In this document: piece after piece, positions 1-64,000 of the stretch
How positions within the stretch are numbered: position 1 is the stretch's first letter
Layout of the letters: each line of letters starts with the position of its first letter
From: Dipteris shenzhenensis
Taxonomy: Eukaryota
Length of the DNA stretch: 64,000 nt
Strand: one strand, 5' to 3'
NCBI GenBank assembly: GCA_047967505.1
Contig: CM106538.1
Notes under the pieces: model-generated
The model's input: the letters and a program-made list of their open reading frames with translations, nothing else
Told to the model about the DNA's origin: nothing
Database searches by the model: none
Translations under genes and position numbers: made by a program

Positions 1-1
1 C

Positions 2-536
2 ATTGACTTTGCTAAAAATTACTCCTTCAAATTGCAAAATGAGATCCAGTAAATGAATTAGCACACATAACAATGCACTATCTTGGTACATATCACCTAT
101 TGACACAACCAGGATGACAACTCCTTGATAATGAAGATGAAGTCCTATATTTTTTATGACACGATCATGATACACTCTTTATGCAACATTGTTTTCTAAG
201 TCATTAAAAATAGTTTAGAAGATGAAGGCCTGTAGCTTAAAAGACATTGGGTATGGTCTAATGGGTGGAAAGGTCAATTCAAGTTAGCTAGGCCATTTTA
301 CTTTGTTGGAAGGTTTTATGCCCTCACAAACTTGAAGATGACACATAACTTTTTAGCCTTTGGACATGGAAAAAGTAAGCATGATGGTGCAAGTGTAGTC
401 ATAAAAAGAGCCCTCATGCAAGAACAGCTCAAGGCCAATGGTGTTGTGTTGAAGAGGCCTGTGATGTTGTTTCTTTTCTTAGGGATGCACTCACTAATGT
501 TGCTAGAACTACCTTCAACAAGAATAGGGGAAAAAT
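2..536 (+). pseudogene. Decayed DDD/E transposase fragment, Sola2-like; 5' part lies outside the window
   Basis: Manual translation through stops and frameshifts gives IDFAKNYSFKLQNEIQ*...QCTILVH, HDTLFMQHC, HWVWSNGWKGQFK and HNFLAFGHGKSKHDGASVVIKRAL, matching the DFAENY..QxEIQ / SDGxxxQFK / GHGKxxxDG pattern. It is interrupted by the TIR at 541. Confidence 0.7.
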
Positions 537-540
537 AATT

Positions 541-566
541 AACACTTATTTCATTAATTTTGGACT
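541..566 (+). repeat. Terminal inverted repeat AACACTTATTTCATTAATTTTGGACT (copy A)
   Basis: Identical to 28936-28961 and to the reverse complement of 46599-46624. Confidence 0.92.
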
Positions 567-1315
567 CATATGTCTACTTTTGGACTATTCCTTAAAATCC
601 TTCCCAACTGAAAAGTTTACTTTATGAAACTGTCATTCGAGAATCAAAAGTTTACTTTCTGGCACTATCATTTTCACATAAGACATTTCAAAATATCTCT
701 CTACAATGTTGTACAAATAATGCAAAAACTACTATTAAATCCTAAATTTGTATTTCTTGTTTATAAGAATCATATTCTTAAAATAAAAAATCCGAGTTAT
801 TAGTTTAAATCCATGAAAAACCATGCTATTGAGGATTCACAACATTTTAAAAATGTATACATAAGAGACCTGTAAGACTCTTTTTACTTTCAATGCAGAA
901 AACTATAACACTCTTGAATATTCAAGAAATTAAAAGGTTTATATACACATGAGACATGATGGAAGCCTCTTTTGTACTCCAAAAAATAGCAATAGCTATG
1001 CTTGCAATTTTACATTATCATGTCATAAGTTTTACAACAAATATTGCTCTGGATGAGTCTTTGTACAAAGGATCTCCTGTGGCCTTTTCAATAATTTAAT
1101 TTTTCCTTTACAATGAGTTTAGTACAAATGGGCGATCCAAACATTTGCTTGTTTGAATGTCCTTTTCTATCATGATCATAGAAATGAGCGATCCAAACAT
1201 TTGCTTGTTCAAAATGTCCTTTCTGTCATCACTTGTCGCTTGGGTGCCATCTTCATTCACTCTCATCTGACAACCACCACCACCTTCACTCTTTCTCGAT
1301 ATTTGAATGGTGTTA

Positions 1316-4300
1316 TCATGGGCATTCTTCATTTGCGCTATCTCCTTCTACTTCCTCTCGGGCGAGCATCTTTGTGAACTCTGTAATGTGCGTAATAATT
1401 GGTTGCGGTAATTTTATTTTGTCTTCTACATCATACCCCATGTGCTTCTTTGTTTTCTTTGACCTTGATTTCCAGGATACTATGACTGTCTCTGTGGAAA
1501 GTCTTGAAATTGCTTCATGGTTTGGGACCCATTCCTTTTTCAAACAACTACTATACAATGTACTGTTATCTTGGTTCTCCTTCCTGCCCCTTGGCTCATA
1601 CCATACCACTGTAAATGTTGTAGCTCTCCCCCGGTCATCCATGCTCACGTCAACTACTTTCGCAACCCAAAACTTCACGTTCTCATGTTCATCATCCGAT
1701 GGTCGAACTGCAACAAAACAATGGACATCTATGTCTATTTGTCGCATAAACTCTCTCTTCTTGGGTCCACAATATGGACGTGGGAGCAACGATTTAAGCT
1801 CATTTTCAAAGAGACCACATGCTGGACGCAAGTCATTACCAACATTTGGCCAAAATAAAGGCCGTTCTGCCTTAATATCATCTTCTCGCATTTTTGCAAG
1901 GTCCTTTATCAATTGGTAGGTCTTGCTAATTACAACAGTAGTGTGTTCCTTCCAAGAGGGCTTCCAATCAGGAAATCTCCGGAGCATTTCCTCTTTGTAT
2001 GCAATAAAAGCTTTTAAGCCTTCTATTTCACCTTTGGATTTCTCGCTGAATTCTTTTATAGGAGCCCATGTTGGATGCATTTCTTTGCTCGGGATTGAAG
2101 TTAAGAGAGAGTAAGGTTCTTCAGGTTCCCATTTTGTATCAAGAGAATAGTGTTGCCATTGCATCACTGGTTTTTCATCCTTTAAGAAAAATCGAAAATA
2201 GTGTGGAGCGCTATGACCAATCAGGGCATCACCACCTTTTTGTATGAAAGGTAGAATAAAGCTCTTCCAATCATACATCCTCTCAACCATTGAGCATATT
2301 GTTCCTTCCTTACGGCCACCAACTTGCCTCCCACATTTTCTTATCAAGTCATCCATTGTCTCCATGTCCTTGTGTTTTAGTTCTCTTGAAACTGTGCTAA
2401 ATACCTGATCGATATCCTCATGTGTGTGCCCAACCAACAAAAACCCAACTTCAATCTCACTGAAGATTCTATGAGCGATTAGCATTGAGCAAAATGCAAA
2501 GAAGAGTACATTCTTATTCTCTCGTCCGCAATTGTCTGCTTGTATTCTCAAAGTTGCTGGTAGGCGACCTTTTTCTGCATGTACATTGTGAATTGCCTTC
2601 ATAACGGATGTTACAACTTGATTGCTATCGTGTAGATGCAAGGAATCAATCCATATGTCTGCAAAAAACTTAAATCCGTGCACTAACACTCCACATAGAT
2701 GTGTCTTTAAAAAGTATTTGCCTTGTAGCTTAGGTGGAGTGTTAACGAATCGAGGTAATGTTGTTGTATTTTGATCCATACCATCTACAATAATGCACAT
2801 GTACTCATTTGGGTGAGAAATAGCTTGCTCCTTCCAAAATGCATATTTTATTCTAGAATGTCGAACAAGTCCATGATGAAATTCTCTCTTTCTTTTGTAA
2901 GCTTCTTTTTGTTCTGGAGATGTTGCACTCTCAAGTGCTCGCTTTAGATCATCACAGTCGTTGCACTTTGACATTTTTTGCCTCTTTGGGATTTTAACAT
3001 GTCCAAAGCTTTTTTTCCAAAGAGTATACAAAGTATGAAAAGATGCCAGTGCATGCCCTCTTTGCCTCTGTGTTTCTCCAATAGAGTGAAATACTTCTTT
3101 TTTGGTCAAAGCTATCGGAAGATGCATTTCTGATAGGTGGGGTTGCGGTAAAGCATTTTCATAAATGTAATCTTTCAAAATTGATGTTGCCGCAACCGCC
3201 GTTGAGGCTCTTGTTTTGGGCCTTCCTATGTTTCCATGAATGTTAAATTTAACTCCATACTTTGCTTTATTAGCCAAATTCCAATATGTGCCATGTGATA
3301 ATCCTGTAATAATGCGATATGCATTATTGCATCTACTTTTTCCATTTATAAGAGGCCTTATTTGATGTCCTGAACTTCGCCTTCTCTTATCATTTACAAG
3401 AAAGCAAGACAATCTCGTGAGTAGGTATTCATTTCTTCTGCTTCCTTTCCTTTGCCAGACATGTTCTCTACAACCCTTGATGTCATGTAAGTTAATGGAT
3501 CGCATACATGTATGCTTACAGCATGTAGATCGCATTGCTTTTAGCATAACATCTTCATTCATTACTCTTATTCTCTTTGGTTGCTTTTCTGGATCTGCCT
3601 GCACTCGTTGTCTTTTCATGCATCTGTATGTCCGTTTTGGGACCTTCTGTACATTCTTATTTGGATTTGTGTAGTTCTCCTTGTAAGATTTATTTGTCAC
3701 GTTGTTTTCATGAGATGTTGCATCCTTGATCTTATCACTCTGACAGTCAAATACTGAATATTCCTTTGTTGATGTCATCCTTGCTTTTGATACATTCGTC
3801 AAACCATTTGTAACATTTACAAGTTCAAAATCAAAGTCAAACACCGAATAGTCCTTTGTTGATCTCATCCCTACTTTTGATACAATCGTAGAACCACTTG
3901 TCACAATGGCATTAGAGTGTCCCGAATGATCTTCAAACTCATCTTTTCCTGAGAGAACATCACTCATTGATGCACTTTCTATGGATTTCATAACTCCATA
4001 GTCAGTGGTGATAGAGTGTCCAGAATGATCTTCAAACTCATCTATTCCTGAGAGAACATCGCTCATTGATGCACTTTCTATGGATTTCATAACTCCATAG
4101 TCTTGAAACTCCTCTACTCCAGAGAGAACATCACTCATTATACTATCGTGCATGATTTCCATAATTCCATAGTTACCTGCTTTGACTCCAAGAACTTTAT
4201 CAGTATCCATGAAGCCATCCATGCTTGAAGATATAACACTTTTGACATCTTTGCCCAAGTTCTCAATGTGCATGAACTCATCCACCCCGGATAAGGCATC

Positions 4301-5080
4301 ACTTGTGAAATATTTTTCTTTCTCGGTACCAATGAACTCATTGACTTCTGATAAGACGTCAGTGCTATAGTTGAGTGCATTGGAATCATCCATCTCTGAA
4401 GGAATAGAGCTTGGTACATTGGCATATTCTTTCAATTCTTTGATGTTGTAGTATACATTATGTTTATCATTAAAAACCACATGCCGAGTCTTTCCAATCT
4501 TTAAAAATTGCATGCTCCATCTCAAATCCTTACCTACCTCATAGTAGGGACCATCCAATGACATTGAGTTATCATCCATACCATCATCAGTAACTTTTTG
4601 AATTCTCATCTGCGCAAATGTCCAGTGTTCAACTTGTTCAAATCCCAAGACTTGACCTTCTGCTACATACTTATTTGTAAATGATAACATTTGTAAAATA
4701 TCTCCCACTCTAAAATCCAAAGATATGCACTTTGTATTCCTGATGACATGTGTTGGATAAGTCTCATCTCTGTCCCATGCAATAAATGCTTTGTTGGAAG
4801 TATTATAGGGCATAACATCTCCAAGGATTTCCATATCCCCACACTTATGCTTTAGCTCAACATGTGCACTAAGAATCCTTGATACGATAACCGCCACCTT
4901 ATCTTCGCCAAGTCTTCTAAAGTGACAAATAGAATTTGGATCACTTTCATGGATTGTAGCAAATGCAACTACTTCTCTTTTGCAACATAAAATCACCTCC
5001 ATCCCCGGAATAAATTTTGTAGCCATCTCCTTTGTGAGTTTCCTTTGCAAACAAGCTGTAACAACCATTATAAAGAACAT
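1316..5080 (-). CDS. Intact Sola-like (DUF7869-type) DDD transposase; probable true start MATKF at 5026
   Basis: Uninterrupted 1254-aa ORF inside a TIR element. Core motifs are IIVDGMDQ, LRIQADNCGRENKN and FLLVGHTHEDIDQVFS, with Cys clusters CCKHTC and KCNDC upstream. A TTACAG acceptor just upstream of MATKF suggests a 5'UTR intron. Confidence 0.85.
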   Translation of the reverse strand: MFFIMVVTACLQRKLTKEMATKFIPGMEVILCCKREVVAFATIHESDPNSICHFRRLGEDKVAVIVSRILSAHVELKHKCGDMEILGDVMPYNTSNKAFIAWDRDETYPTHVIRNTKCISLDFRVGDILQMLSFTNKYVAEGQVLGFEQVEHWTFAQMRIQKVTDDGMDDNSMSLDGPYYEVGKDLRWSMQFLKIGKTRHVVFNDKHNVYYNIKELKEYANVPSSIPSEMDDSNALNYSTDVLSEVNEFIGTEKEKYFTSDALSGVDEFMHIENLGKDVKSVISSSMDGFMDTDKVLGVKAGNYGIMEIMHDSIMSDVLSGVEEFQDYGVMKSIESASMSDVLSGIDEFEDHSGHSITTDYGVMKSIESASMSDVLSGKDEFEDHSGHSNAIVTSGSTIVSKVGMRSTKDYSVFDFDFELVNVTNGLTNVSKARMTSTKEYSVFDCQSDKIKDATSHENNVTNKSYKENYTNPNKNVQKVPKRTYRCMKRQRVQADPEKQPKRIRVMNEDVMLKAMRSTCCKHTCMRSINLHDIKGCREHVWQRKGSRRNEYLLTRLSCFLVNDKRRRSSGHQIRPLINGKSRCNNAYRIITGLSHGTYWNLANKAKYGVKFNIHGNIGRPKTRASTAVAATSILKDYIYENALPQPHLSEMHLPIALTKKEVFHSIGETQRQRGHALASFHTLYTLWKKSFGHVKIPKRQKMSKCNDCDDLKRALESATSPEQKEAYKRKREFHHGLVRHSRIKYAFWKEQAISHPNEYMCIIVDGMDQNTTTLPRFVNTPPKLQGKYFLKTHLCGVLVHGFKFFADIWIDSLHLHDSNQVVTSVMKAIHNVHAEKGRLPATLRIQADNCGRENKNVLFFAFCSMLIAHRIFSEIEVGFLLVGHTHEDIDQVFSTVSRELKHKDMETMDDLIRKCGRQVGGRKEGTICSMVERMYDWKSFILPFIQKGGDALIGHSAPHYFRFFLKDEKPVMQWQHYSLDTKWEPEEPYSLLTSIPSKEMHPTWAPIKEFSEKSKGEIEGLKAFIAYKEEMLRRFPDWKPSWKEHTTVVISKTYQLIKDLAKMREDDIKAERPLFWPNVGNDLRPACGLFENELKSLLPRPYCGPKKREFMRQIDIDVHCFVAVRPSDDEHENVKFWVAKVVDVSMDDRGRATTFTVVWYEPRGRKENQDNSTLYSSCLKKEWVPNHEAISRLSTETVIVSWKSRSKKTKKHMGYDVEDKIKLPQPIITHITEFTKMLAREEVEGDSANEECP

Positions 5081-5154
5081 TAGTCTCTTCTCAATAATCT
5101 ACTTTATTAATGATTTAAAAATCCAGAACGTGTTTGAAAATTTAATTAGACACT

Positions 5155-6195
5155 AACCAATAACAACCCTAAACCAATAACAACCCTAAACCCTAAACCA
5201 AAACAACCCTAAACCCTAACCAATAACAACCCTAAACCCTAAACCCTAAACCCTAACTCCCAAACCCTAAACCCTAAACCCTAAACCCTAACTCCCACAC
5301 CCTAAACCCTAAACCCTAACCCCCAAACCCCAAACCCTAACTCCCAAACCCTAAACCCTAAACCCCAAACCCTAAACCCTAACTCCTAAACCCTAAACCC
5401 TAACTCCCAAACCCTAAACCCTAAACCCTAAACCCTAAACCCTTAACCCTAACCCCCAAACCCTAAACCCTAACTCCCAAACCCCAAACCCTAAACCCTA
5501 ACTCCCAAACCCTAAACCCTAAACCCTAAACCCTAACTCCTAAACCCTAAACCCTAAACCCTTAACCCTAACCCCCAAACCCTAAACTTTAAACCCTAAC
5601 TCCTAAACCCTAAACCCTTAACCCTAACCCCCAAACCCTAAACTCTAAACCCTAACCCCCAAACCCTAAACCCTAACTCCTAAACCCTAGATCCTAAACC
5701 CTTAACCCTAACTCCCAAACCCTAAACCCTAAACCCTAAACCCCAAACCCTAATCCCTAAACCTTAAACTCTAACTCCCAAACCCTAAACCCTAAACCCT
5801 AACCCCCAAACCCTAAACCCTTAACCCTAAACCCTAACTCCCAAACCCTAAACCCTAAACCCTAAACCCTAACTCCCAAACCCTAAACCCTAAACCCCAA
5901 ACCCTAAATCCTAAACCTTAAACTCTAACTCCCAAACCCTAAACCCTAACCCCCAAACCCTAAACCCTAAACCCTAACCCCCAAACCCTAAACCCTAAAC
6001 CCTAAATCCTAAACCCTAAACCCTAAATCCTAAACCCTAACCCCCAAACCCTAAACCCTAAACCACCAAACTCTAAACCCTAACCCCCAAACCCTAACCC
6101 TCAAACCTTGAACCCTAAACCCTAAACCCTAAACCCTAACTCACCAAACCCCAAATGCTAAGCCCAAACCACGAAATCCTAAACCTTAAATCCTA
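5155..6195 (-). repeat. Interstitial plant telomeric array (CCCTAAA)n with variants, internal to copy A
   Basis: About 1 kb of AAACCCT interspersed with CCCTAACTCCCAAA and CCCTAACCCCCAAA variants. Confidence 0.97.
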
Positions 6196-6272
6196 TGAGT
6201 GTTTTCAAGTAATATCATTTATTTAAGTAATAGTTTTAATTAGAATTCTTAAGTAATAGTGGAATTGATAGT

Positions 6273-7240
6273 TGGGAGGGTGGTAGTGGGAGAAAGGGAG
6301 AGTGGGAAAGTGGAGAAAGGGAGTGTGGGAGGGTGGTAGTGGGAGAAAAGGAGAGTGGGAGAGGGAGTGGGAATGGGGGCGGTGGGGGTGGGGGTGGGAG
6401 GATGGGAGTGGGAGTGGGAGAGGGAGTGGGAATGGGGGAGGTGGGGGTGGGGGTGGGAGAATGGGAGTGGGAGTGGGAGAGGGAGTGGGAATGGGGGAGG
6501 TGGGGGTGGGGGTGGGAGAATGGGAGTGGGAGTGGGAGTGGGAGAGGGAGTGGGAATGGGGGAGGTGGGGGTGGGGTGAGGGTGGGAGGATGGGAGTGGG
6601 AGTGGGAGGGGTGGGGAGTGGGAGTGGGAGGATGGGAGTGGGAATGGGGGAGGTGGGGGTGGAAGTGGGAGGGGTGAGGTGGGAGGATGGGAGTGGGAAT
6701 GGGGGAGGTGGGGGTGGAAATGGGAGGGGTGGGGTGGGAGGATGGGGGAGGGAGTGGGAGTGGGGGAGGTGGGGGGGGTGGGAAAATGGGAGTGGGAGTG
6801 GGAATGGGGGAGGTGGGGGGGTGGGAAAATGGGAGTGGGAGTGGGAGTGGGAGAGGGAGTGGGAGGATGGGAGTGGGAGGGGTGAGGTGGGAGGATAAGG
6901 GTGGGAGAGTGGGAGTGGGAGTGGGAATGGGGGGGGAGGGGTGGGGGTGGGAGGATGGGAGTGGGAGTGAGAGGTGTAGGTGGGAGGATGGGAGTGGGTG
7001 GGAGAATGGGAGTGGGAGTGGGAGTGGGAATGGGGGAGGTGGGGGTGGGGTGAGGGTGGGAGTGGGAGGGGTGGGGTGGGAGGGGTCGGGTGGGAGAGGG
7101 AGTGGGAATGGGGAAGGTGAAAGAATGGGCGTGGGCGTGGGAGTGAGAATGGGGGAGGTGGGGTGGGAGGATGGGGGTGGGAGTGGGAGTGGGAATGGGG
7201 TGGGAGTGGGAATGGGGTGGGAGGATGGGAGTGGGTGGGA
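6273..7240 (+). repeat. G-rich (GGGAGT/GGGGT/GGGAAT)n array, G-quadruplex-prone
   Basis: Continuous G-tracts of 3 or more separated by 1-4 nt loops. Confidence 0.93.
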
Positions 7241-7320
7241 GAGAGAGAGAAGATAATCTAATAGAGAGGCCAATGGGAGAGGAGATAATGTTATAGAAGG
7301 ACCAATGAGAGAGAAGCACT

Positions 7321-7463
7321 TAAAACCCTAGTTTTTCTTATATATACTCTCCTTCTCTCATTGTTTCTCTCATTTCAACAAGGAAGAGCAAGAGGAGAAG
7401 CAAAAAGAGGAGGAAGAGCAAAAGCAAGCACAAGCATCGATTTCAACTTTTTTCCAGGTACTT
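7321..7463 (+). promoter_or_regulatory. Putative core promoter and non-coding first exon facing the cargo gene (counterpart in copy B about 40930-41080, minus strand)
   Basis: Telo-box AAACCCTA (7323), TATATATA (about 7339), a pyrimidine patch, then a CAG|GTACTT donor-like site at 7457/7458. Conserved in both copies. Confidence 0.45.
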
Positions 7464-7499
7464 TTTTTAAAATTTGTATTCTTTGAAATTTTATTATAG

Positions 7500-9900
7500 A
7501 GAGAGAAAAGTGAAGGAAAGATTTTTAGAGAGAGAATATAAGAGAGAGAGTCTTGCTGCCTCGGCAGCAAAAGAGAGAGAGAAAGAGAGAGGGAGAGAGA
7601 GGAGATAAGGGGGGGGAAAGAGAGGGGAGAGAAAGGGAGGGGGGAGAGAAGGGGGAGGGGGGGAAGAGAGGGGAGAGAGGGGGGAAGCCGCGAGGGGGGG
7701 GAGAGAGAGAGGGGAGGGGGAGGCCGCTGCCGCGGCAGCGGAGAGGGGGGGAGGGAGGGGAGGGAGAGGGGAGGGGAGAGGGAGGGGGGGGGGAGAGAGA
7801 AGGGGGGGCGGCGAGAGAGGGAGGGGAGGGGGGAGAGAGAAGGGGGGGCGGCGAGAGAGAGGGGGGAGAGGGAGGGGAGGGGAGGGGGAGAGAGAGAAGG
7901 GGGGGGACGCTGCCACTACCGCGGCAGCGAGAGAGGGGGAGGGGGGGGAGAGGGAAGGGGGGGCGGGGGCAGCGAGAGAGAGGGGAGGGAGAGAGAGAGA
8001 AGGGGGGGCCGCTGTCGCTGCCGCGGCAGCGAGAGAGGGGGAGGGGGGGGAGAGGGAAGGGGGGGGGCAGGGGCAGCGAGAGAGAGGGGAGGGGGAGAGA
8101 GAGAAGGGGGGGGGCGCAGAGAGGGGGGAAGCCACGAGGGGGGGGAGAGAGAGAGGGGAGGGGGAGGCCGCTGCCGCGGCAGCGGAGAGGGGGGGAGGGA
8201 GGGGAGGGAGAGGGGAGGGGAGAGGGAGGGGGGGGGGAGAGAGAAGGGGGGCGGCGAGAGAGGGAGGGGGGGAGAGAGAAGGGGGGGCGGCGAGAGAGAG
8301 GGGGGAGAGGGAGGGGAGGGGAGGGGGAGAGAGAGAAGGGGGGGGCCGCTGCCGCTGCCGCGGCAGTGAGAGAGGGGGAGGGGGGGGAGAGGGAAGGGGG
8401 GGCGGGGGCAGCGAGAGAGAGGGGAGGGAGAGAGAGAGAAGGGGGGGCCGCTGCCACTGCCGTGGCAGCGAGAGAGGGGGAGGGGGGGAGAGGGAAGGGG
8501 GGGGACGGGGGCAGCGAGAGAGAGGGGAGGGGGAGAGAGAGAAGGGGGGGCGCTGCCGCTGCCGCGACAGCGAGAGAGGGGGAGGGGGGGGAGAGGGAAG
8601 GGGGGGGCGGGGGCAGCGAGAGAGAGGGGAGGGAGAGAGAGAGAGGGGGGGCCGCTGCCGCTGCCGCGGCAGCGAGAGAGGGAGGGGGGGGAGAGAGAGA
8701 AGGGGGGGCGGTGAGAGAGAGGGGGGAGAGGGAGGGGAGGCGAGGGGGGAGAGAGAGGGGGGAGCTGCACCAGCGAGAGAGGGGGAGGGGGGGGAGAGGG
8801 AAGGGGGGGCGGAGCGGGGGCAGCGAGAGAGAGGGGAGGGGGAGAGAGAGAAGGGGGGGGCCGCTGCCGCTACCGCGACAGCGAGAGAGGGGGAGGGGGA
8901 AGAGGGAAGGGGGGGGCGGGGGCAGCGAGAGAGAGGGGAGGGGGAGAGAGAGAAGGGGGGCCGCTGCCGCTGCCGCGACAGCGAGAGAGGGGGAGGGGGG
9001 GGAGAGGGAAGGGGGGGGCGGGGGCAGCGAGAGAGAGGGGAGGGGGGGGAGAGGGAAGGGGGGGGCAGGGGCAGCGAGAGAGATGGGAGGGAGAGAGAGA
9101 GAGGGGGGAGAGGGAGGGAAGGGGAGGGGAGGGGAGGGGAGAGAGAGAGGGGGGAGCCGCTACCGCTGCCGCTGCCACGGCAGCGAGAGAGGGAGGGGGG
9201 AGAGAGAGAAGGGGGGGCAGCGAGAGAGAGGGGAGGGAGAGAGAGAGAGGGGGGAGAGGGAGGGGAGGGGAGGGGAGGGGAGAGAGAGAGGGGGGAGCCG
9301 CTGCCGCGACAGCGAGAGAGGGGGAGGGGGGGGAGAGGGAAGGGGTGGGGAGAGGGAAGAGAGAGGGGGGGGCCGCTGCCGTGGCAGCGAGAGAGGAGGG
9401 GGGGGAGAGAGATAAGGGGGGGCAGCGAGAGAGAGGGGGGGGAGAGGGAGGGGAGGGGAGGGGAGAGAGAGGGGGGGGGGCCGCTGCCGCGGCAGCGAGA
9501 GAGGAGGGGGGGGAGAGAGAGAAGGGGGGAGATGCGAGAGCGAGAGAGAGGGGGAGGGAGAGAGAGAGAGGAGGGGGGGGCCGCTGCCGCGGCAGCGAAA
9601 GAGAGGGAGGGGGGAGAGAGAGAGAGAGAGAGAGGGAGGAGAGAGAGAGAGAGGGGGAGGCCGCTGCCACGGCAGCGAGAGGGAGAGAGGGGGGAGAGAG
9701 AGAGAGGGGAGGGGGGGGAGGTCGCGGCAAGTGAGAGAGAGAGTGGGGAGCGCAAGTGAGAGAGAGGGAAAAGGTGAGGAGAAAGGGAGAGAGAGAGAGA
9801 GAGGGGAAATGAAGAGGAGGGGAGAGAGTAGACGAAGATGAGAGGAAACGTAGACTAGAGCGGAGAGGAAAGAGAGAGAGAGAAGAGTGAGAGAGATGAA
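7500..9900 (+). repeat. Polypurine GA/G-rich array with recurring palindrome CGCTGCCGCGGCAGCG
   Basis: (GA)n and G-runs interrupted repeatedly by GCCGCTGCCGCGGCAGCG and its C>T/G>A variants. Confidence 0.93.
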
Positions 9901-10765
9901 AATTTAGAGAGGGAGGACACGAGAAAGTACGATCGAGATAGAAAATCTTACCAATGAAGAGGAGAAGTGAGTGGGCGACGATCGAGACAAGATAAAGGAG
10001 CTACGATCAATGAGGCATATGAGAGGAGATTGGTATGTGATTTAGTCGAAACTTAAACAAACAAAACTATAAACCTTGGTGTTTGATGAAAATTTAGAGA
10101 GGAAGGGCACAAGAGAAAGTACGATCGAGATAAAAAATCTTACCAATGAGGAGAAAAAATGAGTGGGCAACGATCAAGAAGAGATAAAGGAGAGATGTTT
10201 TGATGGAAGAATTTGGGAGCTACGATCAATGAGGCATATTAGAGGAGATTGGTGTGTGATTTAGTCGAAACTTAAACAAACAAAACTATAAACCTTGGTG
10301 TTTGAAAAGAGAAACGTGTGGAAACTAGAATTTCAAATTTCCCGCCTTTTTTAAAACTATGAATCCTTGTGTTTGAAAAGATAAACGTGTGAAAACTTGA
10401 AAATTGTGATAAAAGACAACCTTGTGTTTCAAAAGACAAACGCGTGGATGTGAAAATTGTGATAAAAGACAACCTTGTGTTTCAAAAGACAAACGCGTGG
10501 ATGTGAAAAGACAAATGTATGCTAAAAGCAAAACTTGTAGAAACTTGAATTTTAAATTTTTCTTTGTTTTTGAATTTAAAATGAGTTTCACTTTCATTTT
10601 TAATTTACTAGTTTAATTTAGACTATAATGCATTTTGTTTTGGAATATAAAAAGTATAATTTTAATTTTATTACATTTTAAATTAAAATTTTAAAAGTAG
10701 TTTAACTTACATTCGTTATTATTACTTTAATTTATTTCTTTTTAGGGAGAATTAATATATTCTTC

Positions 10766-11053
10766 TAGGTAAATATTAAATTTTTAATTTTAAGTCTTGT
10801 TTTCTTTATTTTACGTTATTTTTTCATAAACTTTAAGTTAAACTACTTTATAGTTTTTATTATTTAAATTCAAATTTATTAAGATTTTAACTTCTTATTA
10901 ATGTGAATGTAGGTAAATATTAAATTTTTAATTTTAAGTCTTGTTTTCTTTATTTTACGTTATTTTTTCATAAACTTTAAGTTAAACTACTTTATAGTCT
11001 TTATTATTTAAATTCAAATTTATTAAGATTTTAACTTCTTATTAATGTGAATG
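10766..11053. repeat. AT-rich tandem duplication (2 x about 144 bp), specific to copy A
   Basis: TAGGTAAATATTAAATTTTT...AATGTGAATG occurs twice here and once in copy B (about 37690-37835). Confidence 0.8.
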
Positions 11054-12082
11054 TTCAATTCTTATGAGTTGTAAGTAAATTAGTTTTTGAAAATATAAAT
11101 TTTATCTTTTTTAAAATGAGAAGGGGAAGGGAGAGAGAGAGAAGGGGGGGGCCACTGCCACGGCAGCGAGAGAGAATGGGGGGGGAGAGAGAGAGAAAGG
11201 GGTGGGAGGATGGGAGTGGGAGAGGGAGTGGGAATGGGGAAGGTGAAAGAATGGACGTGGGCATGGGAGTGAGAATGGGGAAGGTGGGGTGGGAGGATGG
11301 GGGCGGCAGCGAGAGAGAAGGGGGGGGAGAGAAGGGGGGGAGAGAGAGAGAAAGGGGTGTGAGTTTAAAAAAGATAAAATAGAAATTTTATCTTTTTTAA
11401 ACTCACAACCTTAGTGTATTAAAAAGAATAATGGAAAATATATTATTTTTTTCTTTTAATTCGCAACCTAAGGATATTAAAAAGAACAATGGAAAAGAAA
11501 TTATTTCTTGCTTTTCTTCGCTTCGACGGTTGGTGTAGTCTAGATTAGCATAGATTAGTTTGTCCTTAGAGGAGAGAACTCCAAAAAAACCAATCAAAGC
11601 CATGCTCAAAATTTCCCGACTAGTTCCTAATCGGAGTCAGTCCATTCGTTCACATTCGGTTTCACAGTCACAACAACCCTACCATTTAAGCAACGATTAA
11701 GGTTTTTAAACTTTCAAGATGATTGAAAGTTGTATCAGTGGACATGACAGATTAGACTTATATCAGTTGCGGGAGTTGACAGAGCATTTTGCACTTATAT
11801 ATGACAGACTTCAAATTTGTATTCAGAGATCATTGTAAATCCTTATTTTTTTTCACATTTATGCTCTAAGCCTTGTAAAGCCTTTTAGGCTATTCCCAAA
11901 GCATTTATGCTCTAAGCCTTGTAAAGCCTTTTAGGCTATTCCCAAAGCATGAAATTGATACTTATATGATTGGGAAGAATAAAAACTTGAGGTGTATTAA
12001 TGGGACTCATTGTACTTTTGATTTTTCAAAGTAATTGTAGTTTGTCAAAGTACTTAAAATTTGTGTTGTGCTTGAATACAGG

Positions 12083-12614
12083 ATGGATCTTGAGGCTACA
12101 GCATTTGTCAATGGTATGACACTGAAATACAATGGAAGAATTTATGCCTCACAAACTGGACAGTTGTTGACACAACAAAGAAAGCATGGTTCTTGGTCTT
12201 AAGTAAAGGAAATCTCATTCTAGTGATGAAAAAGAGAGAGTTGGAGAAAGATGAGTGCACATCAAATGTATCTTTCTCAAAGAGCAATTTGATTCAAGGG
12301 GGCACCTTAGTAGGAATAAAAATTGAAAAAGACAGCCGTACAATGATGATTTACACAAAGTCAAGAATGAGCAACAGATTGTTTCTTCTTTCTAAGAAAG
12401 ATGCAATGCACTTTGTGATGCCGCCGCCAAAAGCACCTAGATTTCCTGAATTGGTTCCTGCATTGGAGATCCTTCAACATGTGTGGGAGGAATTTCCCAT
12501 TGAGGAAGCAAGAAAAATGCAGTCAAAGATTATCCTTGAATACTTTCAGGGTGTCATCCAACAAGGTTCAACTTCATTGGAGGGACCTAAGGTGCAAGAA
12601 TCCACACATGAGAA
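12083..12614 (+). pseudogene. 5' fragment of the cargo gene in copy A
   Basis: MDLEATAFVNG...LQHVWEEFPIEEARKMQSK...STHE matches 36909-36368. It has a 10-bp deletion near 12148 relative to copy B and is truncated by copia. Confidence 0.85.
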
Positions 12615-15600
12615 TTTTTCGTAGTGACAGAACATTTTGCAGTGTTCTGTAATGGCGTCTGATTCTCTTTCACAGATTTTCATAGAAAAGCTTGACAAGA
12701 ACAACTTCCAGGCATGGAAGTTTAGAATGACGAATTTCCTTATGGGAAAAGGCTATTGGGAGTTCATTATAGGAAAGGAAGAAGAACCAGTTCTTCCTAA
12801 TGTTCCCAATCAACAGGAAATGCAGGCATTTAAAGGATGGCATGAGAGAGCCAGAAAAGTTATGTACTGGCTATCTATCAGTATTTCGGATTCTATGATT
12901 GTGCATATTCAGGATGCAAGTACGCCGAAGGAGGCACGGGATACCTTGGCAAAAATGTACAGCACAAATACCAAGCCAGGAAAATGTAGCTCAAACAGGA
13001 GTTGCATAATGTGCAGAGAGAAAATTTGAGCATAAATGACTACCACATGAAGGTGAAGAAAATTGCAGATGCACTTGCTTCCATTGGGTCGCTAGTGGAA
13101 GATGATGATCTAGTTTCTGTGACCTTGAATGGTCTAGGAAAGGATTATGCACAGTTCCGGACATCCATTGCCGTCCGTGAAAAATTTCCTGATTTTGAAG
13201 AGTTGTTTGCTCTTCTAATTTCTGAAGAGCAGAGAAATGGGGGTGCATCTTCTTCAGGAGGAACTTCAAAAGAAACTGTCTTCTACTCAAATGCTGGAAG
13301 AGGTAGAGGTAGAGGTAGAGGAGAGGAGGACGATCTGCAGGCCATGGTAGAAATTAGAATATGCAGCAAACTCAAGAAAACCAGTCCTATGGAGGAGGAC
13401 ATGGTAACTCTAGAGGCAAGGGGAGCGAAAGAGGCCGTGGTGGATGGCAGAGAGGCCAAAATGCAAACAACAATGTTGAATGCTACTACTGTGGTAAAAT
13501 GGGTCATATGGCTAAGGACTACTACAAAAAGCAGAATCACATTATGAATGGAAAATTGGAGCAAGGTAATTATGCATCTTCTAGTAGACAAGGTGATGAC
13601 AGAAATGAGCATCTATTTATGGTGCAGCACATGACCAATTCTGTGACAAGTGCAGAAGAACAAAATGATGTGTGGTATGTTGACTCAGGTGCGTCAAACC
13701 ACATGACAGGTCATGCAGAGTGGATGCAGGATGCAAGGAAAATTGAAAAACTAGGATTTGTCGAGACTGGTGATGATACTACACATCCTATTGTGCAGAT
13801 TGGTAAAATTCCTTTGTCTATGCAGGATGGGAAAAATAAATAGCTATCTAATGTATTTCATGTCCCAAACATCACCAAGAACCTAGTTTCTATTGGTCAA
13901 ATGGTTGAGTAGGGCTTGCAGGTCAGATTTAATCCTCATGGATGCTTTGTTGAGGATATGAAAAATAACGGTCGCTTGATAGCAAAAGGAAAGAAGAAGG
14001 GCGGGATGTTTACGTTGGATGCGGACATGCCTGAATTGAGTGTAGCAATGTTTGCACATGGGATCAGTGTAGTTGCAGATATTGATATCTGGCATAAACG
14101 CATTGGTCATGTTAATATACAGTGACTTAAATCAATGCAAGCCCAAAATATTGTTGCAGGATTGCCTAAATTCAAGGTTGTAGAAATGCATAAGGTTTGT
14201 GAAGCCTATCAATTTGGAAAACAGGTAAGGAAACCATTTCCTAGACGTGTTCAAGAGAGTAAAAAGCCATTGGAATTAATCCACTCTGATGTGTGGACTA
14301 CTAAAGTTGCATCTATTGGAGGCTGTCACTATTTTGTCACTTTTATTGATGACTTCAACAGAAAAGTTTGGGTGTATTTTATGAAAAAGAAAAGTGAAGT
14401 GATTGGGCACTTCAAAGCTTTTAAAGCTATGGTTGAAAAAGAAACAGGCCTACAAATAAAATGCCTAAGGTCAGATGGAGGGGAAGAGTACCTCTCAAAT
14501 GAGTTTGCAAGGTTCCTACAGGAGCATGGCATAGAGCAGCAATATTCATGCAGTCATACCCCACAGCTAAATGGAATTGCAGAAAGGAAAAACAGGCATA
14601 TTGGAGAGGTATCTCGCGCCATGCTAAATGAAAAAGATCTACCAGATTATTATTGGGCTTAAGCAGTTGCTATAGCAGTTTACATAATGAATAGGACTCC
14701 CACTGCAGCAATACATGGCATGATGCAAGAGGAGATGTATACTGGTAGGAAACCAGACATTTCTTATCTGAAAATTTTTGGTTGCATTGCCTATGTTCAT
14801 GTGCCAGATGAGTTGAGGTTTAAGTTGGATCCGAAAGCTGAGAAGTGCGTCTTTATTGGTTATTCTTTGCAGCAGAAAGGGTATAGATGCTATAACCCTT
14901 CTACTCGTAAGTTTACAGTGAGCAGAGATGTTGTTTTTGATGAGATGAGCAGTTGGTGTAAACCAGTAAATGTGATGATTGATGTAGATGCACAAAATGG
15001 TAATGTTGCACAGAATTCAATGCAACTGTCACAAAATATCAGTGGACCTACAGTGTCCTCTAGCAGTGGTTCAAATACTTTGCCATGGACAGGCAGATTG
15101 AGATCAGGAGAATCTCCTCAAAGCAATGCAGATAGTGGTACGCAAGTATCACGAAAAGGAAAAGAGAAGGTAGATCAGCCCATGTTTGATGTGAATGCAG
15201 GTCACTCTTATGTGGATGGTGAATCCAGTGGCTCAGAATAGAGCATTGATGATGAGTTGGTTATTCCTTCTGTTGTTACACCTGGAGTAAGGAAGACCAG
15301 GGATGTTTTGAGAGCACCTAGAAGTGAGCCTATTTTACACAGGTCTACCAGAGCTAGGTATCCTGTGGATAGGCTGAAATATTATGGATTTACAGCCATT
15401 CACTATGCCTATATGGTCAAAGTGATACAAGAACCAGAACCCACTTCGTTTGAGCAAGCCATGGGAAATGAAAAATGGGAGAAAGCCATGGATGAAGAAA
15501 TGGATGCCTTGGAAGCAAATGCCACATGGGAATTGGTGCCTTTGCCTAAAGACAACAATGCAATTGGCTGTAAGTGGGTTTATAAGATCAAGCACAATGC

Positions 15601-17332
15601 AGATGGTTCTGTGAATAGATACAAGTCAAGATTAGTTGTCAAGGGGTATGCACAAACATATGGAATTGATTATGAAGAAACATTCAGTCCAGTTGCAAGG
15701 ATGGCAACTGTAAGAGTAGTCATTGCTATGGCTGCATCAAAGGGATGGTCTTTACATCAGATGGATGTAAAGAATGCCTTCTTGCATGGTGATTTGCAAG
15801 AAGAGGTCTTTATGGAGCAGCCACCAGGTTATGTTCATGCTATTCATCCTGAGTTTGTTTGCAGGTTGAAGAAAGTGTTGTATGGCTTGAAGCAAGCACC
15901 TAGAGCATGGTCTGACAAGATAGGACAGTATCTTGTCACTATTGGCTTTCAGATTTCCAAGGTAGATTTCTCACTCTATGTGAGAAAAACAGAGAAACGT
16001 ATTATGCTGCTTGTGATTTATGTTGATGATTTGATCATCACAGGTGATAGTGATGAAGATATCCTTCATGTGAAAATGCTATTGAAGCAGAAGTTTGAGA
16101 TGAAGGATTTGGGAGAGCTGCGTTATTTCTTGGGCATTGAGGTGATTAGATCACCAAGTGGGATACAGCTCTTGCAGAGGCAATATGGATTGGACATGTT
16201 GTCCAAATATGGGATGACAGGCTGTAAGCCTATTTCAGTTCCTTTGGAGCAGAATGTGAAGCTGAGCACAGATGCAAGTGAGCTTCTGGAAGACCCTACT
16301 ATGTACAGACGCATAGTAGGAAGTTTGATTTATATGACTATTACCAGGCAAGATTTAAGCTATGCTGTTGGATTGGTAAGTCAGTTTATGCAAGCTCCAA
16401 GGAAACTGCATTTGGATGCGACTAGACGCATACTCAGGTATGTGAAGTCCACATTACAATATGGACTATTTTATGAGGCTGGGTTTCAGATACAGTTGCA
16501 TGGATACACTGATGATGATTGGGCTGGTAGTACTTCTCATGGACGATCTACTAGTGGATATGTGTTCTCTTTTGGGAGTGTTGTAGTCACTTGGAGCAGC
16601 AAGAAATAGCCTACAGTTGCCTTGTCGAGCACAGAGGCTGAGTACAGGGGTGCAGCAATGGCTGCATGTGAGATAGCTTGGTTGCATAAGCTACTTTATG
16701 ATATGCATCAGTCTACAGATGGGCCAATTGTCATTTATTGTGACAACATGAGCAATATACACTTGGCAAATAACCCAGTCTATCATGCTAGAACAAAGCA
16801 CATTGAGGTGCATTATCACTATGTGCGGGAGAAGGTTTTACTAGGTCTTATTGATCTAGTTTATGTCAGCACAGAGGATCAGGTAGCTGACATATTCACA
16901 AAGGCATTGGGCATAGAGAAGCTGCGTAAGTTCAGAGACTTGCTTGGTGTGCAAGAATTGGGATTGAGCTTGAGGGGGAGTGTTGAGATATCGAGCTCCA
17001 CTCGTGATATGCCAGGGTGACCGTTGTGCATTTATGTCACCGACTTGTTAGCTGCAGATGCGGTTGGTACATCGCCCACGAATAATAGCTAGATGACAGC
17101 TATCCTTATCTACTCTAGTTCGTGGCTCAGTTAGTATGCCACCTTAGTTAGTTGAGTTTGGTTTGAGACCCATATATAGGGTTCTTCTATTTCTTTGTAC
17201 TTGAGTTCTTTTGGCTTTCACAACTAAGAAGAGGAAAACTGTTTTCAGCCTCCACTTGTGTGTGTATTCCCCCATTGTGTATGTGAGAAAGCCGCAAGTG
17301 AGACTCCTTCCCTCTCTCCCACTATCTTCACA
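12615..17332 (+). mobile_element. Ty1/copia family 1, copy 1: no 5' LTR or PBS, gag-pol decayed, 3' LTR present
   Basis: gag (KLDKNNFQAWK), zinc knuckle, protease WYVDSGAS, integrase HSDVW/RSDGGEEY, RT YVDD and RNase H ADIFTKAL, with many stops. PPT GAGGGGGAG precedes the LTR. Confidence 0.95.
16981..17332 (+). repeat. 3' LTR of copia family 1 copy 1
   Basis: TGTTGAG...TCTTCACA, homologous to 17870-18222 and 23186-23538. Confidence 0.93.
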
Positions 17333-18222
17333 GAGATTGTGGACATGGAGGTAGAGGCAGAGATCTTGAAATTGCATAGGACTGATGTCAGGGTTGAAGA
17401 CAATCTGATTGGTCAGATTGTGGAGGCAATCATTGAGGGGGCAACTATGGGTGGGGAGGTCGCGAAGGAGTAAGAGGAGAAGGCGGCTGAAGTGGACCAT
17501 TGCCACGATGATGGGATCAACAAGTCCTGAGCCGTATGTGTCGTTGAATGAGTGGAGGCAGAAGCAAAATCCCTTCTGAGTCATTTCTTTGGGAAAGTTG
17601 TACTTTAAAAAATTGTACAACATATTAGGGTCATTTTTCTAGAGCTCTTGGAATTCCACCCAAGTCCATCATCATTCCATTGGCATGTATGAGGGGTGGA
17701 TCTAGCGATCGACATGGGCACTGCAGTAGTACTACCAAAACTGCTCCATCTTGAGGAAGGGAATGCGCCAGCGAGTATGTATACCAGCATCTACATTGGT
17801 CCGTGGGACTAGAGCATCAGGGGCTAGGTGGTATCGTCCTCTTTTACACTTTAGATGTGTGCATCACTATGTTGAGATATCGAGCTCCACTCGCAATATG
17901 CTAGGGTGACCGTTGTGTATTTATGTCACCGACTTGTTAGCTAGAGATGAGGTTGGTACACCGCCCACGAATAATAGCTGGATGACAGCTATCCTTATCT
18001 ACTCTAGTTTGTGGCTCAGTTAGTATGCCACCTTAGTTAGTTGAGTTTGGTTTGAGACCCACATATAGGGTTCTTCTATTTTCTTTGTACTAGAGTTCTT
18101 TTGGCTTTCACAACTAAGAAGAGGAAAACTGTTTTCAGCCTCCACCTTTGTGTGTATTCCCCCATTGTGATTGTGAGAAAGCCTCAAGTGAGACTCCTTC
18201 CCTCTCTCCCACTATCTTCACA

Positions 18223-18235
18223 TGGTATCAGAGCC
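18223..18235 (+). promoter_or_regulatory. Primer-binding site complementary to the initiator tRNA-Met 3' end
   Basis: TGGTATCAGAGCC directly after the 5' LTR. Confidence 0.92.
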
Positions 18236-18713
18236 TTGTTCGTGGTAAGGAGCTCAAGAAAGCAAACCAAGTTCGCAGTGTCCTGGTAAGAGGGACAAGT
18301 GTTGTTTTCCTTTTTCGAGTTTGGGAGCAAATCTCTGTAGGTAGCACAGCCGGAAGTGCAAGAGTGCACTGTCTCAGATTGAGACGCCCTTCGCGGTGTG
18401 GCAAGAGGACTTTATTTTTCTGATTCGAGGTCATTTCGGGGCCCGTTTTGGAGGCGGATGTTCTCCGCAGGCACTCAGAAAAAGGCCCTGTTTTTGCTGT
18501 GCGACCACTACTCGGCTAGTCGATGAAAAGCTACCACAGAAATTGCATCATATGCCTGTGTGCAGAGATTTTTGGAGTTGCAGATTCATGCTTGTTGCCT
18601 GTTGATGCAAAATCGTCACTAGGAAGTGACTGTGTGGTAAAATACCACTTTCGTCAGTTTTGCAGATCTGCCCGCGTGAGGCAAAAGCTGTGTTTTTGCA
18701 GTGACAAAATATT

Positions 18714-21700
18714 TTGCAGTGTTCTGTAATCGCATCTGATTCCCTTTCACAGATTGTCACTGGAAAGCTTGACAAGAACAACTTCCAAGCATGGAAGTTT
18801 AGAATGACGAATTTCTTGATGGGAAAAGGCTACTGGGAGTTCATTACAGGAAATGAAGAAGAACCAGTTCTTCCTAATGTTCCCAATCAACAGGAAATGC
18901 AGGCATTTAAAGGATGGCATGAGAGATCCAGAAAAGTTATGTACTAGCTGTCTATCAGTATTTCAGATTCAATGATTGTGCATATTCAGGATGCAAGTAC
19001 GCCAAAGGTGGCATGGGATACTTTGGCTAAAATGTACAGCACAAATACGCAAGCCAGGAAAATGCAGCTCAAGCAGGAGCTACACAATGTGCAGAGAGAA
19101 AATATGAGCATCAATGACTACCACATGAAGGTGAAGAAAATTGCGGATGCACTTGCTTCCATTGGGTCGCCAGTGGATGATGACGATCTAGTTTCTGTGA
19201 CCTTGAATGGTCTAGGAAAGGATTATGCACAGTTCCGGACATCCATTGCCATCCGTGAAAAATTTCCTGATTTTGAGGAGTTGATTGCTCTTCTAATTTC
19301 TGAAGAGCAGAGAAATGGTGGTGCATCTTCTTCAGCAGGAACTTCAAAAGAAACTGTCTTCTACTCAAATGCTGGCAGAGGTAGAGGCAGAGGTAGAGGA
19401 GGCCGATCTGCAGGCCGTGAGTTCTTCACTAAGTAGAACTGACTGAAGTTCTTCTAGTGTTGGAATTTGCCATTGGATGGCAATACTCTAGACTAGATTC
19501 TCATATCCTTCTCCTAGTCCATTCAGGATAACCTGAACCATTTTTGTGGGATTCGAAATCAGAATATGCAGCAAATGCAAGAAAACCAGTCCTATGCAGG
19601 AGGACGTGGTAACTCTAGAGGCAGGGGGAGCCAAAGAGGTCCTGGTGGATGGCAGAGAGGCCAAAATGCAAACAACAATGTTGAATGCTACTACTGTGGT
19701 AAAATGGGGCATATGGCTAAAGACTGCTACAAAAAGCAGAATGACATTATGAATGGAAAATTGCAGCAAGGCAATTATGCATCCTCTAGTAGACAGGGTG
19801 ATGACAGAAATGAGCATTTGTTTATGGTGCAGCATATGACAAATTCTGTGACAAGTGCAGAAGAAAGCAATGATGTGTGGTATGTTGACTCAGGTGCGTC
19901 AAACCACATGACAGGTCATGCTGAATGGATGCAGGATGCAAGGAAAATGGAAAAACCAGGATTTGTGGAGACTGATGATGATACTGCACATCCTATTGTG
20001 CAGATTGGCAAAATTCCTTTGTCTATGCAGGATGGGAAAAAGAAATACTTGTCTGATGTATTTCATGTCCCAAACATCACTAAGAACCTGGTTTCTGTTG
20101 GTCAGATGGTTGAGCAGGGCTTGCAGGTCAGATTTAATCCTCATGGATGCTTTGTTGAGGATATGAAAAATAATGGTCGCTTGATAGCAAAAGGAAAGAA
20201 GAAGGGCAGGATGTTTACGTTGGATGCGGACATGCCTGAATTGAGTGCAGCAATGTTTGCACATGGGACCGGTGTAGTTGCAGATATTGATATCTGGCAC
20301 AAACGCATTGGTCATGTTAATATACAGCGACTTAAATCAATGCAAGCCCAAAATATTGTTGCAGGATTGCCTAAATTCAAGGTTGCAGAAATGCACAAGG
20401 TTTGTGAAGCCTGTCAATTTGGGAAACAGGCAAGGAAACCATTTCCTAAGCATGTTCAAGAGAGTAAAAAGCCATTGGAATTAATCCACTCTGATGTGTG
20501 GACTACTAAAGCTGCATCTATTGGAGGCTGTCACTATTTTGTCACATTTATTGATGACTTCAGCAGAAAACTTTGGGTGTATTTTATGAAAAAGAAAAGT
20601 GAAGTGTTTGGGCACTTCAAAGCTTTTAAAGCTATGGTTGAAAAAGAAACAGGCCTGCAAATAAAATGCCTAAGGTCAGATGGAGGGGGAGAGTACCTCT
20701 CAAATGAGTTTGCAAGGTTCTTGCAGGAGCATGGTATAAAGCAGCAATATTCATGCAGTCATACCCCACAGCAAAATGGAATTGCAGAAAGGAAAAACAG
20801 GCATATTGGAGAGGTATCTCGAGCTATGATAAATGAAAAAGATCTACCAGATTATTATTGGGCTGAAGCAGTTGCTACAGCAGTTTATCTAATGAACAAG
20901 ACTCCCACTGCAGCAATACATGGCATGACGCCAGAGGAGATGTATACTGGTAGGAAACCAGATATTTCTCATTTGAAAATTTTTGGTTGCATTGCCTATG
21001 TCCATGTGCCAGATGAGTTGAGGTCCAAGTTGGATCCAAAAGCTGAGAAGTGCGTCTTTATTGGTTATTCTCTGCAGCGGAAAGGGTATAGATGCTATAA
21101 CCCTTCTACACGTAAGTTCACAGTGAGCAGAGATGTTGTTTTTGATGAGATGAGTAGCTAGTATAAACCAGTAAATGTGATGATTGATGTAGATGCACAA
21201 AATGGTAATGCTGCACAGAATTCACAGCAGCAATCACAAAACATCAGTGGACCTAGAGCGTCCTCTAGCACTGGTTCACATACTTCGCCATGGACAGGCA
21301 GATTGAGATCAGGAGAATCTCCTCAAAGCAATGCAGAGAGTGGTATGTAGGTATCACGAAAAGGAAAAGAGAAGGTAGATCAGCCCATGTTTGATGTGAA
21401 TGCAGGTCACTCTTATGTGGATGGTGAATCCAGTGGCTCAGAGCAGAGCATTGATGATGAGTTGGGTATTCCTTCTGTTGTTACACCTAGAGTAAGGAAG
21501 ACCAAGGATGTTTTGAGAGCACCTGGAAGTGAGCCTATTTTGCACAGGTCTACCAGGGTTAGGTATCCTATGGATAGGCTAAAATATGATGGATTTACAG
21601 CCATTCACTATGCATATATGGTCAAAGTGATACAGGAACCAGAACCCACTTCTTTTGAGCAAGCCATGGGAAATGAAAAATGGGAGAAAGCCATGGATGA

Positions 21701-23225
21701 AGAAATGGATGCCTTGGATGCTAATGCTACATGGGAATTGGTGCCTTTGCCTAAAGGCAAGAATGCAATTGGCTGTAAGTGGGTTTATAAGATCAAGCAC
21801 AATGCAGATGGTTCTGTGAATAGATACAAGGCAAGATTAGTTGTCAAGGGGTATGCACAGACATATGGCATTGATTATGAAGAAACTTTCAGCCCGGTTG
21901 CAAGGATGGCAACCGTAAGAGCAGCCATTGCTATGGCTACATCAAAGGGATGGTCTTTACATCAGATGGATGTAAAGAATGCCTTCTTGCATGGTGATTT
22001 GCAAGAAGAGGTCTTTATGGAGCAGCCAGCAGGTTATGTTCATGCTATTCATCCTGAGTTTGTTTGCAGGTTGAAGAAAGCCTTGTATGGCTTGAAGCAA
22101 GCACCTAGAGCATGGTCTAACAAGATAGGACAGTATCTTGTCACTATTGTCTTTCAGATTTCCAAGGTAGATTTCTCACTCTATGTGAGAAAAACAGAGA
22201 AAGGGATTATGCTGCTTGTCATTTATGTTGATGATTTGATCATCACAGGTGATAGTGATGAAGATATCCTTCATGTGAAAATGCTATTGAAGCAGAAGTT
22301 TGAGATGAAGGATTTGGGAGAGCTGCGTTATTTCTTGGGCATTGAGGTGATTAGATCACCAAGTGGGATACAGCTCTTGCAGAGGCAGTATGGATTGGAC
22401 ATGCTGTCCAAATATGGGATGACAGGCTGCAAGCCTATTTCAGTTCCTTTGGAGCAGAATGTGAAGCTGAGCGCAGATGCAGGTGAGCTTCTGGAAGACC
22501 CTACTATGTACAGACGCATAGTAGGAAGTTTGATTTACATGACTATTACCAGGCCAGATTTGAGCTATGCTGTTGGGTTGGTAAGTCAGTTTATGCAGGC
22601 TCCAAGGAAACCGCATTTGGATGCGGCTAGACGCATACTCAGGTATGTGAAGTCCACATTACAATATGGACTATTTTATGAGGCTGGGGTTCAGATACAG
22701 TTGCATGGATACACTGATGCTGATTGGGCTGGTAGCATTTCTGATAGACGATCTACCAGTGGATATGTGTTCTCTTTTGGGAGTGCTACAGTCACTTGGA
22801 GCAGCAAGAAACAGCCTACAGTTGCCTTGTCGAGCACAGAGGCTGAGTACAGGGGTGCAGCAATGGCTGCATGTGAGGTAGCTTGGTTGCATAAGCTACT
22901 CTATGATATGCATCAGTCTACAGATGGGCCAGTTGTCATTTATTGTGACAACATGAGCAGCATACACTTGGCAAAGAACCCAGTCTTTCATGCTAGAACA
23001 AAGCACATTGAGGTGCATTATCACTATGTGTGGGAGAAGGTTTTACTAGGTCTTATTGATCTAGTTTATGTCAGCACAGAGGATCAGGTAGCTGACATAT
23101 TCACGAAAGCATTGGGCGCAGAGAAGCTGCGCAAGTTCAGAGACCTGCTTGGTGTGCAGGAATTGGGATTGAGCTCGAGGGGGAGTGTTGAGATATCGAG
23201 CTCCACTCGCGATATGCCAGGGTGA
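18714..23225 (+). pseudogene. gag-pol: Copia gag-pol polyprotein (GAG-PR-IN-RT-RH) with in-frame stops and an insertion
   Basis: ORF pieces 18714-18947, 18972-19436, 19566-21161 and 21387-23225 carry CYYCGKMGHMAKDC, DSGAS, the integrase core, YVDD and DADWA. Confidence 0.93.
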
Positions 23226-24639
23226 CCGTTTTGTATTTATGTCACCGACTTGTTAGCTAGAGATGAGGTTGGTACACTGCCCACGAATAATAGCTGGATG
23301 AAAGCTATCCTTATCTACTCTAGTTTGTGGCTCAGTTAGTATGCCACCTTAGTTAGTTGAGTTTGGTTTGAGACCCACGTATAGGGTTCTTCTATTTTCT
23401 TTGTACTAGAGTTCTTTTGGCTTTCACAACTAAGAAGAGGAAAACTGTTTTCAGCCTCCACCTTTGTGTGTATTCCCCCATTGTGATTGTGAGAAAGCCT
23501 CAAGTGAGACTCCTTCCCTCTCTCCCACTATCTTCACACACTAGTCATTGAAAGACTGGGTGATGAAGCGTGTGAGGGGGTGCACCTCCAAGATTTCGTA
23601 GAGGTGGAGGTGGAAGCCCTCGAGTTGGTGCTTCCAATGGTGCATAAGTGCACTATCTGGTAGTTCTTGGAACAACTGCAAGTCGGCACCACTATACATT
23701 TTTCGGGCGGGGCGGAGGGAGGAGCTTGCAAAGCCTCGTCATCTTCAATGTGCATGGGTTACTCCTCTGCTATGCCCATTGGCATTGTATCATCAGCCAT
23801 CTAGACAAAATTGGCTGCCTTGAGCAGTGTGTTGAGAGCCTCTTCAAGAAGGTCCGCGACCGGAGCCATAGAGGAGATGGATGGGGAGGTCCCGTGCTAT
23901 GCGGTGGTTGGTGTTAGAGGCATTGGAAGAATATTTGGGCAGAGTGGTGTGAGGAAGGGGAGGTGGGAGAGGTTGGGTGGATTGTTGGGTGGGCTGGGCT
24001 AGATCCAGAGGGTGTGGTTGTGGGATTTCAGTAGTTGGGGTGGTAGAATTAAATATTGAAATGGCTTCTTGGCCTTCCTCCTCAGCTAGTTCCTCATGAT
24101 ATGCTACATGTATTGTTTCAAAATTGCTCACCAAGGACTCAAGTGAGTCTTGGAGGGCTTGTAGCACTGGGTTTAAGAGGATTATAATGTCGAGGGGTTG
24201 TAGGTGGTGGACTGGTACGCCACAAGATGCCCTTGAGATTGTATTGTGGAGACTCGACCATAGGTATGCATCCAATTAATGTCGGCTTGCAGACTTTTGG
24301 GGGTGAAGACCCACGGGATGAGCTCCTTGGGCTTTGATAATTGCATCATATCATTGTCCACAGGATAAGTATTGGACTCTATGATGATGATGCGGCACCA
24401 AGCTTGGAAATTGAGTAGAATGGGATGGGCGGCAAGAGTTTGGAGGTCAGAGGGGCAGAGAAGAGAGAGACTAGACCACCTCCATGGTGACACCTCATCC
24501 GTGCCAGTTGGGCACCCTTGCCTCTCCACAGGCACAGTCCTTCATCTGCATATGACCCATAGTGCCACATCACCAGTGTGACACCTCATCCATTTGGGAC
24601 CCCTTCTTGGACAAAGTTTGGCCTATCCTTCCGGGAGCC

Positions 24640-27164
24640 ATATCTTTTGATCCAGGAGGAATTTCATAGAGCTGTAAAAAGGAAAAAAGATCGCCAGATT
24701 GTGCTCTACATGATGAGCACCTTAGATATTCCATTTGACATTTTGACAAGCTAGAATCATTAAAACCTCATCATTGAAACCACCTTTTGATCCTTTGCAA
24801 TGCATCTAGCGATTAAAATGAATCAAGCTAAAAATCATTTGCTGCATTTATCGTATCGATGTGTATTCTAGCTATAGAATAGCATACCATAGTAGAGATC
24901 CAACTCCACCAAGCCAAGTTAGCCACCATTGCCACATTACCCAATTAGTTCCCACCAATGTTGGTCCATGCGGTTCTATCATCGGTGTACACATTCTACA
25001 CTGACACCAGCTCAGCCCCTTGGCATTTGGCACTTCATCACCCTAGTGTGATACTTGGTAGAGTTGTCCTCCTTGAATTCAAGATTGTTGCACCTTTGCA
25101 TGCACATATGCCACCCATGTATAGTCACGCTTGTTGACTATTTTTTGGCATTGGTTCCTACACATACCTCAACCTTGTATAGCCTCTTAGCTACTCCCGA
25201 CACATAGTTGTCATCATTACATTATAGGCTTAATCCTTGGCACATTGCAGTTCTCACATGACTTGGTTTTGACCGTTTAGCATAAGCCCCCAAGTGGAAG
25301 CTCTTTTATAGTGTTCTCATGGTTAGACACTCTTGCTAGTACACGGGTAAGCCTCTTGCACAAAGCACCAGACCGCCTCCAACATGGAGTTATTCTCATC
25401 ACACAGCTAATGATACACCTTTCATGACTCTGAATGAGATCTGTGAGTGGAAAGAGAACCTTCTTCAATCATTTATTGCCACAAGGTATGTACCAATGCA
25501 TGATGCCGACTCGAGCCTCATTGGTCTTGAGCAATCAGCCCACAGTTTATGATCATGCACATGTCTCGGTAAGCCCTTAGCACGAGGCACATTTGACAGT
25601 AAGTCCTTAGTACGAGGCATTCCCATCGACATTATCTCAGTCTGATTCTCAGCTACTACTACATGATGCACAGCCATCACATTTATGCATGGATCCGACT
25701 CCATGTACTATCACATCACATGCAGATACTCAGCAGGAGTTCAATTATGATCATGCAATTCTTCAATAAGTAAGTCCTTAGTACGAGGCACTCACATCTT
25801 CTGCCGCATGCAGAGATACATGCCATAGTGCATTCTACTCTTTTTGTGATTCCATTCTAGCATCCATCACTGATGCTGACATAGAGCATACCATGGCCTC
25901 AGTTCCCTTCAATAGTACAAATCAGCATATCAATCTTCAAGATGTACCAGCATCGGCTCAGTTATGCCGCATGCACGACCCATGGATCTAGTGATCACCA
26001 CCACCTCTTTCGATCAGTAGATCATTCCTCAGCATGAGGATACCTATGCATTAGTGTGGTCCTGCCCCACTGAAGTGGACATTATTAGGTTCTCAGCCAT
26101 AGCACAACCTGGGGAGACTCAATGTTTCATCATGCACTTATGGCTGTCGTATACAATCCATACTTGATGCACATCAGTGGTTGGATCCACGACTATAGAT
26201 CAGTCCCCCTACACTAGTATTTGGCACCTCATATGCCTCAGGATTGCCATACCTTGTCATTTGTATGAGCTTCTTCATCAGCAGAGTAGTGTATCATACT
26301 TGCACCTTCGGACCTACATTGGCATCCACTAAATCACTTTGTCCACATCGACTATGCGGTCTTCTTTGACCCTACATCATTCAATACAGATTATCCTTCT
26401 ACTACAGCATACCTTCAACATTGTTGCCAGTTCTTTTGGGGTGGTGACACTCTCCTATGTCACAACCTACCGGATGCCATAGCTACATCAACTAGCCTCA
26501 CATCCAAATGCCTCTTCTAAGGAGTAGCTGCACATTCCACGGTGACTTATGACATGTTCAACCTTGACATGTTCAGCACACAGCCATACAGACAATTCTC
26601 CATGCAATCATCTTTCGATTGATCAGTCTTTGATCCAAGAGGACTATATTCTTTGCAAATTTCCTTCCTCTTCCCTTCAGCCTATCTTTTGGGTTTTATT
26701 CCCAAAGGCGAAGGATGACCCACAACTTAAGAGGGGGAAATGCACATTGTGTATAGGATCGTAAGTTTTACTCATTGTACATGCTTCTGCTACGTAGTCA
26801 CTATATGCACATACTACTCTGATTTCTTTTTAGCTTTCTTATTTAGTTTTGGATGCTATCATATGCACCAAACGAAATCCACAAACAAGTCTTGTACATG
26901 CACCCTCTACTTACCCAATGCAATTTAAGAGGGGGTGTTAAAGATAGTATAAATCGCACTATCCACATAGGGCATGGGGGCAAACCCTAACCCTAAGGGG
27001 TAATTTACACTATCCACATAGGGCATAGGGGCAAACCCTAACCCTAACCCTAAGGGGTTCACATGTATATCTTCATGTTTATTGTCAATACACTTAGTGT
27101 ACATGTATCTATATCGTGTGCACTCCTCTCTCTCTCCCTCTTTAACTTCCACTATCACTGAACA
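24640..27164 (+). mobile_element. Probable degenerate LTR-retrotransposon 3' region ending in PPT plus a ~229-bp LTR (26936-27164)
   Basis: AAGAGGGGG directly followed by TGTTAAAG; candidate end ...CTGAACA after a CT-rich tract; repeated CTTTGATCCA(G/A)GAGGA motifs upstream. No partner LTR in the window, so boundaries are uncertain. Confidence 0.45.
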
Positions 27165-28149
27165 CGGTAGAGACCAACCACCTACAATGCAAGATATGAT
27201 GAGGTAAAAGGGCTACGGATAAACCTTGTTCTAAGTGATGCTAAAACCCTCAATCGTAGCAAATCTATGCATCTCAGAGCTTTGGCCACATGGAAATGAC
27301 ATGTTGCACATAAGGTTAGCTACCAGTAGATAGGATTAGATAGAAGTTGAGTCAAGGCTTGTGGTTTAGATTTGGCCACATGGAAATTCTTATCTATAGT
27401 GCTACATTAGCATACCACGTAAATAGTGCCAACTAAGCAGTCATCCCCTTACTAAGCACAATTTTTAAGATGCATGTGAATAGCCTCTACCACATCATCA
27501 ATTGCCCCTCTTCTTGATTAAAAATTTGACAAGCCATAACTTGCAATCCAAAAAGAATTTGCACTCGCTCCAAAAAGGAAAAGTGCTCATCTTTTTTAGA
27601 TCTACGCGCTTGTCAGGTCAGAATCATTATATGCAATTAGACATTGCCATTGTTCTAAAGCAACACTAAGCTCATGGTATGACCTTTGCAACAAATGGTA
27701 AAGCAATGTATAAATGCAAAAAGCATGCCAAAAGCACAAGTGCGTGAGATGACCATATCACAGAACATGGCATCCACACATAAAGGATTAAAGGCACAAG
27801 AAGAACAAAGCATCATGCATCAAGCTACATCAAGCAAAGAAGAGAATGCCATCAACGACATGTATTGAGAGGCAAAACCTTGCCACCTTTAGCCCACATG
27901 TTTGTAAATCAAACCTGACCACCTACTCGGGGGATTCACTCAATAATTTATAAGACTATCATGTGAGCTCAACATAAGAGAATATTTCATTTCATTTGTT
28001 CTTACATTTTCACAGACAGAAGGGTGCCAAAAAAGAAATCTTGGGACAAAATTGACAAATTGATAGGAAAAGGGTGCATTTTATTGATGAAAAATTCACA
28101 AATAAGGGGTTTTGTGAATAGATCTTGAACTCTCGTGATATATAGGGTT

Positions 28150-28935
28150 CATACATAGTTCAAAACTGGGGAGGACAACAATAGCCAAACATGAATCAAG
28201 CATGCAATTACTATGGGGAAGATGGCCATAGACAAGGTCCACAATGTGAGCTATGGTGCAAACATAGAGAAGAAAGAGGAATCCTAATTATCCAATACAA
28301 TGCAAGGGGAAACTTGAATCCTCCACAACAACCACTAGTAGGTGTAAACATGATCATTCTACAACCAATTATTGAAGATCCCAAGGAGAGTTTACATCTA
28401 AAAGATGTTCAGAAGGAAAAAATAGTACATATTACTCAGCAAAACACATTATTTCTTGGAGTACAAAGTAATTGCACAACATCGAGCAGCAACATAGCTG
28501 GGATAAAAGAACCTAAGGCAACTATAAAGACAATGGTAATCACAAGGTCAAAGGGAGAAAAACCCCTAGCACGACTGGGAGAAACCCTAAAAAATAAAAT
28601 CAAACCAATTGATTGGGTCGAGCAAGAAAAAGTGAGAAACCAAGCTCTAGAACAAATCCTAGAAATCAATGCATCCAAGGAGGCAAACGAGGCACAATTA
28701 CATAGAAAAGGCAAAGCCAAATCAGTTCCAACTACACTTTGACAACATTTCGACTACAAGCAGAAAGATGTGTGGCAAAGAATTACTAAAACACAAAAGG
28801 ATGGCAAAGGTGATGGATACGCCAAAATGACATATCGTAAGGGGGGAGCACAAGACACATTTGATGTACCAAAAGAAAGCCAGAGCCCAAACCACGACAA
28901 CATAGGCTCCTCAGGCAGAGAGTAAATTTCCAATC
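28150..28935 (+). pseudogene. Ty3/Gypsy-like gag C-terminal remnant (left flank of the TIR element)
   Basis: Degenerate knuckle CNYYGEDGHRQGPQC and VITRSK motif. It appears to continue after 46628 into a retroviral-type protease. Confidence 0.55.
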
Positions 28936-28961
28936 AACACTTATTTCATTAATTTTGGACT
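28936..28961 (+). repeat. Left TIR of copy B
   Basis: AACACTTATTTCATTAATTTTGGACT preceded by AATC. Confidence 0.92.
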
Positions 28962-29477
28962 TGTCAATGTACAAATTCATTTTTACATATACTTTTGGAC
29001 TAGTTTTCAGATAAAATTTAAGAAAAACCCAATCTTCAAAGCACATATAAAAACATAAAAACAAGCATTTTTATATATTTTTTTTAAGGACATGAAACTA
29101 AAATTATAAAATTTAACGCAGCCTAGATAAGTTACATGAAAAAATAAGATTCGGTTGTTGTAAACTCTCTTAATATTTAATGGTGTTAATAAACACCTTC
29201 AAAAGTTAAGCCTGAGATAAGTTACACAAAAAAGAGTGGTTCATTAATTGTAAACTCTCTTTATATTTATAATAGTGTTTAGGAAACACTTTCAAAAGTT
29301 ACAAGTGGAAGTAGCAAACTCTCACAATATTTATAATTTAGGTGTTGAAAAACACCAAAAGTTACAATAAGACTCTCATTGGAAGGCAAATTACACCAAA
29401 AGTTACAATAAGACTCTCACTGGATGGCAAATTTATTTTCAAGACTACAGCCATTCAATTTGATGAATTTTCTATTT

Positions 29478-29912
29478 TCAAGTCTTTAGCCTAAATTCAA
29501 CCCATTCAAGAGCTGAGCTCATCTCATCCTCATCGATGTAGTTAAAATTATAGAAGAGAAGTAAGGATTGATGAATTTTCTCCTACATAACACTTTGTTT
29601 CTTCCGAATGGCTTACGCTTCCTCGGGGGAAAATCTTCCATAACGAGCCACACACGAAGATATCTCACTTTGAAAGTCTACCAACTCTCTCCTATATGAC
29701 TGCAATTTATCTATTTCATTAGTAGCCATACTTATTTTTCTTTCCTCTTCCTTCTCTAAGCCCTTCTGACAAGCAAAGTCATCCTTCTCGTACTGGGTTA
29801 ATGGAGCTGGATTTTGCTTTCTCTCCTCTCTCTTTCCTTGGTTCTCGGCAATCCATTCTTTGATGCTGCTAATGGCTTGCTCGACAGAATCGATTACCTT
29901 AAAAAGATCCAT
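29478..29912 (-). pseudogene. Small predicted helical/coiled-coil protein (about 144 aa) with two in-frame stops
   Basis: MDLFKVIDSVEQAISSIKEWI...RFSPEEA*AIRKKQSVM*EKIHQSLLLFYNFNYIDEDEMSSALEWVEFRLKT*, all in one frame; both stops can be read as C>T changes from Gln codons. TATAAAT lies about 450 bp upstream (30359-30365). Confidence 0.5.
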
Positions 29913-29919
29913 AATGGCT

Positions 29920-30920
29920 GCAAGATGAAAGGAGTATGCTTGAGAAGAGGAGGTAAGGCTACGGGCAAGATGGAAGGAGCAAGCTTGAGGAGAGGAGTAA
30001 GGTAAGAAGAGTAAAGTGGAAGAAGTGTGGAGAGGAGTAAGGTAAGAAGAGTAAAGTGGAAGAAGTTTTTGCTGCGGGTGAGATATAGAAGACGAACTAG
30101 GTGAGGAAGGTAACGAGAGTGAGGAAAGATATAGAAGGAGGTGAGGAAGGTAACGAGAGTGAGGAAGGTAACTAGAGGAGGTAAGGCAAGATGAAAGGAG
30201 TATGCTTGAGAAGAGGAGGCAAGGCTGCGGGCAAGATGGAAGGAGCAAGCTTGAGGAGAGGAAGGAGCAAGCTTGAGGAGAGGAGTAAGGTAAGAAGAGC
30301 AAAGTGGAAGAAGTGTTTGCTGCAGGTGAGATATAGAAGATGAACGACTACTAGGGGATTTATAGAACTACAGATTCATAATGTGGGATGAAAGATTTAG
30401 AATAAAGAATTGGTAGAGGCTGAGATGACTAGATGCAAGACTGTAATGCGAGACATTATAAAATAAAATGATGGGATGCAAGACCGTAATGGGAGACATT
30501 TGAGACATGTAAGACAGTGATAGTACATTGAAATCTATAAAATAAAATGATGGAACACAAGAATGATATAATTAATAGAATCTCATCATGAGATATTCTT
30601 TTAATATAATATAAGTTAGTAATTATTAGAATCTCATCATGAGATATTCTTTTAATATAATATAAGTTAGACTTGCTGATGCAAGACCGTAATGCGAGAC
30701 ATGTGAGATGATAGATTTTGAGTACATTGAAATCTATAAAATAAAGTGATGGAACATAAGAATGATATAATTATTAGATTCTCAACATAAGATATTTATT
30801 GTACATAATAAATGATAGATTTTGAGTACATTGAAATCTATAAAATAAAGTCATGGAACATAAGAATGATATAATTATTAGATTCTCATCATAAGATATT
30901 TATTGTACATAATAAATTAG
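29920..30920. repeat. Short tandem and dispersed duplications (GAG/AAG-rich units, then AT-rich units)
   Basis: Repeated GGAGAGGAGTAAGGTAAGAAGAG, GAGGAAGGTAACGAGAGT, TAGAATCTCATCATGAGATATTC and GTACATTGAAATCTATAAAATAAA blocks. Confidence 0.75.
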
Positions 30921-31076
30921 ACTTTCAAAAAAGTAAAACCTAATGTATTGTAATGAATAAATATCATAAAATATCCTAATGTATTGCAACATTTAACATA
31001 AGTTTAAAAAACACTATCATTAATCAATACAAACAAGATAAAAATCTTCAAGGACTCATGTTTCTTTCTACATGTT

Positions 31077-34000
31077 TTACAACTGAATAGAGTCTGATGA
31101 GTCCTCTTGAGGCTGTGATTCTCTAAGAGTACATTGAGTCTCTACTTGTGTGGATGGTGTACATTGAGATTCTACTTCTGGTGCAATTGGGATAGACTTA
31201 ATCTCTTCCTCCTTTACAAGATGTGATGTTGTAGATGCACATTGAGTCTCCACTTCTTGTGTAGGGAGAATGCATTGAGTCTCTAATTCAAGTGTAGACT
31301 GTAATGCTTCTACTTGAGGCTGTGATACAGAAGGAGACTGAATTGTCTCTTCTTTTTCTTTGGCTCCCTCAGGTTCTTCATTGAGTCCATCATGTTGTTT
31401 CCCAATGGTAGCAGTTAGATAGTGAACAGTCTTAGCCACAAAATCTTGTAGCTCGAGCTTGGTATATGCTTCTATTGAGACATGTTCAAAAATTTCATTG
31501 AGATACAACATGAAGTTGTAGGCAATTCTCCACCCACTACTAAACATGTCTTTCTGCTCCACTGCGAGGCGTGTCTGGAAATTTGGTTGGTCTTGATGCT
31601 CCCTGATTTTCATAATCGCAGAAACTAACTTGTTTGCAAACCTGTCCATCATGACATATGACAAAGTGAATTTGTGTAGTAAATAGTAAGATGCATGTTC
31701 ATAATGATATGATAAAAGAACACTTACCTGAACACCCCGTGAAAGCCTGTAAATGAGTTGACAAACCAACAATGGTTGTCATCAAGATCCCATACTATCA
31801 GGCTCCAATGTGAACTACATCACCAATAAAGAGCGATAAGATTTATCACAATATTAAGTATTAATTGACACAATATTATAAATAAGAGAGTAAAAGAAAG
31901 ATTGAGACCATACTTACTTCTCATAGTATGGCATAAAGACAACTAGTATGCCATCCAAGTCTAAAGGTTGTAGAATTGAACAAACATCATCTACTGTCTT
32001 CTTGGTATCACTAAGTACAGCTGAAAGAAGAGAATCGAGCATACAGACGTGATTCTGTACTGATCTAGGAAAGTGAGATATAACCGTACTACTGCAGCAA
32101 TAAATAAACAAATGTTAGAAGCAGATTGAATCAAATGATTGAAGTATCAAGCCAAGAGATGTTCATATCAAACCTGAGGATGGCCATCATGACTTTGTCA
32201 TTAGCCTCTTTCAAAGGGTCAGAGAGGATTGTAACTTCCTCACTACCAAAAGTCAAAACACGAGGTTGCTTGCTAATGATGACCCTAACCTCAGAAGAGC
32301 TCCCCATTTCGTCCAATATAGCGGTTACATTAGGACAACTTATGGGTGTAGCAACCAATGTTTCCTCTGAATGCTCCACCACGTTATTAATAAATGCCTT
32401 AATGATAGATGACATAAATGCATATAGATGCAAGTCTGTATATGTCGACAATGAGGTTTCATCGCCTCTCAAATTAAAAATTTGAGCAAGGAGCAGTTAT
32501 ATCTGACTCTCCACCCACAACTGTGGTCATCATTCTGCTTCGCTGCAGGGCATGTTACATACTCTATTTGATCTTCCAAGTCACCCTCCATTTGCATAAG
32601 TGCATCTATAGCACCTACCAACTTTCGAGCAGATCTACACATCAAAATAGAAAACATAAATGAATGTGCGCATTGCATAGGATGCATCTCATTGACATAA
32701 TTATGACACAAGTAGGTTATACTTACTCTGACACACTGCCATGGATAGATGCTATTGAATTGACAAAGAAGCATTGCTTGGCTAAGATGTCCACAATTAC
32801 CAAGCTCCAATGCAAGCTGCATTATCAATTAAGAATAATTATTATTTGATATAATCCTCCACAATGTAAGAGATAAGCTAGGTAGGGATTGATACTCACT
32901 CCTCGTGATATGCAGTAAAGATAACTCGCGCCGCAGTCAAATCAATAGGTTGCAACCACTTAAAAACATCATCTATGGTCTTCTGCTTATTGCTAAGTAC
33001 ACTAGAAACAAGAGGATCGACCATATATGCACATCTTTGTATATATAAGGGAAGCTGTTGTAAAACCATACTGCAATAAAAAGAAAAGAATATTAGTTCA
33101 TTTGATCTAATGGAAATACAAAAGCATAAAGTCAGTAAAAAGTTTGTGTCAAACCTGAGGATGGCTATTATGACCTTGTCATTAACCTCTTTCTTGAAGT
33201 TTACGAGGATTGAAATGTCCTATTCATCGAATCGAAAAGTAAGAGGTTGTTCTCGAACTTGAAACCTAACTTGAAATGACTTCTCCATTTGCTGCAAGGT
33301 ATGATTATTTCTAGAGTCATCCGATGGATAGCCAGAGTAGCTTTGCTTTCTTGAGATGAGCTTTCTATATTCTCTACTCCAGCTATGCCCTCCTCATCCT
33401 CCTCCTCTCCCTTCTCCTATAAAAGGATAAAATAATTATGAGATTCAAAATTTTAAATTAATTATAAATTTAAAAAGACCTTTAAATGAATAAAGAAAAT
33501 TAAACATAAGTTTTCATACCTCTACATATCTTCGTGGTCTTTTTATGTAACCTTCAGAGGCAAGGTCAGTGTCATATCCATCTTCTTCTGCTTCCTTGCT
33601 ATCGCTGGTGTCCTCACTATTATATCCAGAGCTTTGATCATTTTCATCATCTTTCTTGCTCTCATCATACATGATCATCTCTATGTCAGCATCCTCTTCA
33701 TGTGAGATCGGACCTTTCTTATCAAACTTTATTGTGAGAGAAGCCACGGTATCAAGGTATTCCAAGCAAGCAAGGCTCTCAATAATATTTACATTGTGTC
33801 CTTTTCTAATAAGAGCTTCAAACAGATGTCCCATTCGACACAATGTGACTTCCCATCCGGACGGTAGCAAAAATTCCATCATACTAATTAAAAGATCAGC
33901 ACTTTTTGCTGGCCTTTCATAGTGATTTGCGTTGCGATGGAGGGGACTTGGATCTTCATGCTCTTCCAGCAGTAGTTGCAATCTCTTTGCATTCCCTCTT

Positions 34001-36909
34001 ATATTGTTTTGTAAGGAGTGATCATTGTAAGGGCTCTTCATGCACAAGAAAAAGGTTTCTAGACTCTGTATCTTGAGACCGCATTCTCTCTTGTCCCTTT
34101 TTCTTGAGTATATGCCATTGTAAATCTTAAGCTCATTGCCATATTGTTTTTCTAGGGTAGCAGACATTTGTTCCTTGTCATCTTTATCAGCAAATATGAC
34201 TATATTGCATTGTCCCACTCTACCAATGGTGGTATGTAATATTCTGTCAAGGAGTTGACGAATGTCATCCGGTGATATTTCATAGACAAAGAAAAGCTGA
34301 GGTCTCTCCCAAGCAGTGTCGTCGGACAAAAATTCACTCAATGAAACTCCCTTGCACTCAACACTCTTTCCAGACTCTGAAATGATTTCATGTATGAAAA
34401 AAAAGCCCTTGTTCAAAGTTTTTTCTTTTCTGAGAGTGTGCTTATTGATGACTTTTTGTGCATATGCATACACATTTTCCGGAATGTCACTTCTCATAGA
34501 GGGAGTAATTTCAGATCCATCATCTTCTACCTTCACCCATTTATGCGCCCAAGCCTTCTGTTTAGCTGACGGTAAAGCTGATGCCATCTGCCTCACAATG
34601 TTATGATCAATTTTACATTGGCTAATTGGAATATTTTTTTCTCCCAATAAATATTCAATTGCACTCTTTACTGCATCACGCTTGACCTGTTGGATGATGC
34701 AATCTTCCATGCAATGATCTTTATCCTTTTTGCCAAAAAACCATTCTTTGGACATTAATTTCTCTGCAGCAAGACTTGCGTATTTGTCTGGTAGGTTTCT
34801 TAAAGGCCTCCACTTTTGAGCTGTCATCTCTTTTTTCTCAATCTTCTTTGCCTTCTCTTTAATCAATGATGGAGCCTCATATGTGACATCTCCTTTCTCA
34901 CATGCAAGACACACGTCTTTGATCTGATGAAAAACTTCATCACTACGGAAAAGTATGCTTGTGTAGTCTTGATACCTATCCCTTACTGTCTTAAAGCTTG
35001 TAATCACCTCTGCTCTTTCCTGCTTTCCCCTTGGTACAATGGCACTCAAGCATGTGTAGAAGTCAACAAGATTATCCGCTTCCACTTTAGTTGCAGTTCT
35101 TTTGAGAGTGGTCAAAGGAGAATTAAAAGTTTTCCATATGGTCCTAGCTTTGAGCAACATCTCTGAAGTGGAGGTGATTTTTCGTAGTGCATAAATGTCA
35201 TGATTAAGTCTTTCCGACTCAATCAAATATTTTTTCTCGTTCTTGAAGATACAAATGCATGCAGAATAGTAGTGAAATTGAGGCACACTCGCGAAGGTTT
35301 GATAAGTAATTTCTCCTTTCTTGTATGCATCTCTAGAGTGCTCATTACAAGCATAGGCATAGTGCTGACCATCTATTGCCTCAAATGTACAATGAGCTAA
35401 GAAATTTCTCTTGGCATCCCTTATATGTCGTTCTGGATCATTCACTGAACTCTGTCCTTCTTGAAGTTAGGGAACTTGTTTTCCGAGGAACTTAGTGAAT
35501 TGCATCTCAAAATCCATAGGCTGAGAGAAATTGATGGATTGACTATAATCTCCCATGACTGGCCAAAATGTTCTTGGACGGAGTACCAAATTAGAAAAAA
35601 CTGGTTTTTTTCCATCAATCAAAGCCTGAAAAATCTTTTCAGCATAGATTGTATCTAAGGTCCTGCTATTGGTGAAGACACTTGCTTTGACCACTGTTGA
35701 AGCATGTATAACTTGAGTCTTCTGGCCCCATATATATCCTGGATCCTCATCTGTCACAGCCTCATTCAAGCGAAGATTTAGATTCTTCATTGATAACATT
35801 TCTGCTTCTAGATCTGACTCCATTTCAAGACCCTCCGCATCCTCTTCATGTTCTTCCTCTTCTCTTCTTTGCACTTTCTTTGTATATGAACGACCTCTTT
35901 TTCCAGTTATAGGACTTGGAACTGTAGCTCGTGAAGTACTTGCCTTTTGCATTTGACGTCGATATTTATTTTTTAGGGGCTCAATGTGAACTGCTTTAGA
36001 TCGCCCTACTTCTTCTTCTATTGCCTCAACTTCAGGTATACTTAAGGGCTTCACTTGTTCTGTTATTCCATCAACTTCATGAGTTACACCATCTAAGTGA
36101 GTAATACCATGAACAAGAGATGTGTGTGCATGTCCTGTCTTATCTGATGCATGTCGTGTCTCACTCAATTCAATTTCTGTCTGAGATGCATGTGCATGTC
36201 CGGTCTCCACCAATTCAATTCCTGTCTCAGATGTAGATCCCTTGTAAGCATCCACGTGTACAAGACCCTCATCCATTGCTACAATGTGTTCTGTCTCATC
36301 CACTCCACTTCCTCTCTCATTTGTATTACCATGAACCAGGTCTACATGGCGTGTCTCATCACTTCCTTTCTCATGTGTGGATTCTTGCACCTTAGGTCCC
36401 TCCAATGAAGTTGAACCTTGTTCGATGACACCCTGAAAGTATTCAAGGATAATCTTTGACTGCATTTTTCTTGCTTCCTCAATGGGAAATTCCTCTCACA
36501 CATGTTGAAGAATCTCCAATGCAGGAACCAATTCAGGAAATCTAGGTGCTTTTGGCGGCGGCATCACAAAGTGCATTGCATCTTTCTTAGAAAGAAGAAA
36601 CGATCTGTTGCTCATTCTTGACTTTGTGTAAATCATCATTGTACTGCTGTCTTTTTCAATTTTTATTCCTACTAAGGTGCCCCCTTGAATCAAATTGCTC
36701 TTTGAGAAAGATACATTTGATGCCCACTCATCTTTCTCCAACTCTCTCTTTGTCATCACTAGAATGAGATTTCCTTTACTTAAGACCAAGAACCATGCTT
36801 TCTTTGTTGTGTCAACAACTGTCCAGTTTGTGAAGTCCTTTGGGGCATAAATTCTTCCATTGTATTTCAGTGTCATACCATTGACAAATGCTGTAGCCTC
36901 AAGATCCAT
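31077..36909 (-). pseudogene. Spliced cargo gene, about 1700 codons: ParB/Srx-like domain, degenerate N4/N6-MTase-like region, two Ulp1/C48 protease domains
   Basis: ORFs 36496-36924, 35467-36465 and 33514-35445 are one frame separated by single stops (copy A has TGG at the first). Seven GT-AG introns follow (33519-33417, 33154-33071, 32899-32817, 32726-32635, 32173-32092, 31917-31815, 31727-31642), joining exons with HWSLVIVD, QNDDHSCG, HWSLIVWD and QKDMFSSG. Two frameshifts (about 33330 and 32490) and one further stop are required. Confidence 0.8.
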
Positions 36910-38679
36910 CCTGTATTCAAGCACAACACAAATTTTAAGTACTTTGACAAACTACAATTACTTTGAAATATCAAAAGTACAATGAGTCCCATTAATACAC
37001 CTCAAGTTTTTATTCTTCCCAATCGTATAAGTATCAATTTCATGCTTTGGGAATAGCCTCAAAGGCTTTACAAGGCTTAGAGCATAAATGCTTTGGGAAT
37101 AGCCTAAAAGGCTTTACAAGGCTTAGAGCATAAATGTGAAAAAAAATAAGGATTTACAATGATCTCTGAATACAAATTTGAAGTCTGTCATATATAAGTG
37201 CAAAATGCTCTGTCAACTCCCGCAACTGATATAAGTGTAAAATGCTCTGTCAACTTCCACAACTGTAATCTGTCATGTCCACTGATACAACTTTCAATCA
37301 TCTTGAAAGTTTAAAAACCTTAATCGTTGCTTAAATGGTAGGGTTGTTGTGACTGTGAAACCGAATGTGAACGAATGGACTGACTCCGATTAGGAACTAG
37401 TCGGGAAATAGTCGGGAAATTTTGAGCATGGCTTTGATTGGTTTTTTTGGAGTTCTCTCCTCTAAGGACAAACTAATCTATGCTAATCTAGACTACACCA
37501 ACCGTCGAAACGAAGAAAAGCAAGAAATAATTTCTTTTCCATTGTTCTTTTTAATATCCTTAGGTTGCGAATTAAAAGCAAAAAATAATCTATTTTCCAT
37601 TATTCTTTTTAATACACTAAGGTTGTGAGTTTAAAAAAGATAAAATTTATATTTTCAAAAACTAATTTACTTACAACTCATAAGAATTGAACATTCACAT
37701 TAATAAGAAGTTAAAATCTTAATAAATTTGAATTTAAATAATAAAAACTATAAAGTAGTTTAACTTAAAGTTTATGAAAAAATAACGTAAAATAAAGAAA
37801 ATAAGACTTAAAATTAAAAATTTAATATTTACCTAGAAGAATATATTAATTCTCCCTAAAAAGAAATAAATTAAAGTAATAATAACGAATGTAAGTTAAA
37901 CTACTTTTAAAATTTTAATTTAAAATGTAATAAAATTAAAATTATACTTTTTATATTCCAAAACAAAATGCATTATAGTCTAAATTAAACTAGTAAATTG
38001 AAAATGAAAGTGAAACTCATTTTAAATTCAAAAACAAAGAAAAATTTAAAATTCAAGTTTCTACAAGTTTTGCTTTTAGCATACATTTGTCTTTTCACAT
38101 CCACGCGTTTGTCTTTTCAAACACAAGGTTGTCTTTTATCACAATTTTCAAGTTTTCACATGTTTATCTTTTCAAACACAAGGATTCATAGTTTAAAAAA
38201 AGGCGGGAAATTTGAAATTCTAGTTTCCACACGTTTCTCTTTTCAAACACCAAGGTTTATAGTTTTGTTTGTTTAAGTTTCGACTAAATCACACACCAAT
38301 CTCCTCTAATATGCCTCATTGATCGTAGCTCCCAAATTCTTCCATCAAAACATCTCTCCTTTATCTCTTCTTGATCGTCGCCCACTCATTTTTTCTCCTC
38401 ATTGGTAAGATTTTCTATCTCGATCGTACTTTCTCTTGTGCCCTTCCTCTCTAAATTTTCATCAAACACCAAGGTTTATAGTTTTGTTTGTTTAAGTTTC
38501 GACTAAATCACACACCAATCTCCTCTCATATGCCTCATTGATCGTAGCTCCTAAATTCTTCCATCAAAACATCTCTCCTTTATCTTTTCTCAATCGTCGC
38601 CCACTCATTTCTCCTCTTCATTGGTAAGATTTTCTATCTTGATCGTACTTTCTCTTGTGTCCTCCCTCTCTAAATTTTC

Positions 38680-38957
38680 ATCTCTCGTCCATCTCTCTCA
38701 CTCTTCTCTCTCTCTCTTTCCTCTCCGCTCTAGTCTACGTTTCCTCTCATCTTAGTCTACTCTCTCCCCTCCTCTTCATTTCCCCTCTCTCTCTCTCTCT
38801 CCCACTCTCTCCTCACCTTTTCTCTCTCTCTCACTTGCGCTCCCCACTCTCTCTCTCACTTGCTGCGGCCTCCCCCCTCTCTCTCTCTCCCCTCCCCTCT
38901 CTCTCTCTCCCCCCCTCTCTCCCTCTCGCTGCCGCAGCAGCGGCCTCCCCCCCTCTC

Positions 38958-38988
<31 letters not shown>

Positions 38989-40890
38989 CCCCCTCCCTCT
39001 CTTTCGCTGCCGCGGCAGCGGCCCCCCCTCTCTCTCTCTCTCTCCCCCCTCTCTCTCGCTACCACGCCTCCCCCCCTTCTCTCTCTCTCCTCCCCTTCTC
39101 TCTTGCTACCACGGGAGCGGCCCCCCCTCTCTCTCTCTCCCTCCCCCTCTCTCTCGCTGCCGCGCCCCCCCTTCTCTCTCCCCCCCCTCCTCTCTCGCTA
39201 CCGCGGCAGCGGCCCCCCCTCCCCTTCTCTCTCTGCCGCCCCCCTCCTCTCCCCCCCTTCTCTCTCTCTCCCCCCTTCTCTCTCACTGCCACGGCAGTGG
39301 CCCCCCCCCTTCTCTCTCTCTCCCTCCCCCTCTCTCTCGCTGCCACGCCCCCCTCCTCTCTCTCTCCCCCCCTCCCCCCCCTCCTCTCCCCCCCCCTTCT
39401 CTCTCTCTCCCCCCCCTTCTCTCTCGTTGCCGCGGCAGCGGCCCCCCCTTCTCTCTCTCTCCCTCCCCCTCTCTCTCGTTGCCGCGCCCCCCACCTCTCT
39501 CTCTCCCCCCCTCCTCTCTCACAGCCGCGGCAGCGGCCCCCTCTCTCTCTCTCCCCTCCCCTCCCCTCCCTCTCTCCCCCCCCTCCCTCTCCCCCCCTCT
39601 CTCCGCTGCCGCGACAGCGGCCTCCCCCCCTCTCTCTCTCTCCTCCCCCCTTTCTCTCCCCCCCTCCTCTCTCGCTGCCGTGGCAGCGGCCCCCCCTCCT
39701 CTCTCTCTCTCCCTCCCCCTCTCTCTCGCTGCCGCATCCCCCCCCTTCTCTCTCTCCCTCCCCTCCTCTCTCGCTGCCGCGGCAGCGGCCCCCCCTCTCT
39801 CTCTCCCCTCCCCTCCCCTCCCTCTCCCCCCTCTCTCTCTCTCCCCCCCTCTCTCTCGCTGCCCCCCCTTCTCTCTCTCCCCCCCCTCCTCTCTCGCTGC
39901 CGCGGCAGCGGCCCCCCCTCTCTCTCTCTCTCCCTCCCCTCTGTCTCACTGCCGCGCCCCCCTTCTCTCTCTCCCCCCCTCCTCTCTCGTTGCCGCGGCA
40001 GCCCCCCCTTCTCTCTCTCTCCCCCCCCTCCTCTCTCGCTGCTGCGACAGCGGCCCCCCCTCTCTCTCCCTCTCCCCCCCCTCCCTCCACTGCCACGGTA
40101 GCGGCCTCCCCCCCCTCTCTCTCTCTCCCCCCCCCTCTCTCTCCCCCCCTCTCTCGCGTTGCCACGCCCCCCCTTCTCTCTCTCCCCCCCTCTCCTCTTT
40201 CGTTGCCGTGGCAGCGGCCCCCCCCTTCTCTCCCTCTCCCCCCCCCCTCCTCTCTCGCTGCCGCGGCAGCTGCACCCCCTCTCTCTCTCTCCCTCCCCCT
40301 CTCTCTCGCTGCCGTGCCCCCTCCCCTTCTCTCTCCCCCCCTCCTCTCTCGCTGTCGCGGCAGCGGCCCTCCCCTCTCTCTCTCCCCTCCCCTCCCCTCC
40401 CTCTCCCCCCCCTCTCTCCGCTGCCGCGGCAGCGGCCTCCCCCCCCTTTCTCTCGTTGCCCCCCCTTCTCTCTCTCCCCCCTCTCCTCCTCTCTCGCTGC
40501 CGCGGCAGCGGCCCCCCCCTCTCTCTCTCTCCCTCCCCCTCTCTCTCGCTGCCGCGCCCCCCCTCCTCTCTGGCTGCCGCCTCTCTCTCTCCCCTCCCCT
40601 CCCTCCCCCCCCCTCCCTCTCCTCCCCTCTCTCCGCTGCCGCGGTAGCGGCCTCCCCCCCTCTCTCTCTCTCCCCCCCCTCGCGGCTTCCCCCCTCTCTC
40701 CCCTCTCTTCCCCCCCCCTCCCCCTTCTCTCCCCTCTCCCTTTCTCTCCCCTCTCTTTCCCCCTCCCTTCTCTCCTCTCTCTCCCTCTCTCTTTCTCTCT
40801 CTCTCTTTTGCTGCCGAGGCAGCAAGACTCTCTCTCTTATAATCTCTCTCTAAAAGTCTTTCCTTCACTTTTCTCTCTCTAAGTTCTCTC
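38680..40890 (-). repeat. CT/C-rich array with the 16-bp palindrome (copy B counterpart of 7500-9900)
   Basis: (CT)n and C-runs with recurring CGCTGCCGCGGCAGCGGC. Confidence 0.93.
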
Positions 40891-41159
40891 TCTATAATAA
40901 AATTTCAAAGAATACAAATTTTAAAAAAAGTACCTGGAAAAAAGTTGAAATCTATGCTTGTGCTTTGTTGTGCTTGCTTTTGCTCTTCCTCCTCTTTTTG
41001 CTTCTCCTCTTGCTCTTCCTTGTTGAAATGAGAGAAACAATGAGAGAAGGAGAGTATATATAAGAAAAACTAGGGTTTTAAGTGCTTCTCTCTCTTGGTC
41101 CTTCTATAACATTATCTCCTCTCCCATTGGCCTCTCTATTAGATTATCTTCTCTCTCTC

Positions 41160-42085
41160 TCCCGCCCACTCCCGTCCTCCCACCCCATTCCCACTCCCAC
41201 CCCCATCCTCCCACCCCACCTCCCCCATTCTCACTCCCACGCCCACGCCCATTCTTTCACCTTCCCCATTCCCACTCCCTCTCCCACTCCCATCCTCCCA
41301 CTCCACCCCTCCCACTCCCACCCTCACCCCCACCTCCCCCATTCCCACTCCCACTCCCACTCCCACTCCCATTCTCCCACCCACTCCCATCCTCCCACCT
41401 CCACCTCTCACTCCCACTCCCATCCTCCCACCCCCACCCCTCCCCCCCCATTCCCACTCCCATTCCCACTCCCACTCCCATTCTCCCACCCTTATCCTCC
41501 CACCTCACCCCTCCCACTCCCATCCTCCCACTCCCTCTCCCACTCCCACTCCCATTTTCCCACCCCCCCACCTCCCCCATTCCCACTCCCTCTCCCACTC
41601 CCACTCCCATTTTCCCACCCCCCCCACCTCCCCCATTCCCACTCCCTCCCCCATCCTCCCACCCCACCCCTCCCACTTCCACCCCCACCTCCCCCATTCC
41701 CACTCCCATCCTCCCACCTCACCCCTCCCACTTCCACCCCCACCTCCCCCATTCCCACTCCCTCTCCCACTCCCATCCTCCCACTCCCACTCCCCACCCC
41801 TCCCACTCCCACTCCCATCCTCCCACCCTCACTCCACCCCCACCTCCCCCATTCCCACTCCCTCTCCCACTCCCACTCCCATTCTCCCACCCCCACCCCC
41901 ACCTCCCCCATTCCCACTCCCTCTCCCACTCCCACTCCCATCCTCCCACCCCCACCCCCACCCCCACCCCCACCGCCCCCATTCCCACTCCCTCTCCCAC
42001 TCTCCCTTTCTCCCACTACCACCCTCCCACACTCCCTTTCTCCACTTTCCCACTCTCCCTTTCTCCCACTACCACCCTCCCAACT
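41160..42085 (-). repeat. (ACTCCC)n array, G-rich on the minus strand (copy B)
   Basis: Reverse-complement counterpart of 6273-7240. Confidence 0.93.
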
Positions 42086-42159
42086 ATCAATTCCACTATT
42101 ACTTATGAATTCTAATTAAAACTATTACTTAAATAAATGATATTACTTGAAAACACTCA

Positions 42160-43140
42160 TAGGATTTAAGGTTTAGGATTTCGTGGTTTGGGTTTAGGAT
42201 TTGGGGTTTGGTGAGTTAAGGTTTAGGGTTTAGGGTTTAGGGTTTGTGAGTAAGGAATTAGGGTTTGTGAGTTAGGGTTAGGGTTTAGGGTTTGTAAGTT
42301 AGGGTTTAGGGTTTGGTGGTTTGGATTTAGGATTTGGGGGTAGGGTTTAGGGTTTAAGATTTGGGAGTTAGGGTTTAGGGTTAGGGTTTAGAGTTTGGTG
42401 GTTTGGGTTTAGGGGGTAGGGTTTAGGGTTTAGGGTTTAGGGGTTAGGGTTTAGGATTTAGGGTTTAGGGTTTGGGGGTTAGGGTTTAGGGTTTAGGGTT
42501 TGGGGGTTAGGGTTTAGGGTTTGGGAGTTAGAGTTTAAGGTTTAGGGTTTAGGGTTTGGGGTTTAGGGTTTAGGGTTTAGGGTTTAGGGTTTGGGAGTTA
42601 GGGATTAGGGTTTGGGAGTTAGGGTTTAGGGTTTGGGGGTTAGGGTTTAGAGTTTAGGGTTTGGGGGTTAGGGTTTAGGGTTTAGGGTTTAGGGTTTAGG
42701 GTTTAGGAGTTAGGGTTTAGGGTTTAGGGTTTGGGAGTTAGGGTTTAGGGTTTGGGGGTTAGGGTGGGTTTGGGGGTTAGGGTTAAGGGTTTAGGGTTTA
42801 GGGTTTAGGAGTTAGGGTTTAGGGTTTAGGGTTTAGGGTTTGGGAGTTAGGGTTTAGGGTTTGGGAATTAGGGTTTAGGGTTTGGGGGTTAGAATTTAGG
42901 GTTTAGGGTTTAGGGTTTGGGAGTTAGGGTTTGGGGTCTGGGGGTTAGGGTTTAGGGTTTAGGGTTTGGGGGTTAGGGTTTAGGGTTTAGGGTTTGGGAG
43001 TTAGGGTTTAGGGCTTAGGGTTTAGGGTTGTTATTGGTTAGGGTTGAGGGTTGAGGGTTCAGGGTTTAGGGTTGTTTTGGTTTACGGTTTAGGGTTTAGG
43101 GTTTAGGGTTGTTATTGGTTTACGGTTGTTATTGGTTAGT
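42160..43140 (+). repeat. Interstitial telomeric (TTTAGGG)n array, internal to copy B
   Basis: About 1 kb of GGGTTTA with TTTGGGAGTTAGGG and TTTGGGGGTTAGGG variants. Confidence 0.97.
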
Positions 43141-43265
43141 GTGTAATTAAATTTTCAAACAAGTTCTAGATTTTTAAATCATTAATAAAGTAGATTATTG
43201 AGAAGAGACTAATGTTCTTTATAATGGTTGTTACAGCTTGTTTGCAAAGGAAACTCACAAAGGAG

Positions 43266-45931
43266 ATGGCTACAAAATTTATTCCGGGGATGGAGGTGAT
43301 TTTATGTTTCAAAAGAGAAGTAGTTGCATTTGCTACAATCCATGAAAGTGATCCAAATTCTATTTGTCACTCTAGAAGACTTGGCGAAGATAAGGTGGCG
43401 GTTATCGTATCAAGGATTCTTAGTGCACATGTTGAGCTAAAGCATAAGTGTGGGGATATGGAAATCCTTGGAGATGTTATGCCCTATAATACTTCCAACA
43501 AAGCATTTATTACATGGGACAGAGATGAGACTTATCCAACACATGTCATCAGGAATACAAAGTGCATATCTTTGGATTTTAGAGTGGGAGATATTTTACA
43601 AATGTTATCATTTTCAAATAAGTATGTAGCAGAAGGTCAAGTCTTGGGATTTGAACAAGTTGAACACTGGACATTTGCGCAGATGAGAATTCAAAAAGTT
43701 ACTGATGATGGTATGGATGATAACTCAATGTCATTGGATGGTCCCTACTATGAGGTAGGTAAGGATTTGAGATGGAGCATGCAATTTTTAAAGATTGGAA
43801 AGACTCGGCATGTGGTTTTTAATGATAAACATAATGTATACTACAACATCAAAGAATTGAAAGAATATGCCAATGTACCAAGCTCTATTCCTTCAGAGAT
43901 GGATGATTCCAATGCACTCAACTATAGCACTGACGTCTTATCAGAAGTCGATGAGTTCATTGGTACCGAGAAAGAAAAATATTTCACAAGTGATGCCTTA
44001 TCCGGGGTGGATGAGTTCATGCACATTGAGAAGCAAAGATGTCAAAAGTGTTATATTTTCAAGCATGGATGGCTTCATGGATACTGATAAAGTACTTGGA
44101 GTCAAAGCAGGTAACTATGGAATTATGGAAATCATGCACGATAGTATAATGAGTGATGTTATCTCTGGAGTAGAGGAGTTTTGAGACTATGGAGTTATGA
44201 AATCCATAGAAAGTGCATCAATGAGCGATGTTCTCTCAGGAATAGATGAGTTTGAAGATCATTCTGGACACTCTATCACCACTGACTATGGAGTTATGAA
44301 ATCCATAGAAAGTGCATCAATGAGTGATGTTCTCTCAGGAATAGATGAGTTTGAAGATCATTCGGGACACTCTAATGCCATTGTGACAAGTGGTTCTACG
44401 ATTGTATCAAAAGTAGGGATGAAGCTATTTCTCACCCAAATGAGTACATGTGCATTATTGTAGATGGTATGGATCAAAATACAACAACATTACCTCGATT
44501 CGTTAACACTCCACCTAAGCTACAAGGCAAATACTTTTTAAAGACACATCTATGTGGAGTGTTAGTGCACGGATTTAAGTTTTTTGCAGACATATGGATT
44601 GATTCCTTGCATCTACACGATAGCAATCAAGTTGTAACATCCGTTATGAAGGCAATTCACAATGTACATGCAGAAAAAGGTCGCCTACCAGCAACTTTGA
44701 GAGTACAAGCAGACAATTGTGGACGACAGAATAAGAATGTACTCTTCTTTGCATTTTGCTCAATGCTAATCGCTCATAGAATCTTCAATGAGATTGAAGT
44801 TGGGTTTTTGTTGGTTGGGCACACACATGAGGATATCGATCAGGTATTTAGCACAGTTTCAAGAGAACTAAAACACAAGGACATGGAGACAATGGATGAC
44901 TTGATAAGAAAATGTGGGAGGCAAGTTGGTGGCCGTAAGGAAGGAACAATATGCTCAATGGTTGAGAGGATGTATGATTGGAAGAGCTTTATTCTACCTT
45001 TCATACAAAAAGGTGGTGATGCCCTGATTGGTCATAGCGCTCCACACTATTTTCGATTTTTCTTTAAGGATGAAAAACCAGTGATGCAATGGCAACACTA
45101 TTCTGTTGATACAAAATGGGAACCTGAAGAACCTTACTCTCTCTTAACTTCAATCCCGAGCAAAGAAATGCATCCAAATGGGCTCCTATAAAAGAATTCA
45201 GCGAGAAATCCAAAGGTGAAATAGAAGGCTTAAAAGCTTTTATTGCATACAAAGAGGAAATGCTCCGGAGATTTCCTGATTGGAAGCCCTCTTGGAAGGA
45301 ACACACTACTGTTGTAATTAGCAAGACCTACCAATTGATAAAGGACCTTGCAAAAATGCGAGAAGATGATATTAAGGCAGAACGGCCTTTATTTTGGCCA
45401 AATGTTGGTAATGACTTGCGTCCAGCATGTGGTCTCTTTGAAAATGAGTTTGAATCGTTGCTCCCACGTCCATATTGTGGACCCATGAAGAGAGAGTTTA
45501 TGCCACAAATAGACATAGATGTCCATTGTTTTGTTGCAGTTCGACCATCGGATGATGAACATGAGAATGTGAAGTTTTGGGTTGCGAAAGTAGTTGACGT
45601 GAGCATGGATGACCGGGGGAGAGCTAGAACATTTACAGCGGTATGGTATGAGCCAAGGGGCAGGAAGGAGAACCAAGATAACAATACATTGTATAGTAGT
45701 TGTTTGAAAAAGGAATGGGTCCCAAACCATGAAGCAATTTCAAGACTTTCCACAGAGACAGTCATAGTATCTTGGAAATCAAGGTCAAAGAAAACAAAGA
45801 AGCACATGGGGTATGATGTAGAAGACAAAATAAAATTACCGCAACCAATTATTACGCACATTACAGAGTTCACAAAGATGCTCGCCCGGGAGGAAGTAGA
45901 AGGAGATAGTGCAAATGAAGAATGCCCATGA
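43266..45931 (+). pseudogene. Disabled copy of the Sola-like transposase
   Basis: Near-identical to 1316-5026 but with a 5-bp deletion (about 44030), a TGA (about 44182), a deletion of about 1.04 kb at about 44422 (equivalent to copy A 2826-3864) and a 1-bp deletion (about 45178). Confidence 0.92.
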
Positions 45932-46598
45932 TAACACCATTCAAATATCGAGAAAGAGTGAAGGTGGTGGTGGTTGTCAGATGAGAGTGAATGAAGATGG
46001 CACCCAAGCGACAAGTGACGACAAAAAGGACATTCTGAACAAGCAAATGTTTGGATCGCTCATTTCTGTGATCATGATAGAAAAGGACATTCAAACAAGC
46101 AAATGTTTGGATCGCCCATTTGTACTAAACTCATTGCAAAGGAAAAATTAAATTATTGAAAAGGCCACAGGAGATCCTTTGTACAAAGACTCATCCAGAG
46201 CAATATTTGTTGTAAAACTTATGACATGATAATGTAAAATTGCAAGCATAGCTATTGCTATTTTTTGGAGTACAAAAGAGGCTTCCATCATGTCTCATGT
46301 CTATATAAACCTTTTAATTTCGTTGTGAATCCTCAATAGCATGGTTTTTCATGGATTTAAACTAATAACTCGGATTTTTTATTTTAAGAATATGATTCTT
46401 ATAAACAAGAAATACAAATTTAGGATTTAATAGTAGTTTTTGCATTATTTGTACAACATTGTAGAGAGATATTTTGAAATGTCTTATGTGAAAATGATAG
46501 TGCCAGAAAGTAAACTTTTGATTCTCGAATGACAGTTTCATAAAGTAAACTTTTCATTTGGGAAGGATTTTAAGGAATAGTCCAAAAGTAGACATATG

Positions 46599-46624
46599 AG
46601 TCCAAAATTAATGAAATAAGTGTT
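46599..46624 (-). repeat. Right TIR of copy B
   Basis: AGTCCAAAATTAATGAAATAAGTGTT followed by AATC. Confidence 0.92.
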
Positions 46625-46628
46625 AATC

Positions 46629-47360
46629 GGATACCATCCAACAACCAGAATGCAGTAGCAAAGAGCAGCTACATCATAATGAGGAAGAAGATGTCTCTAA
46701 TGTGCATAGCAACACTCTAAAATAGAGGAAGGAGACCATCTCAAAGGCAAAAGGCACAGAGCAGGATGATAATTTCTTCAAAGAGCTATTAAAGTCCAAG
46801 GTGCAAATCACATTGGACCAACTATTAAATCTTATACCAGCATTCAAGGAGAAATTGTTTCAAGGTTTGGAAGGAGACAACCAACCCAAGGCACCAGTGA
46901 CTATTATGGAAGACGACGAAGAGGAGTCTCTAGAAATCTATAAATCAATAATAGAATAGGTAAATTAAAGATTTCCCACAATTAATGTATAATACAAAAG
47001 GTAATAAATACCAGATGTCCTGATTGATGGAGGATAAGGTGTTAACATATTATCTGAGGAGTTATTCAAGAAATTTTGCTACAATGAGTTGGCTCCAGCA
47101 CCATTCCAAGTGAGAATGGCTGATCAAAGAAGAATCCAACCACTTGGTATTCTCAGAGGCCAGGAAATTAGCATTTGGCGATTGAGTTGCACTGTTACAT
47201 TTATTGTACTCAAAATGGAAGAGAAAGATAGTTCCTACTCCATGTTATTAGGTAGACCTTGGCTGAGAGCTGCAAGAGTGAAACAAGATTGGGGAGCTAA
47301 GAGAATCACAATAAAAAAAGGTAAGAAAAAGTTTAAGATTTGCCAAACATCTAAAAGAAG
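46629..47360 (+). pseudogene. Ty3/Gypsy-like gag-aspartic protease remnant (right flank of the TIR element)
   Basis: PDVLIDGG*GVNILSEE...APFQVRMADQRRIQPLG...YSMLLGRPWLRAARVKQDWG. Confidence 0.8.
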
Positions 47361-50300
47361 TTTAAGGAAATCTTTAAGGATTTTGGACTTGCTATAAACT
47401 GAGAAGTTGTAGATTTTCCTACAAGATACATTTCTTATGTTTATACTTTTTGCATCGGAGCTACCGTGCAAAAGCTATTGGCTGGTTTTGGGATGCCCTG
47501 AGGTCACTTACAGCAGAACATGTATTTGTGAGTGACAGTGTGGCTGTTGTCATTGCAATTGATATTTTTGGGGCTTGAGTTTGGTACATTGGTGCAGTGT
47601 ATCCTGGTTGTTCTGTCATCCACTGTGATGGCTTCGGCGTCAGAGAATGCATTGTTTAACATTGAGAAGTTGGATGGTACAAACTTCTATTGGAAGGAGC
47701 AAATCTACAATGTTTTGGTGCAGAAGAAGCAAGTAAAGCCTATAAAACACAAAGGCATAAAGCCAGAGGATTGGGAAGATAATGAAGATTGGAAGCAATT
47801 GGATGAGCTTGCACGCTCCACGATCATGCTCACACTTTCAAAATTGGTGTATTTCAATGTGAAAGATACTGAAGGTGGTGCCCAAGGTGTGTGGACAAAG
47901 TTGCATGATCTTTATGAGAAACAGAGTGCCGCTTGTCAAGTGTATTAGCTGAAGAAACTCATAGATCTTCTCATGAAAGAAGGGACTTCAATGTCTAGCC
48001 ATTTAAATGAGTTTAACACAATTTTTAGTCAACTTTCAGCTCATAAAATTACCTTTGATGACTCAGTTAAGGCAATGTTCTTATTGGTCACTCTTCCTGA
48101 AAGGTTGGACACTTTTAGGACTGCTATAAGCAATTCACAGCCCGTGCAGGAGGCCTGACAAGTAGTGATGTTGAGAGTAGCCTTCTCACTAAGGAGGTAA
48201 GTAGAAAGAACAATGCTGGAACTAAAAGTTCAAGTGCTCTCAATGTGAGAGGGAGGTCATATTCCAGGGGAAAATACCACGACAGAAATACAAGCAAATC
48301 TAGAGGAAAATCCCATGCCAAAAAGGATTTGGAATGCTTCTACTGTGGGAAGAAAGGCCATTTCAAAAAGGATTTCTACAAATGGAAGAATGATAAAGGC
48401 AAAGGCAAAGGTAATGTGTAGCCCAAGAAGGAAGAGAAATCCACGGTCAATATACAAGAAGTGAATGCCATAAGAAACAATAGTGATGAGGGTGACATTC
48501 TTTATGCCTCTATGTTTGAGCATGCTTTTCTTATGACTAGTGATGATGCATTGTCACAGAATTGGATACTAGACTCAGGAGCATCTTTCCATGTCACTCC
48601 ACATAGGGAGTGGTTTAGCATTTATGATGCAGGAAGGAAAGGAACTGTGAGACTTGGAAATGATTATCCATGTGACATTGTTGGAGTGGGAGATATCCAC
48701 TTTTCTCTTCCTAATGGTTCTATATTTGTACTCAAGAATGTTAGGCATGTTCCAAATATGAAAAAGAACTTGATAAGTACGGGACAGCTTGATGATGATG
48801 GCTATCATGTGTTTTTTGGCAACAATACATGGAAAATTAGCAAAGGGTCACTTGTGATTGCTAGATGTTCCAAGCATGGAACATTGTACTCAATGCAGGT
48901 GTCAGGCATAAGAGATAATGTAATCAATGTGACCGAGCAGCCATCCATCTCTTTGTGGCATCGTCGGTTGGGACACATGAGCATGACAGGAATGAAGATA
49001 CTTTTTGGTTTGCAGTATGTTCCCGTGTTTAATTTTTTAGATTTTAGCATGTGTGAGCATTACATGTATGGGAAGCAAACACGGCCTTCATAAAAAATCT
49101 TTGGGCAAGAAGAGGCTTGAACCATTGGAGTTAGTTCACAGTGATGTGTGTGGACCTATGCTTACTGTCTCATTGGGTGGTGCTTCTTACTTTGCTACTT
49201 TCATTGATGATGCTACATGGAAGGTGTGGGTCTATCCTCTTCGGAAGAAGAGTGATGTCTTTGATGCATTTCAAAAGTTCTTAGCATTTGCTAAAAATCA
49301 GTCAGGCAAGAATCTCAAATGCTTGCGCACTGATAATGGAGGAGAGCATACCTCTCACGCATTTAAAAATTTTTGTGAGCTATGTGGCATCAAGCAAGAG
49401 TTGACTACTCCTGAGAATCCTTCTCAGAATGGGGTTGCTAAGAAGATGAATAGAACAATTCAAGAAAGGAATATAAGCATGCTTTCTAATGCCAGTCTAC
49501 CTCATGGCTTTTGGGTTGAGTCTATCAAGACAGCAGTAAATCTTATCAATGGATCGCCTAGCAAGCCACTAGATGGGAAAGTGCCAGAAGAGGTTTGGTC
49601 AGGCAAGCCACCATCTTGTGGGCATCTTCGTGTATTTGGTTGTGAAGCTTATGTTCATATCTCTAAGGAAAAATGCAGCAAGCTTGATCCAAAGTCAAGG
49701 AAGTGCATTTTTCTTGGATATGGTGATTCAGGCGAGATGGGATACCGATTGTGGGATCCATAAGCCAAGAAGATAGTACGCAGCCATCATATTATCTTTA
49801 ATGAGGATAAGATGCACAAGAAGCCAGAAAATACTATTGAGATACGTAGAGTGGTGTTTCAAGAGGATGGACAACCACCATATGAGAGGCATACACAACC
49901 TATTCCACATGATAAAGGGCATGGACAACCCATAGATCGTGAGGTGGGAGAGCCACATCTAGGTGGACAACCTCAGGTTATGCTGGAAAATCAGTTGGGA
50001 TAGCAAGATGCTCATGGTGAGCAAGTGTTGAGACATTCCACTAGAGTCTCACGACCTCCACAGAGATATGCTCCATCTCTAGATTATGTCATGTTGACAG
50101 ATTGTGGTGAGCCTTCATGCTTTGAGGATGCTATGCCTAGGAATGACAAGCATAAGTGGGAAAAGGCTATGCAGTCATAGATGGATTCTTTGATGAAGAA
50201 TGCTACTTGGGATTTGGTCTATTTGCCCAAAGGAAAGCATGCATTGCCATGCAAATGGGTTTACAAGCTGAAGATGTCTCTAGCAGATGCATTACCTAAG

Positions 50301-50375
50301 TATAAGGCAAGGTTGGTAACCAAGGGTTTTAAGCAGGAGAAGGGTATTGAATTTGATGAGATCTTTTCCTCAGTG
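47360..50375 (+). mobile_element. Ty1/copia family 3 fragment (related to family 2): leader, gag, PR, IN and start of RT; no LTR seen
   Basis: MASASENALFNIEKLDGTNF from 47628, WILDSGASFH, HSDVCGP, LRTDNGGE and CKWVYKLK, with many stops. Ends at DEIFSSV. Left boundary approximate. Confidence 0.88.
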
Positions 50376-53085
50376 CTGTGACCTTCATTTTGTAGACCCA
50401 TTTACATGGCAATGCTTTCTTTCCATGTGGCAAAGAAACCAAGTCCCAAGTCTTATTCTTCATAAGTGAACTCATCTCTGATTGCATAGCATACTTCCAC
50501 TTGCGTTGATCCTCACGCATCATAGCCTCTCTGTAGCAAGAAGGCTCCCCGCAATCAGTAAGCATCACATAGTCTATCCCTGGAACAAACCTATCAGGCG
50601 GTCTAGACACTCTAGATGATCTTCTCAAGGGCATTTCAGCTTGCTGTCCCACTTGCATATCAGCCACATTTGGCTCATCATTTCCACCAATAGATGATCC
50701 ATCATCTACCCTTGATTGTATACCTGTGGGAGTACTTGGTTGTACCATTTCTTGCACATTTGGTGCATGGACAGCTTGCTGCCTATCAACATATGCAGGT
50801 GGATTCACATCCTGGAAAGTGATTCTCCTCATTTCCACATCCCTCATGGGTGCCTTATGCATCTTCTTCTCATTGAAGACCACATCATGGCTGCGTATGA
50901 TCTTCTTTGCTTCTGGATCCCAGAGACGATAGCCCATCTCTCCACTTTCACCATAACCTAGAAAGATGCATTTCCTAGACTTAGGATCTAGCTTCTTTCG
51001 AAGCTCTTTTGGCACATGTGCATATGCCTCACACCCAAATATACGCAAATGAGAGTAAGAGGGCTTCTTGCCACTCCATGCCTCTTCAGGAATACCACCA
51101 TCCAAACTCTTACTAGGTGATCTATTGATCACATGCACTGCAGTCTTCATTGCCTCAGCCCAAAAACCACCAGAAAGACTTGCATTGGAAAGCATGCATT
51201 GCAACCTTTCTTGAATGGTACAATTCATCTTTTCTGCAACTGGATTTTGCTCTGGAGTACGAGGGGATGTGAGCTCCCTCTTAATCCCATGTGTATCACA
51301 GAAATGCTGAAAGTCATGAGAGAGATACTCTCCACCATTGTCAGTCCGTAGGCATTTAAGCATTCTAGTTGACTGATTCTCAACCAAGGCCAGCCATTTC
51401 TGAAATACCTGGAACACATCACTCTTCCGAGCTATAGCATAAGCCCACACTTTCCTAGTTGCATCATCAATGAATGTCACATAGTATTCAGCCCCGCCTA
51501 ATGACCGTGTAGGCATGGGACCACATACGTCTGAATGCACCAAATCAAGCATTTCAAACTCTTTCTTTCCCCTTCTTTTATGGGCTGATTTAGTCTGCTT
51601 CCCATAGAGACAGTGCTCACAAAATTCAAAATCAGAGAAACTCAAATGCGGTACATAACCCAAACGGCATAAGAGTTTCATTCCATTCTGGCTCATGTGC
51701 CCCAACCTGCAATGCCACAAAAAAGTGCTTGGCTGCTCGGTTATTGCAACAACATGATCAAATACCCCTGATACATGTAAGGGATACAAAGTCCCACACT
51801 TGGCACCCCTGGCCAAAAGCATAGAGCCCTTCTGAATTTTCCAACTCTGAAAGCCAAAAGTGGTGTGAAAACCAGCATCATCTAGTTGACCCACTGAAAT
51901 AAGACTCTTGGTCAGCTTAGGCACATGTCTCACATGTTTCAAAACAAATGCAGACCCATTTGCAAAAGAAAACTTTATGTCACCTGCTCCCACTATGTCA
52001 CATGCATAGTCATTTCCAAGATGCACACAACCTGTCTTTCCACTATCATAAGTGGAGAACCATTCCCTATGGGGAGTAACATGGAATGAAGCACCAGAAT
52101 CCAAAATCCAATCCTGGTAATATGCATCATCTGAAGTGGTAAGCAACTCTGCAGATAAACTATACATGAAGAGAACATCATTGTCACTATCACGTGTGAC
52201 TGCATTGATCTCCTCGATCTTCACTTTTCCTTTGTCCTCCCTTGGACTCTCTTCCTTTTGATTTGCACCCCAATTTGCATTCTTTTTCTTATCCTTTTGC
52301 TCTCTTTTCAGCTTGTAGCAATCCTTTTTCATATGGGCCTTCTTGCCACAATGGTAACACTCAATGTTCCGTGCCCTAGATTTGCTACGTGACTTCCCTC
52401 TTTCTTGGGACTTCCCCCTGAACTGTGATCTGCCCCTTTGCACATTTAAGGCTGCATCCTGCTTGTTGCCATCCATAGACTTCCGTCTAATCTCCTCGGC
52501 CAACAAGCTACCCACAACATCATCAAATTTTAGTACTCCACTAGGTGCAGAGTTACTAACAGCTGTACGGAAGGTATCCCATGAGGATGGCAATGAACAT
52601 AAGAGAAATATTGCCTTAGTCTCCGCATCAAAATTCATCTTCTGAGCCTGAAGCTGGCTGAAAATAATATTGAATTCATTCAAGTGAAAAGCAATGGAGA
52701 CCCCTTCCTTCATCCTCAGCTCAAACAACCTCTTCATGAAGTAAACTTTATTAGAGGCAGTTTCCTTCTCATAAGTGGCACACAGTTTCTTCCACAAATC
52801 TTCCGTAGTCTGCTCATTTACTACTGTGAAATAAACTGACTCTGCAAGATGAAGTCTAATAGTAGACTTTGCTAATGCATCCAACTCATTCCAATCATCC
52901 TCAGACATATTTGCAGGCTTAGCTTCAATCCCTGCCAAGGGTTTAATCTGCTTCTTTTGAATAAGCACATCCCTTATTTGTTCTTTCCACAAAGAAAAGT
53001 TTGTCCCATCAAACTTTTTAATGCTGAAAAACTCCTTTTCAGGCATGGAAGAGGATGCCATGATGCAAATAAAGCAAAATCCCAA
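50329..53085 (-). pseudogene. gag-pol: Copia gag-protease-integrase ORF, C-terminally truncated (likely start MASSS at 53061)
   Basis: Open 918-aa frame with CYHCGKKAHMKKDC, WILDSGAS, HSDVCGP and RTDNGGEY. The last residues derive from the junction. Confidence 0.9.
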
Positions 53086-54670
53086 ATGCTAGTGCCTGCA
53101 AGAGAGAATCACACCAAATACCAAGTGCACCCAAATGTGTATGCCACAATAGAGTGAAATATCACCAAAACTCAAAGCTCAAAGCATCAAAAGATGCATC
53201 TGACTCATGTGCATATACTATGCATCCATATGAGCAAATCTGGCCCAAAAGGAAATGCCAATAAGTGCCAAATGACTCAAGCATAAACACCGTCCACTGG
53301 CATATGCATCAATAATATCTCATCCAAGAGAGCATAGCACTATCAGTGCATCACTTGCAATGTGTCAAAGCTGTCCCTCAACATAAAATAGCATCCATGT
53401 GCAAAGCGTCCATAAAAAATAGCATCCCACAAGGCAATTTGGGCCTATCAGCGCATCCAACAAGGACCGCAATGCATCCAAATGGCCTATAAATCATCCA
53501 CTGCAACCCAATGCATACCACGAATGAGTGCACACTGCTCAAACTGCAACCAGAGTGATCTGCATAAGGTATGCTCAAGAAATCATAGTCCCACGGTAAT
53601 GAGCGCTACTGAAAATAGAACCTGAGATGCCTCAAAACATGGGCGCCATTGCATAATCGGACTCAGCAAGAAAATATGCAAATATCTCTCTTCTGCCAGA
53701 ACTCCAAAATCCCAACCGATGAGTGAGAAACGGGAGTCAATACTTATCCACTGCCATGTGGCATAAATCTAAGGTTTCAAAACCTTAGAATGAAAAATGC
53801 ATAACAGAGAGACGAAATCGAATACACAGAGATTTATAACTCTGAAAATCCTCCACCGAATCACGCAAGAACTGATAGGTAGGGGTTTTTGGGCGTCCGG
53901 AATGCAATGGGACAGACGGTTTTGGAAACCGTGGTCTCAATCACTGGGTCCAACACATGGACTGAAAAACGTTTTTTGAAACAGAGCTATCTGTAAACTC
54001 CACCGGAGTGCGAATGATGAGCAACATAGAAGTTTTAGGACTCCTGAGTCCACCGGAACTAACAGATCTGCAAATGGTTGCTCCAAACTTGAGTTCCAAC
54101 ACCCGGGCAAAAAACGCAGAAACTGACACTGTGAGTCAGAAATCCACTGAAATGATCCCGGATTCAAGAATAAAGGTGTTTCCAGGCTCCTGAAGTAATG
54201 TGGATACCAAAAGCAAGCAATAGTTGCCTCTACAAGTCAATACGGAGTCTCTGTCATCGAACGGAACAGGGAAAAGCTCAAAAAACGACTTTTTCTTTGA
54301 AAGCTCTTAACAGGCTCTCAAAACCACTTCGTAAAGCCAAAGTGACTTTTCCAAAGGTTCCTCCAAGGTCTCTGCACACTTGGATGCAAGTAAAGTCACC
54401 CACAAAGCTTCCCACAGAGCTTCTCCTTCCTCCCACAGAGCTGCTGAGCTTCCAGCATTCACGCACGCTCAGCTAGATCACCCGGGCTCTGATACCAGTT
54501 GAGAGTGCTCTCAACGGAAGCAAGAAGGGAAGAAGGAGAGAGAGAGATAGAGAGCCACACAAGTTTCGGTGGGTGCAGAACCACCCTAATCTTCTTTTTC
54601 ATTCATTTATATATGTGTTTGAGTATTGTACATAACCGGGGTTAAGGCACAGTGACCTTTAACCCCCACA
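50376..54670 (-). mobile_element. Ty1/copia family 2, copy A: 5' LTR (54500-54670), PBS, gag-pol truncated in RT
   Basis: LTR homologous to 54868-55040, PBS (reverse complement GCTCTGATACCA at 54486-54497), long leader, and a 918-aa ORF broken at CKWVYKMKVT. Confidence 0.93.
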
Positions 54671-54867
54671 GGGGGTGCATATTCTTCAAGCGGAACTTCA
54701 AAAGAAACTGTCTTCTACTCAAATGCTGGAAGAGGTAGAGGCAGAGGTAGAGGAGGCCGATCTGCAGGCCGTGGTAGAAATCAGAATATGCAGCAAACTC
54801 AAGAAAACCAGTCCTATGCAGGAGGACGTGGTAACTCTAGAGGCAGGGGGAGCTAAAGAGGCCGTGG

Positions 54868-57800
54868 TGAGAGTGCTCTCAACGGAAGCAAGAACGGAAG
54901 AAGGAGAGAGAGAGAGACGGAGAGCCACACACGTTTTGGTGGGTGCAGAACCACCCTAATCTTCTTTTTCATTCATTTATATATGTGTTTGAGTATTGTA
55001 CATAACTGGGGTTAAGGCACAGTGACCTTTAACCCCCACAACCTCCCACTTAAAGGACAATGTGCCTTTAAGGGAGAACAACCAGTGAGCATACTATCCA
55101 ATGCCCATCAATACACGACAATACTCAAACCGCTGACTAGGTAGACTCTTCGTCAGCATATCTGCAGGGTTATCATCTGTATGAACCTTGACAAGCTCTA
55201 TGCGCTTGTCCTCAAGTACCTCCCTGATGAAATGGTACCTGACCTCGATGTGTTTGGTCTTTGCATGAAAGACCGGATTCCGTGCTAGCTGAATAGCACT
55301 CATGGAATCACTATGCAATGTCGGTACACCTGTATGAATCCCCAAATCTCCCACTAGCCGATCAAGCGATATAGCCTCCTTGCAACCCTCTGTGGCTGCA
55401 ACATACTCAGCCTCTGTGGTAGACAAAGCAACGCACTTCTGTGCACAAGACATCCACGACACTGCACCACCTGCAAAGGTGAACACATAACCAGAAGTGG
55501 ATCTCCTACTATCCACATGCCCTGCATAGTCTGAATCTGTGTACCCAAGTACACGCATGTCTCCTTTACCAAAGCAGATGCACATCTCCTTGGTACCCTT
55601 CATGTACCTCATGATGCACTTAACTGCCTCCCAATGCCTCTTTCCTGGATTAGCCATATACCGGCTAACAACTCCCACTGCAAATGCAATGTCTGGTCTA
55701 GTAGCTATCATAGCATACATAAGACTCCCAACTGCTGATGCATAAGGAACCTTGGCCATCATGGCCCTCTCCTCTTCTGATTTGGGACTATCTGTATGAC
55801 TCAGTTTCACATATGGAGGCAATGGAGTACTCACTGCCTTCCCCCCCTCCATATTGAAACGCTGCAATACTTTTGTAACATACTCTTTTTGTGAAAGCCA
55901 AAGGAGTTTCCTACTCCGATCACGTGTGATGCGCATACCAAGAATATGACCTGCAAGTCCCAAATCCTTCATATCAAAGGCTCATGCAACTTGGCCTTTA
56001 ATGCATCTAGCTCATAAGTATTCTTGCTAGCCAATAGCATATCATCCACATATAGTGCCAGGATTATGAGGCTATTATCCTTAGCCCTTTTAGTGTAGAG
56101 GCAGTGATCAATTTCACTCCTTCTAAAACCCTGGGACCGAATGAAAGCATCAAACTTCTGATACCATTCTCTAGGCGCTTGCTTAAGACCATAGAGACTC
56201 TTCTTTAGCTTGCAAACTAAATGCTCTTTGCCCTTTTCTTCAAAGCCTTCCGGCTGAACCATGTAAATTTCCTCATGCAAATCCCCATGCAAGAAAGCTG
56301 TCTTGACATCCATCTGCATAAGCTCCATATCCTCTATTGCCACTAGTCCAAGCATGCATCTAAGTGTGGTCATCTTCACAACCGGAGAGAATATCTCATC
56401 AAAGTCCACACCCTTCTCTTGCTTGAACCCTTTAGCAACCAATCGGGCCTTGTACCTAGGCACATCATCACCTGTGACCTTCATTTTGTAGACCCATTTA
56501 CATGGCAATGCTTTCTTTCCATGTGGCAAAGAAACCAAGTCCCAAGTCTTATTCTTCATTAGTGAACTCATCTCTGATTGCATAGCATACTCCCACTTGC
56601 GTTGATCCTCACGCATCATAGCCTCTTTGTAGCAAGAAGGCTCCCTGCAATCAGTAAGCATCACATAGTCTACCCCTGGAACAAACCTATCAGGTGGTCT
56701 AGACACTCTAGATGATCTTCTCAAGGACATTTTAGCTTGCTGTCCCATTTGCATATCAGCCACATTTGCCTCATCATTTCCACCAATAGATGATCTATCA
56801 TCTACCCTTGATTGTATACCTGTGGGAGTACTTGGTGGTACCATTTCTTGCACATTTGGTGCATGGACAGCTTGCTGTCTATCAACATATGCAGGTGGAT
56901 TCACATCCTGGAAAGTGATTCTCCTCATTTCCACATCCCTCATGGGTGCCTTATGCATCTTCTTCTCATTGAAGACCACATCATGGCTGCGTATGATCTT
57001 CTTTGCTTCCGGATCCCAGAGACGATAGCCCATCTCTCCACTTTCACCATAACCCAGAAAGATGCATTTCCTAGACTTAGGATCTAGCTTCTTTCGAAGC
57101 TCTTTTGGCACATGTGCATATGCCTCACACCCAAATATACGCAAATGAGAGTAAGAGGGCTTCTTGCCACTCCATGCCTCTTCAGGAATACCACCATCCA
57201 AACTCTTACTAGGTGATCTATTGATCACATGCACTGCAGTCTTCATTGCCTCAGCCCAAAAACCACCAGAAAGACTTGCATTGGAAAGCATGCATTGCAA
57301 CCTTTCTTGAATGGTACGGTTCATCTTTTCTGCAACTGGATTTTGCTCTGGAGTACGAGGGGATGCGAGCTCCCTCTTAATCCCACGTGTATCACAAAAA
57401 TGCCGAAAGTCATGAGAGAGATACTCTCCACCATTGTCAGTCCGTAGGCATTTAAGCGTTCTACCTGACTGATTCTCAACCAAGGCCAGCCATTTCTGAA
57501 ATACTTGGAACACATCACTCTTCCGAGCTATAGCATAAGCCCACACTTTCCTAGTTGCATCATCAATGAATGTCACATAGTATTCAGCCCCGCCTAATGA
57601 CCGTGTAGGCATGGGACCACATACGTCTGAATGCACCAAATCAAGCATTTCAAACTCTTTCTTTCCCCTTCTTTTATGGGCTGATTTAGTATGCTTCCCA
57701 TAGAGACAGTGCTCACAAAATTCAAAATCAGAGAAACTCAAATGCGGTACATAACCCAAACGGCATAAGAGTTTCATTCCATTCTGGCTCATGTGCCCCA

Positions 57801-60746
57801 ACCTGCAATGCCACAAAGAAGTGCTTGGCTGCTCGGTTATTGCAACAACATGATCAAATACCCCTGATACATGTAAGGGATACAAAGTCCCACACTTGGC
57901 ACCCCTGGCCAAAAGCATAGAGCCCTTTTGAATTTTCCAACTCTGAAAGCCAAAAGTGGTGTGAAAACCAGCATCATCTAGCTGACCCACTGAAATAAGA
58001 CTCTTGGTCAGCTTAGGCACATGTCTCACATGTTTCAAAACAAATGCAGACCCATTTGCAAAAGAAAACTTTATGTCACCTGCTCCCACTATGTCACATG
58101 CATAGTCATTTCCAAGATGCACACAACCTGTCTTTCCACTATCATAAGTGGAGAACCATTCCCTATGGGGAGTAACATGGAATGAAGCACCAGAATCCAA
58201 AATCCAATCCTGGGAATATGCATCATCTGAAGTGGCAAGCAACTCTGCAGATAAACTAGACATGAAGAGAACATCATTGTCACTATCATGTGTGACTGTA
58301 TTGATCTCCTCAATCTTCACTTTTCCTTTGTCCTCCCTTGGACTCTCTTCCTTTTGATTTGCACCCCAATTTGCATTCTTTTTCTTATCCTTTTGCTCTC
58401 TTTTCATAATCCTTTTTCATATGGCCCTTCTTGCCACAATGGTAACACTCAATGTTCCGTGCCCTGGATTTGCTACGAGACTTCCCTCTTTCTTGGGACT
58501 TCCCCCTGAACTGTGATCTTCCCCTTTGCACATTTAAGGCTGCATCTTGCTTGGAACCATCCATAGACTTCCGTCTAATCTCCTCGGCCAACAGGCTACC
58601 CACAACATCATCAAATTTTAGTACTCCACCAGGTGCAGAGTTACTGACAGCTGTACGGAAGGTATCCCATGAGGATGGCAATGAACATAAGAGAAATATT
58701 GCCTTAGTCTCCACATCAAAATTCATTTTCTGAGCCTGAAGCTGGCTGAAAATAATATTGAATTCATTCAAGTGAGAAGCAATGGAGACCCCTTCCTTCA
58801 TCTGCAGCTCAAACAACCTCTTCATGAGGTAAACTTTATTAGAGGCAGTTTCCTTCTCATAAGTGGCACACAGTTTCTTTCACAAATCTTCAGTAGTCTG
58901 CTCATTTACTACTGTGAAATAAACTGACTCTGCAAGATGAAGTCTAATAGTAGACTTTGCTAATGCATCCAACTCATTCCAATCATCCTCAGACATATTT
59001 GCAGGCTTAGCTTCAATACCTGCCAAGGGTTTAATCTGCTTCTTTTGAATAAGCACATCCCTTATTTGTTCTTTCCACAAAGAAAAGTTTGTCCCATCAA
59101 ACTTTTTAATGCTGAAAAACTCCTTTTCAGGCATGGAAGAGGATGCCATGATGCAAATAAAGCAAAATCCCAAATGCTAGTGCCTGCAAGAGAGAATCAC
59201 ACCAAATACCAGGTGCACCCAAATGTGTATGCCACAATAGAGTGAAATATCACCAAAACTCAAAACTCAAAGCATCTGACTCATGTGCATATACTATGCA
59301 TCCATATGAGCAAATCTGGCCCAAAAAAATGCCAATAAGTGCCAAATGACTCAAGCATAAACACTGTCCACTGGCATATGCATCAATAATGTCTCATCCA
59401 AGAGAGCATAGCACTAACAGTGCGTCACTTGCAATGTGTCAAAGCTGTCCCTCAGCATAAAATAGCATCCATATGCAAAGCGTCCATATAAATAGCATCC
59501 CACAAGGCAATTTGGACCTATCAGCGCATCCAACAAGGAATGCAATGCATCCAAATGGCCTATAAATCATCCACTGCAACCCAATGCATACCACGAATGA
59601 GCGCACACTGCTCAAACTGCAACCAGAGTGATCTGCATAAGGTATGCTCAAGAAATCATAGTCCCACGGTAATGAGCGCTACTGAAAATAGAACCTGAGA
59701 TGCTTCAAAACATGGGCGCCATTGCATAATCAGACTCAGCAAGAAAATCTGCAAATATCTCTCTTCTGCAAGAACTCCAAAATCCCAACCGATGAATGAG
59801 AAATGGGAGTCAACACTTATCCACTGCCATGTGGCATAAATCTAAGGTTTCAAAACCTTAGCATGAAAAATGCATAACAGAGAGACGAAATCGAATACAC
59901 AGAGATTTATAACTCTGAAAATCCTCCACCGAATCACGCAAGAACTGATAGGTAGGGGTTTTTGGGCATCCGGAACGCAATGGGACAGACGGTTTTGGAA
60001 ACCGTGGTCTCAATCACTGGGTCCAACACACGGACTGAAAAACGTTTTTGGAAACAGAGCTATCTGTAAACTCCACCGGAGTGCGAATGATGAGCAACAT
60101 AGAAGTTTTAGGACCTCCTGAGTCCACCGGAACTAACAGATCTGCAAATGGTTGCTCCAAACTTGAGTTCCAACACCCGGGCAAAAAACGCAGGAACTGA
60201 CACAGTGACTCAGAAATCCAATGAAATGATCCCAGATTCAAGAATGAAGGTGTTTCCAAGCTCCTGAAGTGAAGTGGACACCAAAAGCAAGCAATAGTTG
60301 CCTCTACAAGTCAATACGGCGTCTCTGTCATCGAACGGAACAGGGAAAAGCTCAAAAAACGACTTTTTCTTTGAAAGCTCTTAACAGGCTCTCAAAACCA
60401 CTTCGCAAAGCGAAAGTGACTTTTCCAAAGGTTCCTCCAAGGTCTCTGCACACTCGGATGCAAGTAAAGTCACCCACAAAGCTTCCCACAGAGCTTCTCC
60501 TTCCTCCCACAGAGCTGCTGAGCTTCAAGCATTCACGCACGCTCAGCTAGATCACCCGGGCTCTGATACCAGTTGAGAGTGCTCTCAACGGAAGCAAGAA
60601 CGGAAGAAGGAGAGAGAGAGAGACGGAGAGCCACACACGTTTTGGTGGGTGCAGAACCACCCTAATCTTCTTTTTCATTCATTTATATATGTGTTTGAGT
60701 ATTGTACATAACTGGGGTTAAGGCACAGTGACCTTTAACCCCCACA
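54868..60746 (-). mobile_element. Ty1/copia family 2, copy B: full length with TSD
   Basis: 173-bp LTRs 54868-55040 and 60574-60746, identical by eye. TSD CGTGG at 54863-54867 and 60747-60751, PBS at 60560-60571, PPT AGTGGGAGG next to 55040. Confidence 0.97.
55094..59173 (-). pseudogene. gag-pol: Copia gag-pol with one stop and two frameshifts
   Basis: Pieces 58880-59173, 58385-58825, 55969-58407 and 55094-55972 carry LYVDD, DSDYAG and ADMLTKSL. Confidence 0.93.
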
Positions 60747-63700
60747 CGTGGCGGATGGCAGAGAGGCCAAAATGCAAACACAAATGTTGAATGCTACTAC
60801 TGTGGAAAAATGGGACATATGGCTAAAGACTGCTACAAAAAGCAGAATGACATTATGAATGGAAAATTGCAGCAAGGCAATTATGCATCTTCCAGTAGAC
60901 AGGGTGATGACATAAATGAGCATCTATTTATGGTGCAGCATATGACCAATTCTGTGACAAGTGCAGAAGAACGAAATGATGTGTGGTATGTTGACTCAGG
61001 TGCATCAAACCACATGACAGGTCATGCAGAATGGATGCAGGATGCAAGGAAAATGGAAAAACCAGGATTTGTGGAGACTGGTGATGATACTGCACATCCT
61101 ATTGTGCAGATTGGTAAAATTCCTTTGTCTATGCACGATGGGAAAAAGAAATACCTGTCTGATGTATTTCATGTCCCAAACATCACCAAGAACCTGGTTT
61201 CTGTTGGTCAAATGGTTGAGCAGGGCTTGCAGGTCAGATTTAATCCTCATGGATGCTTTGTTGAAGATATGAAAAATAACGGTTGCTTGATAGCAAAAGG
61301 AAAGAAGAAGGGTAGGATGTTTACATTGGATGTGGACATACCTGAATTGATTGCAGCAATGTTTGCACATGGGACCGGTGTAGTTGCAGATATTGATATC
61401 TGGCATAAACGCATTGGTCATGTTAATATACAGCGACTTAAATCAATGCAAGCCCAAAATATTGTTGCAGGATTGCCTAAATTCAAGGTTGCAGAAATGC
61501 ATAAGGTTTGTGAAGCCTGTCAATTTGGAAAACAGGCAAGGAAACCATTTCCTAGGCATGTTCAAGGGAGTAAAAAGCCATTGGAATTAATCCACTCTGA
61601 TGTGTGGACTACTAAAGCTGCATCTATTGGAGGCTGTCACTATTTTGTCACATTTATTGATGACTTAAGCAGAAAACTTTGGGTGTATTTTATGAAAAAG
61701 AAAAGTGAAGTGTTTGGGCACTTCAAAGCTTTTAAAGCTATGGTTGAAAAAGAAATAGGCCTGCAAATAAAATGCCTAAGGTCAGATGGAGGGGGAGAGT
61801 ACCTCTCAAATGAGTTTGCAAGGTTCCTGCAGGAGCATGGCATAAAGCAGCAATATTCATGCAGTCATACCCCACAGCAAAATGGAATTGTAGAAAGGAA
61901 AAACAGGCATATTGGAGAGGTATCTCGGGCCATGCTAAATGAAAAAGATCTACCAGATTATTATTGGGCTGAAGCAGTTGCTACAGCAGTTTATATAATG
62001 AACAGGACTCCCACTACAGCAATACATGGCATGACACCAGACGAGATGTATATTGGTAGGAAACCAGACATTTCTCATTTGAAAATTTTTGGTTGCATTG
62101 CCTATGTCCATGTGCCGGATGAGTTGAGGTCCAAGTTGGATCCAAAGGCTGAGAAGTGCATCTTTATTGGTTATTCTCTGCAGCAGAAAGGGTATAGATG
62201 CTATAACCCTTCTATACGTAAGTTCACAGTGAGCAGAGATGTTGTTTTTTATGAGATGAGCAGCTGGTATAAACCAGTAAATGTGATGATTGATGTAGAT
62301 GCACAAAATGGTAATGCTGCACAAAATTCACAACAGCAATCACAAAATATCAGTGGACCTACAGTGTCCTCTAGCAGTGGTTCACATACTTCGCCATGGA
62401 CAGGTAGATTGAGATCATGAGAATCTCCTCAAAGCAATGCAGATAGTGGTACGCAGGTATCACAAAATGGAAAAGAGAAGGTAGATCAGCCCATGTTTGA
62501 TGTGAATGCAGGTCACTCTTATGTGGATGGTGAATCCAGTGGCTCAGAACAGAGCATTCATGATGAGTTGGGTATTCCTTCTGTTGTTACACCTGCAGTA
62601 AGGAAGACCAGAGATGTTTTGAGAGCACCTGGAAGTGAGCCTATTTTGCGCAGGTCTACCAGGGTTAGGTATCCTATGGATAGGCTGAAATATGATGGAT
62701 TTACAGCCATTCACTATGCCTATATGGTCAAAGTGATACAGGAACCAAAACCCACTTGTTTTGAGCAAGCCATGGGAAATGAAAAATGGGAGAAAGCCAT
62801 GGATGAAGAAATGGATGCCTTGGAAGCAAATGCTACATGGGAATTGGTGCCTTTGCCTAAAGATAAGAATGCAATTGGCTGTAAGTGGGTTTATAAGATC
62901 AAGCACAATGCAGATGGTTCTGTGAACAGATGCAAGGCAAGATTAGTTGTCAAGGGGTATGCACAGACATACGGCATTGATTATGAAGAAACATTCAGTC
63001 CGGTTGCAAGGATGGCAACTGTAAGAGCAGTCATTGCTATGGCTGCATCAAAGGGATGGTCTTTACATCAGATGGATGTAAAGAATGCCTTCTTGCATGG
63101 TGATTTGCAAGAAGAGGTCTTTATGGAGCAGCCAGCAGGTTATGTTCATGCTATTCATCCTGAGTTTGTTTGCAGGTTGAAGAAATCCTTGTATGGCTTG
63201 AAGCAAGCACCTAGAGCATGGTCTGACAAGATAGGATAGTATCTTGTCACTATTGGCTTTCAGATTTCCAAGGCAGATTTCTCACTCTATGTGAGAAAAA
63301 TAGAGAAAGGTATTATGCTGCTTGTCATCTATGTTGATGATTTGATCATCACAGGTGATAGTGATGAAGATATCCTTCATGTGAAAATGCTATTGAAGCA
63401 GAAGTTTGAGATGAAGGATTTGGGAGAGCTGCGTTATTTCTTGGGCATTGAGGTGATTAGATCACCAAGTGGGATACAGCTCTTGCAGAGGCAGTATGGA
63501 TTGGACATGCTGTCCAAATATGGGATGACAGGCTGTAAGCCTATTTCAGTTCCTTTGGAGCAGAATGTGAAGCTGAGCAAGGATGCAGGTGAGCTTCTAG
63601 AAGAACCTACTATGTACAGACGCATAGTAGGAACTTTGATTTATATGACTATTATCAGGCCAGATTTAAGCTATGCTGTTGGATTGGTAAGTTAGTTTAT

Positions 63701-64000
63701 GCAGGCTCCAAGGAAACCGCATTTGGATGCGGCTAGACGCATACTCAGGTATGTGAAGTCCACATTGCAGTATGGACTATTTTATGAGGCTGGGGTTCAG
63801 ATACAGTTGCATGGATACACTGATGCTGATTGGGCTGGTAGTATTTCTGATAGACGATCTACCAGTGGATATGTGTTCTCTTTTGGGAGTGCTGCAGTCA
63901 CTTGGAGCAGCAAGAAACAGCCTACAGTTGCCTTGTCGAGCACAGAGGCTGAGTACAGGGGTGCAGCAATGGCTGCATGTGAGGTAGCTTGGTTGCATAA

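Follow-up and report, generated by a model that had tools for sequence, protein, structure and literature searches.

Background

Mutator-like elements (MULEs), among them the VANDAL and Kaonashi types of Arabidopsis, make target-site duplications (TSDs) of about 9 bp. The Sola transposons (Sola1-3), as reportedly defined by Bao et al. in 2009, are said to have a DDD transposase, to make 4-bp TSDs and to occur in animals, plants and protists. In published sources, AWWT is the hallmark target of Sola1 (PMC3845634, quoting Bao 2009), a table of plant transposable elements has a moss entry for Sola1 (PMC9033089), and the curated Sola1 elements of bivalves average 5445 bp (PMC10294476).

The window analysed here is a stretch of 64,000 nucleotides on contig CM106538.1 of Dipteris shenzhenensis (assembly GCA_047967505.1). 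Its segment 28936-46624 (17.7 kb; without the deletions it would span about 18.7 kb) is, with a probability of about 80%, a non-autonomous, internally deleted member of a young family of very large cut-and-paste DNA transposons, one that is present in multiple copies. A preliminary description had already recognized a large transposon with terminal inverted repeats (TIRs) and a 4-bp TSD at this position, and its view is upheld: a predicted DDE/D-type transposase, a cargo gene and arrays are present.

Element ends and local setting

28932-28935, unstranded: left TSD, AATC, read directly and the same as 46625-46628
28936-28961, plus strand: left 26-bp TIR, an exact pattern match
28993-29001, plus strand: subterminal TTTTGGACT; the second left-end occurrence lies within the TIR, at 28953-28961
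46579-46587, minus strand: subterminal TTTTGGACT of the right end, from the pattern count
46599-46624, minus strand: right 26-bp TIR, an exact pattern match
46625-46628, unstranded: right TSD, AATC, matching the left side

By direct reading the two 26-bp TIRs are identical, and their pattern has three matches in the window, compared with 0.00 expected from 100 shuffles; the perfect TIRs and the AATC duplication had both been described correctly. The 9-bp motif TTTTGGACT falls in element ends in six of its seven window matches, two per end (1.26 matches expected), and is a candidate transposase-binding motif. The element had been thought to lie in a Gypsy remnant. No Gypsy domain was detected among the 20 flank and neighbour ORFs scanned; the only retroelement domains adjoining the element are of the Ty1/Copia type (Retrotran_gag_2, Pol_BBD, gag_pre-integrs and rve), and the insertion is beside a Copia element. 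RVT_2 is present elsewhere in the window.

Copies and family

541-12614, minus strand: copy 1, inverted and truncated; it retains the end with the transposase gene, the arrays and the beginning of the cargo gene

Copy 1 corresponds to 36368-46624 of the complete element (copy 2), with approximately 95-99% identity in the unique parts, and the second, array-bearing copy of the preliminary description is thus confirmed. It is adjoined by a 5'-truncated Copia element at 12615, and since its flanks differ from those of copy 2, it represents a separate insertion. A third insertion site is provided by a contig of a public sequencing run (X1), in which a foreign flank stops exactly at 28936. The target sites are AATC for copy 2, AATT for copy 1 (which has a single end) and, in the X1 contig, ...TGAA. 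Public DNA contigs matched the element in 76 records from X1 (34 at 99% likeness or more, 33 at 95-99% and 9 at 90-95%) and in 66 records from a second run, X2, and the cargo region is covered by contigs of both. The preliminary description had named copies devoid of the cargo gene as evidence that would count against it; diverged copies in the public contigs do hold the cargo region.

Transposase

43194-45931, plus strand: broken transposase gene of copy 2, with the DUF7869 core at 44376-45191 (Pfam PF25273, E 1.9e-51)
1316-5098, minus strand: intact 1260-codon transposase frame of copy 1, with DUF7869 at residues 792-985 (Pfam, E 1.1e-50)

The transposase, about 1250 amino acids long, has a Cys-rich N-terminal half followed by the DUF7869 core. 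A transposase gene does lie at one end of the element, as had been claimed, but that of copy 2 is broken and the intact frame is that of copy 1. Relative to copy 1, the copy 2 gene carries deletions of 5, 1039 and 1 bp, all of which fall in copy 2, and a stop at codon 332; because of these deletions copy 2 is non-autonomous. The 21 nonsynonymous and 6 synonymous differences between the two genes, compared with an expected ratio of 3.9:1, are neutral-like.

Of 376 candidate proteins, 58 scored E <= 0.001 (best identity 48% at full coverage), all with PF25273, and relatives occur in Branchiostoma, sea urchin, bivalves and Chromera. D273, D276, the HTH residues and D396 do not vary across 42 sequences; near-invariant (at least 90%) are D356, E395 and D398. 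Within the HTHED motif the invariant residue is D396, E395 being about 90% conserved. A structure predicted for residues 500-1020 of the copy 1 protein (pLDDT 84.4) aligns over model residues 214-433 with the catalytic domain of Mos1 (Z 10.4, rmsd 3.1, 167 aligned residues), with Metnase (Z 10.2) and retroviral integrases (Z 9.3-10.0), and also with IstA (Foldseek E 1.9e-4), TnsB and Sleeping Beauty. The DUF7869 core combines, in the model and the 42 sequences, an RNase H-like fold with three conserved acidic residues, and is predicted to be an RNase H-like DDE/D domain, in which D772, D855 and D895 (or E894) are the candidate catalytic residues.

Cargo gene and other frames

29613-30347, minus strand: small open frame overlapping short tandem repeats, 244 codons from stop to stop and about 100 from the first Met
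31077-33219, minus strand: two Ulp1-like (C48-like) modules in tandem, spread over several frames, from motifs recognized by eye
33514-36951, minus strand: main cargo frame, 1143 codons; two stops interrupt it in frame (36496-36498, 35467-35469), and it closes with the stop at 33514-33516

The preliminary description proposed a spliced gene of about 1700 codons. The sequence shows instead a decayed frame of 1143 codons, interrupted by two stops, with further pieces in different frames downstream. At the first of these stops copy 1 has TGG (W), and X1 copies carry seven extra bases behind 32483 that join two of the downstream frames; at least one of the downstream frame breaks is, to judge from these copies, a copy-specific 7-bp deletion. 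One X1 contig spans 33339-36912 with 46 differences and no gaps. The cargo frame holds a conserved motif, EPVDGQH..AC, and has ten weak relatives, one of which is a lycophyte hypothetical protein.

The domain labels formerly attached to this gene (ParB, methyltransferase and Ulp1) have as their basis language-model leads at 0.77-0.87 and motifs found by eye, with no profile or fold behind them. For the main frame, the language model Atlas returned phage ParB_N and N6_N4_Mtase clusters at 0.77-0.79, a lead; by eye, the DGQH motif is present and a C-terminal stretch resembles an AdoMet motif-I region, the glycine-rich AdoMet motif not being kept. The Pfam profiles of ParB_N (PF02195) and N6_N4 methyltransferase (PF01555) matched none of the 12 cargo family members, PHROGs and PDB sequence searches with the cargo gave no match, and its structure model is unusable (pLDDT 45). 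In the downstream part, the first Ulp1-like module (33219-32131) shows by eye an H..D..Q..C pattern, and in the degenerate second one (about 32300-31077) Ser replaces Cys. The translation of 32469-32828 has H, D 20 residues on, Q, and then C 6 residues on, a spacing that was set against what we take to be that of Ulp1. The top three Atlas clusters for the downstream frame carry Peptidase_C48 (PF02902) at 0.87, which is below the 0.9 level and counts as a lead; four downstream frames had no Pfam match, and homologue and PDB searches gave none either, the frames being fragments. The cargo protein is a large one of an almost unrepresented family, probably with Ulp1-like protease modules at its end.

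Arrays and intergenic spacer

36952-38759, unstranded: AT-rich unique spacer upstream of the cargo gene, with tandem duplications of 46, 58 and 219 bp, common to copy 1
38760-40850, unstranded: CT-rich array (GA on the minus strand) with GC-rich spacers of type GCTGCCGCGGCAGC; 60% C, 27% T
41165-42085, minus strand: array of a G-rich hexamer, CTCCCA when read on the plus strand, containing G-quadruplex (G4) motifs, from the motif count
42160-43110, plus strand: telomere-like array of plant type, degenerate, with about 136 TAGGGTT units

The transposase and cargo genes diverge around the arrays, which total 4.35 kb, an arrangement that agrees with the preliminary description. The telomeric, G4 and GAGA arrays reported there are likewise all present and common to both copies, with the correction that the telomere-like tracts are degenerate. 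The 7-bp telomere-type repeat numbers 136 and 146 units in the two copies; the array at 42160-43110 includes 51 perfect TTTAGGG units (38% of its length), and in the two copies such units make up 38-39% of the length, the longest perfect run being four units. The two array blocks contain 40 and 54 G4 motifs, compared with none in the rest of the window, and the 40 of copy 2 are on the minus strand of 38700-42150, with none elsewhere in the element or its flanks. Runs of (GA)>=4 number 58 and 56 inside the array blocks, versus 0-5 elsewhere (in 38700-42150 these are 58 runs of (TC)>=4). Between copies the arrays are 82-85% identical, with many indels, compared with 95-99% in unique DNA; we take them to be a fast-evolving, low-complexity part of an upstream region that both genes would share.

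Proposed life of the element and role of the arrays

The transposase would bind the TTTTGGACT motifs repeated in both ends, excise the element and reinsert it with a 4-bp staggered cut, and the accessory gene would be transcribed away from the transposase gene. Since both genes have decayed in copy 2, it could move only if intact copies supplied transposase in trans, and may have been mobilized in this way.

The arrays may be passive, that is, simple-sequence expansions and an interstitial telomere-like tract (arising, for example, by telomerase-assisted break repair) carried along in a long spacer between the genes; the cargo would then be unconnected with them, either just a second gene of the transposon or one captured from the host. 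We give this reading slightly less than an even chance. It accounts for the minority of perfect units and their short runs in the telomere-like tract, and for arrays that differ between copies by much more than unique DNA does. Relatives of the transposase lack such arrays (a telomere-type repeat run occurs in one of 80 related metagenome loci), and a 9.66-kb relative on a metagenome contig (L042) has large extra frames of its own, unrelated to the cargo, so extra genes are not unique to the element here. What passive arrays explain less readily is that three array types, amounting to a quarter of the element, are kept in both copies, and that strand asymmetry is strict and G4 density very high, as opposed to none in the remaining 57 kb.

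By analogy with VANC proteins acting on VANDAL repeats, the cargo protein (ParB-like DNA-binding, methyltransferase-like and Ulp1-like) and the arrays might instead form a self-encoded chromatin-control or anti-silencing module, in which the protein would work on the telomere-box, GA and G4 arrays of its own element and keep two divergent promoters active; we consider this improbable. The position of the arrays exactly between the divergent genes in both copies suits such a module, as do the Atlas leads to ParB_N / N6_N4_Mtase and Peptidase_C48; the literature describes binding of VANC proteins to noncoding DNA of the elements that encode them (PMC5735166, PMC10398659) and, in Arabidopsis, of TRB proteins, which recruit PRC2, to teloboxes (PMC11287191). 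Against it are the three domain labels lacking profile or sequence support, the unusable cargo model, the lack of VANC homology, a transposase that is not of MULE type, the closeness of the two copies (only 1-5% apart), given which the sharing of arrays shows descent, not selection, and arrays that are degenerate and length-variable in the manner of neutral simple repeats. The proposal that giant Sola-like transposons of the green lineage acquired a chromatin module of their own must also be thought doubtful. If it were true, a ParB-like/methyltransferase-like protein with a SUMO-protease-like end would act together with telobox, GA and G-quadruplex arrays of kilobase size, motif types through which plant TRB and BPC factors set Polycomb states; protein and arrays would jointly govern the element's divergent promoters, so as either to shield it from silencing or to park it reversibly.

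Comparison with known systems

As a large cut-and-paste transposon, the element fits a Sola-like assignment, judged from its TSD length, its acid pattern and the Sola definition given above: it is TIR-bounded with a 4-bp TSD, conserves a D..D..D/E pattern in an RNase H-like core and has relatives in animals and protists. On metagenome contigs, 4-bp TSDs were found around TIR pairs bracketing the transposase match in L036 (26-bp TIR), L042 (130-bp TIR) and L013/L014 (17-bp TIR); two short-armed bracketing pairs deviate, L006 (16-bp arms) with 2 bp and L037 (17-bp arms) with 3 bp. The earlier label "Sola-like" agrees with the 4-bp TSD here and in three distant relatives and with the invariant D..D..(HTHxD) in an RNase H-like fold, but not with the target, as AWWT fits one of the three visible sites, a very small sample in which the Sola1 preference is not seen. 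There is a small chance that DUF7869 transposases instead constitute a separate, so far unnamed DDE/D superfamily whose members likewise generate 4-bp TSDs. Against this, what is reportedly the Sola definition agrees with the acid pattern, with the TSD and with the taxa in which relatives occur; in its favour, the structure search returns generic DDE cores only, DUF7869 / PF25273 was not found in the literature searched, and neither the TIR sequence nor the target sites match the Sola1 values of PMC3845634.

Phage and plasmid fusions of ParB_N with N6_N4 DNA methyltransferase resemble the cargo in the Atlas scores, the DGQH motif and the motif-I-like stretch, whereas the cargo is far longer, is eukaryotic, does not keep the glycine-rich AdoMet motif and matches nothing in Pfam, PHROGs or PDB sequence searches. 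VANDAL / Kaonashi-type elements are likewise multi-gene TIR transposons that carry an accessory gene and noncoding repeats, and a Ulp1-like domain may be a further point in common; the element here differs in its DUF7869 transposase, which has no MULE domain, in its 4-bp TSD, and in having kilobase-scale low-complexity arrays rather than short binding-motif repeats. No search gave a VANC-like match, and the element does not qualify as VANDAL-type.

The young family of giant transposons is approached by L042, which has a PF25273 transposase (E 2.9e-36), a 4-bp TSD (CATT) and two extra frames, 808 and 381 codons long, in divergent orientation. L042 differs in its 130-bp TIRs, in extra frames that show no relationship to the cargo (BLASTP E 1.3; hhalign probability 2.9%), in a Tudor_5-like frame downstream of the transposase (30.6 bits, compared with the Pfam cut-off of 31), and in that simple-repeat arrays were not detected in it. 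Set beside Sola, the element adds a second large gene and the 4.35 kb of arrays, its target sites do not show the AWWT of Sola1, and its length of 17.7 kb (about 18.7 kb undeleted) contrasts with the bivalve Sola1 mean of 5445 bp (PMC10294476). With cargo-gene relatives at none of the 80 related metagenome loci and telomere-type repeats at one, the cargo and the arrays mark the family found here and not the wider transposase clade.

Element ends, copies and surroundings

The element at 28936-46624 (the flagged copy) is probably (about 0.8) a non-autonomous member of a young, very large Sola-like transposon family that carries an accessory gene. Its perfect 26-bp terminal inverted repeats (TIRs; 28936-28961 and 46599-46624) and 4-bp target site duplication (TSD), AATC directly outside both ends (28932-28935 and 46625-46628), are as the preliminary description had claimed, and the TIR pattern has three matches in the window, compared with none expected from 100 shuffles. 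The third match (541-566) is the start of the second copy (copy 1, 541-12614), which is inverted and corresponds to 36368-46624. Within the transposase region its identity to the flagged copy is 98.7% (1905 bp); other unique parts are 95-99% identical. No similarity remains between the flanks once both copies are masked; the copies are therefore separate insertions, and an inverted segmental duplication is ruled out as their origin. The 9-mer TTTTGGACT occurs seven times in the window (1.26 expected), six of these within element ends (two in each). Outside the inverted copies, the flanks read AATT (537-540) and AATC (46625-46628), which could reflect an AAT-type target or be due to chance. The window contains no N and is plain eukaryotic DNA.

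The claimed insertion into a Gypsy remnant is rejected: the retroelements nearby are of the Ty1/Copia type (RVT_2, Retrotran_gag_2, Pol_BBD, gag_pre-integrs and rve domains), with no Gypsy domains among their scanned frames, and on the right a Copia gag begins about 0.9 kb from the insertion. Copy 1 stops at 12614 against a Copia element without its 5' end. The stretches 12615-23538 and 47500-64000 are densely nested with Ty1/Copia copies, at least five in number and 93-97% alike; some of them are truncated, and the one at 50329-53088 is a reverse-orientation insertion.

Transposase

On the minus strand at 1316-5098, copy 1 has an uninterrupted frame of 1260 codons, in which DUF7869 occupies residues 792-985, and the reading frame therefore needs no introns. 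The transposase predicted at one end of the flagged copy is present, since the frame 44376-45191 matches Pfam DUF7869 (E = 1.9e-51), but it is broken: relative to copy 1 it has lost 5, 1039 and 1 bp, and codon 332 is a stop, so that the flagged copy is a deletion derivative. The 28 substitutions between the copies comprise 21 nonsynonymous and six synonymous codons, against a neutral expectation of about 3.9:1. That the transposase of copy 1 is intact, despite the truncated other end, suggests that the family was active until very recently.

A word-indexed search limited to proteins of 476-2000 aa yielded 376 candidates, 58 of them at E <= 0.001; all carry PF25273, with identity of at most 48% at full coverage. 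They are mostly metagenomic, the named sources being Branchiostoma, Strongylocentrotus, bivalves, a nemertean and Chromera. An oyster protein (P0032) has an OTU cysteine-protease domain (PF02338) fused to DUF7869, which by its domain content would be a second link of the DUF7869 transposase family with ubiquitin-like proteases. A pattern scan of metagenome contigs gave 297 confirmed relatives, 80 of which were kept (24-41% identity). The N-terminal half of the transposase contains a 99-bp (33-aa) tandem repeat (3913-4173 and 44185-44374) and an acidic SDVLSGxDEF-like motif that recurs about six times; its N-terminal 450 residues have no tblastn match in the 80 metagenome loci, and so the repeat-bearing part is not common to the relatives.

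Across a 42-sequence alignment (add 499 for positions in the full 1260-codon frame), the invariant residues are D273, D276, H392-T393-H394 and D396; D356, E395 and D398 each show at least 90% conservation. The best structural matches (VIA) of a model of residues 500-1020 (pLDDT 84.4) are DDE transposase and integrase cores: Mos1 (Z 10.4, rmsd 3.1, 167 residues), Metnase (Z 10.2) and retroviral integrases (Z 9.3-10.0), followed by IstA, TnsB and Sleeping Beauty; Foldseek also returned IstA (E = 1.9e-4). On its predicted fold DUF7869 is thus a DDE/D transposase catalytic core, which gives this domain a function.

Accessory gene and Ulp1-like frames

The accessory gene (cargo) had been described as a divergent spliced gene of about 1700 codons. 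Its divergent orientation holds, but what the flagged copy contains is a single minus-strand frame of 1143 codons, from 36951 to 33514, interrupted by stops at 36496-36498 and 35467-35469. At the first of these positions copy 1 reads Trp, yet it is damaged further upstream; both copies have therefore decayed, at different places. Greedy GT-AG exon chaining was rejected as evidence of splicing because the script could bridge any stop; a GT..AG pair that coincides with the final stop, near 33519 and 33417, is a plausible intron recognized by eye only.

The cargo is nearly an orphan. A 650-codon part has no sequence match in Pfam, PHROGs or PDB, the best PDB profile match (E = 0.088) is unrelated, and a full HMMER scan of 1.84 billion representatives returned just ten relatives at E <= 0.001, mostly fragments, one being a hypothetical protein of the lycophyte Diphasiastrum complanatum. 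The relatives have the motif EPVDGQH..AC in common, and none was found in the 80 metagenome loci. In the Atlas language-model cluster comparison, two Streptophyta hypothetical-protein clusters ranked first (0.95 and 0.93); phage ParB_N and N6_N4_Mtase clusters at 0.77-0.79 are leads only. An AlphaFold model from 12 sequences (pLDDT 45) was too poor for a fold search.

Downstream of the cargo, 33219-31077 comprises two tandem modules spread over several frames, the first with an H..D..Q..C pattern recognized by eye. The top three Atlas clusters for a downstream frame carry Peptidase_C48 (score 0.87, a lead); these Ulp1-like frames had no match in Pfam or in the homologue search, and a PDB sequence search gave a single chance match (E = 0.76). 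Copies in X1, one of four public sequencing runs (X1-X4) with DNA contigs aligned to the window, have seven extra bases behind 32483 that arithmetically join the frames 32828-32469 and 32496-32131, and at least that break is therefore a defect of the flagged copy and not an intron.

Other copies of the family

When public runs were searched for words of 29000-38600, three holders in two studies turned up; none of the six runs found is recorded as RNA, which has no bearing on expression. Contigs of the four runs, which have uncovered stretches and weak joints, were aligned to 28600-38700 (the cargo half, arrays excluded). X1 (76 contig records) and X2 (66) cover the whole cargo half at 90-99+% likeness, with almost no contig depth in the flank bin; one X1 contig spans 33339-36912 with 46 differences and no gaps, and foreign flank in an X1 contig stops exactly at 28936. 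These contigs show that the family has multiple copies, bounded by the TIR, and that other copies carry the cargo region too.

X3 skips 30975-37928, with just 23 letters on one side; skips of this type are treated as unproven deletion derivatives. The summed contig depth of X1 is about 82 over a 40-bp repeat region near the left end (29948-30284), compared with about 18 over the cargo; this piece may also be present in many shorter derivatives, or be a separate repeat. Contigs of X1, X2 and X4 break off at 33986-34024 and continue on each side into foreign sequence common to the three runs, which suggests that within the cargo gene a subfamily carries an insertion or has a part replaced.

Arrays between the genes

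The telomeric, G4 and GA arrays were rightly assigned to the element, being present between the genes in both copies. From an AT-rich spacer onward, the order between the 5' ends of the two genes is:

38760-40850, CT/GA array
41165-42085, C-rich hexamer array
42160-43110, telomere-type array

G4 motifs number 40 in the block of the flagged copy and 54 in that of copy 1, with none elsewhere in the examined part of the window. The telomere-like tract, which is degenerate, consists of perfect units over 38-39% and has a longest run of four; the arrays of the two copies are 82-85% identical with many indels, below the unique DNA. Arrays in a further copy are known from copy 1 alone, the contig comparison having covered 28600-38700. 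That the arrays are passive simple-sequence DNA has somewhat less than an even chance of being correct; that arrays and cargo form a self-encoded chromatin module is quite unlikely.

Superfamily affiliation and comparison with known systems

Kept metagenome loci of at least 2.5 kb were scanned for inverted repeats bracketing the transposase match, then for flanking direct repeats.

Inverted and flanking repeats around transposase relatives in metagenome loci
L036: element 3.7 kb, TIR arms 26 bp, flanking repeat AAAA
L042: element 9.66 kb, TIR arms 130 bp, flanking repeat CATT
L013/L014: element 2.1 kb, TIR arms 17 bp, flanking repeat GAAA
L006: element 1.9 kb, TIR arms 16 bp, flanking repeat 2 bp
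L037: element 3.1 kb, TIR arms 17 bp, flanking repeat 3 bp

Many repeat pairs in L040, L046, L047 and L074 were discarded as internal low-complexity or palindromic repeats. The DUF7869 element of L042 (90-9746) has two divergent extra frames, 808 and 381 codons long, that belong to no family and are unrelated to the cargo by sequence comparison; a Tudor_5-like frame lies downstream of its transposase (30.6 bits; Pfam cut-off 31).

Sola-type elements are among the least studied DNA transposons, and the superfamily was reportedly defined by Bao et al. in 2009 by TSD, DDD triad and host range. The target here is a 4-bp TSD and not TTAA, which, with a triad that is possibly DDD and the host range, fits that definition; judged on these three features rather than on reference sequences, Sola membership is not proven. 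The AWWT target preference, a hallmark of Sola1 (PMC3845634), matches one of the three target sites seen. The flagged element is about three times longer than curated bivalve Sola1 elements, whose mean length is 5445 bp (PMC10294476). Within the papers searched, neither DUF7869, PF25273 nor a Sola element with Ulp1 or cargo is described. If the family is Sola, its size of about 18 kb and its accessory gene of more than 1100 codons would widen the known cargo of the superfamily. The intact 1260-codon frame with defined ends (26-bp TIR, 9-bp motif, 4-bp TSD) is a directly testable transposition system.

The likeness of the telomere-type array to telobox/TRB/PRC2, and that of a chromatin module to VANDAL/VANC, are testable ideas by analogy and not evidence; should the arrays and the cargo protein cooperate, the family would be a second, independent example of transposon-encoded chromatin control after VANDAL/VANC.

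Follow-up and report, generated by a model that had tools for sequence, protein, structure and literature searches.

Ulp1-type domains are among the accessory domains most often captured by plant DNA transposons, and their role is still unknown according to the passages of PMC13317346 and PMC12973397 that treat them. In the corresponding parts of PMC12973397, PMC8978399, and PMC13317346, Peptidase_C48 recurs among the accessory domains of TIR transposons in plants. The ULP-like genes Kaonashi and KIU belong to non-TIR MULEs (VANDAL relatives) of Arabidopsis, and similar Ulp1 cargo occurs in MULEs of grapevine, melon, and rice (sections of PMC13317346 on these elements). In angiosperm CACTA elements, the ORF2 proteins carry Transposase_24 and then Peptidase_C48 (PMC8978399, in its account of ORF2). 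Protease cargo of the Ulp1 type in plant transposons is already known. One literature match for paired or tandem Ulp1 or Peptidase_C48 domains, PMC10779208, concerns tandem paralogous fungal genes and not a two-domain protein.

The window analyzed here is a stretch of 64,000 nucleotides of Dipteris shenzhenensis (contig CM106538.1). The locus 31077..36951, on the minus strand, is in our assessment probably a copy, decayed and non-coding, of a plant-type gene that exists in many copies and is itself probably associated with transposons. A preliminary description of the same DNA had proposed a hidden spliced product; that the locus encodes it is not supported, as this is a pseudogene with five disabling lesions. 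Better-preserved copies would have eight exons and seven short GT-AG introns and would yield about 1,700 residues, in the order of an N-terminal part of ~1,145 residues (of no known family), an acidic linker, and two tandem Ulp1/C48-like cysteine-protease units, D1 and D2, presumably born of an old internal duplication. The window copy can make none of this product, with the N-terminal part broken by two nonsense codons, D1 by a 1-nt deficit and a TAG, and D2 uncoupled by a 7-nt deficit.

The anatomy of the gene can be read directly from the window (all coordinates below are on the minus strand unless stated). The splicing model proposed earlier holds for the donor, the acceptors, and the shared intron positions. 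The 650-aa stop-to-stop frame (33514-35466) does end within a GAG/GTATGA donor, and the "643/650-aa ORF" amounts to a single exon of a gene that is longer and broken. Exon 1 (33520..36951), the long upstream frame of 1145 codons, would encode an uncharacterised protein and is broken by a TGA and a TAA. Downstream from intron 1 (33417..33519, 103 nt, GTATGA...TTATAG, GC 0.15), a frame opens exactly at the acceptor. Exon 2 (33155..33416) holds the acidic linker and the N-terminal part of D1 (…VNDKVIIAIL), with a 1-nt deficit and an in-frame TAG. D1 continues in exon 3 (32900..33070; exon B of the unit, ...MVDPL...VIFTAYHE), exon 4 (32727..32816; the His-box exon, D-LHWSLVIVD...FVNS), and the beginning of exon 5 (32174..32634), where the D1 Cys box (KQNDDHSCGW), a 7-nt deficit, a linker, and the N-terminal part of D2 (…ANDKVMMAIL) are found. 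The junctions A/B, B/C, and C/D of D1 correspond to introns 2 (33071..33154, 84 nt), 3 (32817..32899, 83 nt), and 4 (32635..32726, 92 nt), each in phase 2. In D2, the same three junctions are occupied by intron 5 (32089..32173, 85 nt, or 82 nt via the upstream AG of a NAGNAG acceptor), intron 6 (31815..31917, 103 nt), and intron 7 (31642..31727, 86 nt), again all in phase 2. These separate exon 6 (31918..32088; D2 exon B, ...MLDSL...VVFMPYYE), exon 7 (31728..31814; the D2 His-box exon, N-SHWSLIVWD...FVNS), and exon 8 (31077..31641), which has Ser at the Cys-box position (EQKDMFSSGW), C-terminal helices, and an acidic tail with VE(T/S)QC repeats, ending at the stop 31077-79. The seven GT-AG introns are as announced. 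Their GC content is 0.27 (vs. 0.41 in the exons), and in six of them stops occur in two or all of the three frames. Near the NAGNAG acceptor, 3 nt at 32087 are absent from the contigs of other copies.

The exons had also been described as phase-consistent, which they are not: the eight joined exons amount to 3754 nt, not a multiple of 3. With the proposed splice, the frame is lost after ...EIIIP, the first stop comes at 33203-33201, and 44 stops follow downstream. The D1 exons are mutually in frame but contain the in-frame TAG, and their frame is offset by 1 nt from the 5′ part of exon 2 and by 7 nt from the D2 chain. Only the D2 chain, from 32496 to 31080, stays open, for 381 codons and across three introns.

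All five lesions are matched by readings in other copies, taken from the in-window paralog and from DNA contigs of two studies (X1 and X2; the contigs with restoring variants are ~98-99% alike). At the TGA in the exon 1 frame (36496-98), the left-arm paralog has W. At the TAA (35467-69), contigs of both X1 and X2 have G at 35468, giving TCA. The other three sites are read through in X1 contigs, with one extra base after 33307 at the 1-nt deficit of exon 2 (33307/08), C at 33222 turning the TAG of exon 2 (33220-22) into GAG, as in D2, and seven extra bases after 32483 at the deficit of exon 5 that splits the D1 and D2 frames (32483/84), whereby the two frames are joined exactly. An X2 contig has instead nine extra bases after 32483 and one after 32428; the stretch between these two sites may still be closed. 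By coordinate arithmetic, each contig change restores exactly the frame of the splicing model. Since the contigs from other studies and the paralog read through each lesion site, the window copy is taken as the pseudogene of a multi-copy family. The four restoring variants are spread over at least three different contigs and, therefore, no intact single copy is demonstrated. An alternative genetic code for the in-frame stops is ruled out, as TAA, TAG, and TGA all occur in frame, also in the neighboring copia ORFs. Contig joints at 31649 to 31740, 32539 to 33153, 32841 to 33149, and 34024 to 34695 were considered as signs of processed copies; they do not fall at introns and are taken as diverged or rearranged copies.

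The quoted peptide strings of both units are present in the window, and the three intron positions are indeed identical in D1 and D2, in phase as well. With the matches of every exon pair (tblastn within the window: E 4.7e-07 for A, 6e-12 for B, 3e-06 for C, and 1e-03 to 2e-05 for D), this bears out the proposed genomic duplication of the protease-like unit. With the unit exons as tblastn queries, no third unit was found in the window. D1 and D2 share ~43% amino-acid identity. Over 128 codons their dN/dS is 0.56, and conservation is highest at the second codon position; nucleotide identities of 0.59-0.65 in exons vs. 0.57-0.63 in introns are not discriminating.

The catalytic signature of C48 in the Ulp1 literature is a His-Asp-Cys triad with an oxyanion Gln, in canonical order. 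D1 keeps His (LHW), Gln, and Cys (KQNDDHSCGW), with Asn for Asp (FVNS). In D2, His (SHW) and Gln are present, with Asn for Asp and Ser for Cys (EQKDMFSSGW). The earlier residue calls were right for D1 and for the Ser of D2, but the Asn for Asp of D2 had been missed. The full triad is found in neither unit, and the canonical order and spacing are found in both. Because His, Gln, and Cys are kept, D1 could, in intact copies, still be a Ubl isopeptidase (with Asn for the triad Asp). With Ser for Cys and Asn for Asp, D2 has most likely lost its catalytic activity, or the greater part of it.

The Ulp1/C48 identity stands as the best available family assignment, and the matches that point to it are at the level of exons and below threshold. 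For PF02902, the Pfam gathering cut-off is 20.7 bits, and the pieces scored were unspliced (nine ORF and eight exon pieces). PF02902 is the top family for two of the eight exon pieces, both His-box exons, at corresponding HMM positions and both below the gathering score: exon 4 of D1 (16.5 bits, E 0.0076, positions 96-120 of 217) and exon 7 of D2 (11 bits, E 0.38, positions 95-119). The other six exon pieces gave no C48 match at E<=10, and none of the nine ORF pieces gave one at E<=1. In the PDB, the exon-C profile matched 12 sequences at E<=10. Nine are SENP2 or Chlamydia Dub1/Dub2 (ChlaDUB), and the other three (two annotated "membrane thiol protease" and one "conserved membrane protein") align at the HW motif too; in the 6gzu alignment, the query Asn lies opposite the Asp of FDS. 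With the exon-D profile, one of eight matches is yeast Ulp2 (5lnb_B, E 0.052), in which the Q..D..[SC]G box aligns with Q.N..DCG; the remaining seven are designed TIM-barrel proteins. No C48 chains were among the PDB profile matches of exon B (0/2), exon A (0/4), or the D1 Cys-box exon alone (0/2). For D2 exon 8, a word-indexed homolog search (longer lengths) gave no match, and the nearest named clusters by ESM features (Streptophyta) contain PF02902 in 22% and 15% of their members, a lead that may point to C48.

In exon 1, the conserved core is ...FL..C.FEAIDGQH..YAC.... Library relatives of the N-terminal part number 11, none with C48 or another Pfam family, and the part itself has no Pfam match at E<=5. 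Its PDB profile (12 aligned relatives) matched only acidic low-complexity stretches. For the 650-aa ORF, a word-indexed homolog search at near and longer lengths gave no match; its ESM matches are Streptophyta clusters of 813 aa (0.95) and 1673 aa (0.93), suggesting that the gene is plant-type. An AlphaFold2 model of residues 425-800, from a 10-row alignment, is poor (mean pLDDT 49, pTM 0.31). With it, Foldseek gave no match at E<=0.001, and the ParB-family chains Spo0J (1vz0) and Noc (7nfu) appeared only at E 1.3-2.2. With such a model and such E values, to read the DGQH motif as ParB-like is conjecture.

Many diverged copies of the gene exist (29 contig pieces in X1 and 47 in X2, two studies, with identities from >99% to <90%). 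In the window itself, an inverted paralogous copy (11376..12614, plus strand) has 95% identity to the 5′ region of the gene (36368-37655) and ends at 12614/12615, the start of a copia-type element; the 5′ part of the gene lies within a 12-kb inverted duplication. The surroundings of the gene are transposon-rich and similarly decayed. We did not observe a convincing inverted repeat pair flanking the 29-38 kb region around the gene (the best is 37 nt at 70% identity). MULE, CACTA (Transposase_21/24), and KDZ/Zisupton families gave no Pfam match in the gene or in the neighboring 1260-aa ORF. That ORF matches DUF7869 only, with no PDB relative found and the name DUF7869 absent from the literature searched. 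The VANC-type domain is annotated as DUF1985, which was not found in the gene by Pfam. From copy number and neighborhood, the gene is probably transposon cargo.

How far other explanations account for these observations varies. To the idea that an intact spliced protein, with active and pseudo-active Ulp1 domains, is encoded by this very locus we give almost no credence, and for the sequence as assembled it is already refuted. The description of the splice sites and domain strings is accurate, and the D2 chain taken alone is open, but the joined exons run out of frame (first stop 33203-01), a TAG lies inside D1, a 7-nt offset precedes D2, and at the two upstream stops other copies or the paralog have open codons. 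The protease-like exons might belong to a separate downstream gene or transcript, the 1,145-codon ORF truly ending at the TGA 33514-16 and the GAG/GTATGA being coincidental. Such a gene could draw on Met codons in exon 2 (…HRMTLE…, …QQMEK…), and library relatives of the N-terminal part come without a protease domain. Yet it appears improbable, as the frame opens exactly at the acceptor of intron 1 (36 codons, no start being needed), the +1 variant of X1 joins precisely that frame to D1, and intron 1, with stops in every frame, is the lowest of the introns in GC; the 1673-aa ESM cluster, a lead only, is close to the expected fused length.

The pattern HW...NS...Q..D..[CS]GW could, in turn, be a chance motif or belong to another fold, with the units as repeats of another module and not of C48. 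The curated threshold is never reached, exons A and B and the D1 exon D alone are without a C48 match, and the triad Asp is missing from both units. We nevertheless hold this to be quite improbable: independent exons lead to one family, colinearly and at the catalytic motifs, by three methods (Pfam, PDB profiles, and ESM features). The size of the unit, ~230 residues, also fits the C48 catalytic domain, with which such a size is compatible. On another view, which dispenses with transposon cargo altogether, the copies form a dispersed family of host genes or a cluster of segmentally duplicated pseudogenes and arose via the large inverted and tandem duplications of the region. The 12-kb inverted duplication that includes the 5′ part of the gene speaks for it, as do the TIRs that were not found and the transposase domain absent from the gene. 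The many contig pieces with graded identity in two studies, the transposon-rich and similarly decayed surroundings, and the recurrence of Peptidase_C48 in plant TIR transposons (passages of PMC12973397, PMC8978399, and PMC13317346 cited above) speak against it, and we consider it unlikely while taking it seriously. As our best explanation we retain the decayed copy of a multi-copy, probably transposon-associated gene. Its anatomy, its lesions, and the existence of other copies are observed, and the C48 fold, a fused transcript, mobility, and any activity are inferred.

The gene family seems to have kept two tandem Ulp1-type domains over a long time, one of them without its nucleophile. Such a family would offer a natural experiment as to which of the two, binding or cleavage of SUMO-like modifiers, the element needs. 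Because the window copy is dead, it cannot settle this question; what it offers is a template on which to base the gene model and to look for intact copies. A bolder proposal, which we regard as a long shot, is that intact members would encode a previously undescribed accessory protein of plant mobile elements. In it, a Pfam-less module of ~1,100 residues (core ...EP[VI]DGQH..AC..., possibly with a ParB/Srx-like DNA- or nucleotide-binding fold) would be coupled to a long-maintained Ulp1-like pair, a working His-Asn-Cys protease and a conserved Ser-for-Cys pseudo-protease that would bind, and not cleave, SUMO or another Ubl. Between them, the two would target Ubl-dependent silencing and reverse it on the chromatin of the element itself.

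Among known systems, the Kaonashi/KIU proteins, as characterized in the sections of PMC13317346 devoted to them, resemble the window gene in that a repeated element encodes a large protein, not a transposase, that ends in an Ulp1-type domain; anti-silencing as the suspected role is counted as a further likeness. They have one unit, whereas two tandem units occur here, the second with Ser for Cys. The N-terminal part of the window gene is without any Pfam match, the VANC-type domain included, and MULE transposase and termini are not seen at the gene. With the CACTA ORF2 proteins (the account in PMC8978399), the gene has in common that Peptidase_C48 is accessory and C-terminal, in a second transposon protein that is not the catalytic one. 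However, Transposase_24, Transposase_21, DUF4216, and DUF4218 were not found in the window gene, nor were CACTA termini, and the Peptidase_C48-like domain is tandemly duplicated. Ulp1, Ulp2, SENP, and ChlaDUB (PDB 5lnb, 1tgz, 2io0, and 5hag, among others) have the same motifs in the same order and with the same spacing: an HW His box, then a small-residue-Ser motif at the place of the third triad residue, then the Q-x-[ND]-x-x-x-[CS]-G box. Here, in contrast to them, both units have Asn for the triad Asp and D2 has Ser for Cys, the exon-level similarity is below family thresholds, and the gene is multi-copy and decayed, not a conserved host gene. Engineered SENP mutants with the catalytic Cys changed to Ser or Ala serve as substrate traps. 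D2 has the same kind of nucleophile substitution, with His, Trp, and Gln kept; unlike in those mutants, the substitution is natural and in cis with a Cys-bearing unit, and the binding by D2 is putative.

The gene lies on the minus strand at 31077-36951. Its upstream part follows one frame from 36951 to 33517, which single stops (TGA at 36496-98 and TAA at 35467-69, minus strand) divide into three successive stop-to-stop ORFs with 151, 342, and 650 codons. As proposed in the preliminary description, the final TGA (33514-16) falls within a splice donor, GAG/GTATGA, and seven GT-AG introns of the suggested sizes (82-103 bp) are found on this strand: intron 1 at 33519-33417 (103 nt), intron 2 at 33154-33071 (84 nt), intron 3 at 32899-32817 (83 nt), intron 4 at 32726-32635 (92 nt), intron 5 at 32173-32089 (85 nt), intron 6 at 31917-31815 (103 nt), and intron 7 at 31727-31642 (86 nt). 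The GC content of the introns is 0.27 (636 nt) versus 0.41 in exons 2-8 (1807 nt), and many stop codons occur within them; on these features, the predicted splicing appears good. Intron 5 has a tandem NAGNAG acceptor (GCAGTAG, 32088-32093, minus strand) and measures 82 nt with the upstream AG. In contigs of other copies, 3 nt are absent at 32087, by this acceptor, which points to a one-codon variation of the gene family at the junction.

The protease-like part consists of two homologous four-exon units, D1 and D2 (exons A-D). The DNA alignment of D1 (33300-32470) with D2 (32470-31400) extends through exons and introns, and the three splice junctions occupy identical alignment columns, as had been claimed, and are all in phase 2. 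The peptides reported for D1 (VNDKVIIAIL, MVDPL, VIFTAYHE-D-LHWSLVIVD, FVNS, and KQNDDHSCGW) and for D2 (ANDKVMMAIL, MLDSL, VVFMPYYE-N-SHWSLIVWD, FVNS, and EQKDMFSSGW) are all present. The exon pairs share 40-48% protein identity, with tblastn E-values within the window of 4.7e-07 (A), 6e-12 (B), 3e-06 (C), and 1e-03 to 2e-05 (D); the same search detected no third unit. Over 128 ungapped codons (NG86), dN is 0.44 and dS 0.79, a ratio of 0.56 that is blurred by saturation and later decay, and the second codon position is the most conserved. Together, this ratio and the second-position conservation indicate that the duplication is old and has been subject to a degree of coding constraint.

The exons were described as phase-consistent and as encoding an intact hidden product. 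Neither claim holds at this locus. The eight joined exons amount to 3754 nt, which is no multiple of 3; the frame is lost past ...EIIIP, with a first stop at 33203-01 followed by 44 stops. Comparison of D1 with D2 places the frame change inside exon 2 near 33307. At 33220-22, D1 has TAG where D2 has GAG, and just past ...SCGWRVRYN, D1 is 7 nt shorter than D2, so that D1 ends at TGA 32469-71 with D2 in a different frame. Read in its own frame, the D1 chain is interrupted by exactly one stop, and the D2 chain, spanning three introns, stays open over 381 codons. The in-frame stops are not due to an alternative genetic code, because TAA, TAG, and TGA all occur in frame, in the gene as well as in neighboring copia ORFs. 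Judged from its sequence, the window copy of the gene is a pseudogene.

Other copies were found in three DNA runs of two studies, matching the gene stretch or parts of it. Contig pieces aligning to the gene at ≥85% identity number 29 in X1, 47 in X2, 8 in X3, and 4 in X4 (handles for the sequencing runs), with identities from above 99% down to below 90%. Among the 40 of 166 differences listed, T>G at 35468 turns TAA into TCA in X1 and X2 contigs, and A>C at 33222 turns TAG into GAG in an X1 contig, matching D2. X1 contigs also carry one additional base after 33307 and seven after 32483. By coordinate arithmetic, the former restores exon 2, bringing the frame that opens at the intron 1 acceptor (33416) into the D1 frame, and the latter joins the D1 frame to that of D2; the splicing model thus predicts precisely the variants seen. 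An X2 contig has nine additional bases after 32483 and one after 32428 (net +10); in the stretch from one insertion to the other, its frame may still be closed. The restoring variants are spread over at least three different contigs and so do not establish that any one copy is fully intact. At the position of TGA 36496-98, a partial inverted paralog (12094-12621) has Trp.

The Pfam and PDB profile searches scored unjoined exon or ORF pieces. In nine ORF pieces, PF02902 gave no Pfam match at E ≤ 1. With the eight exact exon pieces (E ≤ 10), PF02902 is the top family for two, both His-box exons: that of D1 (E 0.0076, 16.5 bits, HMM 96-120 of 217) and that of D2 (E 0.38, 11 bits, HMM 95-119), each below the cut-off of 20.7 bits. 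The exon C profile matches 12 PDB sequences at E ≤ 10 (0.18-0.86); nine are named SENP2 or Chlamydia Dub1/Dub2 and the other three align at the same sHW motif. In this search, FFDS of 6gzu is paired with FVNS of the query. The exon D profile matches yeast Ulp2 (5lnb_B, E 0.052, residues 196-252) across the Q..D..[SC]G box, its other seven of eight matches being designed TIM-barrel proteins. No C48 protein occurs among the PDB matches of the exon A profile (four), the exon B profile (two), or D1 exon D alone (two). As a lead only, the named clusters nearest to D2 exon 8 by ESM features (scores 0.88 and 0.87) are Streptophyta proteins with PF02902 in 22% and 15% of members. Since two independent exons point to both catalytic boxes of a single family, the boxes are correctly ordered, and the unit has the expected size, D1 and D2 are very probably related to C48 or clan CE; the family assignment itself is sub-threshold. 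The residues noted previously are as described: D1 has Asn for Asp and keeps Cys (His-Asn-Cys), and D2 has Ser in place of Cys. D2 has Asn for Asp as well, and a complete His-Asp-Cys triad is present in neither unit.

The upstream 1,145-codon part, searched as read-through with X at its two stops, contains no Pfam family. Scanned in full with HMMER, 1.84 billion representatives yielded 11 matching proteins at E ≤ 0.001 (best 5.5e-20), mostly short fragments, with no Pfam family or protease domain among them. They have in common a core ...FL..v.WEP[VI]DGQH...AC...ES.R.N...; in the window, this Pfam-less conserved core, with the motif ...EP[VI]DGQH..AC... common to the 11 unnamed proteins, lies at 34552-35679 (minus strand). 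The ESM neighbors of the 650-aa ORF are Streptophyta "hypothetical protein" clusters of 813 aa (0.95) and 1673 aa (0.93), the latter length fitting a fused product of the gene. The AlphaFold2 model of the core is poor (pLDDT 49), and fold searches gave nothing usable; in this low-confidence model, DGQH is immediately preceded by a strand and followed by a helix, which would correspond to the arrangement in ParB/Srx-type domains.

The window consists of a mosaic of repeats that have decayed. Within it, 1-12614 and 36368-46627 form an inverted duplication (81-99% identity) that takes in the first 584 coding bases of the gene and the region upstream; its arms run outward from a unique center of ∼24 kb, and the gene straddles the right inner boundary (36368). 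The left copy of the gene 5′ region is cut at 12614/12615, at the start of a copia-type element. Each arm has a DUF7869 ORF, intact and single-exon at 1319-5098 (minus strand, 1260 aa, E 1e-50) and fragmented at 43194-46000 (plus strand). The intact ORF has no other Pfam family and no PDB relative, and a literature search did not find DUF7869 by name. Each arm also contains ∼1 kb of telomere repeat of the plant type, (AACCCTA)146 at 5165-6195 and (TAGGGTT)136 at 42160-43110. These tracts abut the 5′ side of the DUF7869 ORFs, and by their orientation the intervening 37 kb is flanked as a chromosome capped at its two ends would be. Several kilobases of low complexity, G-rich at 6353-9444 (left) and C-rich at 38865-42002 (right), embed GCCGCTGCCGCGGCAGCG-like palindromic units (GC up to 0.71, GC skew about ±0.7) and may be an assembly or sequencing artefact. 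Copia-type LTR retrotransposon copies form tandem or recombined arrays at 12615-24800 and 47000-64000, with blocks in common at 13350-17332, 19555-23538, and 60747-64000, and further ones at 50376-54670 and 56472-60746. The ORFs of these copies are interrupted by single in-frame stops (TAA, TAG, and TGA all occur) but not by frameshifts, in the manner of point-mutation decay. Directly downstream from the gene stop, 104-bp tandem repeats (30475-30925, 95-98% identity) could be subterminal repeats of the gene's unit. Four short repeats of the VE(T/S)QC type lie in the C-terminal tail that the last exon contributes (31080-31300, minus strand).

With the gene copy dead, as its reading frames indicate, there is no mechanism at this locus. 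The product of the gene family is most likely a large accessory protein with a protease-like C terminus, in which D1 (His-Asn-Cys) would be one possibly active Ulp1-like isopeptidase and D2 a nucleophile-less Ulp1-like copy beside it. By analogy with engineered Cys-to-Ser SENPs, which serve as substrate traps, D2 plausibly binds a Ubl rather than cleaving it; a link of D1/D2 to silencing is a speculative idea. The earlier observation is sound, but its claim of an intact product fails here. A literature phrase search for Ulp1 or Peptidase_C48 domains in tandem or in pairs brought up no account of a protein built in this way; one match concerns tandem genes in a fungus (PMC10779208). Because neither inverted termini flanking the gene nor a transposase family linked to it was found, we infer a role as transposon cargo only from the number of copies, the pattern of decay, and precedent. 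That precedent is well documented, and Ulp1 borne by transposons is already established: Published work places Ulp1 domains in Kaonashi/VANDAL-type MULEs (PMC13317346) and Peptidase_C48 in CACTA ORF2 (PMC8978399), and presents Peptidase_C48 as a recurrent accessory domain in active TIR elements (PMC12973397).

Follow-up and report, generated by a model that had tools for sequence, protein, structure and literature searches.

Telomeric arrays at interstitial positions are fragile and are targeted by Polycomb, and how they arise is a matter of debate. In Arabidopsis, telomere-repeat-binding Myb proteins reportedly recruit PRC2 or activate genes, with Zhou et al. 2018 being among the works named for this. 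The same two outcomes are ascribed to these proteins in two further sources, in which TRB Myb proteins bind the interstitial telomeric repeats ITR-1R and ITR-4L, annotated as ATREP18, and recruit PRC2 (bioRxiv 10.1101/2020.11.28.402172; PMC11287191). ATREP18 itself is described as large tandem pericentromeric blocks lacking an ORF or transposable-element features (bioRxiv 10.1101/2020.11.28.402172). Mobile elements have been proposed to transpose telomeric repeats and so give rise to heterochromatic interstitial telomeric sequences (ITSs), the support offered being the frequent occurrence of mobile elements in the flanks of ITSs (PMC6410037). Finally, Oxytricha TBE1, Tetrahymena Tel-1, the telomeric Helitrons of Paramecium and the rotifer Terminons/Athena are elements joined to host telomere repeats; in these, the repeats are found at or outside the termini, the element having inserted into telomeres or become attached to them (PMC13085455, PMC6431247).

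The window analysed here, that is, the whole stretch of 64,000 nucleotides from Dipteris shenzhenensis (assembly GCA_047967505.1, contig CM106538.1), contains two copies of a DNA transposon with an internal telomere-like array. Like ATREP18-type interstitial repeats, this array consists of degenerate TTTAGGG with clustered teloboxes and is located away from chromosome ends; unlike ATREP18, it spans only about 1 kb and sits within a transposon bounded by terminal inverted repeats (TIRs) and a target-site duplication (TSD), beside a transposase ORF of 1236 codons. Unlike TBE1, Tel-1, the Helitrons and the Terminons, the element has termini that read AACAC... and are accompanied by an AATC duplication, with the telomere-like repeats internal and none at the ends. 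Tandem arrays, either internal or subterminal, are known from some DNA transposons, e.g. CACTA elements. The present element resembles these, as well as its own metagenomic DUF7869 relatives, in having a tandem array inside the element and upstream of the transposase gene, but its unit is a host-type telomere repeat rather than an element-specific one. Compared with DUF7869 DDE elements, this member is unusually large (17.7 kb) and carries an orphan second gene and kilobase arrays. Sola elements are said to make 4-bp TSDs (a finding credited to Bao et al. 2009), and a TSD of 4 bp was found both in this element (AATC) and in its relative L053 (CATT); DUF7869 elements possibly belong to the Sola superfamily, the likeness being one of TSD length.

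Open-access keyword searches returned no paper on a DNA transposon with an internal kilobase-long telomere-type array beside its transposase, a result that is not proof of absence. The reading that we favour, with a probability of roughly 0.55, is that the array is an integral internal segment moved with the 17.7-kb DUF7869 transposon, an old minisatellite kept by slippage, and a promoter-proximal platform in the control region of the element. The locus presents an explicit cargo relationship, with about 1 kb of telomere-like repeat inside TIR/TSD boundaries in two transposed copies. With respect to the proposal in PMC6410037, whose evidence is adjacency, the repeat is here internal cargo whose movement is documented by two copies, so that the locus provides a direct structural example of telomeric-repeat transposition by a mobile element.

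Boundaries of the element and evidence for transposition

The window is laid out as two inverted arms, at 538-12614 and 46627-36368, in which the following copies of the element were delimited:

28936..46624, plus strand: right copy, a complete transposon of 17,689 bp with perfect 26-bp TIRs and a 4-bp TSD (AATC)
541..12614, minus strand: left copy, inverted, with the same terminal base and TIR at 541 and an AATT flank that is unrelated to that of the right copy

The TIR of the right copy, AACACTTATTTCATTAATTTTGGACT, was located at 28936-28961 and 46599-46624, with the AATC duplicates directly adjoining at 28932-28935 and 46625-46628, as found in cut-and-paste TIR transposons. The sequence-only reading had assigned the array to a transposon, and the array does lie between these perfect TIRs and their TSD, 3.5 kb from one terminus and 13.2 kb from the other. 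A subterminal motif, TTTTGGACT, is present twice at either end of the right copy, and a 20-mer taken from the outer end gave a single extra match in the window, at 28933, where 100 shuffles predicted none. The element termini read AACACTTATTTC... and are flanked by AATC or AATT, with no telomere unit at 541, 28936 or 46624. Alternative TSD readings, namely TTAA and a 2-bp duplication, were dropped because the AACAC terminus, which is common to the relative L006, yields a perfect 4-bp AATC. The left copy breaks off at 12614/12615 against a copia element that is truncated at its 5' end (gag from 12628) and lies inside the second gene of the transposon (gene 2). The inner arm boundary at 12614/36368 was considered as a terminus and rejected, as it has no TIR partner and corresponds to the junction with the truncated copia element. 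In a separate public sequence run from a different organism (X8, organism E), a contig alignment begins exactly at 541, with extra contig letters beyond the aligned part.

The two copies are arranged head-to-head within 46 kb and are about 1% diverged, which is what would be expected if the array had entered a single copy and the pair had arisen by local segmental duplication in inverted orientation or through faulty assembly. However, both arms end exactly at a terminal base that is validated by its TIR partner and by the perfect TSD, and the flanks of the two arms are unrelated. The arms are thus transposition products rather than products of segmental inverted duplication or misassembly. 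Further differences between them comprise an indel of 1038 bp, frame breaks and 30 indels within the array, and an independent public run (X2) has near-identical contigs that include a segment absent from the right copy. Overall, the one-off explanation appears highly improbable. A one-off insertion before a local duplication was the scenario that the sequence-only reading had set against itself, and its local-duplication part is rejected by the validated terminus and the unrelated flanks. Conversely, copying of the array by transposition is borne out for at least one event, given the same terminal base in unrelated flanks and the collinear arrays of the two copies, and the array very probably belongs to the mobile unit.

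Sequence of the telomere-like arrays and relationship between the copies

The two arrays, one per copy, were delimited as follows:

42160..43140, plus strand: right telomere-like array, about 1 kb of degenerate (TTTAGGG)n, with the G-strand as the sense strand of the transposase
5155..6195, minus strand: left telomere-like array, about 1 kb and degenerate, with the G-strand on the minus strand and collinear with the right array

Tandem Repeats Finder returned period 7 for both, with 136 copies of the unit TAGGGTT at 42160-43110 in the right array (76% matches, score 1011) and 146 copies of the unit AACCCTA at 5165-6195 in the left one (77% matches, score 1207). The limits at 43140 (right) and 5155 (left) are reached through degenerate 17-bp edge units beyond these spans. 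Perfect TTTAGGG units number 51 in the right array and 58 in the left, the longest perfect run comprising four units, and C content is below 1% on the G-strand. Higher-order units of 21, 28 and 35 bp are built from recurrent TTTGGGAG/TTTGGGGG plus TTAGGG plus (TTTAGGG)n blocks. The telobox octamer occurs inside the arrays 74 times as AAACCCTA and 68 times as TAGGGTTT, compared with five times in the other approximately 62 kb of the window. The arrays therefore share with plant interstitial telomeric repeats a degenerate TTTAGGG composition, clustered teloboxes and a non-terminal site. A true telomere or a telomerase-added tract does not match what was found, as perfect runs do not exceed four units and unique sequence common to the copies stands on both flanks; the array is not telomerase-fresh. 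A search for RNA genes such as telomerase RNA gave no Rfam match at the gathering score.

In the inverted pair, the G-strand points away from the centre, as it does at genuine chromosome ends, and the array might accordingly be the relic of a former telomere or healed break that was later buried, with the apparent element being a chimera joined through it. This polarity is nonetheless explained by the inverted orientation of the two copies. Moreover, the array is bordered on both sides by element sequence shared between the copies within one TIR/TSD unit and contains no long perfect tracts, so that an origin as a chromosome-end relic must be regarded as extremely improbable.

Global alignment of the two arrays revealed that they are collinear, with 1083 matches, 45 mismatches (approximately 4%) and 30 gaps, most of which span 7, 14 or 21 bp, i.e. 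multiples of seven. The sequence-only reading had reported a different internal repeat order in the two copies: the arrays do differ in unit number, by slippage, but the order itself is collinear and not reshuffled. Both arrays are slipped descendants of one ancestral array, which, given their collinearity, already existed before the copies separated (about 1% divergence) and was carried along by the element. Divergence amounts to approximately 4% plus the 30 indels in the arrays, as against 0.95-1.3% in the unique parts and 2.4% (three positions) in the 125-bp segment between array and transposase gene. Hence, the arrays change about four times faster than unique sequence, and their length varies freely. 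As to origin, the array may have arisen through capture of an interstitial telomeric stretch or through growth from telobox-type units; its upkeep and resizing would be due to replication slippage or unequal exchange rather than to telomerase acting in place.

The array and the start of the transposase gene

The gene that follows the array and the unique segments that border the latter are as follows:

1319..5026, minus strand: intact transposase ORF (P0001), 1236 codons, with DUF7869 at aa 768-961
43266..45931, plus strand: transposase gene of the right copy, defective through a 1038-bp deletion and frame breaks
43141..43265, plus strand: leader from the array to the MATKF ATG, 125 bp and AT-rich; left equivalent at 5027-5151, with three mismatches
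42083..42159, no strand assigned: AT-rich spacer on the far side of the array, 77 bp with 21% GC and TAAATAA at 42130; left equivalent at 6196-6272

The array had been described as standing just upstream of the MATKF start and within the same unique borders in both copies. Indeed, the ATGs at 43266 (plus strand) and 5026 (minus strand) are each 125 bp from the array, and the 77-bp spacer differs between copies at a single base and the 125-bp leader at three. The leader contains TATAAT at 43220, in-frame ATGs at 43212 and 43224, and an acceptor-like TTGTTACAG at 43228-43236; the TTACAG that had been noted as a splice acceptor between array and ATG was located at 43231-43236. The array to transposase start distance is 71-125 bp, and a sharp switch in strand polarity occurs there. 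Together, the TATAAT and the two in-frame ATGs allow a putative gene model that starts downstream of the array.

As an alternative, the array could be transcribed from the AT-rich spacer as a TERRA-like RNA and spliced out of the transposase mRNA as a 5'UTR intron. The TAAATAA of the spacer would be consistent with such transcription, as would a donor-like GTGAGT at 42211 that is kept at 6144 in the intact left copy, and the acceptor-like TTGTTACAG lies 30 bp before the ATG, in a position from which splicing would drop both upstream in-frame ATGs. However, only one of the four donor-like hexamers is retained in the intact left copy, the TATAAT favours a start downstream of the array, and short motifs of this kind are expected by chance in this sequence. 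We consider the intron explanation unlikely and return to that of a promoter-proximal segment lying ahead of the gene.

The divergent intergenic region

Beyond the spacer, the complete copy contains the following features:

38760..42082, no strand assigned: C-rich low-complexity arrays, CT/C-rich at 38760-40810 and (CTCCCA)n at 41160-42082
33514..36951, minus strand: gene 2, a second long reading frame of 1146 codons with two internal stops, divergent from the transposase

Gene 2 yielded no Pfam family worth naming at E-values up to 10, and no homologue was detectable for a 650-aa part of its product. It is separated from the transposase gene in the complete copy by a divergent interval of 6.3 kb, along which unique DNA with small tandem repeats is followed by the C/T-rich array, (CTCCCA)n, the AT-rich spacer, the telomere-like array and the leader. 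The left-copy equivalents of the C-rich arrays span 6270-7250 and 7570-9900. At the 77-bp spacer, GC skew switches from -0.79 in the C-rich arrays to +0.54 in the G-rich telomere-like array, whereby the transposase gene and gene 2 alike have G-rich repeats on their own sense strand. The 2.1 kb at 41160-43265 contain only eight CG and six CHG sites, one sequence fact in line with the escape from DNA-methylation silencing that the sequence-only reading had suggested. Such scarcity is an automatic consequence of strand asymmetry and would apply to any strand-asymmetric repeat. The CpG observed/expected ratio is 0.34-0.47 for the element genes and 0.21 for the neighbouring copia element, such low values being a predicted signature of CG methylation in this genome.

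Under the favoured reading, the array would constitute the promoter-proximal end of a 6.3-kb divergent control region between the transposase gene and the orphan gene 2. Its approximately 140 telobox-like units may provide a cis-regulatory platform for the transposase gene, on which telomere-repeat-binding Myb proteins of the host could dock, and maintenance DNA methylation would have no anchor sites in the roughly 2 kb ahead of the transposase. A Myb protein encoded by the element itself was also sought, with no Pfam Myb match and no six-frame match to a TRF-type signature. That the array has been selected for a regulatory role, and is not simply a passenger that the element tolerates, is a tentative proposition to which we assign somewhat less than even odds.

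The transposase

P0001 matched the Pfam family DUF7869 (PF25273) with 172.4 bits against a cut-off of 26, and the same family was matched by all 13 aligned members, among which the motifs DGMDQ, ADNC..NKN and GHTHEDID are invariant. An AlphaFold model of the protein (pLDDT 71) has a core that resembles those of the Mos1/SETMAR transposase and of retroviral integrases, with Z-scores of 9.0-9.4 and rmsd values of 2.9-3.3 Å over 140-169 residues. Foldseek searches with the model returned IstA, Mos1 and TnsB with E-values of 2e-4 to 9e-4. Based on the Pfam match, the invariant acidic motifs and the structural likeness to transposase and integrase cores, P0001 is a DDE transposase with an RNase-H-like core. 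The deletion that affects the right copy corresponds to 2827-3864 of the left one (about aa 388-733) and is joined at 44422.

The C-terminal domain, as taken from the whole-protein model, was matched by Foldseek to the BAH domains of EBS, AIPP3, DNMT1, ORC1 and polybromo, with probabilities of 0.97-1.00, E-values of 0.016-0.05 and alignments spanning about 90-160 columns. A PDB sequence profile search with the transposase produced a single match, also to a BAH domain and weak (E 1.4). The modelled domain appears BAH-like. A superfamily assignment through Pfam neighbours was tried and led to nothing beyond DUF7869, and an open-access literature search found no paper on the DUF7869 protein family. 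The termini, 4-bp TSD, DDE core and BAH-like tail described here represent a first anatomy of a DUF7869 element. Separately, an Atlas cluster in which 11% of the members are DDE_Tnp_ISAZ013 scored 0.86 for the transposase and serves as a lead only. The Atlas look-alikes of the transposase and of the copia polyprotein were most often from Streptophyta; together with the great summed depth of telomere-type contigs in the public runs, this makes a streptophyte host probable, although as a lead only.

A more elaborate scheme would have the element co-opt the telomere-chromatin pathway of its host. Teloboxes would attract Myb proteins, and these in turn Polycomb-type H3K27 methylation in place of CG/CHG methylation; the BAH-like domain of the transposase would read this state for self-regulation or target choice, and the family would seed interstitial arrays. 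We deem this chain of events as a whole improbable. If true, the family would be a by-product vehicle that seeds fragile interstitial telomeric arrays around the genome.

Relatives of the element

Among 5.8 billion proteins, the best match to the transposase was 31% identical for proteins of near length and 50% identical for shorter ones, and named protein relatives were found in molluscs, a sea urchin, a hydrozoan and the liverwort Riccia. The relatives examined comprised 80 metagenome loci encoding transposases with 23-37% identity. None of these 80 loci contained a TTTAGGG array of at least three units; the relative L024 carries (TTAGGG)3. Thirteen of the 80 have tandem arrays in which units of 41-105 bp share a conserved palindromic core (TCGATAC..GTATCGA and variants); all 13 come from one assembly series and thus possibly from one host, and many of the other loci offer too little upstream sequence for a judgement. 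Distances to the ORF were taken on 20 loci, chosen because their contigs were long or because they had arrays; 13 of them carry the palindromic arrays, which stop about 170-1370 bp before the transposase ORF, as counted from its first ATG. The palindromic core of these upstream arrays is kept across diverged families of relatives. An upstream tandem array thus seems to be customary in this family, its unit being specific to each lineage. As to termini, L053 has long TIRs and the 4-bp duplication CATT, and L006 has TIRs and the AACAC terminus in common with the element, with no clear TSD.

These results bear on the explanation that competes most directly with a regulatory platform, namely that the array is a neutral passenger, one of several low-complexity satellites that grew by slippage in unconstrained intergenic DNA and that travels with the element without a function. 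Two further arrays of kilobase scale, (CTCCCA)n and the C/T-rich one, lie in the same region and show that it simply gathers low-complexity DNA; the array evolves about four times faster than unique sequence and changes freely in length; and none of the 80 relatives has a telomere-like TTTAGGG array. Against this, the array lies directly before the transposase start (71-125 bp), at a sharp change of strand polarity, and the relatives retain, in the corresponding upstream place, arrays whose palindromic core is conserved, which argues that the slot is functional. Passenger status is a credible possibility that falls short of an even chance, and we continue to favour an integral, promoter-proximal segment of the element. 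Should the array prove to be conserved across the family, the element would offer a tractable example of how a transposon can borrow a binding site for telomere proteins of its host and so control its transposase.

Copies in public sequence runs

In run X2, labelled 'algae metagenome', contigs with 0-7 differences per 400-677 bp were found alongside others that are about 13% diverged, and the near-identical contigs cover the segment deleted in the right copy (records 1, 2, 5, 6 and 7). Parts of the element were also present in runs X3 and X6 (organisms B and C), at 2-4% divergence, and in X8 (organism E), at 8-10% divergence and with internal deletions. Given the occurrence of near-identical and diverged contigs in several runs, the family is multi-copy and multi-species.

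Telomere-type contigs reached enormous summed depth in all four public runs and swamped the bin at 5127-5260, where this depth ranged from 733 to 55,390. None of the contigs shown from the four runs bridged the leader/array junction in other copies: X3 provided no cover of 4964-5126, and in organism E the longest listed contig to reach the region (record 27) stops aligning at 5028, which is at the ATG. The array, seen in two copies that are about 1% diverged, could be private to this young sub-lineage. Within the transposase gene, the 36-nt stretch that encodes the DNC..NKN motif was found at very high summed depth in the public runs.

Repeat arrays and gene 2

Tandem arrays with units of 41–105 bp were found upstream of the transposase reading frame in distant DUF7869 elements. 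Palindromic upstream arrays were carried by the metagenome loci L001, L003, L007, L008, L010, L013, L014, L016, L017, L019, L020, L024 and L026, all from a single series of metagenome assemblies, with L010:1648–2237 and L016:2541–3037 as examples. A palindromic core, TCGATAC..GTATCGA or one of its variants, is conserved in the units of these arrays, and the units are probably protein-binding sites of the DUF7869 family. A telomere-type tract was present in only one of the 80 loci, L024, where an isolated (TTAGGG)3 (2947–2964) lies directly downstream of a 41-bp palindromic array.

Within the two copies of the element studied here, gene 2 (the second long frame) and the region between it and the transposase comprise the following:

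6270–9900 (left copy) and 38760–42082 (right copy): arrays on the kilobase scale, built from (CTCCCA)n/(GGGAGT)n and from C/T-rich (G/A-rich) units
37042–37136: palindrome-bearing repeat, 46 bp x 2, directly upstream of gene 2
33514–36951 (-): gene 2, 1146 codons with two stops only; also 12094–12614 (+)

Islands of GCTGCCGCGGCAGCGG are embedded within the C/T-rich (G/A-rich) arrays. With these low-complexity arrays and the telomere-like (TTTAGGG)n array, the upstream region of each gene is G-rich on its own sense strand, and the 77-bp AT spacer marks the change of strand polarity. A single telobox octamer was located at mirror positions in both copies (7323 and 41071), outside the main array and in a unique segment between two C-rich (G-rich) arrays. 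For gene 2, the element's orphan gene, no Pfam family was found, and no homologue was detectable for a 650-aa part of it.

Transposase

1319–1774: all-beta C-terminal domain of the left-copy transposase (P0001), ~150 aa, model residues ~584–682
3913–4173 and 44185–44374: 99-bp tandem duplication in the N-terminal half

The C-terminal domain was matched by Foldseek to BAH chromatin-reader domains (probability 0.97–1.00, E 0.016–0.05), namely those of Arabidopsis EBS and AIPP3 and those of DNMT1, ORC1 and polybromo, and the matched EBS and AIPP3 structures had been solved with H3K27me3/H3K4me2 peptides. Its residues W623 and Y624 (alignment numbering) are near-invariant across the relatives.

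The 99-bp duplication produces a repeated acidic ...SDVLSG.DEF... motif, and one unit is missing from the contig of organism E, a public-run source (99 nt skipped at 3903–4003). Over the 36 nt encoding the invariant DNC..NKN motif (2408–2443), summed contig depth was very high in three runs, at 28 to 322 compared with approximately 7–20 nearby, and many of the contigs diverge to either side of this stretch. Many diverged DUF7869 paralogues are present in the organisms of these three runs.

Flanking sequence

236–538 (+): 100-codon open frame containing ...GHGKSKHDG...
12615–24700 and 47000–64000: Ty1/copia nest
12615–18692 and 18693 to about 24700: tandem copia pair
47038–49760, 50332–55000 (-), 55097–60746 (-) and 60732–64000: further copia copies

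The 236–538 frame, for which no Pfam match was obtained, ends exactly at the insertion point of the left copy and may represent part of a different gene or mobile element broken by that insertion. The first tandem copia begins with gag, without a 5' LTR, and the CpG observed/expected ratio in copia is 0.21.
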